Part shown: in pieces, positions 1 through 58,355 of the stretch
Layout of the letters: every line of letters begins with the position of its first letter
How positions within the stretch are numbered: the stretch's first letter is position 1
IMG/VR virus record: IMGVR_UViG_3300036760_000091
Coordinates: 1 to 58,355 of that record
From: a virus
Lineage: Duplodnaviria > Caudoviricetes
Reading direction: 5' to 3' (one strand)
Length of the DNA: 58,355 bases
The notes under the pieces: generated by a model
Database searches by the model: none
What the model saw: the letters and a program-made list of their open reading frames with translations, nothing else
Told to the model about the DNA's origin: nothing
Translations under genes and position numbers: made by a program

Positions 1-1
1 C

Positions 2-514
2 CCGGCCCCGACCCTCACGGGCGCGACCCTCACGGACGCGACCCTCAGGGGCGCGACCCTCACGGGCGCGAACCTCACGGGCGCGACCCTCACGGACGCG
101 ACCCTCAGGGGCGCGACCCTCACGGGCGCGACCCTCACGGACGCGTACCTCACGGGCGCGAACCTCACGGGCGCGAACCTCACGGACGCGTACCTCACGG
201 GCGCGAACCTCACGGGCGCGACCCTCAGGGGCGCGAACCTCACGGACGCGAACAACTTGCGCCTACCGACCGGAGAGACGTGGCTCGAGTACTTGACTGA
301 AACGGTGCCCGCGCTGCTCACGGCCGGCGGGAAGTCGCTGGAGAGCTTCGCTGCTCACTGGGAGTGCCATTCCTGGGAGAACTGCCCAATGGCTCACGCC
401 TTCGACGCCAAGCGGCTGGAGGATCTGCCGATTCTTCTGAGGCCGCGCGCGGACCAGTTCATCCAGTTCTTCGACGCCAAGCAGATTCCGTGGCCGCTTC
501 CAGTGAAGGCGTGA
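2..514 (+). CDS. Pentapeptide-repeat protein, 3' part (continues from the gene starting at 57955)
   Basis: Frame 2 is open from nt 2 and reads A(T/N/Y)L(T/R)(G/D) repeats, then a unique C-terminus (LRLPTGETW...PWPLPVKA*). Confidence 0.85.
   Translation, partial: PAPTLTGATLTDATLRGATLTGANLTGATLTDATLRGATLTGATLTDAYLTGANLTGANLTDAYLTGANLTGATLRGANLTDANNLRLPTGETWLEYLTETVPALLTAGGKSLESFAAHWECHSWENCPMAHAFDAKRLEDLPILLRPRADQFIQFFDAKQIPWPLPVKA
11..253 (+). repeat. 15-nt tandem repeat encoding pentapeptide repeats
   Basis: Unit gcg(aac/acc/tac)ctc(acg/agg)(ggc/gac) repeated in tandem. Confidence 0.95.
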
Positions 515-620
515 AGAAAATCTGTTCATGGTGCGGGGTCACGCTCGCTGATGGTCCCCTGCCTGCCTCACACGGTATCTGCCCGGCGCGGCCAAACGCG
601 CCACGAAAGGACGGCGGTAA

Positions 621-938
621 ATGACTGAAGACCAGATGCGCGCGGACACGCTCACCGATCCGCTCCCGGGCGTCTCTCGGATGCGCGAGGCGACGACCGT
701 TGAGGAAGTCCTCGCCAAGCTCGGGCCGGCGCTCGGGTTCGTCAGCCTCCCGGACGTGCGCCTGCTCGCGGCGCACCCGAAGTACCGCCTGCAGGCGATT
801 CTGGTCCGCTGCGGGGCCTTCCGGCTCACGGCTCCCGCGCAGGACATCGAGGCGATCGTCCACCTGATCGAGCGCGAGGGCACGACCTACGTGCGCGATA
901 TGTCCGTCCCGACGTCGGGACAGGGAGTCGGCCGATGA
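621..938 (+). CDS. Hypothetical protein
   Basis: ATG preceded by aaagga; GC3-rich ORF. Confidence 0.65.
   Translation: MTEDQMRADTLTDPLPGVSRMREATTVEEVLAKLGPALGFVSLPDVRLLAAHPKYRLQAILVRCGAFRLTAPAQDIEAIVHLIEREGTTYVRDMSVPTSGQGVGR
906..921. promoter_or_regulatory. Palindrome GTCCCGACGTCGGGAC (copy 1 of 6)
   Basis: Perfect 16-bp palindrome; the 14-bp core recurs at 1476, 26115, 42243, 51942 and 55038. Confidence 0.7.
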
Positions 939-1036
939 CCGTCACCAAAGCCGCGCAAGCCTCGCCCACCTGAATCGCCCGGAAGGCGCGGCGGTCGAGT
1001 GCAACGCCCTCATCACCCAGTAGAAGGAGAGACGTC

Positions 1037-1384
1037 ATGTTCAAGGTTCACATCATCCCGAACGACAAAGGCAACCCGCCCGGCAAGCTCGCAGACGCCG
1101 AACTGCACTTCGAGGCCGAGGCGGGACCGCTCGCCGGGCAGAAGTTGATCGGCTTCTCGGTCTGGGAGTCGGTCAACGGTCGCAACGTGACGTTCCCGGC
1201 CCGGAGCTACAGCGTCAACGGCGATCGTCGGAGCTTCGCGCTCGTGCGGCCCATCAAGGATGGCTCCCCGGCCCCGTTGCGCGAGGTCATCCTCGCCGCC
1301 TACGCCAACTGGGAAGCCGCCGTGGACGAGACGGCCCGCGAGAACGCCGACATCGAGTCCGACGCCCGCCAGTCCGCCCGCTAG
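1037..1384 (+). CDS. SpoVG-like nucleic-acid-binding protein
   Basis: Strong RBS aaggag; pattern KLADAELHF...LIGFSVW...NVTFPAR...SFALVRPI...ILAAY resembles SpoVG-fold proteins. Confidence 0.55.
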   Translation: MFKVHIIPNDKGNPPGKLADAELHFEAEAGPLAGQKLIGFSVWESVNGRNVTFPARSYSVNGDRRSFALVRPIKDGSPAPLREVILAAYANWEAAVDETARENADIESDARQSAR

Positions 1385-1401
1385 CCCGCTCCCCGCCGTT
1401 T

Positions 1402-1451
1402 CCCCGGACTGTCCATCTTTCTTGACAGTCCGGGGCCTTCTACCTCATCCT
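1402..1451 (+). promoter_or_regulatory. Putative promoter of the packaging operon with an overlapping 12-bp inverted repeat
   Basis: CCCCGGACTGTC-N10-GACAGTCCGGGG (1402-1435) overlaps TTGACA (1422-1427); weak -10 CATCCT at 1446-1451. Confidence 0.5.
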
Positions 1452-1475
1452 ATGCCTCGACGGAAGACGGACTTA

Positions 1476-1489
1476 TCCCGACGTCGGGA
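1476..1489. promoter_or_regulatory. Palindrome TCCCGACGTCGGGA (copy 2), upstream of terS
   Basis: Exact 14-bp palindrome. Confidence 0.7.
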
Positions 1490-1530
1490 CGAGCCGTCAT
1501 ACCGATTTCCCGACAACTGAGGCTCTACCG

Positions 1531-2169
1531 GTGCCCAAGACCAAGCGGGACCTCGCTCGGCCCCTCACTCCGCGCCAAGCCGCCTTTGTCGCGGCCTACC
1601 TCGTCTGCGGCATCGCCACTCAGGCTCTGGTCGAGGCCGGCTACTCGCCCAAGAGCGCAGACAGCCAGGCCAGCCATGTGCTGAGACTTCCGCAGGTCCG
1701 CGCGGCGATCCGTGCGGGCGAGAGCGCGAAGCTCGATCGGACGCTGCTGACAGCGGAGCGCGTGCTCGAAGAGCACCGACGGTTGGCGTTCAGCGACATC
1801 GGGCACCTGTTCACGACGGACGGGAAGCTCAAGCCCATCCGATCGTTGCCGGCGGAGATTCGGAGCTGCATCTCCAGCGTGAAGGTGATGAAGCGCAACC
1901 TGATCGCCGGGGACGGCGTGGCCGAGGACGTGATTGAGATCAAACTCTGGGACAAGAACAAGGCCCTGGAGAACCTGATGAAACACTTCGGGTTGATGGT
2001 GGATCTGCACGCGGACGTCACCCAGAAGATGATTGACAGCATGGACGAGGGGGACATCCGGACGCGGATTGCCCAGATCCTCGCCAAGATCCCGCCCGCG
2101 CAGCTGGCGGCGATCCCGCAAATCGTTAAGGAAAATGCGGTAGGCCCATCGGCGGGAACCAACCGGTGA
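1531..2169 (+). CDS. terS: Terminase small subunit
   Basis: LTPRQAAFVAAY...ATQALVEAGYSPKSA HTH, LAFSDI and EIKLWDKNKALENLMKH motifs; precedes terL. Confidence 0.92.
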   Translation: MPKTKRDLARPLTPRQAAFVAAYLVCGIATQALVEAGYSPKSADSQASHVLRLPQVRAAIRAGESAKLDRTLLTAERVLEEHRRLAFSDIGHLFTTDGKLKPIRSLPAEIRSCISSVKVMKRNLIAGDGVAEDVIEIKLWDKNKALENLMKHFGLMVDLHADVTQKMIDSMDEGDIRTRIAQILAKIPPAQLAAIPQIVKENAVGPSAGTNR

Positions 2170-2456
2170 GCCTGATGAACTGCTGCGGCGGACAGGCGCG
2201 GCCGCGCGAGAAGGGTGATCCGCCGATCGTGGTCGTGAAGGGCCGGTGTCCGCTCTGCATCCAGGCGGCGCATGAACTGGCCCTGCCGGCGGGCGTCGTG
2301 CCGTTCGTCATCGTGGCGCACACCATCACGGCGGCGGAAGAGGCGCTGATCGATCATTGCGACCTGTTCCACGGGCCAAAGGTCCCCGGCTTCGACATGA
2401 CGTTCGAGGAAACGAGCGCGCCGGGCCGGCCGATCACGCGGAGCATCAAACAGTGA
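2166..2456 (+). CDS. Hypothetical protein
   Basis: GTGA overlap with the terS stop. Confidence 0.55.
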   Translation: MSLMNCCGGQARPREKGDPPIVVVKGRCPLCIQAAHELALPAGVVPFVIVAHTITAAEEALIDHCDLFHGPKVPGFDMTFEETSAPGRPITRSIKQ

Positions 2457-2568
2457 GGCGCTACAGCGTGCTCGGGTCGTTGGTGAAGGACTCGTACTGG
2501 CGCGCGTTCATCTACGGGCTGATCATCGGCGGGCTGGTGGTCGACCTCGCGCACAAGGTAGCGAGGTC

Positions 2569-3408
2569 ATGGTGACGTTGATCCCAGGCGTGCCGGACGC
2601 CGACATCCGCGAGTTATTCGCGCTCTACGAGAGCCTGACGGCCCGCGAAGGCTGCGCGTTCAACACCTACTTCCCGGACGCGGGACCGCTCCGCCGGGAG
2701 CTGTATCCGCGCTCGCTGCTGTTCTGGCTGGCCGGCACGCTCGACCGGGAGCGCATGATGATGGCCGCGAACCGGTGCAGCAAGACCGTGACAGCGGCCT
2801 TTGAGATGACCAGCCACCTGACGGGCCTGTACAAACCGTGGTGGCCGGGCCGGACGTTCGAGGGGCCGATCGAGGCGTGGGCAGCGGGCGACACGCTCGA
2901 AACGACGCGGGACATCATCCAGAACGAACTGTGCGGGCCTCGGCAGCTGGTGAAGGTCAAGCGGTTCGCCGGCATGATTCCGCCTCACCTGATTCTCGAT
3001 CGGTCGCTGAAGTCGGGCAGCGTGAGCGAGTGCATCGACACGCTGTGGATCAAGCACCGGGAGCGGCACCACGGTGCGCCGTGCACGTCGGTCCTCCAGT
3101 TCAAGGCGTTCAACCAGGGCCGGCTGTCGTTCCAGGGGACGAGCAAGCACCTGATCTGGCTGGACGAGGAACCGCCCGAAGCCGGGGACGAAGCGCCCGG
3201 CGGGGGTGGCACGCCGAGCGGGAACGGAGACGTGGTCACAGAGTGCCTGTTGCGGACGGCGACGACCAATGGCCTGCTGATGTTGACCCTGACGCCGCTG
3301 CGCGGGCTGACGCCGTTCCTGGAGAGCTGTCTCGAGCGCGGGGTGATGGTGGACGCGGACGGCGCGGTCATCAACGCGAAGGTCGGGATGTTTGGAGCAG
3401 CAGCATGA
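2569..3408 (+). CDS. terL: Terminase large subunit, N-terminal ATPase half (P22 gp2-like)
   Basis: Walker A variant AANRCSKT, Walker B LIWLDEEPP, coupling motif TLTP(LRG); ORF stops before the lid and nuclease. Confidence 0.9.
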   Translation: MVTLIPGVPDADIRELFALYESLTAREGCAFNTYFPDAGPLRRELYPRSLLFWLAGTLDRERMMMAANRCSKTVTAAFEMTSHLTGLYKPWWPGRTFEGPIEAWAAGDTLETTRDIIQNELCGPRQLVKVKRFAGMIPPHLILDRSLKSGSVSECIDTLWIKHRERHHGAPCTSVLQFKAFNQGRLSFQGTSKHLIWLDEEPPEAGDEAPGGGGTPSGNGDVVTECLLRTATTNGLLMLTLTPLRGLTPFLESCLERGVMVDADGAVINAKVGMFGAAA

Positions 3409-3737
3409 GCACACAAGAAGAAGATTTCCAGCGGTTCTGTGAGGCCCTCCCTGCGCCGACGTGCGCGCCGAAGGACTGCACCCACCCGCAGCACGCCGCG
3501 TTTGTGGCGGTCAACCGGATGCTGGATAGCGGCCTGTTCTGCGCGGACGTCCGGATACGGTGCGTCGAGTGCGGCATCGACTTCCGGTTTACTGGTCTGC
3601 CCTCGGGCGTCCATCCGACGCAGCCGATGGTGTCGATCACGGGGACGGAACTCCGCGCGCCGATTGAGCCGGAAACCGAGACACGGCTCCACGAGACGGC
3701 CTCGTTCACCATGCCGGCCATCCCGACGAGGCACTGA
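3405..3737 (+). CDS. Hypothetical Zn-ribbon protein
   Basis: ATGA overlap with the terL-N stop; CVECG motif. Confidence 0.6.
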   Translation: MSTQEEDFQRFCEALPAPTCAPKDCTHPQHAAFVAVNRMLDSGLFCADVRIRCVECGIDFRFTGLPSGVHPTQPMVSITGTELRAPIEPETETRLHETASFTMPAIPTRH

Positions 3738-3739
3738 CA

Positions 3740-3964
3740 ATGACGACACCGTGGCCGATCGATAAGCAGTATCCGGGACAGCCGGAGCATGGCGACACCG
3801 TCCGGGTGCGTCCGCCCGGCCTCTACCCGCCGTTGCCGGCGGAACCGCGTCGAGTCGGCGGATGGAAGATCGCGCTCATCCTGTCGATCGGCCTACTGTC
3901 GGCCTTCGGCGCGGGTGTCGGCCTCGTGTGGCTCTGGGGTCGGTTCGTGATGTCCTGCTCATGA
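3740..3964 (+). CDS. Small membrane protein
   Basis: C-terminal hydrophobic helix IALILSIGLLSAFGAGVGLVWLW. Confidence 0.55.
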   Translation: MTTPWPIDKQYPGQPEHGDTVRVRPPGLYPPLPAEPRRVGGWKIALILSIGLLSAFGAGVGLVWLWGRFVMSCS

Positions 3965-3992
3965 CCGGGCGTATACTGTCCAGCACTCCACA

Positions 3993-4376
3993 ATGAACCG
4001 CCGGCACTTTCTCCAGTCGCTGCTGGCCGTCCCGGCGCTGACGCTCGCCCTGGCCAAGAAGCCCGAGGCGGCGCTGTGTAAATGCGGGAAGCCGATGCCG
4101 GCCCACCTGGCGCGGCTGACGCCGGAGGACTTTCAGGCGCGCTACATCCGGCCGGCGGCGCTGGCGATTGCCGCCAAAATTGACGAAGACTGCCTGCGCG
4201 CGTATCTCGAAGTCAACCGGCAGATGGACGAGTGGTACGGCGAGCCGGTAGGCGGCTGGAACGCGCGGCCGGTCACGCTGCTACCGCCGCAGCCCGATCA
4301 GGTGTTCATCGCGTCCGGCGGGCGGGGCTACATCCTCACTGGCAGCGGTATGGGATTCTCGGAACTGGAGGCGTGA
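3993..4376 (+). CDS. Twin-arginine signal protein with coat-like and gp10-like fragments
   Basis: MNRRHFL plus hydrophobic stretch and ALA; internal segments align with this genome's coat and gp10-like proteins. Confidence 0.7.
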   Translation: MNRRHFLQSLLAVPALTLALAKKPEAALCKCGKPMPAHLARLTPEDFQARYIRPAALAIAAKIDEDCLRAYLEVNRQMDEWYGEPVGGWNARPVTLLPPQPDQVFIASGGRGYILTGSGMGFSELEA

Positions 4377-4537
4377 TGGCGAAGACACTACACCCGACGA
4401 TGCAGGCGCGCGCAGCGGCCACGAAGGCGGTCTACGCGGAGAAGCGGACCGACCCGAGCTTCATGGCGAAGTCCCCGCGTGAGCGGATCGGCATCGTCAG
4501 CCGGGAAGTCTCGAAGCGCGGCGGCGGCACGAAGTGA
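4376..4537 (+). CDS. Small basic hypothetical protein
   Basis: ggagg RBS and TGATG coupling. Confidence 0.6.
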   Translation: MAKTLHPTMQARAAATKAVYAEKRTDPSFMAKSPRERIGIVSREVSKRGGGTK

Positions 4538-4734
4538 AACCGCTCACGCCTGAAGGCCGGGTCATGCGGCTGGTGCGCCGGGTGGCGTACCGTCTCGTGG
4601 GGATCCGCGTCGGGCCGGCGATGCTCCAGATCCGTGGCGAGTGGATTTACATCGGCCCTTGCGGCAAGACATGGCGTGTCGTGCCCACAGGCGACGAGCA
4701 CTCTCCGCTGATGATCATGCTGGAGAAGTACTAA
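4534..4734 (+). CDS. Hypothetical protein
   Basis: GTGA coupling. Confidence 0.55.
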   Translation: MKPLTPEGRVMRLVRRVAYRLVGIRVGPAMLQIRGEWIYIGPCGKTWRVVPTGDEHSPLMIMLEKY

Positions 4735-4844
4735 CCCAGACCCTCCGGGCTGCACGTCGAGGACGACGTGGAGCACCCTGCTTGTGGACTAGGCAAGGCC
4801 CGACCTCGGCGGGGTGCACCCGCCCGGCCCGGACGAACGAACCG

Positions 4845-5027
4845 ATGAACAGACGCCGCTTTCTCCACCTGTTGACGATGGCCGCTTCGGCGGTGGCGGT
4901 CAGTCCGTATTGGACGCCGACGCCGGAACTGGTCGAGCCGCTCCCTCCGCCGCCGGTCTATTCGGGCGACCCGTGGGTCTACGAATCCACCGTCACGCGC
5001 GTGGCCGCGATCGGGCCGACCAGATGA
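4845..5027 (+). CDS. Small twin-arginine signal protein
   Basis: MNRRRFLHLLTMAASAVAV; internal ATG of the 4641 ORF. Confidence 0.6.
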   Translation: MNRRRFLHLLTMAASAVAVSPYWTPTPELVEPLPPPPVYSGDPWVYESTVTRVAAIGPTR

Positions 5028-5115
5028 TCGCCATCGAAGTCGGTGGCGGAGTGCTCTACAACGGGTCACGCAGCACCCGACGGTCAAGTTCTGCGAGAAA
5101 GCTGATTGTGTAGTC

Positions 5116-5292
5116 ATGCTCGGAAGCCTCGGAATGCCGGAACTGGTTGTCATCGCGGTCGTCGTGCTGCTCATCTTCGGACCGAAGAAGCTGCCCGGCC
5201 TCGCGCGCGGCCTCGGAGAGTCGATCAAGGAGTTCAAGAAGGCGGGGAAGGAACTTCAGGACACGGTGAACGAGGCCCATGACCGCGACTAG
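5116..5292 (+). CDS. tatA: Twin-arginine translocase TatA/TatE family subunit (58 aa, not in the ORF track)
   Basis: MLGSLGMPELVVIAVVVLLIFGPKKLPGLARGLGESIKEFKKA: TM helix, FG hinge, KLP motif and amphipathic helix with FK. Confidence 0.92.
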   Translation: MLGSLGMPELVVIAVVVLLIFGPKKLPGLARGLGESIKEFKKAGKELQDTVNEAHDRD

Positions 5293-5590
5293 CTCCGGCC
5301 CGCTGTCGGAGGATGCGCGCACGGCGCTGCTGCTTGCGCAGGCTGCGCTGGAGAACGTCCATGAACCGCTCGACTCGAATGTGCTGGACGCGGTCAACGC
5401 CGTACTCGAGGCCGACAAGGCGCTGAAGGATCGCGTACATCCGGACCGCCGGCAGTTCTGGCTGATCCTGGATTGTTACCACTGGTACAAATGGACCGGG
5501 GACTCTCCCCATGCCAGCGAGTTGAAATGCCCAACGTGCGGAGCCGGCGCAACGGTCCTTGACCGTACCCCGGTGACGGAACGCCCATGA
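5279..5590 (+). CDS. Hypothetical Zn-ribbon protein
   Basis: CYH...CPTCG. Confidence 0.55.
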   Translation: MTATSSGPLSEDARTALLLAQAALENVHEPLDSNVLDAVNAVLEADKALKDRVHPDRRQFWLILDCYHWYKWTGDSPHASELKCPTCGAGATVLDRTPVTERP

Positions 5591-5994
5591 GCCGACACAA
5601 CGCGAGCGACCCGTTCAAGGAACTGCCAAAGGCGTTCTGGATCGGGCAGACCATCAAGGCGATCATTGCCACGACCGGCCCGAACCATCGCTACATGATG
5701 TTCCGCGAGGGGTTCGTGCCCTTTCAAGACCGCATCCTGCCAGCGTTCAACAGCATCAACCCGTGCAAGTTCGACGCGAACGACGCGCGGACGATCTGGG
5801 AGGGCCTGAAGAAGTGGTCCGCCCGGCACGAGGCGCATCTCCAGATCTTCCTCGACCGGGCCTTTGAAGAGACGCGCCGCCGGAGCTGGAAACAGGCCGA
5901 CGAGCCGCTCGGGGACAACCACAACCCGGACATCGAGACGGACAGCGTGAAGCACGGGCACGCCTCGTTCGAGAAGGGACGGATGGTCCGATGA
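5587..5994 (+). CDS. Hypothetical protein
   Basis: ATGA coupling; GC3-rich. Confidence 0.65.
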   Translation: MSRHNASDPFKELPKAFWIGQTIKAIIATTGPNHRYMMFREGFVPFQDRILPAFNSINPCKFDANDARTIWEGLKKWSARHEAHLQIFLDRAFEETRRRSWKQADEPLGDNHNPDIETDSVKHGHASFEKGRMVR

Positions 5995-6200
5995 CGCAAC
6001 CCACCGGCACGGCGCAAGGGCGCTGCGAGACGACCCAGACCGAGCGGTACGTCAACGCGGCCTGCACCTGCGACACGTACCCGGAGAACCTCGGCCCGTG
6101 CCTGCGCTTCGAGGAAGGCGAGCGTTCTGGGTTCTGCGTCTACTGCGATCACGGCGTGGGTTGTCATCAGCAATTGCTTCAAGCCGGGATCATTCCCTGA
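5991..6200 (+). CDS. Small Cys-rich protein
   Basis: ATGA coupling; several Cys/His pairs. Confidence 0.55.
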   Translation: MTQPTGTAQGRCETTQTERYVNAACTCDTYPENLGPCLRFEEGERSGFCVYCDHGVGCHQQLLQAGIIP

Positions 6201-6586
6201 TGGGTCGCAAAGCCCAAGCCAAGCGTGCGGAGAAGGCCACGAAGCCGAAGGGCCGCAAGACTGTCTCAGGGTCGAGGGACACCCGCGTCATGCAGCGACT
6301 GAAGAAGCTGATGCCGGAGATCACGACGAAGCACCAGGTGGAAGAGATGGTCGCGCAGTCGAGCAACCCGCGCGCGGCGCGGAAGCTCTATCTGCGCTTG
6401 CTCGGAGGGCGCTACGACGAGTTGCCCTGCTGCGGGAAGGCCGAACTGTGCCGCGTCCAGCACGCCGCGATCGAGCACGGCGACCGCTGTCCGGAGAAGG
6501 ACAAGCAGGTCGTGCTGCCGGATTCCGTCGACGGCCTTGCCGCCATGCGCTACGGCCGCGTCACCCGCGCGCTGGAGAGTCTGTAA
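6200..6586 (+). CDS. Hypothetical basic protein
   Basis: TGATG coupling at 6200 (MGRKAQAKRAEK...). Confidence 0.6.
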   Translation: MGRKAQAKRAEKATKPKGRKTVSGSRDTRVMQRLKKLMPEITTKHQVEEMVAQSSNPRAARKLYLRLLGGRYDELPCCGKAELCRVQHAAIEHGDRCPEKDKQVVLPDSVDGLAAMRYGRVTRALESL

Positions 6587-6709
6587 GTGGCGTTCAAGAC
6601 GAAGACCGCCGCGCGCGTCTACCACGCGAAGTGGCGGCAGTCGAACGGCACAGTGTCAAGAAGCGATATCGCAGAGTCGCTGATCGCGTATCTCATTGCG
6701 AGTAGGTGA
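6587..6709 (+). pseudogene. 40-codon ORF, possible endonuclease remnant, in frame with terL-C
   Basis: MAFKTKTAARVYHAKWRQSN...DIAESLIAYLIASR*; its ends resemble the termini of the endonuclease VII-like genes at 36480 and 37295. Confidence 0.35.
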
Positions 6710-6712
6710 CTT

Positions 6713-7528
6713 ATCTTTATAATCACGGCAAATTGGGACGACAATGCCCCACACCTTGACGCGAAGGCGCGCGCGGACCTGTGGGCGGCGATTCCGAATT
6801 ACCAGAAAGACGCGCGATCGAAGGGCATCCCGCAGTTGGGAGCCGGGGTCATCTACCCGATTCCCGACACGGACATCCTGGTCGATGCGTTCAAGATCCC
6901 GGACTTCTGGCCGCGCGGCTACGGCCTCGACATCGGCTGGAACAAGGTGGCGGTCATCTGGGACGCGATGGACCCGGACACGCTCGACAACGAGGGCGGA
7001 CCGACGATCTACCGGTACGACGAGCACTACGCGGGCGAGCAGCATCCGTCGATCCACGCGGAGGCTATCCGTCGACGCGGCGTCTGGATCCCCGGCGTCA
7101 TCGACCCGGCGGCGCGCGGCCGCACCCAGGACGACGGCAAGAAGCTGATTACGATCTGGCGCGCGGCCATCTACGGCGTCGAGGACATCTCGCTCGGCGT
7201 CCAGATGCTCGGCATCGCCAACAACGCGGTCGAGAGCGGCATCAGCCTCGAGTACACGGCTATGACGACGGGCCGGCTGAAGGTGTTCAAGAACCGCTGC
7301 CCGAACTGGATGGCGGAGCGCCGGCTGTATCGGCGCGATGAGCACGGCCGGATCGTGAAGAAGAACGACCACGCGCTCGACGCCGGCCGCTACCGGACCG
7401 CGTCCGGGACGGGGTACTTGAAGGCGAAGCCGGTGACGGCGCGGGAAGATCCCTTGTCGGCGTTTATGAGCGGCCATCGTGGTGGCTCTGGCAATAACGG
7501 GCAGATGCCCGGACTGGAGAATATCTGA
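6713..7528 (+). CDS. terL: Terminase large subunit, C-terminal lid plus nuclease half (homology extends upstream of the called TTG at 6836; start probably ATC 6713)
   Basis: Frame open from 6710: FIITANWDDNAPHL...DARSKGIPQLGAG, GLDIGWN, DPAARGR, NDHALDAGRY. Confidence 0.85.
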   Translation: MFIITANWDDNAPHLDAKARADLWAAIPNYQKDARSKGIPQLGAGVIYPIPDTDILVDAFKIPDFWPRGYGLDIGWNKVAVIWDAMDPDTLDNEGGPTIYRYDEHYAGEQHPSIHAEAIRRRGVWIPGVIDPAARGRTQDDGKKLITIWRAAIYGVEDISLGVQMLGIANNAVESGISLEYTAMTTGRLKVFKNRCPNWMAERRLYRRDEHGRIVKKNDHALDAGRYRTASGTGYLKAKPVTAREDPLSAFMSGHRGGSGNNGQMPGLENI

Positions 7529-10062
7529 TGGCCGGCGACGGAACCGAGGTCTACACCACCAGTGCACGCGGCGACAATCTCGCCGTGCCGAAGGATCTCG
7601 TCACCGAGTCGGCCACCGAGCGCGAGAAGGAGACGCCCGAGGCGAAGGCGAAGCGCGAGTCTGACGCCAAGACCATCCTCGAGACGATCAAGGAAATCCG
7701 GGCCACCGAGCGCGCAGAAGACCAGTTCCGGAAGGACGCGAAGGACGATGCGGACTTCCGTGTCGGCACGAAGGGTGATCGCCACTACCAGTGGCCCCCG
7801 CAGGTGGTCGAGAAGCGCAAGGCGGAGGGCCGGCTGATCACCACGATCAACCGGATGCCGAGTTTCGTCCGGCAGGTCACGAACCAAGCGCGTCAGGCCC
7901 GGCTCCGTATCCGCGTGAACCCGTCGGCCGGCCACGGCGCGGCGCGCGTCAAGATCGCGGAGGTCATCCAGGGCATCATCCGCAACATCGAGACGGACAG
8001 CTTCGCGGACCGGGCGTACAACAAGGCGGCAGACAAACAGGCCGAGCAGGGTCGGGGCTTCTTCCGGCTGATCACGGAGTGGGCGGACGAAAAGAGCTTC
8101 CAGCAGAAGATCAAAATCCGTCAGGAGAAGGACCCGCTCTGCATCTACTTCGATCCAAACTGCCAAGAGGCCGACTACTCGGATGCCTGGTGGGCGCACA
8201 AGATCGTAGACCTCTCCGACGACGACTTCGAGTCCCAGACCGGCGAGAAAGCGCCGACCGAGCAGCAGATCACAGCCTTTGTTGGAGACGACACCGACAA
8301 GAAGGACTGGTTCCCGGCCGGGAAGACGCGCTTCGTGGAGAGCTTTCGTAAGGAGAAGGACGGCCCGCCGAGAAAGCTGGCCGAACTGTCGACACCCACG
8401 CGCGACGTCATCGAATATCCCGACGAAGCCGGCCTGAAGAAGCTCAAGGACGCCGGTATCACGATCCTCCGGACCCGTGACGCTCAGAAATACAAGATGA
8501 CCTGGCGCAAGTTGACCGGGTTGAAGGTGTACGAGACGACGACGTGGGCCGGCGAGGCCCCGCCGTGGATTCCTGTCATTGGCGAAGAGAACGAAGCCGA
8601 CGGCGAATTGGACTTCCGGGGCGTGGTGCGTGACGCCAAGCAGCCCGCGATGCTCTTCAACGTCGAATCCGCCGCGCTCCTCGAGGCGATCGGCCTCGGC
8701 ATTAAGGCGTCGATCGTCGGCTACAAGGGCCAGTTCGGCGCGGAGAACAGCGCCACGCGCCGCGCGTGGGAATCCGCCAACACGACCCCGCACGTCTTCC
8801 TCGAGATCGAACCGGTCACGATCGACGGCAAGCCCGCGCCGATTCCGCAACGGCAGATGTTCGAGGCTCCGGTCGAAGCCATCATCGCTGGCATTCAACA
8901 GACGGACGCGGATCTGAAGAGCACCGCCGGCTGGCATGACGATTCCCTCGGGGTGGCCGGCCGGTCCGATTCCGGCAAGGCCATCACCGCCCGCCAGCGG
9001 CAGGACGAACTGGGAAGCTCGCACTACCTCGACAACCTCCGCTTCGCGCTGTGCTCGGCCGGCAAGCAGTTGATCCGGTTGATCCGGGTGACGTACACGA
9101 TGCCCCAGGTCGTCCGCATCACGGGCAACGACGACGTCGCGCGGGACGTGATGGTTTTCTCAGGCAAAGACGCGGATCCCCGCGACCAGCAGAACTGGCA
9201 GGTCCATCCGGCGAGCGCCACGCAGCATCACAAGACGGCAAAGGGCGAGATGATCGCCCCCGGCCAGCCGATTCCCTTTGAGCTACCGGAAGGCGTGAAG
9301 GAGATCTACGACCTGTCGGTGGGCGAGTTCGACGTTGAAGTCTCGGCCGCGCCGGACCCCGGCACGCGCCGGCAGGAGCAGATGGACGCGCTGACGGGCG
9401 TGTTCAAGACGCTCCGCCCGGAGATCACCGAGAAGTTCCTCGACCTCCTGTTCCAGTTGGGCGACCTCCCGGTCTTCCAGCAAATGAGCGAGCGCGCAAA
9501 GAAGCTCGGCCTCGGCATGTCGGACGACGACGGCCAGATGGCGAACTGGCCACCGGAGGCGCAGGCGATCGTCGGCAAGATGAAAGCCGAGCTTCAGAAG
9601 ATGCAGCAGGAGCTGCAGGCCGCGACGATGAAGCTGGCGACCAAACAGCCGGAACTCGAGAGCCGCGAGCGCATCGCCAAAGACAAGAACACGCTCGAGA
9701 TGATCCTTGCCCACCTGGACGACATGTCCGCGAAGTGGGAGATGCGCGCCAAGCACGAGACGGCGATCGCGGTGGCGGAAATCAGCTCGAAGGCCAAAGA
9801 GCCGGATCTCACGAAGGTCGAGATCGCGCGCCTCGGCGTGCAGTCCGACGACGCGCAGCGCGCGCACGAGTCGATTCAGGCCAACGCCGACCGGACGCAC
9901 GAAGCCACGCAGGCCGAGCAGGATCGTCAGCACGAAGCCGAGCAGGCCGAGGCCGCACGGACAGCGGCCGTGCAGGCGCAGGAGTCGTCACAGCAGCACG
10001 ACGCGGCGCAGACCGAGCGCGCCGCGCAGGCCGAGCCGACGGACGAAGGAGGCGGAGCGTAG
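7528..10062 (+). CDS. Portal protein (P22-like)
   Basis: QWP...TINRMPSFVRQVTNQARQ, GRGFFR, IYFDP, GVVRDAKQP and SGKAITARQRQ motifs; C-terminal coiled coil; follows terL. Confidence 0.92.
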   Translation: MAGDGTEVYTTSARGDNLAVPKDLVTESATEREKETPEAKAKRESDAKTILETIKEIRATERAEDQFRKDAKDDADFRVGTKGDRHYQWPPQVVEKRKAEGRLITTINRMPSFVRQVTNQARQARLRIRVNPSAGHGAARVKIAEVIQGIIRNIETDSFADRAYNKAADKQAEQGRGFFRLITEWADEKSFQQKIKIRQEKDPLCIYFDPNCQEADYSDAWWAHKIVDLSDDDFESQTGEKAPTEQQITAFVGDDTDKKDWFPAGKTRFVESFRKEKDGPPRKLAELSTPTRDVIEYPDEAGLKKLKDAGITILRTRDAQKYKMTWRKLTGLKVYETTTWAGEAPPWIPVIGEENEADGELDFRGVVRDAKQPAMLFNVESAALLEAIGLGIKASIVGYKGQFGAENSATRRAWESANTTPHVFLEIEPVTIDGKPAPIPQRQMFEAPVEAIIAGIQQTDADLKSTAGWHDDSLGVAGRSDSGKAITARQRQDELGSSHYLDNLRFALCSAGKQLIRLIRVTYTMPQVVRITGNDDVARDVMVFSGKDADPRDQQNWQVHPASATQHHKTAKGEMIAPGQPIPFELPEGVKEIYDLSVGEFDVEVSAAPDPGTRRQEQMDALTGVFKTLRPEITEKFLDLLFQLGDLPVFQQMSERAKKLGLGMSDDDGQMANWPPEAQAIVGKMKAELQKMQQELQAATMKLATKQPELESRERIAKDKNTLEMILAHLDDMSAKWEMRAKHETAIAVAEISSKAKEPDLTKVEIARLGVQSDDAQRAHESIQANADRTHEATQAEQDRQHEAEQAEAARTAAVQAQESSQQHDAAQTERAAQAEPTDEGGGA

Positions 10063-10254
10063 ATGGATCACCAGCCGGTCCCTGAACGGAAAAAGCTGAC
10101 CGTCCGAGAAGCCGCCGATCGCTGCGGGGTCAACTACGACACCTTTCTCAGTTGGGTGAAGAAAGGGGCGTGCCCGCACATCCTGGTGGGTCCCGCGCAA
10201 AGCATCCGCGTCTTCGAGGATGACGTCAGGCTCCTAATCGAGATCAAAAACTAA
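10063..10254 (+). CDS. Excisionase/BldC-like (MerR-type) HTH protein
   Basis: LTVREAADRCGVNYDTFLSWVKKG...IRV. Confidence 0.8.
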   Translation: MDHQPVPERKKLTVREAADRCGVNYDTFLSWVKKGACPHILVGPAQSIRVFEDDVRLLIEIKN

Positions 10255-10335
10255 CCGAGACTCCCGATCCTGCCGAAAGTCGGAAGAACCCCCTTCCGAC
10301 ACCACGCCATCTCATCGGACACTGTCGCCACACAA

Positions 10336-10680
10336 ATGGTTGCAGGTTCCTGCCAGAAGTGCGGCGTCGTCCGCGAACGCCTTCACCGCGATCACGTTGT
10401 TCCGAAACATCTGGGCGGAGCCAGCCATAAGAGCAACTACCAGTACCTCTGCGCGAATTGCCATGAAGACAAAACGCGCGAGGAAATGAAGGTCTTCTAC
10501 AACACGCCCGCTCAGCGTGCTGCGCGCGCAGAGCGCGCTCGTCGTCCAAAGGAAGACACAACCAAGTTGGCACATCGGAATGCCACTCGGGAATGGTGGA
10601 CGACTGCGACTCCAGCGCAAAAGGAAGAGCGAGCGGCGCAGATGCGGCGTGGATGGTCAAGTCGAAGGGAAGCAGCGTAA
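10336..10680 (+). CDS. HNH endonuclease
   Basis: CQKC...DHVVPKHLGG...NYQYLCANCHEDKT. Confidence 0.88.
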   Translation: MVAGSCQKCGVVRERLHRDHVVPKHLGGASHKSNYQYLCANCHEDKTREEMKVFYNTPAQRAARAERARRPKEDTTKLAHRNATREWWTTATPAQKEERAAQMRRGWSSRREAA

Positions 10681-11031
10681 ATGGCAGGTCCTGCGACATC
10701 TTCCCCGGTTGGAACTTCGTACGCCGCGCCCGCCGCTTCTCCGAAGCGCGGCGCACTTGAAAACATCGACATCGAGATCGCCGGCAACGGCGGCTGCATG
10801 GTGACGATGCGCTACAAGTCGCTGCCCTCGAAGAAGGGCGACAGCATGGTGATCGATTACGACTCCACCCGCGAGAAGGCGGCGCTCGGCAGCACCGATG
10901 AACTCCTGACGTACCTGAAAAGCAAATTGGGCGCGTCCGCCGCCGAACCCGACGAGGACGACACGACGGCGGAATCCGCCACCGCGCCGACGCCGCAAAT
11001 GGGCGGGGGCGACACGAGCGAGCAGGCGTAA
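10681..11031 (+). CDS. Hypothetical protein
   Basis: ORF abutting the HNH stop; GC3-rich. Confidence 0.65.
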   Translation: MAGPATSSPVGTSYAAPAASPKRGALENIDIEIAGNGGCMVTMRYKSLPSKKGDSMVIDYDSTREKAALGSTDELLTYLKSKLGASAAEPDEDDTTAESATAPTPQMGGGDTSEQA

Positions 11032-11083
11032 TCGAGTTTTCACCAACGCGCGGGTTTGAACGCGCGATCAGGGAGCACCGACG

Positions 11084-12214
11084 ATGACACCCACCGACCA
11101 GCAAAGCGATATCGAAGTCACTACCGCGACCCGATCGGTCGAGGAAGTGAACGCTTCGCTGGCCGAGGCTGCGCCCAAGCCTGCCGAGGCGAAGGTCCCG
11201 ACCGCCGCAGAGATCAAGACGGCGAGCGAATCGGCCATCGCAGAAGACGCCGCCGCCACGGGGTTGGACGCGGAAGTGCTCAAGGCCATCAACGACCTCG
11301 AGCCGCCGCCCGACAAGAAGATCGAGACGGTCCCGGAGCGCCGCGCGCGCATCAGCCGATCCACCAAGCGCGTCCTCGGAGAGATCGCCAAGCGGAAGAC
11401 GGCTGAAACCGAGCGCGACGACGCGCGCACGAAGCTGTCCGAGGCCACCGCCAAGATTGCGGAACTGACGGCGGGGAAACCTGCCGACGGTGCCGCTGCT
11501 GCGAAAGCAGCCCCCAACGCGGACGGGAAGCCCGCGACCACCACGCCGGAGTTCAACTTTCCCTCGTGGGAGAAGTACCAGGAAGAGCACCCGGACGCCG
11601 ACTTTACGGAATACAGTGACGCGCGCACCGACGCGCGATACCAGTACAACGAATCGCTGAAGACGAAGAAGCTCGAGTCGGAAGACATCGACAAGCGCAC
11701 GAAGCTCGCGTTTGATGACGCCGCCGCTGGCGAACAGGAAGTTCGCGCCGAGTTCCCGGACTACGACGAAGTGACGTCGAAGATCGTGCTCGCCACGATC
11801 GAGGTCGAGGAAAACGGTCAGAAGGTCATCAAGCCGGCTTCGGGCACCGTGGCCCTCCAGGGCGAACTGCTCCGGATGGGTGGCAAGAAGGGTGCGGCGT
11901 TCAATCGGTTCCTCGGACTCAATCCGGCCGACGCGAAGGCGCTCATGGAGTCGCCAACGCCTGCGGACTTCCTCCGTCTTTTTGGTCAACTCGAATATCG
12001 GTTCTCGCAGGCACCCGCCGCGCCGGCTTCCGCCGCCGCGACGACCGACGCCAAGCCTGCTGTGACCAAGACACCCAAACCCGCTGCGCCCGCCCCGCTG
12101 GCACCGGTTCGAGGCGCGCACTCTCCAACGAAGACGGCCGCTGATGTTGCTGAAGACGGCGAGGATGCGGACGACTACATCTCGCGCCGGAAACAGGAAC
12201 TGGCGTCTGCGTAG
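11084..12214 (+). CDS. Scaffolding protein
   Basis: Acidic Ala/Pro-rich coiled coil with FPDYDEV, directly upstream of the coat gene. Confidence 0.75.
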   Translation: MTPTDQQSDIEVTTATRSVEEVNASLAEAAPKPAEAKVPTAAEIKTASESAIAEDAAATGLDAEVLKAINDLEPPPDKKIETVPERRARISRSTKRVLGEIAKRKTAETERDDARTKLSEATAKIAELTAGKPADGAAAAKAAPNADGKPATTTPEFNFPSWEKYQEEHPDADFTEYSDARTDARYQYNESLKTKKLESEDIDKRTKLAFDDAAAGEQEVRAEFPDYDEVTSKIVLATIEVEENGQKVIKPASGTVALQGELLRMGGKKGAAFNRFLGLNPADAKALMESPTPADFLRLFGQLEYRFSQAPAAPASAAATTDAKPAVTKTPKPAAPAPLAPVRGAHSPTKTAADVAEDGEDADDYISRRKQELASA

Positions 12215-12225
12215 GAAGGTAGATC

Positions 12226-13449
12226 GTGGCTGATAACGACATTCTCACAGACGACGTCCTCGCCAAAGAGGCGCTGATGATCGTCGAGAACAACCTCGGC
12301 ATCACGAAGCTGATCAAGCGTCGATATGAAGGACGCTTCGCCCGTGAGGGCGGAAAGATTGGCGACCACATCGGCATCCGCAAGCCGGTTCAGTGGTCCG
12401 GTCGTGAAGGCGAAGTCATGGAGCCGGAGGGCGCGCAGGAACGCAGCGTCACCCTGAAGATCGACCATCTGATCGGTCAGGACCTCTCGTTCTCCAACGT
12501 GGACCTCACGCTGAAAATCGACATGTTCCGCGAACGGTATTTCGACACCGCTTGCGCGCGCATTGCGAACATGCTCGACCAGGCCGTCTGCCGGCAGTAC
12601 GTGAACATCCCGAACTACACCGGCGTCCCTGGCACGACCCCGACGACGTTGGACTCGTTCTTCGACGCCAGCGTCCTGATGTCGAACTTCGGCGTCCCCG
12701 GCCGTGGCCGGTCGATGGTCGTCTCGCCCCGCGTCGAGGCGTCGATCGTCAACGCTCTGAAGGGTCTGTTCCAGTCGGCCACCGCGCTCTCGAAGCAGTA
12801 CGAGACGGCGATGCTCGGCCATGTGATCGGCTTCGACTGGATCATGGACCAGAACATCAGCCTCCACACGATCGGCCTCCTCGGCGGCACCCCGCTGGTG
12901 ACGACGGCGAGCCAGAGCGGCTCGACCATCAACACGAACGGCTGGACGGCGACCACGGGCAAGGTCAAGCAGGGCGACATCGTCGGGTTCAGCGCGACCG
13001 ACGCCGTCAACCCGATGTCGAAGGATGACACCGGGGCGCTGCGCGGCTTCGTCGTGACCTCGGACACCACGGCGGACGGGTCGGGCAACATGACGATCCC
13101 GATCTTCCCGACGATGGAGTTCTCGGGGCCGTACCAGAACGTCAGCGCCCTGCCGGCGGCAAACGCGCCCGTGACGATCTTCGGATCGGCCTCGGCCTAC
13201 GCGAGCACCGCCACCAAGCAGAACCTGGCGATTCACACGGAGTGCATGACCGCCGCGTTCGTGGACCTGGACCTGCCGAAGGGCATGGCGATGGCCGCGC
13301 GCGCGAAGAGCAACAAACTCGGGCTGGCCATCCGGATCGTCAAGGGTTTCGACATCCGGACCAACCAGGAGCTGTGCCGTCTCGACGTGCTGTTCGGCCT
13401 CAAGGTCCTCTACGAGGACTTCGGATGCCGCGTGCAGTCGGCGCAGTAG
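12226..13449 (+). CDS. Major capsid protein (P22 coat family)
   Basis: ENNL...KIGDHIGIRKP, DLTLKIDMFRERY, GFDWIMDQN and C-terminal RLDVLFG motifs. Confidence 0.93.
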   Translation: MADNDILTDDVLAKEALMIVENNLGITKLIKRRYEGRFAREGGKIGDHIGIRKPVQWSGREGEVMEPEGAQERSVTLKIDHLIGQDLSFSNVDLTLKIDMFRERYFDTACARIANMLDQAVCRQYVNIPNYTGVPGTTPTTLDSFFDASVLMSNFGVPGRGRSMVVSPRVEASIVNALKGLFQSATALSKQYETAMLGHVIGFDWIMDQNISLHTIGLLGGTPLVTTASQSGSTINTNGWTATTGKVKQGDIVGFSATDAVNPMSKDDTGALRGFVVTSDTTADGSGNMTIPIFPTMEFSGPYQNVSALPAANAPVTIFGSASAYASTATKQNLAIHTECMTAAFVDLDLPKGMAMAARAKSNKLGLAIRIVKGFDIRTNQELCRLDVLFGLKVLYEDFGCRVQSAQ

Positions 13450-13481
13450 TACTCGAGGGACATAACCACCACGCAGAAAGA

Positions 13482-13511
13482 CGCCCGGCGGGCGAGCAAC
13501 CCCGCCGGGCG
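13482..13511 (+). other. GC-rich hairpin after the coat gene
   Basis: CGCCCGGCGGG-N8-CCCGCCGGGCG; no U-tract. Confidence 0.6.
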
Positions 13512-13554
13512 CGTTCCTGAACCGACTTATCAACCCTTTCGAGGGGAGAACTCA

Positions 13555-14487
13555 GTGATGAAGCGCACCCGTTCGATCCTGCCGATGCTGCTGTTCGCCG
13601 TCATCTTCATGATGCTCGGTGCGCACGCGCACGCGCAGACGTTTCTGACCACAACCACGACGACCGCCGCCGTCACCAGCCGATCGCAGCAGCAGGTTCC
13701 GCTGACGTCCGTGACCGGCATGAACGTCAACGACTACCTCTGGTGGGACGGTGAGGTGTCGCAGGTTCAGGCGATCAACACGACCAGCAAGATCGTCACG
13801 CTGACGCGCGGGAAGCGCGGCCAGACACCCAACGACTCAATGGGTGCAGGCCGAGGCCACGCGAGCGGTGTCACCGTCCTCTACGGGCCAGTGAAGGCGT
13901 TCTATCTGGACGACGTCTCCGGCGCATGCACGGCCGCGAACGAACAATACATGCCTCACGTCGTCGTCACGTCCGGCCGCGTCTACGACTGCATCGGCTC
14001 GGTGTGGCAGGTCGTGCGCGACATCTTCGGCACGCCGGCTGAGACGCAGCTGGTCGACAATGCCTCGGTGGCGTCAGGCACCACGCAGTCGACGGACTAC
14101 ACGCTGAACTCCATCGTGATTCCGCAGGCGGAGTGGGCGCTGTCGCGCGGCATCTCGTGTCGCACCTGGGGGCAGTCCGCCACCAACGCGAACGCGAAGA
14201 CCTACAAGATGTTCTTCGGGGCGACGGCGGTGGCGACGGATGCGACTGGTTCCTACAACAACGTGTCGTATCTGGCGAGCCTCGACGTCCTGCGGACCGG
14301 CATCTCGACGCAGTTTGGCTCGGCAACGATCACCGGCACGCCCGGTGCGCCCACCGCCGGCCCCACCACGAACTCGGCGCTGGCGGAGGCGGAAACCGCC
14401 GCCATCACCATCAAGTTCACGTCGAACAACACCGCCGCTGCCGCCGCGTCTGCGACCGGCAAGGGCATGACCTGCTCGCTGTACTAG
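13555..14487 (+). CDS. Signal-peptide-bearing Thr-rich protein (putative decoration protein)
   Basis: MKRTRS-hydrophobic-AHA|Q; 4 Cys. Confidence 0.75.
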   Translation: MMKRTRSILPMLLFAVIFMMLGAHAHAQTFLTTTTTTAAVTSRSQQQVPLTSVTGMNVNDYLWWDGEVSQVQAINTTSKIVTLTRGKRGQTPNDSMGAGRGHASGVTVLYGPVKAFYLDDVSGACTAANEQYMPHVVVTSGRVYDCIGSVWQVVRDIFGTPAETQLVDNASVASGTTQSTDYTLNSIVIPQAEWALSRGISCRTWGQSATNANAKTYKMFFGATAVATDATGSYNNVSYLASLDVLRTGISTQFGSATITGTPGAPTAGPTTNSALAEAETAAITIKFTSNNTAAAAASATGKGMTCSLY

Positions 14488-14497
14488 GGCTGACGCC

Positions 14498-14950
14498 ATG
14501 ACGCGCCTGATTCAACTCCTCGCCCTGCTCGGTCTGCCAGCGTTGGTGCTGGCCCAGAGCGCCTCTGGCTATCAGCAGCTGTCGATGTCGGACCTCGTGA
14601 CCCCGAGCACGATCAGTGCTGGCGTCACGCTGAACTCGACACGCTGCGAGGGGACGCTCGAGACGGCTAAAATCCGCGTGCTCTGGACAGGAGCCGTACC
14701 GACGACGACGTCGGGACAGCCGATGTATGTCGGGGACCGCATCACGCTCGCCAACGCGACGGACATCAGGAATTTCAAAGCCATCATCATGTCAGGCCAG
14801 TCCGGCTCATCCGTCGCCGTGCTGAACCTGACGTGCGCGGGCGGGACACTGGCGGAGCGGTCGTTCATTGCGCCCGCCACGTCTGCGTCGACGTCGGGCC
14901 TTCCGATCTGCAACCCGCTGTACAAAGCCGCTGGCGTCAGCTGCCAGTAA
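14498..14950 (+). CDS. Signal-peptide-bearing protein, paralog of 15500
   Basis: MTR-hydrophobic-VLA|Q; C-terminus ICNPLYKAAGVSC. Confidence 0.75.
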   Translation: MTRLIQLLALLGLPALVLAQSASGYQQLSMSDLVTPSTISAGVTLNSTRCEGTLETAKIRVLWTGAVPTTTSGQPMYVGDRITLANATDIRNFKAIIMSGQSGSSVAVLNLTCAGGTLAERSFIAPATSASTSGLPICNPLYKAAGVSCQ

Positions 14951-14982
14951 AGACAACTTCTTTCGCATAAGGGAGACTGGAA

Positions 14983-15471
14983 ATGTTCCGAAACCTGAAG
15001 ATCGCCGCCGTCCTCGCCGCGCTGCTCATGCTCGCGGTTCCCATTCACGCGCAGAATCCGTCCGGGATCGCCGGCTCGGTGCCCACGCAGGCGGGATCTC
15101 CTGCGTATTCGCTGACCGCCATCAGCTCGACGGCGGCGGTGAACAACCAGGTCACACTGACCATCCCCGCGCCGACCGCGTCCGGGTACTACAACTATAT
15201 CTGCTACTTGGGCTACAACGCCTCGCAGGACGGCACGGCCACGGCGCAGACGAATGCCGTGACGACCAGCACGAACTTCAACGCGTTCGCGCTGAAGTAC
15301 AGCCTGACGGCGACGGCGACCATCAACTACGCCCGCGACTTCTACTGGGGGAACCCGGCGACGGGGTGTGTGAAGAGCGCCGCGCCGACGACGTCGACGA
15401 CCTTCGTGTCGCCGGCTGCGGGTGCGAACATCGCCTTCACCTGGCAGGCGACATATTACCAAGCGCCATAA
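14983..15471 (+). CDS. Signal-peptide-bearing beta-rich protein
   Basis: MFRNLK-hydrophobic-IHA|Q; RBS aaggga. Confidence 0.75.
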   Translation: MFRNLKIAAVLAALLMLAVPIHAQNPSGIAGSVPTQAGSPAYSLTAISSTAAVNNQVTLTIPAPTASGYYNYICYLGYNASQDGTATAQTNAVTTSTNFNAFALKYSLTATATINYARDFYWGNPATGCVKSAAPTTSTTFVSPAAGANIAFTWQATYYQAP

Positions 15472-15499
15472 ATTCAGTTAATTCAGACACTTAACTGGC

Positions 15500-15979
15500 A
15501 TGACGCCGTTCCGCGTGCTGCTCGCGCTGGTCCTGCTCGGCCTTCTGGTCGCGCCGGTCCGCGCGCAGCAGCCGGTTACGACCCAGACTCTCACCGTCAC
15601 GGCCACCACGGCCGTAGGGCTGTCCACGACGACGATCAGCCCTGCCGGCGCGCCGGCAGTAGGCAATTGTCAGGGGCAGGTCCAGGGCGGCTCCGTGCTG
15701 GTCTGGGCGACGGGGGCGACTCCGGCGGTCGCCAGCGGGAGCACGCCAGCCTCGGGCTTCTGGCTGAACCCAGGGTCCTTGTTCTGGCTGACGTCGTTCA
15801 TCGCGTCCAAGCAGTTTCTTGCCGTGGCCGTCGGGGCGACCGCCACGATTCAGTTTCAATGCGCGCGCGGCGCGGACATGTCCGGGTCGCTCCCTCCGTT
15901 GGTGGTGAATTACGACCCCGGCACGGTGGGCGTCTCGTCCTGTAACGCGCTGCTCAAAGCATCCGGCTACTGCCGGTAG
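15500..15979 (+). CDS. Signal-peptide-bearing protein, paralog of 14498
   Basis: MTPFR-hydrophobic-VRA|Q; C-terminus SCNALLKASGYC. Confidence 0.75.
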   Translation: MTPFRVLLALVLLGLLVAPVRAQQPVTTQTLTVTATTAVGLSTTTISPAGAPAVGNCQGQVQGGSVLVWATGATPAVASGSTPASGFWLNPGSLFWLTSFIASKQFLAVAVGATATIQFQCARGADMSGSLPPLVVNYDPGTVGVSSCNALLKASGYCR

Positions 15980-15988
15980 GAGATCAAC

Positions 15989-16738
15989 GTGGCCGAAGAC
16001 ACCGAAGTCAACCCGCACTATCCGCGCTTCATGTTCCACGCCTCGCTCGATGAGGGGAAGTGGAAGGGCGGGCGTCTGTTCAAGACGGCCGAGGAACTCG
16101 AGGCGGCGATGGCCGAGGACGACCGGTGGGTCGACACGCCGGCCAAGTTCGATCCGAACTACACGGCCCCGGCGCGCAAGCTCGCGCCCGGTGAAGAACT
16201 GGCCGAGGGCGAGGTCGAAGCGGCTCCGGAAGGCGAGCAGTATCCGCGCTGGATCTTCCCGAGCGAGAAGGACATCGACGGCAAGCCGTTGCCGCCGGTC
16301 TTGGTGCAGACCGCCGAGGAACACGCGGCGTGCGATCCTGAGCTGTGGCACGAGTCGCCGGACCCGAAGACGTGGGGCAAGATCAAGCGGCCCGTGGCGG
16401 CGCGGCAGATGGAAGAGAGCGAAAAGCCGGCCCTGCCGGCTGCTGGCTCGTCGCCCGTGCCGGCCGCGCCCACGCCGGTCCCGGTGGACGTCGACGCCGC
16501 CGCGCTCGCCGCTGCCGCCGATGCGCGCGCCGCGCAGGTTGCGGCCGACGCGAAGGACGCCCAGGCCGTGCACGATGCGACCGTGGACGAGATCGCCGTC
16601 AAGATCGACAAATGCAACGACCCGGAGGTCCTGAAGCGGCTCCGGATGCTCGAAGCGGTGAACCCGGACGGGCCGAGGGTCGGCATCCTGAAGCCGATCA
16701 AGGCCAAACTCGATCAACTCGCTGCCGACAAGGCGTAG
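15989..16738 (+). CDS. Hypothetical virion-module protein with an internal duplication
   Basis: Two YPRxxF...TAEE...W(V/H)(D/E)(T/S)P modules; aggag RBS. Confidence 0.7.
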   Translation: MAEDTEVNPHYPRFMFHASLDEGKWKGGRLFKTAEELEAAMAEDDRWVDTPAKFDPNYTAPARKLAPGEELAEGEVEAAPEGEQYPRWIFPSEKDIDGKPLPPVLVQTAEEHAACDPELWHESPDPKTWGKIKRPVAARQMEESEKPALPAAGSSPVPAAPTPVPVDVDAAALAAAADARAAQVAADAKDAQAVHDATVDEIAVKIDKCNDPEVLKRLRMLEAVNPDGPRVGILKPIKAKLDQLAADKA

Positions 16739-16750
16739 AAGGGATGAGGC

Positions 16751-17488
16751 GTGGCCTATACTGCGCTCAATCTCTGCAACGCGGCCGCGCGTGAGATCGG
16801 CTACATCGACAATAGCGACTCGCTCGAGGGCGAAGATTCCAGCACCGCCCTCGAGATCTTGCAGGCGATGGTTGACCTCGACCAGGGCAACCGTCGCCTG
16901 ATCTACACCGTCCAGACCATCACTCGAGTACTCGCCGCCAACGTCCAGAGCTACACCGTCGGTGCAGCCGGCGGGGACGTCGTCGGCGCGCGGCCGTTGT
17001 GGGTCGTGCGCCCGATGATCACGCCGGCCGGCGAGACGCAGGAAATCCCGCTCACGCCTTACCTCTCGGTCGAGGAATGGCTCGGAGAGCAGCTGAAGAC
17101 GCTGACCGACGTGTATCCACGCCGGGTGCTCTACCAGCCGACGACGCCGATCCTCGGGACGTTCACGTTCTGGCCGATCCAGACGTCCTCCCCGACGTTC
17201 AAGTACGGCTTGCCGCTGCCGCTGACAACCCCTGTGGCGCTGACAACGGACCTGGCCTTCCCGCCCGGCGGCTACCAGGAACTCTGGCGGCTCCAGCTGT
17301 CGCGGCGTCTCTGCCGGCCCTTCAAGAAGCCGATCCCGCCTGAGCTGGAACAGGACATCGAATATGCGTTCGGCATCGTCGCGCGGAACAACGAGAGTCC
17401 GCTTCCGATGGCGAAGACGGATGCGGCCCTGCTCGGTTCCGGGGGACGTGGAGGGTTCGACATCATCTCGAACTCGTACAGGTCCTAA
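16751..17488 (+). CDS. Head-tail adaptor (P22 gp4-like position)
   Basis: TALNLCNAAAREIG..., FWPI and FPPGGY motifs; precedes the gp10-like gene. Confidence 0.7.
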   Translation: MAYTALNLCNAAAREIGYIDNSDSLEGEDSSTALEILQAMVDLDQGNRRLIYTVQTITRVLAANVQSYTVGAAGGDVVGARPLWVVRPMITPAGETQEIPLTPYLSVEEWLGEQLKTLTDVYPRRVLYQPTTPILGTFTFWPIQTSSPTFKYGLPLPLTTPVALTTDLAFPPGGYQELWRLQLSRRLCRPFKKPIPPELEQDIEYAFGIVARNNESPLPMAKTDAALLGSGGRGGFDIISNSYRS

Positions 17489-17490
17489 CT

Positions 17491-18942
17491 ATGCCACGCA
17501 TGAAGTACCCATCGTTTTGTGGGCCTTCCTACGTTGCTCAGTCAAGCATCACTGACTGCGAACAGTGCTTCAACCTGTTTCCAGAGAGCAACAAGGCTCC
17601 GAGCGCGAAGTCGCAGTACTCGCTGCTGCCGACGCCTGGCCTGAGCCTGCTGGCGACGGCGGACCAGGTGGGCGGACGCGCAATCTTCTGTGAAGGTGGG
17701 CGGGCGTTCTGCGTCATCGGGTCCACCTTTTACGAGATCAACAGCGACTTCACGTTGACGTCGCGTGCGACTGGGCTGAAGACAAACGCCAACCCCGCGA
17801 CGATCTGCGCGAACGACGATCTGAACGGCGAGGTCTTCGTCACGAGCGGCGGCAACGGCTACATCTTCGACCTGCCCACGAACACATGGACAGTCATCGC
17901 CAACCTGGTCGGCAAAGCCGACATGGGCGCGCACAGCGAAGGCTTCTTCCTCGCGCTTCAGTTCTCGACGTCGACGGTGTTTCAATCGAAGGTCGATGAC
18001 GGGCTGACGTGGGACCCGAACGACTTCTTCCAGCGATCGGCGTTCCCGGACCCGTGGAAGTCGCTGACGGTGACGCCGTCAGGACAGGTGCTCCTGCTCG
18101 GCACCGCCACGGGCGAACTCTGGGGCGATGTCGGCACGTCCCCGATCGCCTTCGCGCCGATCGGCGGGGCGAAGTTCAAGCAGGGGATCGTCTCGCCCTT
18201 CTCCGCGCGCGCGCTCGGGTCTTCGATGATCTGGGTGGCGCAGAACTCCGATGGCAACCGGACGATCCAGCAGCTGTCTGGCTACAACGCCTTCCAGGTC
18301 AGCACGCCGCCGATCGACTACGCGCTCCAGCAGTACGACGATATCTCCGACGCGGTGCCCACAAACTACGACCTCGAAGGGCACATGCACTACTCGTTGA
18401 ATTTCCCGAATGCGAATGCCAATTGGACCTTCGACCAGACGGAAGGCTTCTTCCATCGGCGCGGCACCTGGAACACCGGAACGGCCCAGTGGGATGCGTG
18501 GCGCGCGGGGCCTCATGCCGTCGTCTACGGGAAGCATGTCGTGCTCGATCGGCTGTCCGGCGCGGTCTATCAGCTCGGGACGCAGTTCGGCTACGACGCG
18601 GACAGCGGCCCGTTGCGCCGGATGCGGATTCCGCCGGCCATGAACGAGCGGCACCAGACGATGTACTACTCGGATCTCGAGGTGTACATGGAGGTCGGCC
18701 TCGCCAACTACAACGGCGCGGGCAGCAACCCCTTCCTGTATCTCGAGTCGAGCAAGGACGGCGGCAAGACCTTCGGCCATCGCCGCGCGCGCAGCTGCGG
18801 GGTCGCCGGCCGCTACCAGACGCGCGTGCGATGGGGCACGATGCACGCCGCGCGTGACCACGCGGACCGGCTGACCTACGACGCCCCGGTGCCGCTCCGG
18901 ATTACTGACGCGTACATCACCGTCGATGCCGGCACATCGTAA
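17491..18942 (+). CDS. Packaged DNA stabilisation / tail hub protein (P22 gp10-like)
   Basis: NLFPE...LLPTPGL, VSTPPID, EGHMHYSLNFP, SKDGGKTFG motifs. Confidence 0.85.
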   Translation: MPRMKYPSFCGPSYVAQSSITDCEQCFNLFPESNKAPSAKSQYSLLPTPGLSLLATADQVGGRAIFCEGGRAFCVIGSTFYEINSDFTLTSRATGLKTNANPATICANDDLNGEVFVTSGGNGYIFDLPTNTWTVIANLVGKADMGAHSEGFFLALQFSTSTVFQSKVDDGLTWDPNDFFQRSAFPDPWKSLTVTPSGQVLLLGTATGELWGDVGTSPIAFAPIGGAKFKQGIVSPFSARALGSSMIWVAQNSDGNRTIQQLSGYNAFQVSTPPIDYALQQYDDISDAVPTNYDLEGHMHYSLNFPNANANWTFDQTEGFFHRRGTWNTGTAQWDAWRAGPHAVVYGKHVVLDRLSGAVYQLGTQFGYDADSGPLRRMRIPPAMNERHQTMYYSDLEVYMEVGLANYNGAGSNPFLYLESSKDGGKTFGHRRARSCGVAGRYQTRVRWGTMHAARDHADRLTYDAPVPLRITDAYITVDAGTS

Positions 18943-19469
18943 TGGCGGTCGCGCAGGTCGAAGACGCCCCGCTCGAGGAGCCGATCGTCCTGTTGTCGGA
19001 CGCCGCCAAGAAACGGCTCCAGGTCAACGAGGATCGCGGCGACCTCCGCATCAATCCGCGCTGGTACGACTGGATCTGGCAGTCGCTGCTGAAGCGGCTG
19101 AACTCCGCCCCGTCCCAGTTCGGCACCGTCGTCTCGAAACAGGGGCTAACCGCCGCGCAGGCCGTGACGGCGATCGTCCTGCCGGCGCTGGCGCAAGGGC
19201 GCTACCGGGCGACGGTGCATGTGAAGGTCCGGACCGCCGCCGGCACGAACAGTCAGATCCTCGTCACGATCGGCTACACAAACAACGGGGTGGCGTGCTC
19301 GCAGTCCACGACCAATCTGACGACGAATACGACGTCCTCGGTGGAGGGCAAAGTGATGCCGATCGTCTGTGATCAGGCGTCTCCGATTACCTGGTCGACC
19401 ACCTACGTCTCGGCCGGCGTGCCCGCGATGGCGTACGACGTCGACATCAGCCTTGAGGCGCAGAACTGA
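18942..19469 (+). CDS. Putative tail accessory protein
   Basis: INPRWYDW N-terminal motif and beta-rich C-terminus; TAATG coupling. Confidence 0.6.
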   Translation: MAVAQVEDAPLEEPIVLLSDAAKKRLQVNEDRGDLRINPRWYDWIWQSLLKRLNSAPSQFGTVVSKQGLTAAQAVTAIVLPALAQGRYRATVHVKVRTAAGTNSQILVTIGYTNNGVACSQSTTNLTTNTTSSVEGKVMPIVCDQASPITWSTTYVSAGVPAMAYDVDISLEAQN

Positions 19470-19927
19470 TGATCCGCCAAGCCACGATCGCGGACCTTGA
19501 CGCTGTCGTTACAATGGGGCGTCACTTTCGGTCTTCCCTGAACTACACGAACGTCATTGCGGAGAACGTCCCGCAGATGTACGCGACGGCCACGGCGCTG
19601 ATCGAGCGCCCCGACCAGATCCTCCTGGTTGCGGAGTCGGACGCGGCGCTGGTCGGGATGCTCGGCGGACTGCTCTTCGACCACTTCATCTCCGGCGAGC
19701 GCACCGCCGCCGAGATGTTCTGGTGGGTCGAACCGAGACACCGGTTCGGGGTGCATGGCATCAAGCTTTTGAAGATCTTCGAGCGGTGGGCGGGTCGGCA
19801 CGGCGCGTCGATGGTGCAGATGATCGCGCCGTCGATCGAGGTCGGGGCCATCTACGAACGCCTCGGCTACGCGGCCGTCGAAGTGGGTTGGCAGAAGCGG
19901 TTGCAACCAATGCGGAAGGTGGCGTGA
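19469..19927 (+). CDS. GNAT family acetyltransferase
   Basis: MIRQATIADL, LLVAE...VGM, WWVEPRHR, YERLGY motifs. Confidence 0.85.
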   Translation: MIRQATIADLDAVVTMGRHFRSSLNYTNVIAENVPQMYATATALIERPDQILLVAESDAALVGMLGGLLFDHFISGERTAAEMFWWVEPRHRFGVHGIKLLKIFERWAGRHGASMVQMIAPSIEVGAIYERLGYAAVEVGWQKRLQPMRKVA

Positions 19928-20598
19928 TGGATTCCCTTCAGGAACGGATCGACGGATGCCGGCAGATGGCGGCGCAGGGTGCGCCTCGGCTCGAGTCGCT
20001 CGCGGCTGAAGACCCCAGGCTGTCGGCCGTCCACGTCTTTGACGACGTCCTGCCGGACCCCCTCAAGTACCGCGCGCGCGCGCTGGCGCTGCCGTTCAGC
20101 AGCGTGCCGGTGGCCGAGGGCGTCATCTTCCACGGGATCGCGCCCTGCGCTGATCCGACGCTGCCAGAGGCCCTCCGGCGACTCTTCCCAGGCGTCGACA
20201 CCGGCCTGACGTTCTTCAGGCAGAGTCCCGCCGGCCAGCAGGAGCCGAACTACATCCACACCGACCGGGACATGGGCGACTGGACGGCCATCCTGTACTT
20301 GAACCCGGAGCCTGCCGAGGGCGACGGGACGACGTTCTGGGAGAGCCGATCGACGGGCGCGCGGGCGAGTCAGGCGAAGACGGAAGCTGACTTCCATGCC
20401 GAGTGGCCGACGTGGCGCGATCTGTCGGCCTGGCGGCGCTGGCGCACGGTGGACGCGAAGTTCAACCGCCTGCTTGTCTTCTCCGCGCCGATGTTTCACT
20501 CGCGGGCGATTCACGAGAACTACGGAACAGCCGGCGTTGACGCGCGGCTGATTCAGCTGGTCTTCGGCCGAGGGCTACTCACGGAGCCGACACGATGA
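19927..20598 (+). CDS. 2OG-Fe(II) oxygenase (DUF6445-like)
   Basis: HTD...ILYLNP...GTTFW...FNRLLVF...FHSR...RLIQ (HxD...H and R). Confidence 0.8.
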   Translation: MDSLQERIDGCRQMAAQGAPRLESLAAEDPRLSAVHVFDDVLPDPLKYRARALALPFSSVPVAEGVIFHGIAPCADPTLPEALRRLFPGVDTGLTFFRQSPAGQQEPNYIHTDRDMGDWTAILYLNPEPAEGDGTTFWESRSTGARASQAKTEADFHAEWPTWRDLSAWRRWRTVDAKFNRLLVFSAPMFHSRAIHENYGTAGVDARLIQLVFGRGLLTEPTR

Positions 20599-21092
20599 CT
20601 GGCATCTACGCGATCACGAACCGGACTACCGGCCGACACTACATCGGCAGCTCGAACGATGTTGAGCACCGCTTTCGTCAGCACCTGCAGGACCTGCGCG
20701 CTGGTAATCATGGAAACGTCAGGCTCCAGAGTTCATGGAACATGCACGGCGAGGTCGCCTTCGACTTCGAGGTAATCGAAGAGGTCAACGCCGAGAATCT
20801 TCTCCGCAGAGAGCAGATGTATCTCGACGCCTTTTTCGATGACCTCTACAACCTGTCGAAGATGGCTCACTGTCCAAACGCCCCAGGCGTTGCTTTCAGT
20901 GAACGCCATCGCGCTGCGTTGAAGCGTTCAAACAGGAATAGCGGCCGACGTCTCAGCGAGTCAACACGCGCGAAGATGAGCGCGTCTCGGATGGGCCGCG
21001 CGCCAACAGTCGGAATGACAGGAAAACGCCACACAGCTGAAGCTCGTGCCCGGATGCGAGCGAATCGGCATGGAGTCGCCCGATGTGTATAG
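20595..21092 (+). mobile_element. GIY-YIG homing endonuclease with NUMOD3 repeats
   Basis: GIYAI...HYIGSS...R...H; SESTRAKMS and GKRHTAEARARM. Confidence 0.9.
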
Positions 21093-21763
21093 GCACAAGC
21101 GCCGCCGTCGGCACCGCGATCGCTGGTATCGCTGGAGCCACTGGCGTCATCGTCGCCGGCAAGATGGGTGCGGACGCCGCCCACGAGGGCGCGAGCGCGA
21201 CGTCCGACGCCGCCGCGCGTGCCGAGAAGGTCGCGGAGGCGCAACTCTCAGAGAACAAGCGCCAGTTCGACCTCACGCAGAAAAACAACTGGGCGCAGTA
21301 CCTCGCGCACGAGCAGCGGATGGCCCCGTATCGTGGCCTCGGCGTCAGCGCGACGAACACGCTGTCGGACATGCTCCACATCCCGATGGCGAACATCGCG
21401 CCACCGCCGAATCCGGATTGGGGCACGGCTCCGACGGCGACGACCCAGACCGGGCAAGCGCCGGCCCCGGACGTGCCGCAGGCGACCACGGCTGGAGCGC
21501 CACCGCCCTTCGCCGCGCCTGGAGGCGGGCAGGTCTACACGTCGATGCCGACGTTGAACTCGATGCTGGTCGCGCCGTTGGCGTCGATGGGGCCGAGCGC
21601 AGCCGGCGGCGTGCGTCAGCCGGCGCAGATGACGAGCGGCGCGCCGCCGATGGTGATGATGCGCGCGCCGAACGGACGGACGCAGCAGGTGCCGGCCAAC
21701 CAGGTCGCGCACTACCAGTCCAAAGGCGCGACTATCGTGGCCGCGTCAGGGCAGGTGACATAG
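21083..21763 (+). CDS. DNA ejection protein (P22 gp7-like position)
   Basis: Gly/Ala-rich N-terminus and APYRGLG...L motif. Confidence 0.6.
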   Translation: MCIGTSAAVGTAIAGIAGATGVIVAGKMGADAAHEGASATSDAAARAEKVAEAQLSENKRQFDLTQKNNWAQYLAHEQRMAPYRGLGVSATNTLSDMLHIPMANIAPPPNPDWGTAPTATTQTGQAPAPDVPQATTAGAPPPFAAPGGGQVYTSMPTLNSMLVAPLASMGPSAAGGVRQPAQMTSGAPPMVMMRAPNGRTQQVPANQVAHYQSKGATIVAASGQVT

Positions 21764-22777
21764 ATGGCTGGCAGCATTTACGACTCGTACGGTGAACAGC
21801 AGCAGGACGACTGGTTCGCCAACAACGCGCCGCCGGCTCCACCGCCGGTCGATCCCGCTGGCGCAGGACTGAATTACTCGGTCGAGACGGCCGCGCCCGA
21901 AACGCAGAGCCAAATTGACGGCACAGGCGACCCGACGGGGTCGAACGGGGACCCCTCACAGACCACATCGCCGCCAGCTGGCCCGCAGAATCCAGGCCCG
22001 CAAGGCGTAGGCGACCCAGGTAACAACTACAACGCCGTGGCGGGCTTCTATTCGACCTTCCTCGGGCGCGGTGGCAACGCCAGCGAAATTAACGGCTGGT
22101 TGAATAGCGGCCTGGACCTCGGCACGATTCAGAATCAGATCGCCAACTCGGCGGAAGCGCAAGCGTACGGATCACGAGGAAACAGCGGTGGTCAAGGGAC
22201 CATGCGCGACATCCTCGCGCCGTTCACCGGCAGCTGGACGCCGCAGAACGCGCCCGTCTTTGGGCAGGGCGGCTCTCCGATCGCGCCGTTCAGCTTCAGC
22301 CGGCAACTGCCCGTCTTTCAAAAGTTCGACGCGCCGACGCTCGAGCAGGCGCGGGACGAACCTGGGTTCCAGCTCGCCCTTCAGGAAGGGACCGAGGGGA
22401 TCCAGAACAGCGCGGCGGGCCGTGGCCTCACGCGGAGCGGAGGGACGCTCAAGGACATCCTCAAGTACAACCAGAACTTTGCCAACCAGAACTACCAGAA
22501 CGTCTACAACCGAGGGTTCAACACCTGGCAGGCCAACACGTCCGGGGACCTGAACAACTGGCTGACCGGCGCGAACGCGGACCTGAACAAATACAATACG
22601 AACGTCTCGACGCAGTACCAAATGCCGTTCGATGCCGCGATGCGCTCCACCGGCATGAACAACGACAACAGCTGGAAGAGCTACCTTCAGAACTACGACC
22701 AGTTCAAGTACAACGAACAGTGGCCGTACCAAGTTTTATCTGATCAACAAAAGATTGGAATTTCAGCGAATCAATAG
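21764..22777 (+). CDS. DNA ejection protein
   Basis: PGFQLALQEG...IQNSAAGRG...SGGTLK...NQNFA motif; Asn/Gln-rich. Confidence 0.7.
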   Translation: MAGSIYDSYGEQQQDDWFANNAPPAPPPVDPAGAGLNYSVETAAPETQSQIDGTGDPTGSNGDPSQTTSPPAGPQNPGPQGVGDPGNNYNAVAGFYSTFLGRGGNASEINGWLNSGLDLGTIQNQIANSAEAQAYGSRGNSGGQGTMRDILAPFTGSWTPQNAPVFGQGGSPIAPFSFSRQLPVFQKFDAPTLEQARDEPGFQLALQEGTEGIQNSAAGRGLTRSGGTLKDILKYNQNFANQNYQNVYNRGFNTWQANTSGDLNNWLTGANADLNKYNTNVSTQYQMPFDAAMRSTGMNNDNSWKSYLQNYDQFKYNEQWPYQVLSDQQKIGISANQ

Positions 22778-22781
22778 AGCG

Positions 22782-23411
22782 ATGAGTATCAGCGGTATCT
22801 ACGCCATCACGCATCGTGCGACCAACCGACACTACGTCGGCAGTTCTACGCACGTCATGCGACGTTTGATGAATCACCGGACGCTTCTCCGACGCGGGGC
22901 GCATGAGAACCCACGTTTGCAGTTCGCGTGGAACAAACACGGCGAGGTGTCGTTCGATTTCGATCTTCTCGAAGAAGTAGACGAGGTCAACCTGTTGGCG
23001 TCAGAGCAGCGTTACCTAGACGCCTTCTTTGAGCAGCTCTACAACCTTTCGCGGGTCGCTGGCAAACCTCCTAGCCCGAGAGGGGTACCGAAGTCGCCCG
23101 AACATCGAGCAAAGATTGCGGAAGGAAATAGAGGCAAAGTGTTCACGGAAGAACGTCGCGCGAATCTCAGCGCAGCGCAAGCCAGAAGAATGGCCGATCC
23201 CGCCCGGAGGGTCAAGCAAGGTCTAACGCGGAAAGGCGTTCCGCTGTCTCCTGAGCATCGCGCGAAAGTCGCTGGCGTATGGAAGGGTCGGAGGCACACG
23301 CCTGAATCCAGAGCCAAGATCCGAGCGTCCGCCCTCGGCCACGGTTGTTCGGCTGAGACACGGGCCAAGATCGGCGCGGCGACCCGCGCTCGTTCCAAGA
23401 AGGCAGCTTAA
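22782..23411 (+). mobile_element. GIY-YIG homing endonuclease with NUMOD3 repeats (paralog of 20595)
   Basis: GIYAI...HYVGSS; repeated SPEHRAK and TPESRAKI. Confidence 0.9.
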
Positions 23412-25079
23412 ATGTCCGGACAATTCGTCTTCCAGGCATATCAGCAGGACTCGTCTCCAGTGACGAACGCCATTATGGCGGGCGGTGCTGCGCGGGCGCG
23501 CGGCGCGGAGGTCGCCGGGCAGGCATGGGGGGGGGCTGTTCAGGGCGTCGGCCAAGCCGTCGGTCAAACGCTGAACGACATCCTGAAGTACCGATCGCCG
23601 GAAGCGCAGGCCAAGCGCGCTGAGGCTACGCTGGCGCTCGAAGACACGAACGACACGCTGGCGATGCAGAAGGCGATGCGCGCGGCCGGTGGCGATCCGA
23701 ACGCGGCGCTGATGTCGCTCGATAAGGCCGGCGCGATCGGCGCGTCGACGAAGCTCCGCACCCAGATGAACGTGGAGCGCAACAAGGGCCTCGACACGCA
23801 CATCAAGGAACTCACGGTCCAGAAGGACAACTTCGAGCAGGCCACGAAGCTGATCGGCTCGGTGCCGGAGGCCGACCCGAAAGACCCGGACAGCCTCGCC
23901 AAAGCGAGCGAGGTCTACAAGTCGATCGTCCCGCAGTTGCGCGGGCTGCTGTCCGGCCCGGTGGACCCGGCCACGGGAAAGCCGACGCCCGGTGTCGGCG
24001 CGTCGATTCCGGACGAGTACAACCCGGACACCGTCCAGAAGATGCGGACCCTCGGGATGAGTGTCACCGAGGCCCTCAGCTACCGGAAGGAAGCGGCGGC
24101 GGAAGCGCGCGCGGCGCTCACGGGGGCCACGACGAAGGCCGAGCTGATCGACAAGATGACGACGTCGACGGCGAACTACCTCCGGACGGTCGACAACCCG
24201 GCGGAGTGGGCGAAGACGCTGGCTGGCGTCAAGCAGCTGGTGCCGCCGGACGTGGCGGACGCCATCATCGGCCGGTTCGATCAGACCTTCGATCCGAAAG
24301 TCTCGCCGCAGAAGGCCGCTGTGCTGCTCGAGAAGCCGAAGGAGACGACGTACGAACCGAAGAACGTCATCGCCACCGTGGCCGGGAAGCGCGTCCTACT
24401 CAGCGCCGGGTTCGATAAAGAGAAAAACCAGTGGTTTGCCCCGGACGCGCCTGGGGTGCCGCTGAAGAACGTCGTGGAGTTCGTGAAGGGGCCGGAAGGG
24501 CAGCTGACCACGGCTGACCGGAGCGAACTGACGAAAGCCGTCCAGGACAACCCGCATATCTGGAACCAGCTGACCGAGACAGCGCGGACGCAGATTGCCG
24601 GCGACCTGCACAAGGCCGGGTTCAAGTTCCCGATGATCGACCACGGGGCGAGCGTGGCAGCGGCCGAACGCTGGAAGATGGGCGCGCTGAAGGCGCTCGA
24701 CACCGAGTACGGCACAAAGCGCGGACTGAAAGGGCCGTTCGGGATGACGCAGGCGCAGTACGACGCCAAGAAGGCCGAGATCCTGACGTCGTACAACCTC
24801 CAGATCGGGTCGCAGGGCCAGCCGCCGCCGAAGCCCGCCGCGCCGCCGCCAGCGCCGGCACAGCCCGCGCCTCCCGCTGCTCCGGCCGCTGCCGCACCGG
24901 TTGCGCCGGTTCCACCGCCAGCGCCGGCCGCGCCCGCCGCGCCAGCCAAGCCGGCGACGACCGCTCCGGCGGCTGGAGAAGTGCCGTTGCACCTTCCGAG
25001 CGGGAACATTGCGTGGTTCAAGGACCAGGCCGCGCTCGATGCGTTTCTGAAGAAGCACAACCTGACCGTTAAAAAATGA
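23412..25079 (+). CDS. Putative DNA ejection protein
   Basis: Position in the ejection cluster; helical, with a Pro/Ala-rich C-terminal linker. Confidence 0.6.
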   Translation: MSGQFVFQAYQQDSSPVTNAIMAGGAARARGAEVAGQAWGGAVQGVGQAVGQTLNDILKYRSPEAQAKRAEATLALEDTNDTLAMQKAMRAAGGDPNAALMSLDKAGAIGASTKLRTQMNVERNKGLDTHIKELTVQKDNFEQATKLIGSVPEADPKDPDSLAKASEVYKSIVPQLRGLLSGPVDPATGKPTPGVGASIPDEYNPDTVQKMRTLGMSVTEALSYRKEAAAEARAALTGATTKAELIDKMTTSTANYLRTVDNPAEWAKTLAGVKQLVPPDVADAIIGRFDQTFDPKVSPQKAAVLLEKPKETTYEPKNVIATVAGKRVLLSAGFDKEKNQWFAPDAPGVPLKNVVEFVKGPEGQLTTADRSELTKAVQDNPHIWNQLTETARTQIAGDLHKAGFKFPMIDHGASVAAAERWKMGALKALDTEYGTKRGLKGPFGMTQAQYDAKKAEILTSYNLQIGSQGQPPPKPAAPPPAPAQPAPPAAPAAAAPVAPVPPPAPAAPAAPAKPATTAPAAGEVPLHLPSGNIAWFKDQAALDAFLKKHNLTVKK

Positions 25080-28000
25080 GCGACGACCTCGACCTCGACA
25101 CGCTGGCGGCAGACGCTGGCGCGAAGGTCACGCCGCCGACGTTGCCGAGCACGCAGTACAGCGGCGTCATGGCGTTCAAGCCGGAACAGAAAGCTGAAGA
25201 CTGGGACGCGATCGCTAAAGCGGCCGGCGCGCGCGTCGGTGCGCCGAAAGCCGAGGCCCCGCTCGACGTCGAGGCCGCAGCTCGAGCCGAAGGGGCCACG
25301 ATTCGTCGTCCAGAAGCGCATATTGGACCAGCGCCGACACCACACGTCAAGGAGGGCGAATCGGTCCAGTTCCTCCATGTCGACGCCTCCGGGTTGCCAG
25401 CCGCGCCTCGTGTTGCGCCACCGAAAGCAGATGGACCGCCGCTTGTGAATGGCCGTCCTGTAGGCGACACGCGGAACGTCTGGGACCCCGTGGGCGCGAT
25501 GCAGAAGATCGGCGCAAGCGCGACGGCGATCAAGAGCACGTTGGACGCCGGGCAAGTGCTGTGGAAAAGCGACCACGACCGGAACGCGGCATCGGCGGCA
25601 ATCGAAGGACTATTTGAACTAACCAAGCCGTTGATGGTCACGCTCGGCGCGGCTGCGCCTGCGCACGCGGCCGTCGGCATCGCCGCGACGATGGCGGCCC
25701 AGAAGGCGACGTATGCCTTCGTGAAGTCCAACGGTGGGACGGATACGGATGCACGCCTGGCTGGTAATATCGCCGCCTTGCTCGCCGCCGGCATCAGCAG
25801 CAAGAAGGTGATCGAGGCTGGCAATAAGGGCGTCGAGGCCGCACTCGACGCAGCGAAGTCTGCCGCACGCCCGTTGGCGTTGTCGGCCAAGCTGGCTTAT
25901 GCGGGTTACGGTCCTGGAGACATTCCAGGTGGACGCGCTGTGCCGTTTGCCGCAGACGGGCCGAACGGCCCTAGCGACGTGCGGACCATTGTCGAGTTGT
26001 TCACAGAGGCTCCCAAAGGTACGCCGGCAGCGGACATCGACGCGATCCGACGCGGGTTCACTGGAGAGCCATCCCCAGGCCATGAGTTTACGGCGGTCGG
26101 AGAAGAGCCTCCCGTCCCGACGTCGGGACCGGTCGCTGTTGAACCAGAGATCAAGGCACTGGAGCGCGTACTCGAGGAACAGGACGCGCTGCGAAAGGCT
26201 GGAGCAGCCAAGACGGACCAGCTGTATGCCGCTGCAGCGCAGAAACTGGAGGGAGCCGATGCCACTCAAGCCGGGCAGCAGCCGGAGAACGATCTCGGAG
26301 AACATCTCGGAACTGACACACCACGGGTCCCGGCCACGGTCGCACCGGCAGATCGTAGCGATCGCCCTGTCGAACGCGGACCGGCATCCATCCCCACGGT
26401 CGAGCAGCCCGAGTCGACACTACGGGGCGGGGAACTGGAAGCATCACCACAAGCGGACCTGATCGAGCGGATCGTGACGGCCGCGCACCGCCCACGCCCA
26501 GAGGTCGCCCCGGTCACAGAACTCAAGGGCACGGACGGAAAGTGGTATCGAGGCAATGGGTTCCCTGTCGGCGTGCAGATGGTGGACCCGGTCGAGAAGC
26601 GCACGGCCGGCTATTCGCTCTTGATGCCGGACGGCACCCGCGCCGGCACGATTCGTCCGACGGCTGACGACGTTCACGCGGACATTCAGCGCGCCGAAAA
26701 TGCGAACGATCAGGATTTCCGCCAAGCTCTCAGGGAGATGCCGCCGGAGCGGTTGCAGTCACAGGCCGAGTTCTGGCTGAAGGACAAAGCGCCGAAGGCG
26801 AAGACCGTCGAGACGCCAGCGCCGGAGATGGGCGTCGGCACCACGTTCAACGCCGAGGGGAAGACGTGGCGTGTCCTGAAGTATCAGGAGCACGGCAAGG
26901 GCACGCAGCTCGAGCAGGTCGGGACAACGCTGGCTCCAACCAGCGGAGTGATGGCCCCTGGCCGAGTGACGAGTCGGTGGGTGTCTGATTCTGAACTTCG
27001 CGTGATGCTCGGAGAGCACGCGGCCGCAACGCCGAAGCCGGCGGTGGATCTGGTCATCCAGTCGCTCAGGCCTGGTGCCGCGCCTCGCACGGTCACGCTG
27101 CCGGCGACGTCCGCGCCTCCGGCGGTACTCGAGCAGCCGAAGCTGGCGGGCGCGGAGATCCGCCACAACACCCAGAACGGGGGCGTCGAGGTCAAATTCG
27201 CGTCGAAGCCGGCCCAGGAAGTCCTCGAGCAGTTGAAGGCCAAAGGCTTCAAATGGGCGAAGGGTAACAAGGTCTGGTACAAGAAGATTGCCGCGCCTGG
27301 GAACACGTCGGCCTACCTCTCCGAGCACGATCGGCTGACCAAGATCTTGCAGGGGATCGTCGGAACTGCGCCGGTCGCTGCCCCGTTGACAGCCTCGACG
27401 GAAGCGCCCACAGTAAAGGAAGCCGATGTCGCAACCAGTGGAACTGACGCCGGACAACTACCTGTCGCTGGAGGACCAGCCGCTGACGCCGTACGAGATG
27501 GAGGCGAAGGCGCACTGGGAGCGGTTCCTCCCGCGAGCGGTAGCCGAGTTGAACCGGAAGGGGCCGGAGGCGTTGGACACGGCGATTCGAGCAGCCGCGC
27601 ACCTGACGGAGTACCACACGCTGCGAGCGATGGCGGAGAATCCGGGGCTGCACGAACTCCAGGCGCGACGGATGTTCGAGAATCAGTGGCTCATGGTCCC
27701 ACCGGAGCCACCCACGACCCAGGGCACGCCGCCCTCGACTACCAACTCACGCCCGAGCGCATCGCCGCCATCATCGGACGCGGCCCGCTCGAACGCGCCC
27801 GAGGCAACCTCGAGGCCGTCGACCTCATAAAGCGGCTCACCGCCGAGAACCGCTACGCCACGCCAGACGAACAGGAGATCCTGGCGAAGTACGTCGGATG
27901 GGGCGCGAGTGAACTCGCCAAATTCCTCAGTGACTATCCCGACGCCGGCTGGAGCAAGAACGAGCGCGCGATCTGGGAGCGCATCAAGACCGACCTGACG

Positions 28001-31000
28001 GCGGACGAGCGGAAAGCTCTCGAGCGGTCGACCCCGAACGCCCATTTCACCTTCGATCTCTACCGGCCGATCTGGGAGGCGCTGGTCAACGCCGGCTTCA
28101 CGGGCGGGCGCATCCTCGAGCCGGCCGTCGGCACCGGGCACGCCTTCGGCTACATGCCGCCGGACGTCCGGGACGCCTCGACGCTGAACGCCGTCGAGCA
28201 GGAGCCGTTTACCGCCGCCATCGCCCATCATCTCTATCCCTCGGCGCGCGTGCAGCCGGTCGGCTATGAGAACGCCCGCATCGCGCGCGGGACGCAGGAC
28301 CTGGTCATCAGCAACGTGCCCTTCGGAGACTTCGGCGTGCAGGACAAGCACATGCCGAGCCTGCTGACGGACCCGAAGCAAGGGGGGATGATCCACAACT
28401 ACTTCTTCGGCAAGGCGCTCGAGCACGTCCGGCCGGGCGGGCTGATTGTCTTCGTGACCTCGAAAGGCACGATGGACGCGGCCGTCACCACGCGCATCCG
28501 CAGCTACCTGATGGAGCGCGCGGCCTTTGTCGGCGCGATCCGCCTGCCAAATACAGCCTTCGGGAAGTCGGCCAAAACGGAGGTCATCACCGACCTGATC
28601 GTCCTGCGCCGGCTGCTGCCTGGCGAGACGCCGGACCCGGTCCAGAGCAAGCTGTTCATCGAAGCCCCGAAGCACGAGGGCCTCACGAAGTCGGTCTACT
28701 CGCGCGGGCGGACGCAGGACAGCACGATCACGCGGTCGTCCTGGTATACCGCGCATCCGGAGTACATCCTCGGCACCGAGTCGCGCGAAGGCACGATGTA
28801 CGGCGGGGGCGAGTACACCGTCACGGCGACGACGCCGAACGTCACTGAGGCGATGGCGAACGCCCTGAAGACGTTGCTGCCACAAGGGACGTACGTGCCG
28901 GCGGTCCGCGAGATGGCGGTGCGGTCGACGGCCGTGGCGGAAGGCGCGTTCAAAGCCGGCGAACTGCGCGTCAACCCCCAGACGGGCAATATCGATCGCG
29001 TCGGTCCGACGGGCGAAATTAGCGATGCCACGCCGATGCGTCTCATCAAGGAGACGGGCGAGAAGATCGTGGACACGAAGGCGGTCCACCGCATCAAGGG
29101 GATGATCGCCATCCGGGATGCCCTGCGCGCCACGGTCGCGGCGATGCAGAACCGGGAATCGACGGATAAGGAGATCAAGGACCATCAGCGGGCGCTCCGC
29201 AGCCTGTATCAGCAGTTTGTCCAGAAGCACGGCGAGTTGAACAGCCGCAAGAATCGTGGCCTGTTCAAGAACGATCCGGAAAGCGCCAACCTGACGGGCC
29301 TCGAGCAACTCGAACTACAAACGAAGATCGAGCAGAAAGACGGGGAGCCGGTCCTCAAGATCTTCTACAGAGTCACCGGCCCGGCGGACATCTTCACGAA
29401 GCGGGTCATTAATCCGGACCCGCTGATCACGCACGTCGACACCCCAGAGGCGGCGCTCTTCGCGTCCCTCGGCCTCCACGGTCGGTTGGACTGGCCGTAC
29501 ATGGCCGAGATCAGCGGGCAGGACGTCGAGGATCTCAAGGCCGCGTTACTTCACGCCGGCATCGTCTTCGAGCAGCCAGACGGCGCGGTCGTCCTCGGAG
29601 AGGAATATCTCTCGGGTGACGTCGTCTCGAAGCTGGCGGACGCCGAAGCCGCGCATGATCCAAAGTTCGCACCGAACATTGAGGCGCTGAAGGCGGTTCA
29701 GCCAGCGCCGAAGACGGCGGACGACGTCGCGTCCGGCGCGGTGGCGATCGGCCTCGGGTCGCACTGGGTGCCGCCGTCGGACCTGTCGGCGTTCGCGGCC
29801 GAGCAGCTTCATCTACGCGGCGGGGTTCGGTACACGGTCGAGAGCACGGCGGCGCTCGTGACATGGACCGGCGGGTTCTCAGACAGCGCGGTCCGCGCCT
29901 CCGCGCAGCACCCGATGGCGGTACGGTACGGCGCTGGCGACGACGCCGAGACGCAGCCGGAGGTCTACGGCTTCCTTGATCTCCTGAATGACGCGCTGAA
30001 TCTCCGGACGCCTGACCTCGGCCACTACGTGCGCGAGGTCGACGGGTCGCGTCACTACGTGAAAGAGCCGAAGAACACGCTGGCGGCTCGGGCCAACGTG
30101 GAGGCCCTGCGGGACGCTTGGACCGAGTTCGTCTATAAGCACCCCGCCGTCATCGACGCCCTACTCGAGCAGTACAACGCCCGGTTCAACCGGACGGTCG
30201 AGCGCACCCTTGACGGGTCGCACCTGACGTTCCCAGGCATGGCGACGATCACGGATGCGGCCGGGAACGTCCTGCACTTCTTCCCGCACCAGAAGAACGT
30301 CGTCTGGAGGATTCTCGCCACCGGCAACACGCTGATGGCGCACGAGGTCGGTGCCGGGAAGACCTACGCCATGATCGCGGCGGCGATGGAGATGCGGCGC
30401 ACCGGCCGCGCCCAGAAGCCGATGATCACCGTTCCGACGTATCTCCTGCGCCAGTGGGCGAGCGATATCAAGACGCTCTACCCGGCGGCGAAGGTGCTGG
30501 CGTTCGATGAAAAGGACCTCGAGGCGTCCAAGCGGCGCGAAGCGATGGCCCGGATCGCGTTCGGGAACTGGGACATCGTCCTGGTGCCGCACTCGTCGTT
30601 CGAGTTGCTGAAGTCATCGCCGGAGCGGATCAAGGCCGTCACGCAGGAATGGATTGACGAACTGATTGCGGCCGAACTCGCAAACGGCGACGACGAAAGC
30701 CCGTCCGTCAAGCAGATGCAGCGGATGCGCCGGAAGATGGAGGACAAGGTCGCGGCGCTGACCGACTCGATCGACAAGGGCAACGACACGAACATGTATT
30801 GGGATCAGCTCGGCGTCGACGCGCTGATGGTGGACGAAGCCCACGCCTTCAAGAACCTCTTCTTCCACTCGAAGATCGACAACATGCGCGGCCTGAGCCG
30901 GAGCACGGCCGACAAGTCGCTCGACCTGCTGGTGAAGATCCGCGACATCAACGAGAACTCGAACTACCGGAACATCGTGCTGGCGACGGCGACCCCGGTG

Positions 31001-34000
31001 ATGAACTCGATCGGGGAAGTCTTCACGATGCAGCGGTATCTGCAACCGCAGACACTGAAGAAGTACGGCCTCGAGAACTTCGACAACTGGTACGCGATGT
31101 TCGCGCACGCCAAGATGGTGACGGAACAGCGCCAGGACGGCACCTACCACGAAGTCATGCGTCTAGCGTCGTTCAGCAACCTCCAGACGCTGTCGAAGAT
31201 GGTCCGGGAGGTCATGGACTACGTCGGGTGGGAGGACATGCCCTACCTGAAGCTGCCGAAGATTGCCGGCGGCAAGATCGAGATCGTCCAAACGCAGCCG
31301 GCCCCGATGTATGACCGCGCGCGCGAATGGTTCACCGAGCGCCTGGCGGCGATCAAAGCGAACCCCCCGCACATCAAGCGCGACGGCACCTACGTCGCTC
31401 CGGAGCGGATGGACATGCTGACCGGGCAGGGGATGGGCAAGCACGACAACATCCTGACCGTGATGACCGACGCGAAGAAGGCCGCGATCGACCTGCGGCT
31501 GATCCTCGGCAATCGCGCCAAAGACACCCCCGGCTCGCGTCTCCAGGTCGCGGCGAAGATGATGGTGGAGCAGTACAAGGCGACGAAGGCCGAGAAGGGC
31601 GTCCAATTGGTCTTCATGGACCTCGGAACACCGCCGAACCCCGGCGCGCTCGAGTTCCTCGGCAAGCTCAAGGTCGATGACGAGACGGAAGGTGAAGCCA
31701 ACGAGCAGGATCTGGTCGAGGACGCGCTGGACGCGACGGAGGCGGGCGGCTTCAATCTCTACGATGCGCTGAAGGCGCTGCTGGTCAAGCAGGGCGTGCC
31801 CTCGCACGAGATCGCGTATCTACACCAAGCCAATTCCTCGGCCGAGCGCATCGAGTTGTTCAAGGCGGCGAACAACGGCCGCGTGCGGTTCGTCTTCGCG
31901 TCGACCGACAAGGGTGGCGTGGGCATGAACGTCCAGACGCGCCTGTCGGCCATGTGGGAGATCGACCCGCCGCGTCACGGCCGGCCCGGCGATCTTCGGC
32001 AGCGCATGGGACGCATCATCAGGCAAGGCAACACGTATCCAGAGGTCCGGCTGGTGCGGTTCGTCACGCAGGGCACGACCGACGAGTGGACGTGGGGCAT
32101 CACGACAACGAAGGACTACCAGGTGCGGCAGTTCCTGAAGGGGAACCTGTCCACGATGGAGGATGTCGACCCGAACACGATGTCGCTCGAAGAGGCGATG
32201 ATGCGGTCGTCCAATGACCCGCGCACCGTCGAACTCACCGACCTAAAGAGCGTCCTACCGCGCCTCGAGGCGCAGGCGTCCTCGGCCGCGCGCGCCCTCG
32301 GGCAAGCGAAGACCGATATCGCCAACTCGACCGAGCGTCTGGGCTGGCTCAATCGGGACCTCTCGCAGTTGGAGAAGTGGATCGAGGACTCCTACCAGTC
32401 GAAGCGGAAAGACGGCTTCGAGTTGACCATCGGAGACACGACGTACACCGACCGAGCGGAGGCCCAGGCGGCGATTCTGAAGCGCCTGCGTCCGACGCCG
32501 GCGATGGGCGACTCGTTCACGCACGAGGCCGTCATCGGACGGATGGGCGATCGAGACATCACGGCCACCTGGGAGATCTTCAAACGGAAGGAACCGGAGT
32601 GGCGGGACGTCCAGGACGAAAAGACGGGCAAGATTCAGCAGAAGCATTTCATCGTCGACAAGCTGTACAAGCGCGTGGCGCTGACGATGCAGGGCGAGGA
32701 TATCGGCGCAATCAATCGCAGCGCCGTCACGCTGCACCAGGACGACCCGGACGACTACGCGACGTTCGGGAAGGGCCAGGACCCGATCGCCAGCCTCGTG
32801 AACGCCTACGAGAGCTTGCCGCTCCACCGCAACGATCTGACGGCCGGCATCCAGCAGGCGACCGAGAAGATCTCGCACGCCGAGGCCACGCTCAACTCGC
32901 CGTCGTCGGCAGTCGCCAAGCTCACGAAGACACGGGAGCGGATCGCGGCGCTTGAGAAGGAACTGACGGCAGAGAGCGCGGCCAAAGGCGCGGCGGCGAG
33001 TGCGGCGCTTCAGGCAAAGGCCCTGCCGGCGCACGCGGACGCCTCGAATGAACAGGGGTTCGTCAGCCTCGAGCCGCTGAAGCCGATCGCGGACGAACTG
33101 GTCAACCTGGTGGACATCGCGCGGTTCGTCTTCGCGCCGGACACCCGGACACCGGACACGCGCGCCGGGGCAGCGGTGTTGAGCAAGGCGATTGCCGCGC
33201 GGGATCAGACGCTGGCGCGGTTCCAGACGGCCGTAGAAGCCACCGAGCGCGTCATGGACGGCTGGTCACACGATCAGTCGCTCGCCTTCTGGGACGCGAT
33301 GGAAGGCGTCACGCCGACGTCGTCGCTCGGGGATCCGGATCTGATTCGGATGGCCGACGCGCTGAAGACGATCGTGGACTACTGGACCGACCAGGTCACG
33401 AAGCGCGGCCTCATCAAGGCGTACATCGAGCACTACTGGCCGCACGAATGGGTCAAGCGGGGGACGACGCTCGAGAAGGCGATCCGGGCCGTCTTCAGCC
33501 GCCGGCCGATTCAGGGGCCGGAGTCCTATCGGAAGCGGCGCACGATTCCCACAACCCGCGAAGGCATCGAGAAGCACAATCTCGAGCCGGTCAGCTGGAA
33601 CCCGGCCACGCAGTTGATGCGGAAGGTCGCGGAGATGGCGAACTCGGTCAAAGCCTACGAGATGCGGAAGGCGTTCAAGCGTCAGGGCCTGCTGAAGTTC
33701 GTCGGAGAGGGCCAGCGCCGGAAGTTGATCCGGGAGAAGCGGATCGGGCAGAACTGGATTCCGTATCCGGAGGCGTTCGTCGGCACCGTCTACGCCCCGC
33801 CCACGTTCATCACCGAGAGTGGCGAAGAGGCGCGCGTCCCGTTCGGGCGGCTCGTCGCCGGCCGCTACTACGGTCCGCCGGAACTCGTGCAGCTGGTGAA
33901 GAACCACCTGTCGGCGGGTCTGGTCGGGAAGAGTAAGGCATTCGACCTTGTGCGGAGTGCCTCAAACCTCCACACCCAGGCCCTGCTCGGCTGGTCGACG

Positions 34001-35635
34001 TTCCATCTCTGGTTGACCGGGTGGGAGTCGGTGACGTCAAAGCTCACGCTGGCGCTCGACCAGGCGCAGCGCGGCCAGTTCGCGGCGGCAGGGCGCACAG
34101 CCCTTGAGGTTGGCCCACACGGCGTCTTGGCCGACCTGGTGCGGGGGTATAAGGCCGTCCACGAGTACTACACGCTGGACCTGACGGGCAGCGGCCACGC
34201 GCTGACGGACGACCTGTCGCTCATCATCCGAGGGGGTGGCGGTGTCGGCTGGTCGCGCCTCGAGCACATGAGCGCACCGAACAAGCTGATGCGGCAAGGC
34301 CGGGCGGCAGCGGGCGCGCTCCAGCGCGGGGACGTCGGCGGTGCGCTGCTGCATGGCGCTGGCGCGGCGCTGGTCGGTCCGTTCGCGGCCATCGCGGCTC
34401 CGACGCAGTTGATGATGTCGACGTGGGTGCCGTACCTGAAGGTCGCGGCCTACCTTCAGGCGGCGCGGATGGAACTGGCGACGATGGGGACGGCGACGAT
34501 CGCGCAGCAGGACCAGCGCCTGCGCGAGGTCTGGGACTCGATGGACAACCGGTTCGGGTTGCTCCGTTACGAGAATCTGTACTGGAACAACGCCTTCAAG
34601 GACGCGCTGATGTCGGTCATCCGCGCGGTCGGGTTCACTGGCGGCAGCTTCCGCGAGTTTGGCGGGGCCATTCCGGCGCAGATCGGCCGGACGGTGAAGA
34701 ACGCGGGCGGCGCGAAGCTCCCGCCGATTCATCCGAAGATGCTCCACCTGATCTCGACGCTGCTCGTCTTCATGATGCTTGGCGCGGCCTGGATGAAGCT
34801 GACCAGCGGGAAATGGCCGAAGGACCGGAAGGACTTCTTCCACCCGAAGAACGGCGAGATCGATCCGTCGACGGGCGAAGAGCGGCGCGACGACGTCATC
34901 GGCTACCTCCGCACGTTGCAGACGTGGACCCATGACGCGAAGGGGGCCGCGCTCGGCAGCGTCCAGTCGCTCTACACGTCGCTGCTCGAGGCGATCGAGA
35001 ACCAAGACTACAACCGCAATCAGGTCTGGGACCCGGACGATCCGTGGACGAAGGAGCTGCTGGACGCGGTCAAGCACGTCCTCAGCGCGGCCACGCCGAT
35101 CCCGATTCAGAACGCCGAGCGACACGCCGAGCCGGGCGCGACGAAGTTGCAGCGGGTGGCGGAGGCGCTGAAGACGGCGCTGAAGCCCACGGTGCCCACG
35201 CCGCGCTGGCAGCTGCGAAGTGTGGCCGAGGACAAGATCTGGGAGTACTTGCCGCCGACGCCGAAGACCAAGCAGCAGGAAGAAGACGCGGAGATCCGCC
35301 GGCAGGTCCGGGTCGCCGTGCAGTCCGCCACCGGCAGCGAGACGATCGAACACGCGCTCGAGACGGGGAACCTCACCGCGAAGGAATACGAGCGGATCGT
35401 CAAGAGCGTCCAGTTCAACTGGATGCAGGCCAGCTTTAAGAAGCTGAACCTGATGCAGGCGCTGAAGGTCTACGAGCTGGCGACTCCGGACGAACGCGCG
35501 TCGTTGCTCGGCATCCTGCTCACGAAGGTCGACACGGGATTGAAGACCGCGAAGCCGCGCGACATGGACGAATTGTCGAATCGGCTCAACAAGATCGCGG
35601 GGCTTCCTTACACCGTAGAATCTACAGCGCCATGA
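25076..35635 (+). CDS. Giant DarB-like protein: adenine MTase plus SNF2-type helicase, probably virion-injected
   Basis: LAKYVGWG, ILEPAVGTG, ISNVPF (MTase); EYLSGDV, AHEVGAGKT, VDEAHAFKN, ATATP, GMNVQTR, QRMGRIIRQGN (SF2 helicase). Confidence 0.9.
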   Translation: MSDDLDLDTLAADAGAKVTPPTLPSTQYSGVMAFKPEQKAEDWDAIAKAAGARVGAPKAEAPLDVEAAARAEGATIRRPEAHIGPAPTPHVKEGESVQFLHVDASGLPAAPRVAPPKADGPPLVNGRPVGDTRNVWDPVGAMQKIGASATAIKSTLDAGQVLWKSDHDRNAASAAIEGLFELTKPLMVTLGAAAPAHAAVGIAATMAAQKATYAFVKSNGGTDTDARLAGNIAALLAAGISSKKVIEAGNKGVEAALDAAKSAARPLALSAKLAYAGYGPGDIPGGRAVPFAADGPNGPSDVRTIVELFTEAPKGTPAADIDAIRRGFTGEPSPGHEFTAVGEEPPVPTSGPVAVEPEIKALERVLEEQDALRKAGAAKTDQLYAAAAQKLEGADATQAGQQPENDLGEHLGTDTPRVPATVAPADRSDRPVERGPASIPTVEQPESTLRGGELEASPQADLIERIVTAAHRPRPEVAPVTELKGTDGKWYRGNGFPVGVQMVDPVEKRTAGYSLLMPDGTRAGTIRPTADDVHADIQRAENANDQDFRQALREMPPERLQSQAEFWLKDKAPKAKTVETPAPEMGVGTTFNAEGKTWRVLKYQEHGKGTQLEQVGTTLAPTSGVMAPGRVTSRWVSDSELRVMLGEHAAATPKPAVDLVIQSLRPGAAPRTVTLPATSAPPAVLEQPKLAGAEIRHNTQNGGVEVKFASKPAQEVLEQLKAKGFKWAKGNKVWYKKIAAPGNTSAYLSEHDRLTKILQGIVGTAPVAAPLTASTEAPTVKEADVATSGTDAGQLPVAGGPAADAVRDGGEGALGAVPPASGSRVEPEGAGGVGHGDSSSRAPDGVPHAASDGGESGAARTPGATDVRESVAHGPTGATHDPGHAALDYQLTPERIAAIIGRGPLERARGNLEAVDLIKRLTAENRYATPDEQEILAKYVGWGASELAKFLSDYPDAGWSKNERAIWERIKTDLTADERKALERSTPNAHFTFDLYRPIWEALVNAGFTGGRILEPAVGTGHAFGYMPPDVRDASTLNAVEQEPFTAAIAHHLYPSARVQPVGYENARIARGTQDLVISNVPFGDFGVQDKHMPSLLTDPKQGGMIHNYFFGKALEHVRPGGLIVFVTSKGTMDAAVTTRIRSYLMERAAFVGAIRLPNTAFGKSAKTEVITDLIVLRRLLPGETPDPVQSKLFIEAPKHEGLTKSVYSRGRTQDSTITRSSWYTAHPEYILGTESREGTMYGGGEYTVTATTPNVTEAMANALKTLLPQGTYVPAVREMAVRSTAVAEGAFKAGELRVNPQTGNIDRVGPTGEISDATPMRLIKETGEKIVDTKAVHRIKGMIAIRDALRATVAAMQNRESTDKEIKDHQRALRSLYQQFVQKHGELNSRKNRGLFKNDPESANLTGLEQLELQTKIEQKDGEPVLKIFYRVTGPADIFTKRVINPDPLITHVDTPEAALFASLGLHGRLDWPYMAEISGQDVEDLKAALLHAGIVFEQPDGAVVLGEEYLSGDVVSKLADAEAAHDPKFAPNIEALKAVQPAPKTADDVASGAVAIGLGSHWVPPSDLSAFAAEQLHLRGGVRYTVESTAALVTWTGGFSDSAVRASAQHPMAVRYGAGDDAETQPEVYGFLDLLNDALNLRTPDLGHYVREVDGSRHYVKEPKNTLAARANVEALRDAWTEFVYKHPAVIDALLEQYNARFNRTVERTLDGSHLTFPGMATITDAAGNVLHFFPHQKNVVWRILATGNTLMAHEVGAGKTYAMIAAAMEMRRTGRAQKPMITVPTYLLRQWASDIKTLYPAAKVLAFDEKDLEASKRREAMARIAFGNWDIVLVPHSSFELLKSSPERIKAVTQEWIDELIAAELANGDDESPSVKQMQRMRRKMEDKVAALTDSIDKGNDTNMYWDQLGVDALMVDEAHAFKNLFFHSKIDNMRGLSRSTADKSLDLLVKIRDINENSNYRNIVLATATPVMNSIGEVFTMQRYLQPQTLKKYGLENFDNWYAMFAHAKMVTEQRQDGTYHEVMRLASFSNLQTLSKMVREVMDYVGWEDMPYLKLPKIAGGKIEIVQTQPAPMYDRAREWFTERLAAIKANPPHIKRDGTYVAPERMDMLTGQGMGKHDNILTVMTDAKKAAIDLRLILGNRAKDTPGSRLQVAAKMMVEQYKATKAEKGVQLVFMDLGTPPNPGALEFLGKLKVDDETEGEANEQDLVEDALDATEAGGFNLYDALKALLVKQGVPSHEIAYLHQANSSAERIELFKAANNGRVRFVFASTDKGGVGMNVQTRLSAMWEIDPPRHGRPGDLRQRMGRIIRQGNTYPEVRLVRFVTQGTTDEWTWGITTTKDYQVRQFLKGNLSTMEDVDPNTMSLEEAMMRSSNDPRTVELTDLKSVLPRLEAQASSAARALGQAKTDIANSTERLGWLNRDLSQLEKWIEDSYQSKRKDGFELTIGDTTYTDRAEAQAAILKRLRPTPAMGDSFTHEAVIGRMGDRDITATWEIFKRKEPEWRDVQDEKTGKIQQKHFIVDKLYKRVALTMQGEDIGAINRSAVTLHQDDPDDYATFGKGQDPIASLVNAYESLPLHRNDLTAGIQQATEKISHAEATLNSPSSAVAKLTKTRERIAALEKELTAESAAKGAAASAALQAKALPAHADASNEQGFVSLEPLKPIADELVNLVDIARFVFAPDTRTPDTRAGAAVLSKAIAARDQTLARFQTAVEATERVMDGWSHDQSLAFWDAMEGVTPTSSLGDPDLIRMADALKTIVDYWTDQVTKRGLIKAYIEHYWPHEWVKRGTTLEKAIRAVFSRRPIQGPESYRKRRTIPTTREGIEKHNLEPVSWNPATQLMRKVAEMANSVKAYEMRKAFKRQGLLKFVGEGQRRKLIREKRIGQNWIPYPEAFVGTVYAPPTFITESGEEARVPFGRLVAGRYYGPPELVQLVKNHLSAGLVGKSKAFDLVRSASNLHTQALLGWSTFHLWLTGWESVTSKLTLALDQAQRGQFAAAGRTALEVGPHGVLADLVRGYKAVHEYYTLDLTGSGHALTDDLSLIIRGGGGVGWSRLEHMSAPNKLMRQGRAAAGALQRGDVGGALLHGAGAALVGPFAAIAAPTQLMMSTWVPYLKVAAYLQAARMELATMGTATIAQQDQRLREVWDSMDNRFGLLRYENLYWNNAFKDALMSVIRAVGFTGGSFREFGGAIPAQIGRTVKNAGGAKLPPIHPKMLHLISTLLVFMMLGAAWMKLTSGKWPKDRKDFFHPKNGEIDPSTGEERRDDVIGYLRTLQTWTHDAKGAALGSVQSLYTSLLEAIENQDYNRNQVWDPDDPWTKELLDAVKHVLSAATPIPIQNAERHAEPGATKLQRVAEALKTALKPTVPTPRWQLRSVAEDKIWEYLPPTPKTKQQEEDAEIRRQVRVAVQSATGSETIEHALETGNLTAKEYERIVKSVQFNWMQASFKKLNLMQALKVYELATPDERASLLGILLTKVDTGLKTAKPRDMDELSNRLNKIAGLPYTVESTAP
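26114..26129. promoter_or_regulatory. Palindrome GTCCCGACGTCGGGAC (copy 3)
   Basis: Exact 16-bp palindrome inside the giant ORF. Confidence 0.65.
27426..27830 (+). CDS. Overprinted gene in the +1 frame of the giant ORF (TnpV-like appearance)
   Basis: AAGGA RBS 5 nt before ATG; globular-looking sequence where the host frame is low-complexity. Confidence 0.6.
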   Translation: MSQPVELTPDNYLSLEDQPLTPYEMEAKAHWERFLPRAVAELNRKGPEALDTAIRAAAHLTEYHTLRAMAENPGLHELQARRMFENQWLMVPPEPPTTQGTPPSTTNSRPSASPPSSDAARSNAPEATSRPSTS

Positions 35636-35727
35636 CATCCGGCATTTACCCGATCGTCCAGTGGGCACTCAGGAAGGGCGAGATGCCCTATACTATCGAC
35701 GCACCCGAACAACCGATCGCCAAATAG
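35632..35727 (+). pseudogene. Possible GIY-YIG remnant
   Basis: MTSGIYPI start matches MTGIYAI and MSISGIYAI of the two intact copies; only 31 aa. Confidence 0.35.
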
Positions 35728-35739
35728 AGAGACGCGCAC

Positions 35740-36480
35740 ATGGCCCAAGGTACGCTGCTCCCGGTCCCGATCCATATCGCGCAGGACGCCAACGGCGCGC
35801 GGGTCGCCAACGCGAAGCTGTATGTCTACGCGGCCGGCACGGGCAACTACGCGTCGATCTTCACCGACCAGACCCTCGCCGTGCAGTTGAACAACCCGCT
35901 CTCGGCGGATGGCTCCGGGAACTTCGTAGAAATCTGGATCACGCCGGGTTCGTCGGTCGACATCGACATGACGACCAGCGCCGGCACCGGCAATTCCCTC
36001 CCCGGCTATCCGCGCCTGAATGTCCCGGCCACGCCCCTCTCGTCAGGCAACCAGGATTCGACATGGACGGCCGGCGAGAACATTACCGTCAACGACCCGG
36101 TGTATCTATCAGACGGCAGCGGTGGCAAGACCGCTGGCCGGGCGTACAAAGCCGACGCGGCCAACGACTACAGTTCGACCCTGCCAGAAGTAGCGATAGC
36201 GGTTGCCACGGTGACGACGGGCAACACCTTCACCGTGCGAAAGGCTGGACAGTTGACCGGGCAGGTCGGCCTAACGACCGGAGCCACGTACTACGTCGCG
36301 TCCGGCGGTGGCGTGACGACGGTGGCTCCATCGCTGGCGCGCCGGCTTGGACAGGCGCTCTCCACGACCGTCCTCGAGATGTCGGCGGACCCGCCGACGG
36401 GTGGTGGCGGCTACGACTACGCGCAGCTTCAGGTGTTCGGAGCCTTACTGATGTCCCTTGTCCTGTGGAGCATGGCCTGA
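35740..36480 (+). CDS. Tail spike/fibre head-binding-type protein
   Basis: DANG...AKLYVYAAGT...IFTD...NPLSADGSG N-terminal module; TTGATYYV. Confidence 0.7.
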   Translation: MAQGTLLPVPIHIAQDANGARVANAKLYVYAAGTGNYASIFTDQTLAVQLNNPLSADGSGNFVEIWITPGSSVDIDMTTSAGTGNSLPGYPRLNVPATPLSSGNQDSTWTAGENITVNDPVYLSDGSGGKTAGRAYKADAANDYSSTLPEVAIAVATVTTGNTFTVRKAGQLTGQVGLTTGATYYVASGGGVTTVAPSLARRLGQALSTTVLEMSADPPTGGGGYDYAQLQVFGALLMSLVLWSMA

Positions 36481-36920
36481 TGGGTCGGCTGCATACGGAC
36501 GAAGATCGCGCCGCGATGCGCGAGGCGTGGGCGAAAAGGCGTAACACTGAAACCGCTCCGCAGCGTGAGTCACGGGAAGCAAAGAACGCGTACATGCGCC
36601 AGTGGAATGGGAAAAATCGGCTGAAGGTTAGGGCGGTGAAGAACGCCAGATACAACGACGAACGGTATTTCTTCTCGCTACGCGGGTCGTTGAACAGGTT
36701 CGGACTGACGTTTGATCAGTTCCACGCGAAGTACGAAGCGCAGGACTTCTGCTGCGCGATCTGTGGAGCCGAAATGGAGAGGCCGCACATCGACCACGAT
36801 CACGGCACAGGCAAGGTGCGCGGTCTGCTGTGTAGCCTCTGCAACATGGGAATTGGCTCTCTCGGTGATAGCGCGGTGCGCTGCATCGCCGCTGCCAATT
36901 ACCTTCAGGTGTTTGGATAA
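36480..36920 (+). mobile_element. Endonuclease VII-like homing endonuclease
   Basis: QDFCCAICG...HIDHDHGTGKVRGLLCSLCN; TGATG start at 36480. Confidence 0.9.
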
Positions 36921-36929
36921 GGGAGTCTC

Positions 36930-37298
36930 ATGGCCAACGCAGTCAAGAAACTAAAACTCTCCGCCTCCTCGAAAGGGTTGGGGATTCTCATCGCCGCGAC
37001 GGCGACCCCGGGTACTCCGGTCCATGTGACGTCCAACGACGCCACGAAGGATGACGAGGTCTGGCTGTGGCTTGAGAACGAGGACACGGCGGACATCCTG
37101 GCAACCGTCGAGTTCGGCGGCGTGACCAGTCCGAGCATGACTATCAAGGTCAACGTCCCGTTCAAGCAGGGTCTGTTTCTCGCCGTGCCTGGGTTCCTGT
37201 TGTCGGACGGTGGCGCGGGCGCGCTGACGGTCGCGGTGTTCGCCGCAACAACGAACAAGATCACGGCGTACGGCTACGTCATGCGGATTACGCCATGA
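36930..37298 (+). CDS. Small tail-associated structural protein
   Basis: Beta-rich; RBS aaggga; tail module. Confidence 0.65.
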   Translation: MANAVKKLKLSASSKGLGILIAATATPGTPVHVTSNDATKDDEVWLWLENEDTADILATVEFGGVTSPSMTIKVNVPFKQGLFLAVPGFLLSDGGAGALTVAVFAATTNKITAYGYVMRITP

Positions 37299-37642
37299 GC
37301 ACAGCCGAAGAACAGAGACGCTGGCGGAAGAAGCACGGCAGGAATCGCCATCGTCCGAAGACGTATCTGGAGAATCGTCACTCGAATCTCAAGAAATACT
37401 ATGGAATTGGACTGAGCGAGTTTGATCAGATGCTCATCCTTCAGGGCGGCGGATGCGCTGCTTGCGGCGGTCCGCCGACCGGAAAGAGAAACGTGTTTCA
37501 CGTCGATCACGACCACAAGACAAAGAAGGTTCGCGGGTTGCTGTGTCACGGATGCAATTCCGCATTGGGGAGCGTAGGCGACAACACCGAGAGACTTTCT
37601 CTGTTGATCTCTTACCTCAACAAAGCTCGAATCACTCCGTAG
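37295..37642 (+). mobile_element. Endonuclease VII-like homing endonuclease
   Basis: LKKYYGI...QGGGCAACG...HVDHDHKTKKVRGLLCHGCN. Confidence 0.9.
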
Positions 37643-37646
37643 GCCG

Positions 37647-38240
37647 ATGCCAGTTCGTTTCGATCCTCGTACGCGACTCGTCGGGCCGTCATCGGCAGCG
37701 ATGGTTGCCAGTTGGGGCAACCGTCTGCCCATTGTGCGAACCGTGCAGCGCGGGACATTCGCGACGGCGGCTGGCACTTCAGCGACCGCTACGATTACAG
37801 CCGTAGACACCAACAACGCGGAACTGGTCCTTCTCGGAACAAGCCAAACCGACGCAAATGCGAACGCCGCCGTCATGTTTGGCCGTGCAACACTCACGAA
37901 CGGTACGACCATCACTGGGACAATTGGCTTCGCCGGCACCGTGACCTTTTCGTATGAGGTCATGGAGTATTTCCCAGGATGGTTCAAGAGTGTCCAGCGC
38001 GGAACGATTGCGATCGGCGCGGCCACGAGCGCGACCGCCACCGTCACGAGCGTCAATATATTGAAGTCGCGGCTAACGTGGCAGGGCTACTCGATGACGA
38101 CAGCCGCGTCGGTGACGACTGATATTTGGGCCGTGAAGGAAGTCCTGACGAACGGCACGACGATCACTGGAAGTCGAGCTACTGGAGATGCGAATAATCC
38201 TCCGACCTTGTCGTATCAACTTTTAGAGCATTACCTATGA
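37647..38240 (+). CDS. Tail-associated protein with a two-fold internal repeat
   Basis: VQRGT...TSATATIT...LTNGTTITG...SY repeated twice. Confidence 0.7.
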   Translation: MPVRFDPRTRLVGPSSAAMVASWGNRLPIVRTVQRGTFATAAGTSATATITAVDTNNAELVLLGTSQTDANANAAVMFGRATLTNGTTITGTIGFAGTVTFSYEVMEYFPGWFKSVQRGTIAIGAATSATATVTSVNILKSRLTWQGYSMTTAASVTTDIWAVKEVLTNGTTITGSRATGDANNPPTLSYQLLEHYL

Positions 38241-38740
38241 GCAAAGATCATCGGTGGCTGGAAATCGACGCGCGCGGGATGGCGTTTCACGAGCGGTTTC
38301 TCCCGGAAGGTGTTGAACCGCCGGCTGAAGTCTTCTACTGCGACTGCAACGGCGTTGGCCGAGAGTCCTGGAATCCGCATGTGCCGCTGTCGGTCGCTCT
38401 CACACCAGAAGAGCAGGCCGTCGCCCCCTGTCAAGTGTGCGGAAAAGATAGGAACGATCTCGATCACAAGGCCGACGGCCTCGTCGGGCATACATACGTT
38501 CCACCAGTTGAGCGGGTGCAGACCGCCGACGAGTGGAAGGCGGAGCACGCGGCGGCTGAGGACGGCTGCGTCGTCAGGCGGCAGATCTTTGTCGATGTCA
38601 CTGACCTGAAAGTCCGCAAAGCGGCTCGTGGTATGGCGTACGACGAGAAGACGGCGACCTTCTCGGTGCCAGAAGGATTTGTCTTCAACGCCAACGACGG
38701 GGCGTACGTTCCGGCTCCGATAGCCTCGGCTCGCGGATGA
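38237..38740 (+). CDS. Hypothetical protein
   Basis: ATGA coupling. Confidence 0.55.
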   Translation: MSKDHRWLEIDARGMAFHERFLPEGVEPPAEVFYCDCNGVGRESWNPHVPLSVALTPEEQAVAPCQVCGKDRNDLDHKADGLVGHTYVPPVERVQTADEWKAEHAAAEDGCVVRRQIFVDVTDLKVRKAARGMAYDEKTATFSVPEGFVFNANDGAYVPAPIASARG

Positions 38741-39090
38741 TCCCAACGATGACGCCTACTGACGGCTCCCCTGCCGGCGAACCGTCGCGGGCATCAGGCC
38801 AGTGGTGGATTGAGGTCTTGCTGAAACTCACGTTGCAGCACGGCATCCCGATGGTCGTCGCGTTGATTCTTGGCGGAATCATCTTGTGGTGGTCGAACGG
38901 GGTCATCGCCTCGATGGCAAAGGAAGTCTCAGGGACGAAGATCGCCTTAGAGCAGCATCAGCAATTGATGCTGCTGGACGCGGCGTCGGCCAAGGAAGCC
39001 CGCGAACGCGAGATCCGGATTCTCGAGCTGCTGTGTCAGAGCATGGCGAAGAGTGACGCCATGCGGATCGCCTGCGGAGGCGGCAAGTAG
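38737..39090 (+). CDS. Membrane protein, putative holin/antiholin
   Basis: One TM helix plus coiled coil, directly upstream of the lysin. Confidence 0.55.
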   Translation: MIPTMTPTDGSPAGEPSRASGQWWIEVLLKLTLQHGIPMVVALILGGIILWWSNGVIASMAKEVSGTKIALEQHQQLMLLDAASAKEAREREIRILELLCQSMAKSDAMRIACGGGK

Positions 39091-39473
39091 TGTTCTTTTA
39101 TCGGCAAGGCACCGGGGAACTCTTCGACGAGGATACCCTTATCTCGACCGGCTATTCCGGGCATGGCGAAGGGAAGAACAACACGGAGATGCAGGATCGG
39201 CACGACGTCGGCCCCCTCCCGTGCGGCGTCTGGACGATGCACCGCGCCGAGCATGTCGATGCCCCAGGCCCGCACGGGCCGTTCACGCTTCGTCTGACCC
39301 CGAACGAAGGGACAGACACCTTCGGTCGAGACAGCTTCCTCTGCCACGGGGACTCAAAGGAGCACCCAGGCGACGCCTCGCTCGGCTGCATGATTCAGGC
39401 GCGCAAGATTCGGGAACGGCTCGATGCAGCGGTCGAGGCTGGCGATGACCAGTTGACGGTGACAGCGGAATGA
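39090..39473 (+). CDS. L,D-transpeptidase-fold (Tlde1/DUF2778-like) putative endolysin
   Basis: GYSG...N...VGPLPCG.W...FGRDSFLCHGD...ASLGC motif. Confidence 0.8.
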   Translation: MFFYRQGTGELFDEDTLISTGYSGHGEGKNNTEMQDRHDVGPLPCGVWTMHRAEHVDAPGPHGPFTLRLTPNEGTDTFGRDSFLCHGDSKEHPGDASLGCMIQARKIRERLDAAVEAGDDQLTVTAE

Positions 39474-39649
39474 GCAAACCACAACACCCGCCGACGATTG
39501 CCGGCGTACCGGTCGACGTGGTCTTGAAGGTGGGTGCCGCGATCATCGCGGGCGCAGTGTGGCTTGGGATTCTCGAATATCGGGTTCAGCAGCTAGAATC
39601 ACACGACACCTACTACCACGGCACCCTCAAGAAGGGACAGGAGCACTGA
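39470..39649 (+). CDS. Small membrane protein (59 aa, not in the ORF track)
   Basis: ATGA coupling; VVLKVGAAIIAGAVWLGIL. Confidence 0.55.
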   Translation: MSKPQHPPTIAGVPVDVVLKVGAAIIAGAVWLGILEYRVQQLESHDTYYHGTLKKGQEH

Positions 39650-39651
39650 AC

Positions 39652-40326
39652 ATGTTCAATCTGACAACCGAACAGACGCACGCCGTCGCGGTGCGCGCAG
39701 GCGGCGCGGTGCGCGCCTTCGCCACCCTCGCGGTCGCCTACGCGGTGCAGAAGCACTGGATTCCTGGTAGCGGGCTCCTCTCCGGCTGGCTCGGTGACCA
39801 GCTGGCCGCCGAGCTGGCGATGGCCGTGACGGCCGGCGGCATGTTCGCGTGGAGCTGGATCAACAAGAACAAAGATCGGAATCGGCTACTCGCCGCGATC
39901 GCGGCCGATCCGACCGCCGCGACGACCCTCGACACGTTTCTGAGCGACTTCAAGGCGTCGACGAAGACGCAGGCTCGCGTGACCGGCGGGACTGGACCGA
40001 TGCAACTGGTCCTCGTCCTGGTGTTGCTCGGCGCGATGACATCGTGTGTGCGAGTACATCTCCCCCGGCTGCCTGATGGCTCGCTCGACGTCCGCAGGCT
40101 GGTGACGTGGGCAAGTGACGGCGTGGAAGCCGACTGTCAGTTTCAACCCACGGCGGCGTTTTGTATCTTCGGTCGTGATGCCGTGGCGGACGCGCGCGCC
40201 GCGATGGATCGGAATCCGGCGGCGCTACAGGTCGCAGCTCGGCGGTCGCTGGTGGACAGCGCGGCGAAGTGGCCGGTGATTCAGCCGTGGGTGCAGTGGC
40301 TCGTTGACGGCCTCACCACATCGTGA
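39652..40326 (+). CDS. Holin-like N-terminus fused to a lipoprotein-like C-terminal part
   Basis: aggag RBS; two hydrophobic helices ending WSWINKNK; internal MQLVLVLVLLGAMTSC lipobox-like segment. Confidence 0.55.
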   Translation: MFNLTTEQTHAVAVRAGGAVRAFATLAVAYAVQKHWIPGSGLLSGWLGDQLAAELAMAVTAGGMFAWSWINKNKDRNRLLAAIAADPTAATTLDTFLSDFKASTKTQARVTGGTGPMQLVLVLVLLGAMTSCVRVHLPRLPDGSLDVRRLVTWASDGVEADCQFQPTAAFCIFGRDAVADARAAMDRNPAALQVAARRSLVDSAAKWPVIQPWVQWLVDGLTTS

Positions 40327-40598
40327 GACTGATCGGTGTGCTGTTGGGCCTGGTTCTTCTCGCCGCACAACAGCCAGCGCATCCAGCCGCCCTGCCGCCA
40401 GGCCAGTTCTGCCAGCATGTCGTGAAGGGGCAGACGGCCCCGGCGCATCCGTGCGCGTGTCAGCGGGAATGCGTCGACGTGGCGACGGAAGACGAGCACG
40501 GCACGCAGCGGACAGAGATCAAGATCCGCGAAGACCCAAAGTGTAAACAGGAATGCCACCAAGATCACTGCCATTGCCCGGTGCGCGGGTGTCCATGA
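40323..40598 (+). CDS. Secreted Cys-rich small protein
   Basis: Signal peptide LAA|Q and numerous Cys. Confidence 0.6.
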   Translation: MRLIGVLLGLVLLAAQQPAHPAALPPGQFCQHVVKGQTAPAHPCACQRECVDVATEDEHGTQRTEIKIREDPKCKQECHQDHCHCPVRGCP

Positions 40599-41214
40599 CG
40601 CGCCTCAGTCTTGGCGTGGCGGCGCTGGCCGTCGCCTGTGGCGCGCTACGCGCGCCAGTCCTCCAGCCGCACACCGCGCCCATTCCCCATCTCGGGATCA
40701 ACTGGGCCTATGGGCCGTTCGATCCGCAGGTGCTCAACGAACTCGCGGCGTATCACCGCCCGCTGACGATTCGCGCGGCCGTGCGGTCGCTGGCAGAAGC
40801 GACACGCATCATCGCCGACGTCTCGGGAAGAAGTATTGCAGCCAGAAGTGTCAACCCACGGTCAGTGACGAGACGCTGCGCTACGCCTCGTTGATGTTGG
40901 ACAACCTGCCGTGTGAGGCGATTTTTTCTGTGCATCTCTACGGGGATAGTAGTGATGCGATCCTCGCGCCGCTCCAACAGGCCGCAGGCTGCCATCGGAT
41001 CGCGGTGACGGAGTTCGGGATTCAGGCCAGCACGCCCACAGGCGACGTCGCCCAGCTCGCCTACCTACAGGAGAAGCTGCGTGCCTTCACGCGACTCGGC
41101 GCGATCTATGCCACGATTTACAGCTTGCCGTACGGCCCATCAGACCTTGACGCTTTCGGCCTGCGGCGGATGGATGGGACGTGGAAACCCGGCGCGCAGG
41201 TCTTCCTCGATTAA
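40595..41214 (+). pseudogene. Disrupted lipoprotein glycoside hydrolase (clan GH-A-like)
   Basis: Lipobox AVAC in one frame; SVHLYG, VTEFG and FGLRRMDGTWKP in another; break near 40830. Confidence 0.55.
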
Positions 41215-41248
41215 CTACTTGACAAGAAGACGTCCGTAGCCTTACTCT
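41215..41248 (+). promoter_or_regulatory. Sigma70-type promoter with a conserved 17-mer
   Basis: CTACTTGACAAGAAGAC; TTGACA-N18-TACTCT. Confidence 0.7.
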
Positions 41249-41275
41249 TCGCGGTGAAAGGAAGGGAAAGGTCTT

Positions 41276-41503
41276 ATGGAACGATCACCGGTTACATCCT
41301 CGTTCATCGCGGCCGTCGGGCACGATCCGGACACCAAACAGATGGAGGTTGAATTTACGAACGGGACCGTCGAGGTCCACGACGGCGTCAGCGTGGACGA
41401 TCACGCGGCGTTCGTCAGCGCGAAGAGCGTGGGGTCGCACTGGCACTCGAACTACAAGGGCAAGGGGAAGGTCCAGCCGAAGCCGGACGAGCAGGCGTTC
41501 TGA
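41276..41503 (+). CDS. KTSC domain protein
   Basis: MERSPVTSSFIAAVGHDPDTKQMEVEF...FVSAKSVGS. Confidence 0.88.
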   Translation: MERSPVTSSFIAAVGHDPDTKQMEVEFTNGTVEVHDGVSVDDHAAFVSAKSVGSHWHSNYKGKGKVQPKPDEQAF

Positions 41504-41760
41504 TGCCTGCACCGAACGCGATGGACACTCGGCCAGTCCGAAACGCCATCGTGGTCAGGGTGCTGAAGTTGCTTCGGTGGCTAGAAGAGGGTCGTCCGCT
41601 GTCACTCGAACAGATCGCTGCACGGTTCAACACTTGCCAGCGGACGGCCCGACGAGATATCGCGGTACTGGAGGAAGTCGGATGCAACATTCAGAAAGAG
41701 ATTCACCAAGACCATCTGTCGCGCGGGAACCCGGATCGTGTGAGATGGGTGATTCGGTGA
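41503..41760 (+). CDS. Winged-HTH protein (like the N-terminal HTH of WYL regulators)
   Basis: RVLKLL...LSLEQIAARFNTCQRTARRDIAVLEEVG. Confidence 0.75.
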   Translation: MPAPNAMDTRPVRNAIVVRVLKLLRWLEEGRPLSLEQIAARFNTCQRTARRDIAVLEEVGCNIQKEIHQDHLSRGNPDRVRWVIR

Positions 41761-41942
41761 GTCACTACATCCCCTACTTCACGAAGGACGGGCCGAAGGG
41801 GACGCAGGAAGCGGCCTGCACGGCCTACATTGACCCCACCCGTCACAGCGCCGAGCCATCCTGTTGGGGATGCCGAGCATGGCTGGACAACGACGCGGAG
41901 GCCCTGAAGAAGCTCCGCGCCGTCGAGAAGGGAGCGGACTGA
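41757..41942 (+). CDS. Small hypothetical protein
   Basis: GTGA coupling; CWGC. Confidence 0.45.
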   Translation: MSHYIPYFTKDGPKGTQEAACTAYIDPTRHSAEPSCWGCRAWLDNDAEALKKLRAVEKGAD

Positions 41943-42197
41943 ATGCCGCGCGGTCGGTTGTCGATTTTCGGGAGCAAGGCGGACGGAGTCCAGGTGCACG
42001 GCGTGATCTCGAAGGTTGGGAGTCATCGGTTCGAGCGCGAGCGCAAGAAGCTCGCGGCCATCTACCTCGACGTCATCGGGAAGAAGCCAGCGGTCATCAG
42101 CGATGCGGACACGGTGGAGTTTCTGGCGCGCGGTGTCGCCGAGACGCGCAGCTGTCTTCACGATCTCAAGAAAGGACTGATACATGGCAAAGACTGA
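41943..42197 (+). CDS. Hypothetical protein
   Basis: aagggag RBS. Confidence 0.55.
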   Translation: MPRGRLSIFGSKADGVQVHGVISKVGSHRFERERKKLAAIYLDVIGKKPAVISDADTVEFLARGVAETRSCLHDLKKGLIHGKD

Positions 42198-43170
42198 AGT
42201 GGTCAACAACATGCCGGCGGACACGAAGGCGGTCGGGCAGCGTCCCGACGTCGGGAAAGTGCGGCGGGGCAAGACGAAGGCCCGCCAGAAGCCGGCCGAG
42301 AAGAAGGCCGCGCCGCCGACGCCAGCGACGGCGACGATTACGGCCATCGCCCACCGCGCGGCCGTGACGCCGGAGATGTCGCTGTTCGAGCGCATCGCGG
42401 CGAACCCGAATATCAGCGTCGAGAAATTGGACGCCCTGATCTCCGCGCAGGAACGGATCAAGAAGATCAACGCGGAGACGGCGTTCAACGAGGCGTTTGC
42501 GAAGATGCAGGCTGGCCTCCCGGTCGTCATCAAGCGCGGCCTCATCAAGGTCGAGGGCAACGTCCGGAGCAAGTACGCGCGCTACGAGGACATTGTCGAG
42601 AAGATTCGGCCGGTCCTGTCGGAGCACGGGTTTTCCATTCGCCACGAGACGAAGCAGCTCGAGGGCGGGATGATCGAGATCACGGGCGTCCTGGCGCATC
42701 GGGACGGCCACTCGGTCAAGGACGTCTTCACGACAAAGGCCGATTCCGGCGGCAAGATGAACGACATCCAGCGGATCGGGTCGGCCATCTCCTACGGGAA
42801 GCGGTACACGCTTTCGTCGCTGGTCGGCATCGCCACGGCGGGCGAGGATGACGACGGCAACGCCACGGGTGCGCGGACGAGCGCGAAGGACCGGAAGCCC
42901 GCGCCGCCGGCTGCGGGGAGCGACGGGAAGGGCGAAGAGGTCATCACCGACGGCCAGCGGAAGCGGCTCTGGACGATCATCAAGAACGTCGGCCGTCCGG
43001 ACACCGAGGTCAAGATGTGGCTGCAGGTGAAGTACAACATCGAGTCCACGAAGAAGATCCCGAAGAAGCTCTACGAGGAAATCTGCAAGGCGATTGAGGC
43101 TCCTGGCGCGCTGCCGTTGCCGGAGTCGGACCAGGCGGAGGCGCGTGAACCTGGGAGCGACGACCAGTGA
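42184..43170 (+). CDS. erf: ERF family single-strand annealing protein
   Basis: YARYEDI...PVLSEHG...HRDGH...QRIGSAISYGKRYTLSSLVGI...EDDDG. Confidence 0.9.
   Translation: MAKTEVVNNMPADTKAVGQRPDVGKVRRGKTKARQKPAEKKAAPPTPATATITAIAHRAAVTPEMSLFERIAANPNISVEKLDALISAQERIKKINAETAFNEAFAKMQAGLPVVIKRGLIKVEGNVRSKYARYEDIVEKIRPVLSEHGFSIRHETKQLEGGMIEITGVLAHRDGHSVKDVFTTKADSGGKMNDIQRIGSAISYGKRYTLSSLVGIATAGEDDDGNATGARTSAKDRKPAPPAAGSDGKGEEVITDGQRKRLWTIIKNVGRPDTEVKMWLQVKYNIESTKKIPKKLYEEICKAIEAPGALPLPESDQAEAREPGSDDQ
42243..42256. promoter_or_regulatory. Palindrome TCCCGACGTCGGGA (copy 4), near the erf start
   Basis: Exact 14-bp palindrome. Confidence 0.65.
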
Positions 43171-43320
43171 GCGGCGACACGCACGTCGCGGCGAAGGTGT
43201 CGGTCAGCTACGGCCGGTCGCTGGCGATCTGCTACGTGCGGTTCCCGACGGAGAAGATCGACAACGCGAAGCCGACGTGTCCGTGGTGCCGGAAGAAGCT
43301 GGCGGAGAAGGGGTTGAGGC

Positions 43321-43734
43321 ATGGCGATCCTCCGACGTCGATCGAGTAGGCCGCTTGGGTCGAGACGGGTGAACTCGAAGGGCTATGTGACGATTAAGTC
43401 CGGCCCTGGGCGTGTCCGGTTCGAGCACATCGTCGTAGCCGAGAAGGCGCTCGGTCGACAACTACCGCGTGGTGCTGTCGTCCATCACGTCAACGACGCT
43501 AGGGACGAGAACCGGAACGACAACCTCTGCATCCTTCAAGACGACCGCGAGCACAAACGTCTCCACGCTCGACGGAAGGTGCTCCGCGCAGGCGGCGACC
43601 AGTGGCGCGACATCTGGTGCTCAGAATGCCAAGCGCCACGGCCGTCGTCGGATTTCTCGACGCACCGCCAGCCGAATCGGCGTCCTCCAAGTAATTGCCG
43701 CGAGTGCACAAACCGGCTCAGGAGGGTTGCGTGA
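43321..43734 (+). mobile_element. HNH homing endonuclease
   Basis: GYV...EHIVVAEKALGR.L...VVHHVN...NRNDNL...H. Confidence 0.85.
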
Positions 43735-44366
43735 GAGCCTCCAGCGCGGCCAAGTCGGCCAGTCCGATCTTTCGATTTGACGCAACGGAACATGTCTATT
43801 ACGACGAGTACGGAGAAGTGCTGCCGCACATCACCGGCATCCTTGAGAAAACAGGGTGGGTAGACTCGACATGGTTCTCAGAAGAGAGCAGCATCCGAGG
43901 GACGGCGGTGCACGAGCTGACCGCGCACTACGACCTGGGCGCGCTGGACGCGGCGTCCTGCGTCTCGAGCTACCGGAACTACCTGCTGTCACACGTTGCG
44001 GCGATGAGTATGATTCCTCACGAGTTCTACACGGTCGAAGAGGCGCGCGTCTCGCCGGCAGGCTTTGGCGGGCGTCCCGATCGCACGGGGGTCATCTACG
44101 GGCTGAAGGCGGTCCTCGACGGGAAGAGCGGCGTGAAGCCGTCCCCGGCGCGTCCGGCTGGCAGCGTGGCGTCAGACGACGCGACGTCGCACGGCATCCA
44201 GACGGCCTTGCAGGCGATTCTGGTCGCGCCGGACCTCGGCCTGCCGGCGGAGGCCATCGCGCGGTTCTGCCTCTACTGGAAGCCGAACGGGAAGTTCGTA
44301 CTCGAGCAGCATCGAGATCGGAGAGATTTCGCTGAGGCGTACCGCATTCTCAAGGCGTGTTGCTAA
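43731..44366 (+). CDS. PD-(D/E)XK-like exonuclease
   Basis: FDATEHVY, ITGIL, RGTAVH, FGGRPD, LDGKSG, Q motif; near erf. Confidence 0.7.
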   Translation: MRASSAAKSASPIFRFDATEHVYYDEYGEVLPHITGILEKTGWVDSTWFSEESSIRGTAVHELTAHYDLGALDAASCVSSYRNYLLSHVAAMSMIPHEFYTVEEARVSPAGFGGRPDRTGVIYGLKAVLDGKSGVKPSPARPAGSVASDDATSHGIQTALQAILVAPDLGLPAEAIARFCLYWKPNGKFVLEQHRDRRDFAEAYRILKACC

Positions 44367-44527
44367 AGGAGACATATGGCATCCTCGACCGACAACATCC
44401 CGCCGGTGACACCGCAGTCGATACACGATGCACAGATCGCTATGTGGAAGGAACGCCGGCAATGTGAGCGGGAGATGCACGTTCTGATCGACAAGGACGG
44501 TCACATAAAGATCAAGAAGGAGCGAGC

Positions 44528-44902
44528 TTGAGTATCTCGAAGTGGACGCCGGACCTGCCGTTTGGCTTCAGGGTGACGCAGAACGGCTATCCACACCAGA
44601 TGTGGGGCGGCAACGAGTACCGGCCGGACGTCGGCTGCTACACGGGCACGGGATCGATGGAGCCACCGCCGGCTCCGGTGCCGATCGAGTGCCAGTACTG
44701 CCACGGGCTGCTGCTGCGGATGGCTCCGCGCTCGGTGAACGCCCGGATCGTGCGTATCCTCCGGGAAGACACGCGCGGGCGCTACGGCCTCGAGCAGCCG
44801 ATTCCCGACACGCATGAGCCGTTGCTCTGCGTACCGTGCTTCCAGGTGTTCACGGTGCTGAAGGATGTGCTCGACACGACCGTAGGAGCGATGCAGAAGT
44901 AA
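44528..44902 (+). CDS. Hypothetical Zn-binding protein
   Basis: CQYC...CVPC; aaggag upstream of TTG. Confidence 0.55.
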   Translation: MSISKWTPDLPFGFRVTQNGYPHQMWGGNEYRPDVGCYTGTGSMEPPPAPVPIECQYCHGLLLRMAPRSVNARIVRILREDTRGRYGLEQPIPDTHEPLLCVPCFQVFTVLKDVLDTTVGAMQK

Positions 44903-45100
44903 AACAAGCGGGTGGTGCCTCCGACTAGTTCTCGGGTTGGGTCGACATAACCGGCCCATGAAGACGTGAGTAGGCCGTCAACATATCCGGGCATCTGCCG
45001 TCTGCATCGCCAACCGGAGGGTTCGCCGTCGGTGGTGGTTAACGCCGGGCACTGGAATAGGTCGGTGCCCGGCAACCCTTCGTGAAAGGATCGAATCGTC

Positions 45101-45607
45101 ATGGCGGACTGGACTCCCGGCGTCCCGCAGTTCAAACACGAGCGCGTCTCGAAGAAGGTGACGCGCTTTATTCAGCGGTCGGAGCGGAAGATCGAAGAAG
45201 ACAAGAAGAAGGGCGAAGTTCGGAAGCGCGACAAGTACTGCCGCTTTCCGCTCTGCGGCTGCAAGAAGTTCCGGCTGGCCCTTCACGTATCTCATAAGGT
45301 CCATAAAGGAATCGGGGGAAACCCGGCAGGCGATCGGTCGGTGCCGGAGCTGATGGTCTACGTTTGTGCGGCGCGGCATCGGGAGAACCCGGTGTCGATC
45401 GATCGCGGGTCGTTGCGGTGGGAGCCGCTGACCGAGGCCGGGGCGAACGGGCCGATCGCCTGGCACGTCCGCGCGCGGCCGGGCCTCGTCACCGGTCCGC
45501 AGCTGGAGTGGTTCCTCGTGGCCGTTGAGACAGCGCCGCACGTCTACGAACCGCTCAGTCCGGCGCAGAAGTCGGTCCTGACGCGGTTGGCGGAGATGAC
45601 GCTGTGA
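45101..45607 (+). CDS. Putative HNH/NinG-like nuclease
   Basis: VRKRDKYCRFPLCG...HVSHKVHKG...VCAARH. Confidence 0.45.
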   Translation: MADWTPGVPQFKHERVSKKVTRFIQRSERKIEEDKKKGEVRKRDKYCRFPLCGCKKFRLALHVSHKVHKGIGGNPAGDRSVPELMVYVCAARHRENPVSIDRGSLRWEPLTEAGANGPIAWHVRARPGLVTGPQLEWFLVAVETAPHVYEPLSPAQKSVLTRLAEMTL

Positions 45608-45912
45608 CCCGGCCGATCTGGCTCGAGAACATGGAGTGGTTGCTCGGGCAGCAGCCGGACGACTACGCCGACGAGGCCATCAGTTATCTGGCGACGTTGG
45701 AGATCTTCGGTCGGCTCGGGATGGCGTGGATTGATCGCACGCATGTCGCCTCGAACGCCGACCATGTCGAGGCGGTGCGGACGGCGCTGGCGCGGTTCGA
45801 CGCCTTTGGGGACCTGACCGTGCTCGACCCGGAGAAGTATCTCGGCCTGGTGAACGCCATCGCGTTTCAGAAACGCGCGCGCCTCCTGCTCCGGTCTATC
45901 GCTTCTACTTGA
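45604..45912 (+). CDS. Hypothetical protein
   Basis: GTGA coupling. Confidence 0.55.
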   Translation: MTRPIWLENMEWLLGQQPDDYADEAISYLATLEIFGRLGMAWIDRTHVASNADHVEAVRTALARFDAFGDLTVLDPEKYLGLVNAIAFQKRARLLLRSIAST

Positions 45913-45937
45913 CAAGAAGACAACACGCGCGTAGTCT
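45905..45937 (+). promoter_or_regulatory. Sigma70-type promoter with a conserved 17-mer
   Basis: CTACTTGACAAGAAGAC; TTGACA-N17-TAGTCT. Confidence 0.75.
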
Positions 45938-46000
45938 CAGCGCATCGGAACACGCGGACCGGAGCGGGACCTCAGGCCACGACTCTCGAAAGGATACGGC

Positions 46001-47044
46001 ATGGCGAAGAAGACGGTAGACGACGAGATCGGCCTGGCGCTCGGGGCCTCCACGGACGAACTTCAGACAGGCAGCGATGGGAAGGTGCTGATGTCCTTCC
46101 TGCGGGGCCTTGCCGGGTTCTTCACGACGGCGCGGGCGCTCGAAGAGACAGCGTCGACCAAGCTGGCGCGCGCGCAGGCGTTCCAGTTGCCGACCAACGC
46201 GGACGAGGACGTCGAATTGCAGACGTTCGTAAAGGGCGTGAACGAGGACGACAAGTCGATCGACACGCACTGGGAGATCTGCGGCGTGGCGCATCGGTTT
46301 CACCGCCGGCTGACCGAGGCGCGCGATCGGGGAAAGACGGCAAACAAGGAATCGCGTCGGCTGGCGACGAAGCTCCACAACGACTACACCGAGGCCGAGC
46401 GGCGGCGCGTGGCGGAAGAGGCGGAGCGGGAGCGGCAGGCGCGAGAAGCGGCGGCGCGCGAGGAACAGGCACGGGAAGCGGCCCGGCTGGATGCCGAGGC
46501 CCTCGAGCGCGAGCAGGCGTCTCCGGACCTGTCGGCGCGGGAAGCGCAGTTCGTGGACTACATCTACGGTCGGATGCTGCCCACGCAGGCGGCGCAGCGG
46601 TGCGGCTACAAGGACCCCGCGAAGGTCGGTGAGCGCCTTCTGGGCCTCGTCAAGATTCAGAACGCCCTTCAGGCCAAGCGGGACGCGGCGGCGCTCAGGG
46701 AGCAGGCAGAGGCCACCCGCAAGCAGCCTGTTGAGGTCCGCTCGGAGCCGGCGGCGAAGCCGGACATCAAGAAGGCCCCCGGCGCGCACGACCGGACGAC
46801 CTGGGGCGCGGAGATTCTCAGCACGGAACTGCTCGGCAAGGCCATCATCGCGTCTTTGACCGGACACGACTACGGCGGCGTCGACGCCGGCATCGTGCCG
46901 ATCGCCAACGCGATCGAGATCATCCAGGCCGGCCTGAAGTCGGACGAGGTCAAGACGCTCGTGAACAAGTGCGGGAACCAGCTGCACGAGAAGGTCGATG
47001 CGTGGCCCGGTGTTCGACATACGAAGAAGACGGGGATCGTATGA
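46001..47044 (+). CDS. Coiled-coil protein with an embedded TerS-like HTH
   Basis: E/R/A coiled coil interrupted by LSAREAQFV...TQAAQRCGY. Confidence 0.7.
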   Translation: MAKKTVDDEIGLALGASTDELQTGSDGKVLMSFLRGLAGFFTTARALEETASTKLARAQAFQLPTNADEDVELQTFVKGVNEDDKSIDTHWEICGVAHRFHRRLTEARDRGKTANKESRRLATKLHNDYTEAERRRVAEEAERERQAREAAAREEQAREAARLDAEALEREQASPDLSAREAQFVDYIYGRMLPTQAAQRCGYKDPAKVGERLLGLVKIQNALQAKRDAAALREQAEATRKQPVEVRSEPAAKPDIKKAPGAHDRTTWGAEILSTELLGKAIIASLTGHDYGGVDAGIVPIANAIEIIQAGLKSDEVKTLVNKCGNQLHEKVDAWPGVRHTKKTGIV

Positions 47045-48238
47045 CGAAACGTCAGATGACCGTCGGACGACTCATACGGCAGTTGATGAAGCTGCCACAA
47101 GGCGCGTTGGTCGCCGTGCCGACCGAAGAGGATCGGCTTCCGCAAAACCTTGAAAAGGTCGATGTCTACAGCTTCAGGGGCGAAGGCAGTCAGGAAGCGT
47201 ATGACTTCCAGAACGTCGACGGGAAGCGTCCGGGGCGGACGATCGTGGTGCTGCGATGAGCAAGTCGAACGCGAAACGGTCCCGGAACAGCTTCGTGCGC
47301 GGCGTCCGGGCCGAAACCGCGATCAACGTGCTCACGCGGGCGCTCGGGTATGTGCAGACCCGGTCGCACGAACAGGCCGTCACGATGATTCAGGAGCGGA
47401 TCGCGTTCTACCGTGAGGAACTGGCAGACGTGCACCGGAAGCGCGTCGGAGGGGTGTCCTGATGGCGGTCATCCACATCGTGGAAGAGAAGACCGGGCAG
47501 GTTGAGATCTGGGTTGACGTCCCCGGCGCGGAACTGGACGGCGTCATCGTCGGCGTGGGGGAATCGCGCGCGATGGCGATGGCGGACGCGGTCCGTACCC
47601 TCGAGGCGCTGACGGCGCAGCTGCAAAGCCCGCCGGACGTCTGGGAGACGGACCCGACGGATTACACCCTGCGCGGCCACAAGCGCGAGTTCACGATTGC
47701 CTCACATAGATTCGCGGGGGACATATGAAGTCGATCTACGCCGCACTCTGCCTGGGTGCCGCTGTCGGCATCGTCATCGGGTTCTGCATCGCCATGATGG
47801 TGCTCCGATGACAGCGTATCAGCGGATCGTGCTCCGGCTGCTCTACCACATGGTGCGAAACACCGTCAGCCGCAACGACGCGGAGGCGCAGAAGGCCATC
47901 AAGGACGCGCGCCAGATGCTGACCGATGACACCGATCCGGGCGAGGACGCGCCGATTTGATCCTGCTCTCGTTGACACGCGAGCAGGCGATGGCGGTCGC
48001 TGAGGCGGTGCCGGACCTCAGCGACCGTATCCAGGCCGACCTGCGGATGGATGCCGCGATCGACGGGTCGCCCCGGACCGTGCTGTATCGAGATATGGGC
48101 GACGGCCTCGTGGCGGCAGCGGTCGCGTTCTACGACTCCGACGCGGCCGAGCGCGCGGCCGAGGCGCTCTGGCAGGAGACGCTGCGGACCGCGCGACCCA
48201 TCGCACACGAAGATTCACAGGGAGAACTGTTTCGATGA
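47041..48238 (+). other. Run of small coupled hypothetical genes (47041-47259, 47256-47462, 47462-47728, ~47808-47960, 47957-48238)
   Basis: Mostly overlapping stop/start codons. Confidence 0.55.
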
Positions 48239-50061
48239 TTCCGACGCTCCGTCAGTACCAACTCGACGCGCTCGACTCGATCCTCGTGGGCCTGAGCCAC
48301 GGACAACACCGGCAGTTGATCAAGATGCCGACCGGGACCGGGAAGACGGTCATGTTCGCGGAGATGCTGAAGCACCTGACACCGTGGCTCGCCACGATGG
48401 ACCGGGGCAAGGGCGCGCAGATGATGGTCATCGCGCACCGGGAAGAACTACTCGACCAGGCGGCGGAGAAGATCCGGACCCAGAACCCCGGCCTGATGGT
48501 GGCCGTCGAGCAGGGCGATCGAGTCGCCAGTCGCTACTCGGACGTCATCGTCGCGTCGATCCAGACGCTGTCGGCCATGAAGTTCCGCCGGTTGAAGCGC
48601 ATCCTCGCGGCCGCGCCGGACCTCCGGATCGTCGTCGTGGACGAAGCACACCACTCGGCCGCAGCGACCTACCGGACCGCGCTGGCGCACATGGGATTCC
48701 TGCCGGCGGCGGACATGACCGACAAGAACGAGATCGAGGCGGTCACACACGACGACGTCGAGCAGATGGAAGCGGCGCTGCTCGGGTGGGACCAGGTCGC
48801 GCGGAAGGACCGCCTCCTGGTGGGCGTGACGGCCACGCCGAACCGCACCGACGCGATCGGCCTCGGCTGCGTCTTTCAAACCATCAGCTACAGCTACGCC
48901 CTAAAGGCGGCGATCGATGACGGGTACCTCGTGCCGATCGTGCCGTGGGTCATCGAGACGTCGGCCAACCTCGACGCGGTACGCACGACGGCCGGCGAGT
49001 TCAACCAGAAGGATTTGGCGCTGGCGGTGAACAACGCGCAGCGCAACGAGTTGGCCGTGGCCGCGTGGCTCGAACACGGCGACCGGCAGTCTACGATCGC
49101 CTTCACCGTCGACGTCGCGCACGCGCACGACCTGGCGAACGCTTTCCGGACGGCGGGGATCCGCGCGGAGCCGGTCAGTGGCGAGACGCCGAAAGACCAG
49201 CGCCGGCAGATTCTCAAGGATTACACCGACGGGAAGATCGAGGTCATCACGAACTGTATGGTGCTGACGGAGGGGACCGACCTGCCGCGCACCGGCTGCA
49301 TCCTGCACGCGAAGCCGACCAAGAGCGCCACGCTCTACGAGCAGATGACGGGCCGGGGCCTCCGTATTTTTCCCAACAAGACGCGCTGCCTCGTCATCGA
49401 CATCGTGGACATCGCCCGCCGACACAGCCTCCAGACCGCGCCCGTGCTCTACGGCCTGCCGCCGGGCCTGAAGACGAAGGGCGACGAACTCGGCAAGATG
49501 GAGGCGGACCTCGAGGCGCTGATGAAGGAGAAGAATCTCCCGAGTCACCTGATCGAGAAGCTCCTGGCCGAGGGCCGGCTGACGCTCGAGCAGCTCCGCG
49601 CGAAAGCCTCGACGTTCGACATGTGGACCGTGCTGCCGCTCGGAGACTTCGGTGTCGACCGCGCGCTCGACTGGCTGAAGATTGGCGGGGACCGCTACCG
49701 CGTGCAGTACCCGTGGGGCGACGGCACCGAGGTCCTCGACGTCCAGAAGGACATGCTCGGGCACTTCGAGGTTGTCCAGACCATCCGGCCGATGAACCCG
49801 GCGATGCCGAAGCGGCAGCGGACGCTGGCGACGGGCGTGGAGAGCGCGGGCGCGGCCGGCGCGTTTGCGGAAGCCTACGTCGAGCAGGAGCGCCGAAGCG
49901 TGATGAAGTTGAAGAGCAAGGATGCGACCTGGAAGGGCCGGCCGGCGAGCGACAAGCAGATGGCGCTGCTGACGCGCTACAAGGCGCGGTTCGACCCGAA
50001 GACGATCACGATGGGCGAAGCGAGCAAGTTGATCGACCTCGCCAAGTCACGGAGGGTGTGA
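48235..50061 (+). CDS. SF2 DEAD/DEAH-box helicase (ResIII/Irc3-like)
   Basis: LRQYQ, PTGTGKT, DEAHH, TATP, LTEGTD, QMTGRGLR. Confidence 0.92.
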   Translation: MIPTLRQYQLDALDSILVGLSHGQHRQLIKMPTGTGKTVMFAEMLKHLTPWLATMDRGKGAQMMVIAHREELLDQAAEKIRTQNPGLMVAVEQGDRVASRYSDVIVASIQTLSAMKFRRLKRILAAAPDLRIVVVDEAHHSAAATYRTALAHMGFLPAADMTDKNEIEAVTHDDVEQMEAALLGWDQVARKDRLLVGVTATPNRTDAIGLGCVFQTISYSYALKAAIDDGYLVPIVPWVIETSANLDAVRTTAGEFNQKDLALAVNNAQRNELAVAAWLEHGDRQSTIAFTVDVAHAHDLANAFRTAGIRAEPVSGETPKDQRRQILKDYTDGKIEVITNCMVLTEGTDLPRTGCILHAKPTKSATLYEQMTGRGLRIFPNKTRCLVIDIVDIARRHSLQTAPVLYGLPPGLKTKGDELGKMEADLEALMKEKNLPSHLIEKLLAEGRLTLEQLRAKASTFDMWTVLPLGDFGVDRALDWLKIGGDRYRVQYPWGDGTEVLDVQKDMLGHFEVVQTIRPMNPAMPKRQRTLATGVESAGAAGAFAEAYVEQERRSVMKLKSKDATWKGRPASDKQMALLTRYKARFDPKTITMGEASKLIDLAKSRRV

Positions 50062-50246
50062 TGGTTCCCCGGAAATACGATCCGGCGCGGTGTCACTACG
50101 ACGTTCGCATGAAAACCACGATGCTCAGGTGGAGACAGTGTCGGAAGAAGCTGCCCGCGAATGGCGGCTACGGTCCGTGCGGGAAGCTCTGCTACCAGCA
50201 CGGCGTCATCGTAGAACGTAAACAGCAAGCTGGCCGGAGGGTGTGA
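50061..50246 (+). CDS. Small Cys/His protein flanked by a 15-bp direct repeat
   Basis: RC...QC...LCYQH; CGGAGGGTGTGATGG at 50050 and 50235. Confidence 0.55.
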   Translation: MVPRKYDPARCHYDVRMKTTMLRWRQCRKKLPANGGYGPCGKLCYQHGVIVERKQQAGRRV

Positions 50247-50698
50247 TGGCAATGACCGACGACCGCTTGCAGCAGTATCAGACGCGCATCCTCAAGGAGT
50301 GCTCGACGGGCGCGGCCGTCACAATCGTCCTGCGCGAGATGCTGGACGAAGCTCTCGCTGGCGACAAGGGACCGATACACGACGTCGATGTGGCATGGAT
50401 CAACGCGGAGATCGAGCGCGGGCACTACTCGCTTCTACGTGCTCGACTCGCGGAGTTCGGCAAGGACAGCATCATCCCGACGATCATCCGTGAAGAACTA
50501 CTTCAACTATGCTGCGCGGCTTCGCGCGACCGAGGACGCTGCATCGACTACCTGATCGGGACGCTCTCAAATAATCGCACCCATCTTCGGCAGTTCGTCG
50601 CGGAGCTAGAGATTGCGCTCGACCTCGAGACGCACGCCGGCACCGACCCGGCGGCGTGGATCGAAGGCGTCATCACGAAACTGAAAGGACTACTCTGA
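50243..50698 (+). CDS. Hypothetical protein
   Basis: ggagg RBS; coupled start. Confidence 0.6.
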   Translation: MMAMTDDRLQQYQTRILKECSTGAAVTIVLREMLDEALAGDKGPIHDVDVAWINAEIERGHYSLLRARLAEFGKDSIIPTIIREELLQLCCAASRDRGRCIDYLIGTLSNNRTHLRQFVAELEIALDLETHAGTDPAAWIEGVITKLKGLL

Positions 50699-50922
50699 TG
50701 TGGGCCAACCCGCAGCACCAGAAACCGATCGAGAAGATTCGCAAGGCGCAATGGACGCCGGAGAACACCGCGCAGACGCAGATTGTTGTCGATCGTCTCG
50801 ACTGGGTGTATGGCGTCCTTGAAGGGATTGGAGCCGAGACGGCGGCGAAGGACGTCCGCGCGGCGATGGAACGCTTCCGTCTATTAGATGGGGGTGTCGT
50901 GCTGCCGGAACGCAAGCCGTAG
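50698..50922 (+). CDS. Hypothetical protein
   Basis: aaagga RBS and TGATG coupling. Confidence 0.55.
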   Translation: MWANPQHQKPIEKIRKAQWTPENTAQTQIVVDRLDWVYGVLEGIGAETAAKDVRAAMERFRLLDGGVVLPERKP

Positions 50923-50974
50923 CGGTGTTGATCTTTAATCCTCGATCTGGTGTATAAGATCGGCGTTCCAGAAA

Positions 50975-51390
50975 ACGAAAGGGCCGGCGGTCATCATTCG
51001 CCGGCCCCAAGTCCGCAACCGTGGGTGCAACACGGCAGGGACGCTTTCAGAAGCGTCATTTTACCCCGCCTTTGTTCTCCCACACAACCTGCGGCCTCAG
51101 TCTCCCGTGACGGCACACCACCGAGCGGAGGCAGGGTATCGGCGGCTACTTGGGTTCTGCACAGCCGCAACGCGCCGGGGCGAATCCCGAGGGCGCGGCA
51201 GGGTGGGGTCGATCATGTTTCGGCCTTCAAAATACTCGGGAGTACCACACGGTACAGCCATCCCGCTTCACGAGGAACCTCGTGGGGTGGGGTGGGCTAT
51301 ACCCGGATGCTTCGCATCCGCTTGCAGTCTGACGACTGCAAGAAGCTGTGAAAGCAGCAAAGGCTTCCGGATCAGGATCTGGATTCACCA
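50975..51390. ncRNA. Hairpin-dense non-coding region (structured leader, ncRNA or origin)
   Basis: At least nine stem-loops read directly from the sequence. Confidence 0.55.
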
Positions 51391-51411
51391 ACCGGGAAAG
51401 GATCACCAGAG

Positions 51412-51936
51412 ATGGCCGACGACGCGAAAACGCTAATTCAAAAACTCCGGCGACTGGGCGACGTCGAAGAGGCGTTGACGACGGAATACCGCGAGAAGAT
51501 GGACGCCATTCGAGGCGAGCGCACGGCGCTGCTCGGCGGCGGGCCTGGGATTGGCGCGGTGCTCAAACGGCTCGAAGCGTCGTATGACGTCGCGTGGTGC
51601 GTCCGGTACGCACCGGGCGCGAAGAATCAATATTCCTGGAACTACAAGGAAGACCGGCCCCACTGGAAGCGGCTCCTGAAGCGGTTGTCGACCGAAGAAC
51701 TCGAAGTCCGGATCGTTCGCTACTTGATGAACGCCGACCAGTTCTACGTGAAGGAACGCCACCCGTTCAGCCTCTTCGTCCGCAACGTCAACGCCTTTGT
51801 CGGGGAAGGGCGAGATGCAGCGGAGATGGAACTCAGCGCCGGCCTTGAACTCTGCATCCGGGAAGGCCAACACGCCCCGCCCTGTAAAAGCGATCAAGAG
51901 CACACGAGGAAGAAAATGCTGGACATGCGTTCGTGA
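51412..51936 (+). CDS. Putative replication organiser / helicase loader
   Basis: Directly upstream of and coupled to dnaB; DQFY...HPFSLF C-terminal motif. Confidence 0.5.
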   Translation: MADDAKTLIQKLRRLGDVEEALTTEYREKMDAIRGERTALLGGGPGIGAVLKRLEASYDVAWCVRYAPGAKNQYSWNYKEDRPHWKRLLKRLSTEELEVRIVRYLMNADQFYVKERHPFSLFVRNVNAFVGEGRDAAEMELSAGLELCIREGQHAPPCKSDQEHTRKKMLDMRS

Positions 51937-53354
51937 CGCGGTCCCGACGTCGGGACGAGGACCCGGCCCAGATGGAGCGCACGCTTCCCTCGAACCTCGA
52001 GGCCGAACGGTCCGTGATCGGCGCGATCCTGATGCACAACGACGCCCTCGACGTCGCGGCTACCGCGATCACGGCCGCTGACTTCTATCGAGACGCGCAC
52101 CGCCGGATCTTCGAGGCCCTGGTCCGCCTCCGCGATCGGAAGGTGGCGCTCGACCTGGTCACGCTGAAGGACGAACTCGGACGCACGGGCGAGCTGGATG
52201 AAGTTGGCGGGCCGGCCTACATCGCGGCGATGACCGACGGCGTCCCGCGTTCGATGAACGTTGAACACTACGCCGGCATCATCAAGGAGAAGGCGCAGTT
52301 GCGCGGCGTCATCTTCACCGCGAACAAGATGCTGTCGAGCGCCTACGATGCCGGCGAGGACGCGAGTACGATCGTCGCCCACGCGGACCGCGCGATCATT
52401 GACCTGCAGCTCGGGGCGAGCGCGGCTGGCTTGTCGGACCTCCGCCATGCCGGCGCGCGTATTCTGAACGACCTTGAGTACCGCCTCGCGCACCGTGGGC
52501 AGTTGAGCGGCATCGACACCGGGTTTGACTCGATCAACCAGATCACAATGGGTTGGCAGCGCGGCGACATGGTCGTCATCGCGGCGCGGCCGTCCATTGG
52601 GAAGACGACCTTCGCGCTGAACACGGCGGCGATGGCGGCGCGGACCGGGCGCGTGGCGTTCTTCAGTCTGGAGATGAAGCGCAAGCAGATCGAGAACCGC
52701 CTCCTGTCGTCCCTCAGCCGCGTCCCGCTCACGCGCATCATCACCGGCTATCTCAGCGACTCCGACTACACGCACCTGTCACAGGCGCTGGACGTGATGA
52801 CGACGCAGATGCAGTTGTTCATTGACGACCGGGCCGGGCTGAATATCTGGGACATCCGGACCCAGTGTCGACGGATGCGGGCCGAGGGCGGGATTGACTT
52901 GATCGTGATCGACTACGTCGGGCTGATCGCGTCATCGCTGGACAAGCGCGGAGCCACCAGGAACGACGAAGTATCCGACATCAGCCGGCGCGTGAAGGGA
53001 CTGGCGAACGAAGTCGACGCGCCAATCCTCCTGCTGTCGCAGTTGAACCGCGCGAACGAGAAGCGGAACGATCCACGCCCGAAGCTCTCCGACCTGCGCG
53101 AGTCCGGTGCGCTGGAGCAAGACGCGGACATCGTCGGCTTCCTGCACCGCAAGAACCATCGAGAGGGCGGGACGACGGCGTTCATCCTCGAGAAGCAACG
53201 CAACGGGCCGACCGGGTCGATGAATCTGACGCTCGACCGCGACCGCGTGCTCTTCGAGGACGGCGGCGACGACCCGCCCCCAGAGGTCGAAGACAAGAAG
53301 GTCGAGCAAGTCCCGCCGCCGGCCGATCGCCGGCTCTACGACGATAAGGATTGA
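51933..53354 (+). CDS. dnaB: Replicative DNA helicase
   Basis: LPSNLEAERSVIG, AARPSIGKT, FFSLEM, VIDY, LSQLNR, DLRESGALEQDAD, KQRNGPTG. Confidence 0.96.
   Translation: MTRSRRRDEDPAQMERTLPSNLEAERSVIGAILMHNDALDVAATAITAADFYRDAHRRIFEALVRLRDRKVALDLVTLKDELGRTGELDEVGGPAYIAAMTDGVPRSMNVEHYAGIIKEKAQLRGVIFTANKMLSSAYDAGEDASTIVAHADRAIIDLQLGASAAGLSDLRHAGARILNDLEYRLAHRGQLSGIDTGFDSINQITMGWQRGDMVVIAARPSIGKTTFALNTAAMAARTGRVAFFSLEMKRKQIENRLLSSLSRVPLTRIITGYLSDSDYTHLSQALDVMTTQMQLFIDDRAGLNIWDIRTQCRRMRAEGGIDLIVIDYVGLIASSLDKRGATRNDEVSDISRRVKGLANEVDAPILLLSQLNRANEKRNDPRPKLSDLRESGALEQDADIVGFLHRKNHREGGTTAFILEKQRNGPTGSMNLTLDRDRVLFEDGGDDPPPEVEDKKVEQVPPPADRRLYDDKD
51941..51956. promoter_or_regulatory. Palindrome GTCCCGACGTCGGGAC (copy 5), at the dnaB start
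   Basis: Exact 16-bp palindrome. Confidence 0.65.
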
Positions 53355-53379
53355 CGCTGATGATCCCGACGATCATAAT
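53351..53379 (+). promoter_or_regulatory. Putative promoter
   Basis: TTGACG-N17-CATAAT. Confidence 0.5.
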
Positions 53380-53395
53380 GGCGGCTCATCAATAG

Positions 53396-53914
53396 ATGGC
53401 AAGCAACGCCGGGAAAGGGGCCTACTACAAAGGCGAGCGATTCTGCGGTGCCGAAGTGGCGCTGGAGAGAAAGCGCGCGCGGAATAGGAAGTGGGCCAAC
53501 GCGAACAGGCACCGTGCGAAGGCGTGGGCGGCAGCGAACACAGACAAACTCCACGCCGCGCAGCGGCGCTGGCGGCTGGCGCATCCTGACTATCAGCGCC
53601 AATGGAACGCTGACCATTCAGAGAACCTGAGAGTCAAGCGGATCAGGCACGAGAAGAAATGGCCAGGCAGGAAGAGCGCCAGGCGGGCGAAACGTCGCGT
53701 AGCGCAGAGACACGCCACGGTCGCATGGGCTGACCTCGCCAAGATCGAAGCGATCTACGCTCGCGCAGAAGCGGCGACGAAGGCGACCGGCATCAGGCAC
53801 GAGGTCGATCACATCGTGCCGCTACAGAACCCCAACGTCTGCGGCCTCCATGTCGACTACAACCTTCAGGTGTTGACCAAGAAGGCCAACCGCCAGAAGT
53901 GGAACAGTTTCTAG
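53396..53914 (+). mobile_element. HNH homing endonuclease
   Basis: HEVDHIVPLQNPNVCGLHVDYNLQVL...N. Confidence 0.9.
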
Positions 53915-54330
53915 TGGGCGTCAGCAACGCTCAAAAAGGAGCCTATTACAAATCACGGACGAAGAAGTGGCTGGAAGCCCGTGGCTGGCAAGTCGCGGAC
54001 CTCGAAGTCGTGCGGATGGTGTACGCCCCTGGACGCGCGCCGTTCGCGGTAAAGCGGGACCAGTTCGCCAGTGACCTCTTGGCGCTGCGCGGCGACACGG
54101 TCGCCTTCATCCAGGTCAAAGGCGGCGCGATGTGTGCCGGCCACGGCCAGTTTCCGAAAGCGCGAGCGGCCTTCAGCGCGTTCACGTTCCCCTCTACGGT
54201 CAAATTATTCATCGTCGCGTGGGCACCCCGGAGTCGTGCCCCGCGCATCATCTCAGTGGACGCGCAACCTGAAGATGCCGACACGTACATTGCGCGACGA
54301 AAGGCAGAACACGCACATGGCCAAGCGTAA
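53914..54330 (+). CDS. PD-(D/E)XK nuclease, Holliday junction resolvase-like
   Basis: KG...WLEARGWQV...DLLAL...FIQVK; GTG start at 53914. Confidence 0.7.
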   Translation: MGVSNAQKGAYYKSRTKKWLEARGWQVADLEVVRMVYAPGRAPFAVKRDQFASDLLALRGDTVAFIQVKGGAMCAGHGQFPKARAAFSAFTFPSTVKLFIVAWAPRSRAPRIISVDAQPEDADTYIARRKAEHAHGQA

Positions 54331-54739
54331 GAAGACCGAGAAGAAGCCCAAGCCGGCGGCGCGCAAGAAGCCGGCTCCGAAGAAACGCCCGAGCGGTCCA
54401 CGTTCCCAGACGCTCCCGGACAAGAGCTTCGATCGCATCCGCAACCGTCGGCTCGACTCGATCTGCGAGATCATCGCGGAGGAGCGCGACCGGGTCAATG
54501 AAGCCCGGAAGGAAGAAGTGGGGCTGATCTCGTCGGCGCTCGACGTCATGCAGAAGGACGGCATCCAGGTCTACAAACACGGCGGCGTCGAACTGGTGCG
54601 CGTCCCCGGCGCGGAAAAACTCCGGGTCCGGCGCGTGAAGGACGAAGGCGATGCCGGCGTGGAAGACCTCGAAGACACCAGCGACCTCGAAACCGGCGCG
54701 GCGCAGGACGTCGACAACGCGGCGAACAACGAGGACTAA
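54317..54739 (+). CDS. Hypothetical protein with a basic N-terminus
   Basis: MAKRKKTEKK... Confidence 0.6.
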   Translation: MAKRKKTEKKPKPAARKKPAPKKRPSGPRSQTLPDKSFDRIRNRRLDSICEIIAEERDRVNEARKEEVGLISSALDVMQKDGIQVYKHGGVELVRVPGAEKLRVRRVKDEGDAGVEDLEDTSDLETGAAQDVDNAANNED

Positions 54740-54740
54740 C

Positions 54741-55790
54741 ATGCCGACGAAGGGGCGATTGATCGAGAAGCCGTACTTCAAGCCGATCGATCTCGGCGGA
54801 TTCCTCCTGACGGAAACCGGCGTCGACATCGTCGGTCGCCCCTCATTTCAGGACTACCTCGGCGCGCTGGAGTTTGCACGGCGCGCGCACAAGTCGTCCG
54901 GGTTCTGGCTGGCGGACCTGCTGCGCTACGGCGATCAACGGCAGGACTGGAAGGATCGGCTGTCGCAGGCGCAATCCCTCACCGGCCTCAGCGAGAAGAC
55001 GCTCCAGAACGTCCGGGCCGTCGGGGCGATCGACAAATCCCGACGTCGGGATGAGGTTGAACTTGGGCACCACGAGGCGGTCGCCAGCTTGCACCCAGAA
55101 GAGCAGACGGAGTGGCTTGGGCGGGCGGTGGACGAGGGACTCAGCGTCCGCGAGCTGCGCCAGCACATCCGGGCGGCGAAGCGGACGCGCGTGATCGACG
55201 GCCAGGCGGTCCTCGAAGGGATGTTTCGCGTAATTCTCGCAGACCCGCCGTGGTCCTACTCGGATAGCGGTCCGACTGTCGACGGCTCCCTCGGCAAGGC
55301 AGCGCGGCACTACGACGGTATGAGCATCGAGGCGATCTGTAAGCTCCCGGTTCAGGCGCACGCGATGCCGGACGCCACGCTCTTTATGTGGGTGACGACC
55401 CCGTTCATCTACGAGAACCCTGGTCCGCGCGAAGTGCTCGAAGCCTGGGGCTTCAAATACAAAACCATGCGGACGTGGGACAAAGTCCTCGGCTTGCCCG
55501 GCCACTACGCGATGGACGTGACGACCGAGCACCTGGTCATCGCCACGAGGGGCCACGGGATGCCGGACGTCCCGACGCCGCACGAGAAGACGATCTTTGT
55601 GGAACGGCGCGGCGACGAGCACAGCGGGAAGCCGGAGAGCATTCGGAAGTGGATCGAGAAGCACTGGACGCGCGGACCGAGACTCGAACTGTTCGGGCGT
55701 CAGTCGCACGAGGGATGGACGGTTCTGGGAAACGATAGCCGCCTGTGGTCAGAAGAAATGAATCACAGCGGCCTCGTCGGCACGCTCTGA
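54741..55790 (+). CDS. MT-A70 family adenine methyltransferase with an N-terminal LmbU-like HTH domain
   Basis: ADPPW, LFMWVT, EAWGF, HSGKP, LELFGR; N-terminal FWLADLL.YG...SRRRD...HHEAVA. Confidence 0.85.
   Translation: MPTKGRLIEKPYFKPIDLGGFLLTETGVDIVGRPSFQDYLGALEFARRAHKSSGFWLADLLRYGDQRQDWKDRLSQAQSLTGLSEKTLQNVRAVGAIDKSRRRDEVELGHHEAVASLHPEEQTEWLGRAVDEGLSVRELRQHIRAAKRTRVIDGQAVLEGMFRVILADPPWSYSDSGPTVDGSLGKAARHYDGMSIEAICKLPVQAHAMPDATLFMWVTTPFIYENPGPREVLEAWGFKYKTMRTWDKVLGLPGHYAMDVTTEHLVIATRGHGMPDVPTPHEKTIFVERRGDEHSGKPESIRKWIEKHWTRGPRLELFGRQSHEGWTVLGNDSRLWSEEMNHSGLVGTL
55037..55052. promoter_or_regulatory. Palindrome ATCCCGACGTCGGGAT (copy 6), inside the MTase N-terminal domain
   Basis: Exact 16-bp palindrome encoding SRRRD. 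Confidence 0.65.
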
Positions 55791-55809
55791 TCTACTTGAA
55801 AGGGTTGAT

Positions 55810-56412
55810 ATGAACGCCTCCGAAGGACGGAAGTTAATCGACGGCTTCACGAAACTGGTCAGCGATCTGGTCGGGGAACCGATCAAAGTGAGCATCGGCC
55901 GCAACATGGACGAGGCCAAAGCGGGCCTGAAGACCGTCGAGCGGGAACTGTCGCCGGCCGAAAAAGACGTGCTGAAGAAGGCATGGAAGCGCGACGTTCC
56001 CTCCGAGCCGAGCGCGGACGCCTTCGAGGACGCGGCGATGGAGCGCATGTATCAGGCGTTCAAGAACCGCATCATCAAGGAGTCGGCTATCGACCCTGTA
56101 TTGTTGCAGCTGCTGACGGTGCGCCCGGAGATTGAACTCGAAGTCGAGCGGCGCGTGGTGTCACTGGACACGAGCAAGCCGAAGGGGCGGATCGCGCGGC
56201 TCATCTCGCAGGGCTGGTTCGACCAGGAGCCGCGCGGCAGCGGGCAGGTCCGCATCGAACTGGTCCGGACAGGCTCGGACCCAGGCAACGCGAGCGTCGG
56301 CACGGCGCTGGCCGACCTGACGCGCGAGGGCTTCCTCGAACGTGCCGGCGAACGCTACGTCAAAGCGCCAGGCGTGAAGATCTCAGAGAAGGAACTGGCG
56401 GTGACGCGGTGA
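55810..56412 (+). CDS. Hypothetical protein with a C-terminal winged helix
   Basis: ALADLTREGFLER...Y pattern. Confidence 0.55.
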   Translation: MNASEGRKLIDGFTKLVSDLVGEPIKVSIGRNMDEAKAGLKTVERELSPAEKDVLKKAWKRDVPSEPSADAFEDAAMERMYQAFKNRIIKESAIDPVLLQLLTVRPEIELEVERRVVSLDTSKPKGRIARLISQGWFDQEPRGSGQVRIELVRTGSDPGNASVGTALADLTREGFLERAGERYVKAPGVKISEKELAVTR

Positions 56413-56615
56413 TGAAGTGGGTCATCGCGGGCGCGGTCGGGCTGTTGATCCTGATCATTATTGGCGTGGTGGCGAACGCTAAGTACATGGTCGCGCACCA
56501 CTGTAAGCCGACCGGGCAGACCCGCTTTGCGTTCATGCAGAAGATCGGGGACATCTACATCCCAGTCAACGAGACGCAGTACCGGTGCGATGGCGACGAA
56601 ATACGATGGAACTGA
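56409..56615 (+). CDS. Small membrane-anchored protein
   Basis: N-terminal TM helix; Cys pair. Confidence 0.55.
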   Translation: MMKWVIAGAVGLLILIIIGVVANAKYMVAHHCKPTGQTRFAFMQKIGDIYIPVNETQYRCDGDEIRWN

Positions 56616-56772
56616 CCGACATCGAGCAGGAGCACCTGTCGCGCCTTCAGAAGCGCGCGGTGTTCCTGCAACAGCGGACCGCCGGCAAGCCCCACCTGAC
56701 CCACGACGTCAAGGAGCTGAAGGCGTTGCTCTGGGCGCTGGCGCGGTTGCGCGACCTACTTGGGAAGTCAAA

Positions 56773-57371
56773 TTGAAGCCCGAAGGGGCGGTGTTTGATC
56801 GGTCGTGGCGCGAGCGGAGCCAGGTGGTTCCGTGCTCGATAACTGACGTAGACGAGTTCGTCCGCCATCACCATTACCTCCACAAGCGGCCGGGCGTTGT
56901 CGTGCTCGCCATGATGTTGACGATTGATGGCTTCGCCAACGGCACCGTTGTCTACTCCTTACCCCCCCTGAAATTGAAGTACGGTATGGCGGTAAGACGT
57001 GGGAGCTGGCGCGGGTCTACCTTTGGGACGAGATCCCACGGAACGCCGAGACGTGGCTGATCGCGCAAACAATCCGCTATATCAAGAAGAACCATCGAGA
57101 CGTCATGTGCCTTGTGAGCTACGCTGACCCGTCGGCGGGACACACCGGAATCATCTACAAGGCTGGCAACTGGATTGAAGACGGCAGCACCGACGAAGGG
57201 CGTTCAACGCCGCGCTTCGATCTTGTGGATGTTGCGACGAAGAAGAAGTACGGCCGGGCGTCTCATGTGCCAGAAGGTAGAGACGTGGAGCGACTCGCGC
57301 GCGTGTCCAAGCGCCGGTATAAGTATGTGCTCAAGGTAGGACTACTTGACAAGAAGACGGAGGCTGAATAA
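56773..57371 (+). CDS. Mom-family DNA-modification protein, frameshifted at a C7 tract
   Basis: HHYLH...VVYS in frame 1; WELAR...PRNAETWLI...LVSYADP..GHTGIIYKAGNW in the -1 frame. Confidence 0.8.
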
Positions 57372-57375
57372 CAAT
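57342..57375 (+). promoter_or_regulatory. Sigma70-type promoter with a conserved 17-mer
   Basis: CTACTTGACAAGAAGAC; TTGACA-N17-TAACAA(T). Confidence 0.65.
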
Positions 57376-57428
57376 ACGCCCTGTCAGTGGAGCGGGACCT
57401 CCACGGCAGTCTCGAAAGGACAATTGAA

Positions 57429-57677
57429 ATGTCGAAGTTCAAGGTGCCTACCACGCCCAAGCAGATCGACAAGCTGATCGAAGAGGTCTTCTACACCGCC
57501 CACTTCCGAGGCGTCGAGATCAGCGTGATGGAGATCCCGGCGCTGTTCAAGATCGCCCGGACGGCCTACATCGAATCAATGCACGAGGCCCCACTCACGC
57601 CGGAGTCGCTCGACGCCGCGAAGAACGCGATGTTTGTGGCGATGGCCCAGAAGATGAAGAAGGACGGCGCGCTGTGA
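57429..57677 (+). CDS. Hypothetical protein
   Basis: aaagga RBS and ATG at 57429. Confidence 0.6.
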   Translation: MSKFKVPTTPKQIDKLIEEVFYTAHFRGVEISVMEIPALFKIARTAYIESMHEAPLTPESLDAAKNAMFVAMAQKMKKDGAL

Positions 57678-57910
57678 GGCGCTGCGCGAAGTTCCGCGTC
57701 CTCGGCCGCTTCGAGATGGCGAGCCGGGCCAGCGTCGGCACGGTGACGATCGATCGGACGTCTGAGACGTTCAGCGTCCGCCAGCTCCGGCATCGTCGGG
57801 TGTTCACGGTGAGCCTGTCAGCGGTGGCCGAATATGTCGTTCGGTCGCTGCTCCAGGCAGAGGCGCGCGAGAAGGCTGCGGCCAAACGCGCGCGGAAAGG
57901 ACGGCGGTAG
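57674..57910 (+). CDS. Hypothetical protein
   Basis: GTGA coupling. Confidence 0.55.
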   Translation: MRRCAKFRVLGRFEMASRASVGTVTIDRTSETFSVRQLRHRRVFTVSLSAVAEYVVRSLLQAEAREKAAAKRARKGRR

Positions 57911-57954
57911 AGAACCGGAGTGGTCTAATATTCGACAACTTGAAGGAGAAGCAC

Positions 57955-58355
57955 ATGGCACTTGAAGTCACCGTTCACACGATTAAGAACCGCTGGTCAG
58001 ATGCGACGATCTGGGAAGGCGAAGCCTCTTCCATGAGTGACGCGCTGGAAAAGGCGTACCTCACGGGCGCGACCCTCACGGGCGCGACCCTCAGGGGCGC
58101 GAACCTCACGGACGCGAACCTCACGGACGCGTACCTCACGGACGCGAACCTCACGGACGCGTACCTCACGGGCGCGAACCTCACGGACGCGAACCTCACG
58201 GACGCGTACCTCACGGACGCGAACCTCACGGACGCGACCCTCACGGGCGCGAACCTCAGGGGCGCGAACCTCACGGACGCGACCCTCAGGGGCGCGACCC
58301 TCAGGGGCGCGAACCTCACGGACGCGAACCTCACGGACGCGTACCTCACGGACGC
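57955..58355 (+). CDS. Pentapeptide-repeat protein, 5' part (runs off the end)
   Basis: aaggag RBS; MALEVTVHTIKNRWSDATIWEGE...LEKA followed by A(N/Y/T)L(T/R)(D/G) repeats. Confidence 0.85.
   Translation, partial: MALEVTVHTIKNRWSDATIWEGEASSMSDALEKAYLTGATLTGATLRGANLTDANLTDAYLTDANLTDAYLTGANLTDANLTDAYLTDANLTDATLTGANLRGANLTDATLRGATLRGANLTDANLTDAYLTD
58053..58355 (+). repeat. 15-nt tandem repeat, same unit as at the window start
   Basis: Same unit and variable positions as 11-253. Confidence 0.95.

Follow-up and report, generated by a model that had tools for sequence, protein, structure and literature searches.

Twin-arginine translocation (Tat) substrates carry an N-terminal signal with a twin-arginine motif (consensus S/T-R-R-x-F-L-K), followed by an uncharged h-region of about 12-20 residues and a c-region with an AxA site and basic residues. 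Signal-less partners can be exported as “hitchhikers” bound to a signal-bearing subunit, as with the Escherichia coli hydrogenase-2 and DMSO reductase subunits. Local segments of capsid proteins can also act as immune triggers: the sensor CapRel contacts the P-domain sheet and spine helix of a major capsid protein, where the escape mutations also lie (PMC9712102). The Gol peptide of T4 gp23 activates Lit. Phages further encode small membrane or periplasmic superinfection-exclusion proteins, such as T4 Imm and Sp, P22 SieA, and T5 Llp. Here, we describe a small phage protein in which a twin-arginine signal precedes short segments related to the head proteins of its own phage. It belongs to a widespread, undescribed family and its gene lies close to a phage-encoded TatA gene, which points to an unknown way in which phages use mimicry of their capsid.

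The gene was found in a 58,355-nucleotide stretch of DNA (the window), the IMG/VR record IMGVR_UViG_3300036760_000091 of a Caudoviricetes virus, estimated to be 84% complete. The features relevant to this analysis are as follows.

2569..3408 (+), large terminase, ATPase half (phrog_31467, E = 7.8e-52; Terminase_6N, E = 5.6e-4); the Tat gene cluster lies between this and the nuclease half
3993..4376 (+), gene for the 127-aa Tat-signal chimera
3993..4055 (+), twin-arginine signal peptide, aa 1-21 (MNRRHFL, h-region, ALA), with the cleavage site inferred from sequence only
4056..4103 (+), linker, aa 22-37, with the CKCGKPMP motif
4104..4223 (+), coat-derived helix, aa 38-77, homologous to P22-type coat aa 92-131 (spine-helix region)
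4209..4241 (+), aa 73-83 (EVNRQMDEWYG), resembling the coat N-arm motif VNRxYDDxFG (coat aa about 28-38); probable, not firm
4257..4364 (+), Hc3/gp10-derived beta-hairpin, aa 89-124
4845..5027 (+), second small RR-signal ORF (60 aa, MNRRRFL)
5116..5292 (+), phage-encoded TatA/E homolog (58 aa)
6836..7528 (+), large terminase, nuclease half (PDB 4dkw_A, large terminase, E = 3.9e-14; phrog_5653, E = 5.8e-18)
11084..12214, scaffold candidate
12499..12618 (+), segment of the phage's own coat gene (aa 92-131 of ORF 12226-13449; phrog_283, E = 3.8e-68, and PF11651) that corresponds to the helix
17785..17868 (+), segment of the phage's own Hc3/gp10-like gene (aa 99-126 of ORF 17491-18942; phrog_578, E = 6.6e-63) that corresponds to the hairpin

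The 127-aa ORF has an ATG start, and its codon-position GC (0.70/0.48/0.86) is typical of the genes in the window, indicating that it is real and coding. Its N terminus, NRRHFLQ at aa 2-8, fits the twin-arginine consensus, and 13 uncharged residues followed by ALA-KK fit the remainder of such a signal (SLLAVPALTLALA followed by KK). AlphaFold2 (AF2) predicts a helix at aa 3-20, and aa 1-30 are 63% identical to the Tat signal of a protein from a Bryobacterales MAG. However, the formal profile scores of this protein are below the curated cutoffs. Pfam TAT_signal (PF10518) gives E = 0.0071 and 16.7 bits against a cutoff of 22.7 bits, and TIGR01409 gives no hit, while 7 of 28 relatives hit the latter at E up to 1 (best, 1.8e-4); TAT_signal or TIGR01409 hit 8 of 31 and 7 of 28 members. 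Because these short models often miss true signals, this lowers the formal call and not the likeness. A lipoprotein signal was rejected: the first Cys is aa 29, preceded by A-A-L and separated from the h-region by KKPE, so that no lipobox (L-[AS]-[GA]-C) is present at the end of the h-region.

A first-pass annotation, made from the sequence alone, had proposed that aa 41-71 align without gaps to a segment of the phage's own coat protein (10 of 31 identities) and that a later stretch matches the gp10-like protein encoded at 17491. Both similarities it had reported were confirmed. The coat segment lies at coat aa 95-125, where we also count 10 of 31 identities (BLASTP, 9/28 identities, 21.6 bits), and the gp10-like segment lies at aa 113-126 of ORF 17491-18942 (BLASTP, 12/28 identities, 24.3 bits). 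Within the window alone, these matches are marginal and chance likeness of an ordinary exported protein remains conceivable. Against 62 window proteins (15,367 residues), they are the two best hits, with E values of 0.038 and 0.27; of 300 shuffles of the protein, 3% reach 24.3 bits as the top hit, 3% reach 21.6 bits as the second hit, 21% reach 21.6 bits, and 2 of 300 reach both.

Comparison at the family level strengthens both matches. A coat HMM of 24 sequences hits the protein at E = 6.7e-7 among 68 small proteins (HMM positions 95-129 aligned to aa 42-76) and at E = 1.1e-4 among 11,248 small ORFs. An hhalign comparison of the small-protein family with the coat family gives Prob 96.4 and E = 1.3e-9, whereas the portal control gives Prob 0.3, and 18 of 28 family members hit phrog_283. 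AF2 predicts a helix at aa 44-82 with pLDDT above 90. Among the 11,248 small ORFs, the coat HMM hits 9, of which two are truncated real coats and all 7 others are RR-signal ORFs, although RR-like ORFs make up only 89 of the 11,248. For the hairpin, phmmer finds the Hc3 of a relative (locus L048, aa 103-140; itself phrog_578 at 4.8e-107) with 19.4 bits and E = 2.8e-5 among 1,323 ORFs, with further hits to the Hc3 of loci L050 and L047. An hhalign comparison of the close family (alignment A1) with the Hc3 family gives Prob 72.8 and E = 3.2e-5, which is moderate support; AF2 predicts strands at aa 103-108 and 111-116. Chance likeness is thus refuted for the coat helix, and as an explanation of the whole it is highly improbable.

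Only fragments are shared with these head proteins. Only aa 38-77 align to the coat, a Pfam scan of the protein gives no PF11651 hit, and the full-length HK97-fold protein of about 400 aa is not matched. Likewise, only aa 89-124 align to the roughly 480-aa profile of phrog_578, and none of 28 members is listed with phrog_578 at E up to 1. The first-pass annotation had also loosely likened the MDEWYG region to the coat C terminus, which did not hold; this stretch instead resembles the coat N-arm motif. That assignment rests on a post hoc motif count (NRxxDxx[FYW]G), which gave 8 matches in 12,751 ORFs, 6 of them in coats at positions 30-31, 1 in the protein described here, and 1 in another ORF. 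The same order, spine helix and then N-arm, is seen in the family protein P0012 (coat HMM 14-57, i-E = 2e-6). A complex prediction for the coat with aa 36-127 returned a score of 0.00, which we count neither way, and a search of the ESM Atlas gave no usable hit for the protein.

The protein has five close homologs, and 25 short relatives were found in 1.84 billion representatives. In 28 of 28 relatives, R3, R4, and P54 are invariant, while F6, Y51, A55, and D64 are conserved at 90% or more. Conservation of the RR motif together with the coat-like helix, whose absence the first-pass annotation had named as grounds for rejecting its own proposal, is therefore observed, and both segments give significant profile matches. 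The CKCGKPMP motif of the linker is invariant in the 6 closest members; CxCG also occurs in proteins P0009, P0012, P0013, and P0014, in two of them after LLWVPGxK. Fifteen long proteins also hit the A1 profile, at positions 54-116, through up to 10 summed repeats. The 6 of these that were scanned are all WD40 proteins, but the protein described here has no WD40 hit, and we interpret the similarity as a shared hairpin-like pattern and not as kinship. A tBLASTn search of 50,697 GenBank phages gave only three hits, at E = 2. Searches for loci related to A1 found none in viral or metagenome contigs, and in genome contigs the only hit was the Tat signal of the Bryobacterales MAG enzyme.

Our analysis shows that the wider family is not rare. 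Of two subalignments used for locus searches, one found nothing and the other found 41 IMG/VR loci carrying small RR-signal ORFs, usually with an LLWVPGxK motif. All 41 of 41 loci found with patterns that did not include RR carry RR 15-31 residues before LLWVPG, with F at RR+2 in 37 of 42 matches and L at RR+3 in 31 of 42. GC content ranges from 41% to 66%, and at least two and probably three capsid families are represented. The cargo is often a 30-70-residue piece of a head protein, which may be the coat N-arm, spine helix, I-domain, or C-end, or the portal N-end, and it can be of a different capsid family. Mature parts searched against 1,323 large ORFs hit almost only coats, plus Hc3 (the protein described here and P0002) and portal (P0013).

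This mosaic, variable cargo, together with the absence of a detected source for 18 of 40 proteins from the collected loci (the L series), would be compatible with debris of little function, in which a conserved signal-peptide cassette repeatedly captured pieces of late genes by illegitimate recombination. We consider this very unlikely. The helix is kept in 28 proteins drawn mostly from representatives of 50%-identity clusters, with the same positions conserved as in coats; 16 L-series proteins keep the same N-terminal piece; the fragment is only 32% identical to its own coat, so it is old rather than a recent capture; and the frame has coding GC3.

The fragment type follows the carrier phage's own capsid type. 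(i) P22-type pieces occur in phages with P22-type coats. (ii) In a complete 100.9-kb phage (G001), the TatA-adjacent RR protein matches aa about 85-128 of its own phrog_1357 capsid protein (E = 1.8e-7). (iii) Sixteen of 40 L-series proteins match aa 3-59 of a 416-aa protein, which was found in the same genome in 5 of 5 records searched. This 416-aa protein has no sequence match in the PDB or in GenBank phages, its AF2 model (pLDDT 32.5) is unusable, and hhalign against P22-type coats was not significant (E = 0.63). The only lead is to Atlas clusters in which 15% of members carry SU10_MCP; therefore, we call it a probable capsid protein, on this lead alone. Six of 6 further own-genome searches (L011, L012, L027, L021, L140, and L139b) found no second copy of the cargo, although these records are only 18-86% complete.

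The helix, however, is closer to the consensus of other phages' coats (46-48% identity to those of L018 and L048) than to its own (32%), which ranks 16th of 18 coats in likeness to the fragment and has lost the family's PAV motif, which the fragment keeps. Likewise, the hairpin is closer to the Hc3 of L048 (20 of 36 identities by our count) than to its own Hc3 (12/28). Several paralogs occur per genome (the window, L005, L018, and L139). These observations would fit a weapon against related phages, in which dominant-negative fragments bind the coat or Hc3 of a coinfecting relative and the signal drags these to the membrane, while the carrier's own proteins have diverged enough to escape. We regard this as unlikely, because in L003, L015, and L038 the own coat is among the best matches (ranks 4, 6, and 1), so that escape of self is not general. 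In addition, no integrase or repressor was seen in the window, although it is only partly annotated and 84% complete, and late coexpression with the phage's own head genes would expose its own assembly to the same poison.

A TatA gene lies 740 nt downstream (PF02416, E = 4.8e-22, 77.4 bits against a cutoff of 21, profile positions 1-46 of 53; phrog_29532, E = 1.2e-6). TatA/E proteins have an N-terminal TM helix, an FG hinge, and an amphipathic helix; LLIFGP and the following helix are conserved in three phage copies, while no match was found in GenBank phages. In all 5 distinct viral TatA loci found (the window, L021, L124, L139, and L140/L141), an RR ORF abuts TatA or lies within about 1.1 kb; three of these loci were found through TatA alone. 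The second RR ORF of the window (weak Rieske Tat-signal hit, E = 0.0069; GC3, 0.82) has no detectable virion fragment. Because TatA is the only Tat component encoded and always sits beside RR ORFs, and because the cargo is made of head-protein pieces, a lysis or depolarization clock is conceivable: RR proteins whose cargo is built into, or bound to, large head structures could not pass the translocase and, with extra phage TatA, would lock it open and leak the membrane potential, tying lysis or shutoff to the state of head assembly. This remains very doubtful, as there is no direct evidence for it, no lysis genes were identified in the window, and, among 121 loci plus the window, TatA was found only in the window and L021, being absent from most loci that have RR ORFs.

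The gene lies in the head module, between the terminase halves and upstream of the portal, as in L003, L011, L015, L018, L021, and L028, whereas in some phages it lies among replication genes. Its position, the fact that the N-arm and the spine helix are the commonest pieces, the match in capsid type, and the conservation in the fragment of the positions conserved in coats allow for a regulator or membrane tether of the phage's own head assembly. In this view, the pieces would dock onto the surfaces that these segments normally contact in neighboring subunits or scaffolding protein, and the uncleaved signal would anchor a few assembling shells or free subunits at the inner membrane, pacing or placing assembly. 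This seems unlikely for several reasons. A conserved assembly role would be expected to use the same piece everywhere, but the piece varies (N-arm, spine helix, coat HMM 166-208, 231-315, 364-405, portal, and Hc3). By the positive-inside rule, an N-in anchor would put the cargo outside the cytoplasm, and most relatives of this phage lack the gene. The family may also evolve fast: if P0003 (59% identical to the protein described here) and P0044 (a coat 98% identical to that of the window) share a contig, as the identical figure of 20,028 for their longest contigs suggests but does not prove, the small protein diverges far faster than the coat.

Taken together, the sequence data establish a small chimera with a predicted twin-arginine signal peptide, a short Cys-containing linker, a 40-residue helix homologous to the spine-helix region of P22-type coats, probably a short N-arm motif, and a beta-hairpin homologous, with moderate support, to part of the Hc3/gp10 head-closure protein; they also establish its membership in a large family with the same kind of signal, often with head-protein cargo of the carrier's own capsid family, and the proximity of phage TatA genes to such genes. 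Function, including export and any binding, is inferred. The protein would be made with the head proteins and taken to the host Tat translocase, whose capacity the phage TatA would raise. By presenting conserved segments of coat and Hc3, the cargo would compete with the real proteins for whatever binds them, and the signal would then hold that partner at the membrane or carry it out of the cytoplasm.

The first-pass annotation's interpretation is partly supported: the architecture it described, a twin-arginine signal followed by virion-protein pieces, is supported and generalized, whereas its suggested functions (a decoy for capsid-sensing defenses, poisoning of competing assembly, or jamming of Tat) remain hypotheses. 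The TatA pairing strengthens the link to Tat, and the correspondence in capsid type argues that the target of the mimicry is something that deals with the phage's own kind of capsid. We tentatively favor a decoy against host proteins that recognize capsid protein, given that CapRel contacts exactly the P-domain sheet and spine helix, with competition with assembly partners as the close second. Neither a partner nor export has been demonstrated, however; an exported cargo would end up in the periplasm, where neither capsid proteins nor known capsid sensors are, and a fragment that binds a sensor such as CapRel might trigger it rather than block it. Also counting against this reading are the Tat profile scores below the cutoffs, the 18 of 40 L-series proteins with no detected source for their cargo, the negative further own-genome searches in incomplete records, the second RR ORF with no detectable fragment, the greater likeness of the helix to other phages' coats than to its own, and the location of the gene among replication genes in some phages. 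A more far-reaching but unlikely possibility is a Tat-based “eviction” device, in which phage TatA and a family of adaptors catch capsid-recognizing host proteins, such as immune sensors, and, because Tat moves folded complexes, carry them out of the cytoplasm or pin them at the translocase; this would be counterdefense by export, with the fragment repertoire tracking what the hosts sense.

No Pfam or PHROG family covers this architecture, and literature searches found no description of it, in agreement with the first-pass annotation, which knew of no described function. It would be the first case that we can find of phages encoding their own Tat component together with dedicated Tat-signal proteins, and the first family of proteins assembled from short pieces of capsid, portal, and head-closure proteins. 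Whatever the function, the family gives a direct handle on which local parts of a capsid protein matter to some partner in the infected cell, and it makes testable whether phages counter capsid-sensing immunity with mimics and whether the Tat pathway is used for this. These ORFs and the adjacent tatA could be annotated as a recognizable module.

With the P22 coat family (PF11651/phrog_283), the protein shares 40 residues aligned in register, including the conserved F, R, P-A, I-D, and Y positions, but it has no HK97 fold and is not a coat protein. With the Hc3/P22 gp10-like family (phrog_578), it shares a hairpin-forming stretch of about 35 residues that matches aa 99-140 of family members, again as a fragment only. 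As in CapRel sensing and Lit activation, where short or local parts of an HK97-fold capsid protein, including the spine helix, are what a host protein recognizes, such parts are involved; in those cases, however, the segment is part of the capsid protein and serves host defense, whereas here a free copy is encoded by the phage behind a predicted export signal, and no sensor is known for this phage. Like the superinfection-exclusion proteins, it is a small phage protein with an N-terminal signal or anchor, nonessential, and variable among relatives, although it shows no sequence likeness to them, and none of them is reported to use a Tat signal, to be made of capsid pieces, or to be paired with a tatA gene. 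Finally, it shares with Tat substrates the RRxFL motif, a moderately hydrophobic h-region, an AxA site followed by basic residues, and a nearby Tat component gene, but its cargo is not an enzyme or cofactor protein; it is a patchwork of short pieces of virion proteins, encoded by a phage together with its own TatA.

The record analyzed here, a whole IMG/VR virus record of 58,355 bases, is linear, with an estimated completeness of 84%, a G+C content of 65%, and essentially all genes on the + strand. The ORF at 3993-4376 starts with ATG and encodes 127 aa exactly as given in the first-pass annotation, and its codon-position G+C (0.70/0.48/0.86) is that of the real genes of the window. It sits in a tight run of small ORFs, several with overlapping stop and start codons, between the two halves of a split large terminase. 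The features that concern us are as follows.

2569-3408: large terminase, ATPase half (phrog_31467, 7.8e-52)
3993-4376: ORF with a twin-arginine (RR) signal, 127 aa, the subject of this analysis
4534-4734: 66-aa ORF of the cluster
4845-5027: second small ORF with an RR signal (MNRRRFL), 60 aa
5116-5292: TatA/E homologue (PF02416, 4.8e-22)
6696-6723: sigma-70-like promoter match
6836-7528: large terminase, nuclease half (PDB 4dkw, 3.9e-14; phrog_5653, 5.8e-18)
7528-10062: portal
12226-13449: P22-type coat (phrog_283, 3.8e-68; PF11651)
17491-18942: Hc3/gp10-like protein (phrog_578, 6.6e-63)
25076-35635: single ORF of 3,519 aa with coding GC3, downstream of the head and neck genes
42184-43170, 48235-50061, 51933-53354, and 54651-55790: an Erf-like annealing protein, two helicases (one DnaB-like), and a DNA methyltransferase, in the right half of the window

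The terminase halves are 3,427 nt apart, with about ten small ORFs between them, including the Tat cluster. Of 88 loci with a match to the ATPase half (counting the window and its duplicate, locus L001), 34 are split, with gaps from -83 to 3,427 nt (the window's is the largest), 48 are fused, and 6 show no nuclease part in the fetched stretch. The promoter match (TTGCGA, 16 nt, TATAAT; 10 of 12), just upstream of the nuclease half, is the only one of its type in 3300-7600, and no terminator-like site occurs in that region. No integrase was seen among the ORFs scanned. Because the named relatives of the coat come from Vicinamibacterales and Acidobacteria metagenome-assembled genomes, an acidobacterial host is likely, although this is an inference.

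The first-pass annotation had claimed that the ORF carries a coat-like and a gp10-like stretch, and both are found where it placed them. BLASTP gives 9/28 identities (21.6 bits) to the coat and 12/28 identities (24.3 bits) to the gp10-like protein. Against all 62 predicted proteins of the window, these are the two best hits, but only at E values of 0.27 and 0.038, respectively. Of 300 shuffled versions of the protein, 3% reach the top score, 3% reach the second score as second hit, and 2 of 300 reach both. Taken alone, the observation is suggestive and no more; once relatives are considered, it holds, firmly for the coat helix and with moderate support for the hairpin.

The protein has five close homologues at 52-66% identity, in which the first 35 residues, covering the signal and a CKCGKPMP motif, are almost invariant. 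A profile search of 1.84 billion representative sequences found 40 proteins at E values up to 1e-3, of which 25 are short (70-170 aa) and match profile positions 1 to about 74. The other 15 are long proteins that match positions 54-116 many times over; the 6 of these that were scanned are all WD40 proteins, and we set the group aside as a repeat-summed hairpin likeness. In an alignment of 28 short proteins, R3, R4, and P54 are invariant, and F6, Y51, A55, and D64 are conserved at 90% or more. Thus, the RR motif and the helix are conserved together. Scanned individually, 18 of the 28 hit phrog_283 (major head protein; best E value, 4.4e-5), while no other family is hit by more than two.

The consensus of 24 P22-type coats has the same F, R, [LI], P-A-V, [IL]-A, I-D, and Y pattern, in the same register as the small family. 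A profile-profile comparison of the two alignments (hhalign) gives Prob 96.4 and E 1.3e-9 over 40 columns, aligning aa 38-77 of the window's protein to coat aa 92-131, whereas the same query against a portal alignment gives Prob 0.3. The window's own coat has drifted at this site and lacks the P-A-V, which explains the weak match within the window; of 18 coats, it ranks 16th in likeness to the fragment. Some P22-type coat homologues of 444-465 aa (P0101, P0106, P0125, P0127, P0128, and the ORF at 5690-7087 of locus L021) are predicted with an N-terminal extension of about 45 residues holding a hydrophobic, membrane-like stretch, which could reflect wrong start calls or a real feature.

For the gp10-like hairpin, the mature part of the protein was searched against 1,323 ORFs of 200 aa or more from related viral contigs. 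The best hit is the Hc3 protein of locus L048 (aa 103-140; 19.4 bits; E 2.8e-5), with 20 of 36 positions identical by our count of the alignment, and the Hc3 proteins of loci L050 and L047 also appear. The L048 ORF is phrog_578 at 4.8e-107. An HMM of 14 Hc3 proteins ranks as its top six hits exactly the six family members that have the hairpin, all aligned at HMM positions 96-132, though weakly (E 0.004-0.25 among 68). The hhalign comparison of the six close homologues with the Hc3 family gives Prob 72.8 and E 3.2e-5. We take the hairpin to be probably derived from Hc3, with moderate support.

Between helix and hairpin, aa 73-83 resemble the coat N-arm motif VNRxYDDxFG. A motif written after the match had been seen occurs 8 times in 12,751 ORFs: six times in coats, once in the window's protein, and once elsewhere. 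In P0012, another member of the small family, the spine-helix piece is likewise followed by a clear N-arm piece. An AlphaFold2 model on the 28-sequence alignment (mean pLDDT, 77.9) predicts a signal helix at aa 3-20, one long helix at aa 44-82 (pLDDT above 90), and a hairpin at aa 103-116.

A locus search with four members that carry an LLWVPGxK motif found 41 IMG/VR loci. Although the search patterns did not include RR, all 41 have RR 15-31 residues upstream in the same frame, with F at RR+2 in 37 of 42 matches. The ORFs are 69-168 aa long, with variable ends. The coat HMM matches different members at different coat regions: the N-arm (L003 at 1e-11, L015, L029, and P0012), the spine helix (the window's protein and 20-odd others), positions 166-208 (P0033), positions 231-315 (L038 at 2e-11, L040, and L020), and the C-end (L015 and the L005 ORF at 8331-8654). 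P0013, a 90-aa member, has an end that matches the N-end of portal proteins (portal HMM 11-54, E 1.4e-6) after a spine-helix-like piece, so that the cargo can mix pieces of different virion proteins.

As a background control, the coat HMM was run on all 11,248 small ORFs (40-180 aa, six frames) of the loci. It hits nine, of which two are real coats cut by contig ends. The other seven all start with an RR signal (one, in L003, was missed by our strict filter and recognized by eye), whereas RR-like starts make up only 89 of the 11,248. Of the 40 proteins of the L series of loci, 16, from low-GC phages, instead match aa 3-59 of a 416-aa protein (E 5e-16 to 1e-6). The latter is encoded elsewhere in the same genome in 5 of 5 records searched and follows a 316-aa ORF, but its identity as a capsid protein is only a lead. 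A further 18 of the 40 have no detected source, and six additional own-genome searches were negative, all in incomplete records. In the window itself, no virion fragment was detected in the second RR ORF, which is proline-rich after the signal. The 66-aa ORF of the cluster has homologues in L039 (E 4e-15) and L041 (E 1.6e-6), low-GC phages that also carry RR ORFs, but there the homologue is not adjacent to them.

The second RR ORF lies between the 127-aa ORF and the TatA/E homologue. No TatA was found in 50,697 GenBank phage records, but IMG/VR holds four other viral TatA loci, and each has an RR ORF of this family touching it. In L021, TatA (988-1149) is followed by an RR ORF from 1130 and then the portal; in L124, TatA (3974-4141) is followed by an RR ORF from 4138; in L139, two RR ORFs lie just downstream; and in L140/L141, an RR ORF ends where TatA starts. 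Three of these loci were found through TatA alone. In L139, an ORF of 428 aa (2279-3565) starting with a translational-GTPase G1 motif (EF-Tu/CysN-like by eye) lies just downstream of the module of TatA and two RR ORFs, after a 71-aa HTH-like ORF. L124 belongs to a complete 100.9-kb phage, in which the mature part of the RR protein matches aa about 85-128 of that phage's own capsid protein (E 1.8e-7). Because this capsid protein belongs to another family (phrog_1357, 7.7e-17), the spine-helix-region fragment recurs in an unrelated capsid lineage. Profile hits to Tat-signal models are subthreshold for the window's protein, while they are seen in 7 of 28 and 8 of 31 relatives. We conclude that the N-terminus is a real Tat signal, an inference that rests on motif, conservation, and gene pairing.

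What our analysis establishes is the architecture, the family, its pairing with TatA, and the matching of fragment type to the carrier's own capsid type. That the protein is exported, that it goes to the Tat translocase, and that its cargo acts by mimicry of conserved head-protein segments are inferences about how it most likely works. A known bacterial sensor, CapRel, contacts the P-domain sheet and spine helix of a capsid protein, and the escape mutations map there (PMC9712102); a free copy of that region is therefore a plausible decoy. However, a bound sensor might be triggered, and export would take the cargo away from the cytoplasm, although the second point would not count against a decoy if removal of the bound partner is the purpose. 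The rival explanations, each rated less likely, are an assembly tether, interference with related phages, a Tat-jamming clock, and debris; none of the four is excluded. A complex prediction gave no verdict. The first-pass interpretation is partly supported, in its architecture of virion-protein pieces behind a Tat signal, while the decoy, interference, and Tat-jamming functions that it proposed remain hypotheses.

Pfam and PHROGs hold no family for the protein, and full-text literature searches, supplements aside, found no paper on phage TatA or on signal-bearing capsid-fragment proteins. A 2026 review of Tat evolution mentions phages only for phiX174 E with SlyD and in its reference list. We therefore regard the protein, from a family sampled only shallowly here, as new in kind, any function proposed for it being inferred from sequence alone. 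In this comparison, the protein would work like a Tat substrate, but it is not a member of the coat or Hc3 families, because only fragments align.
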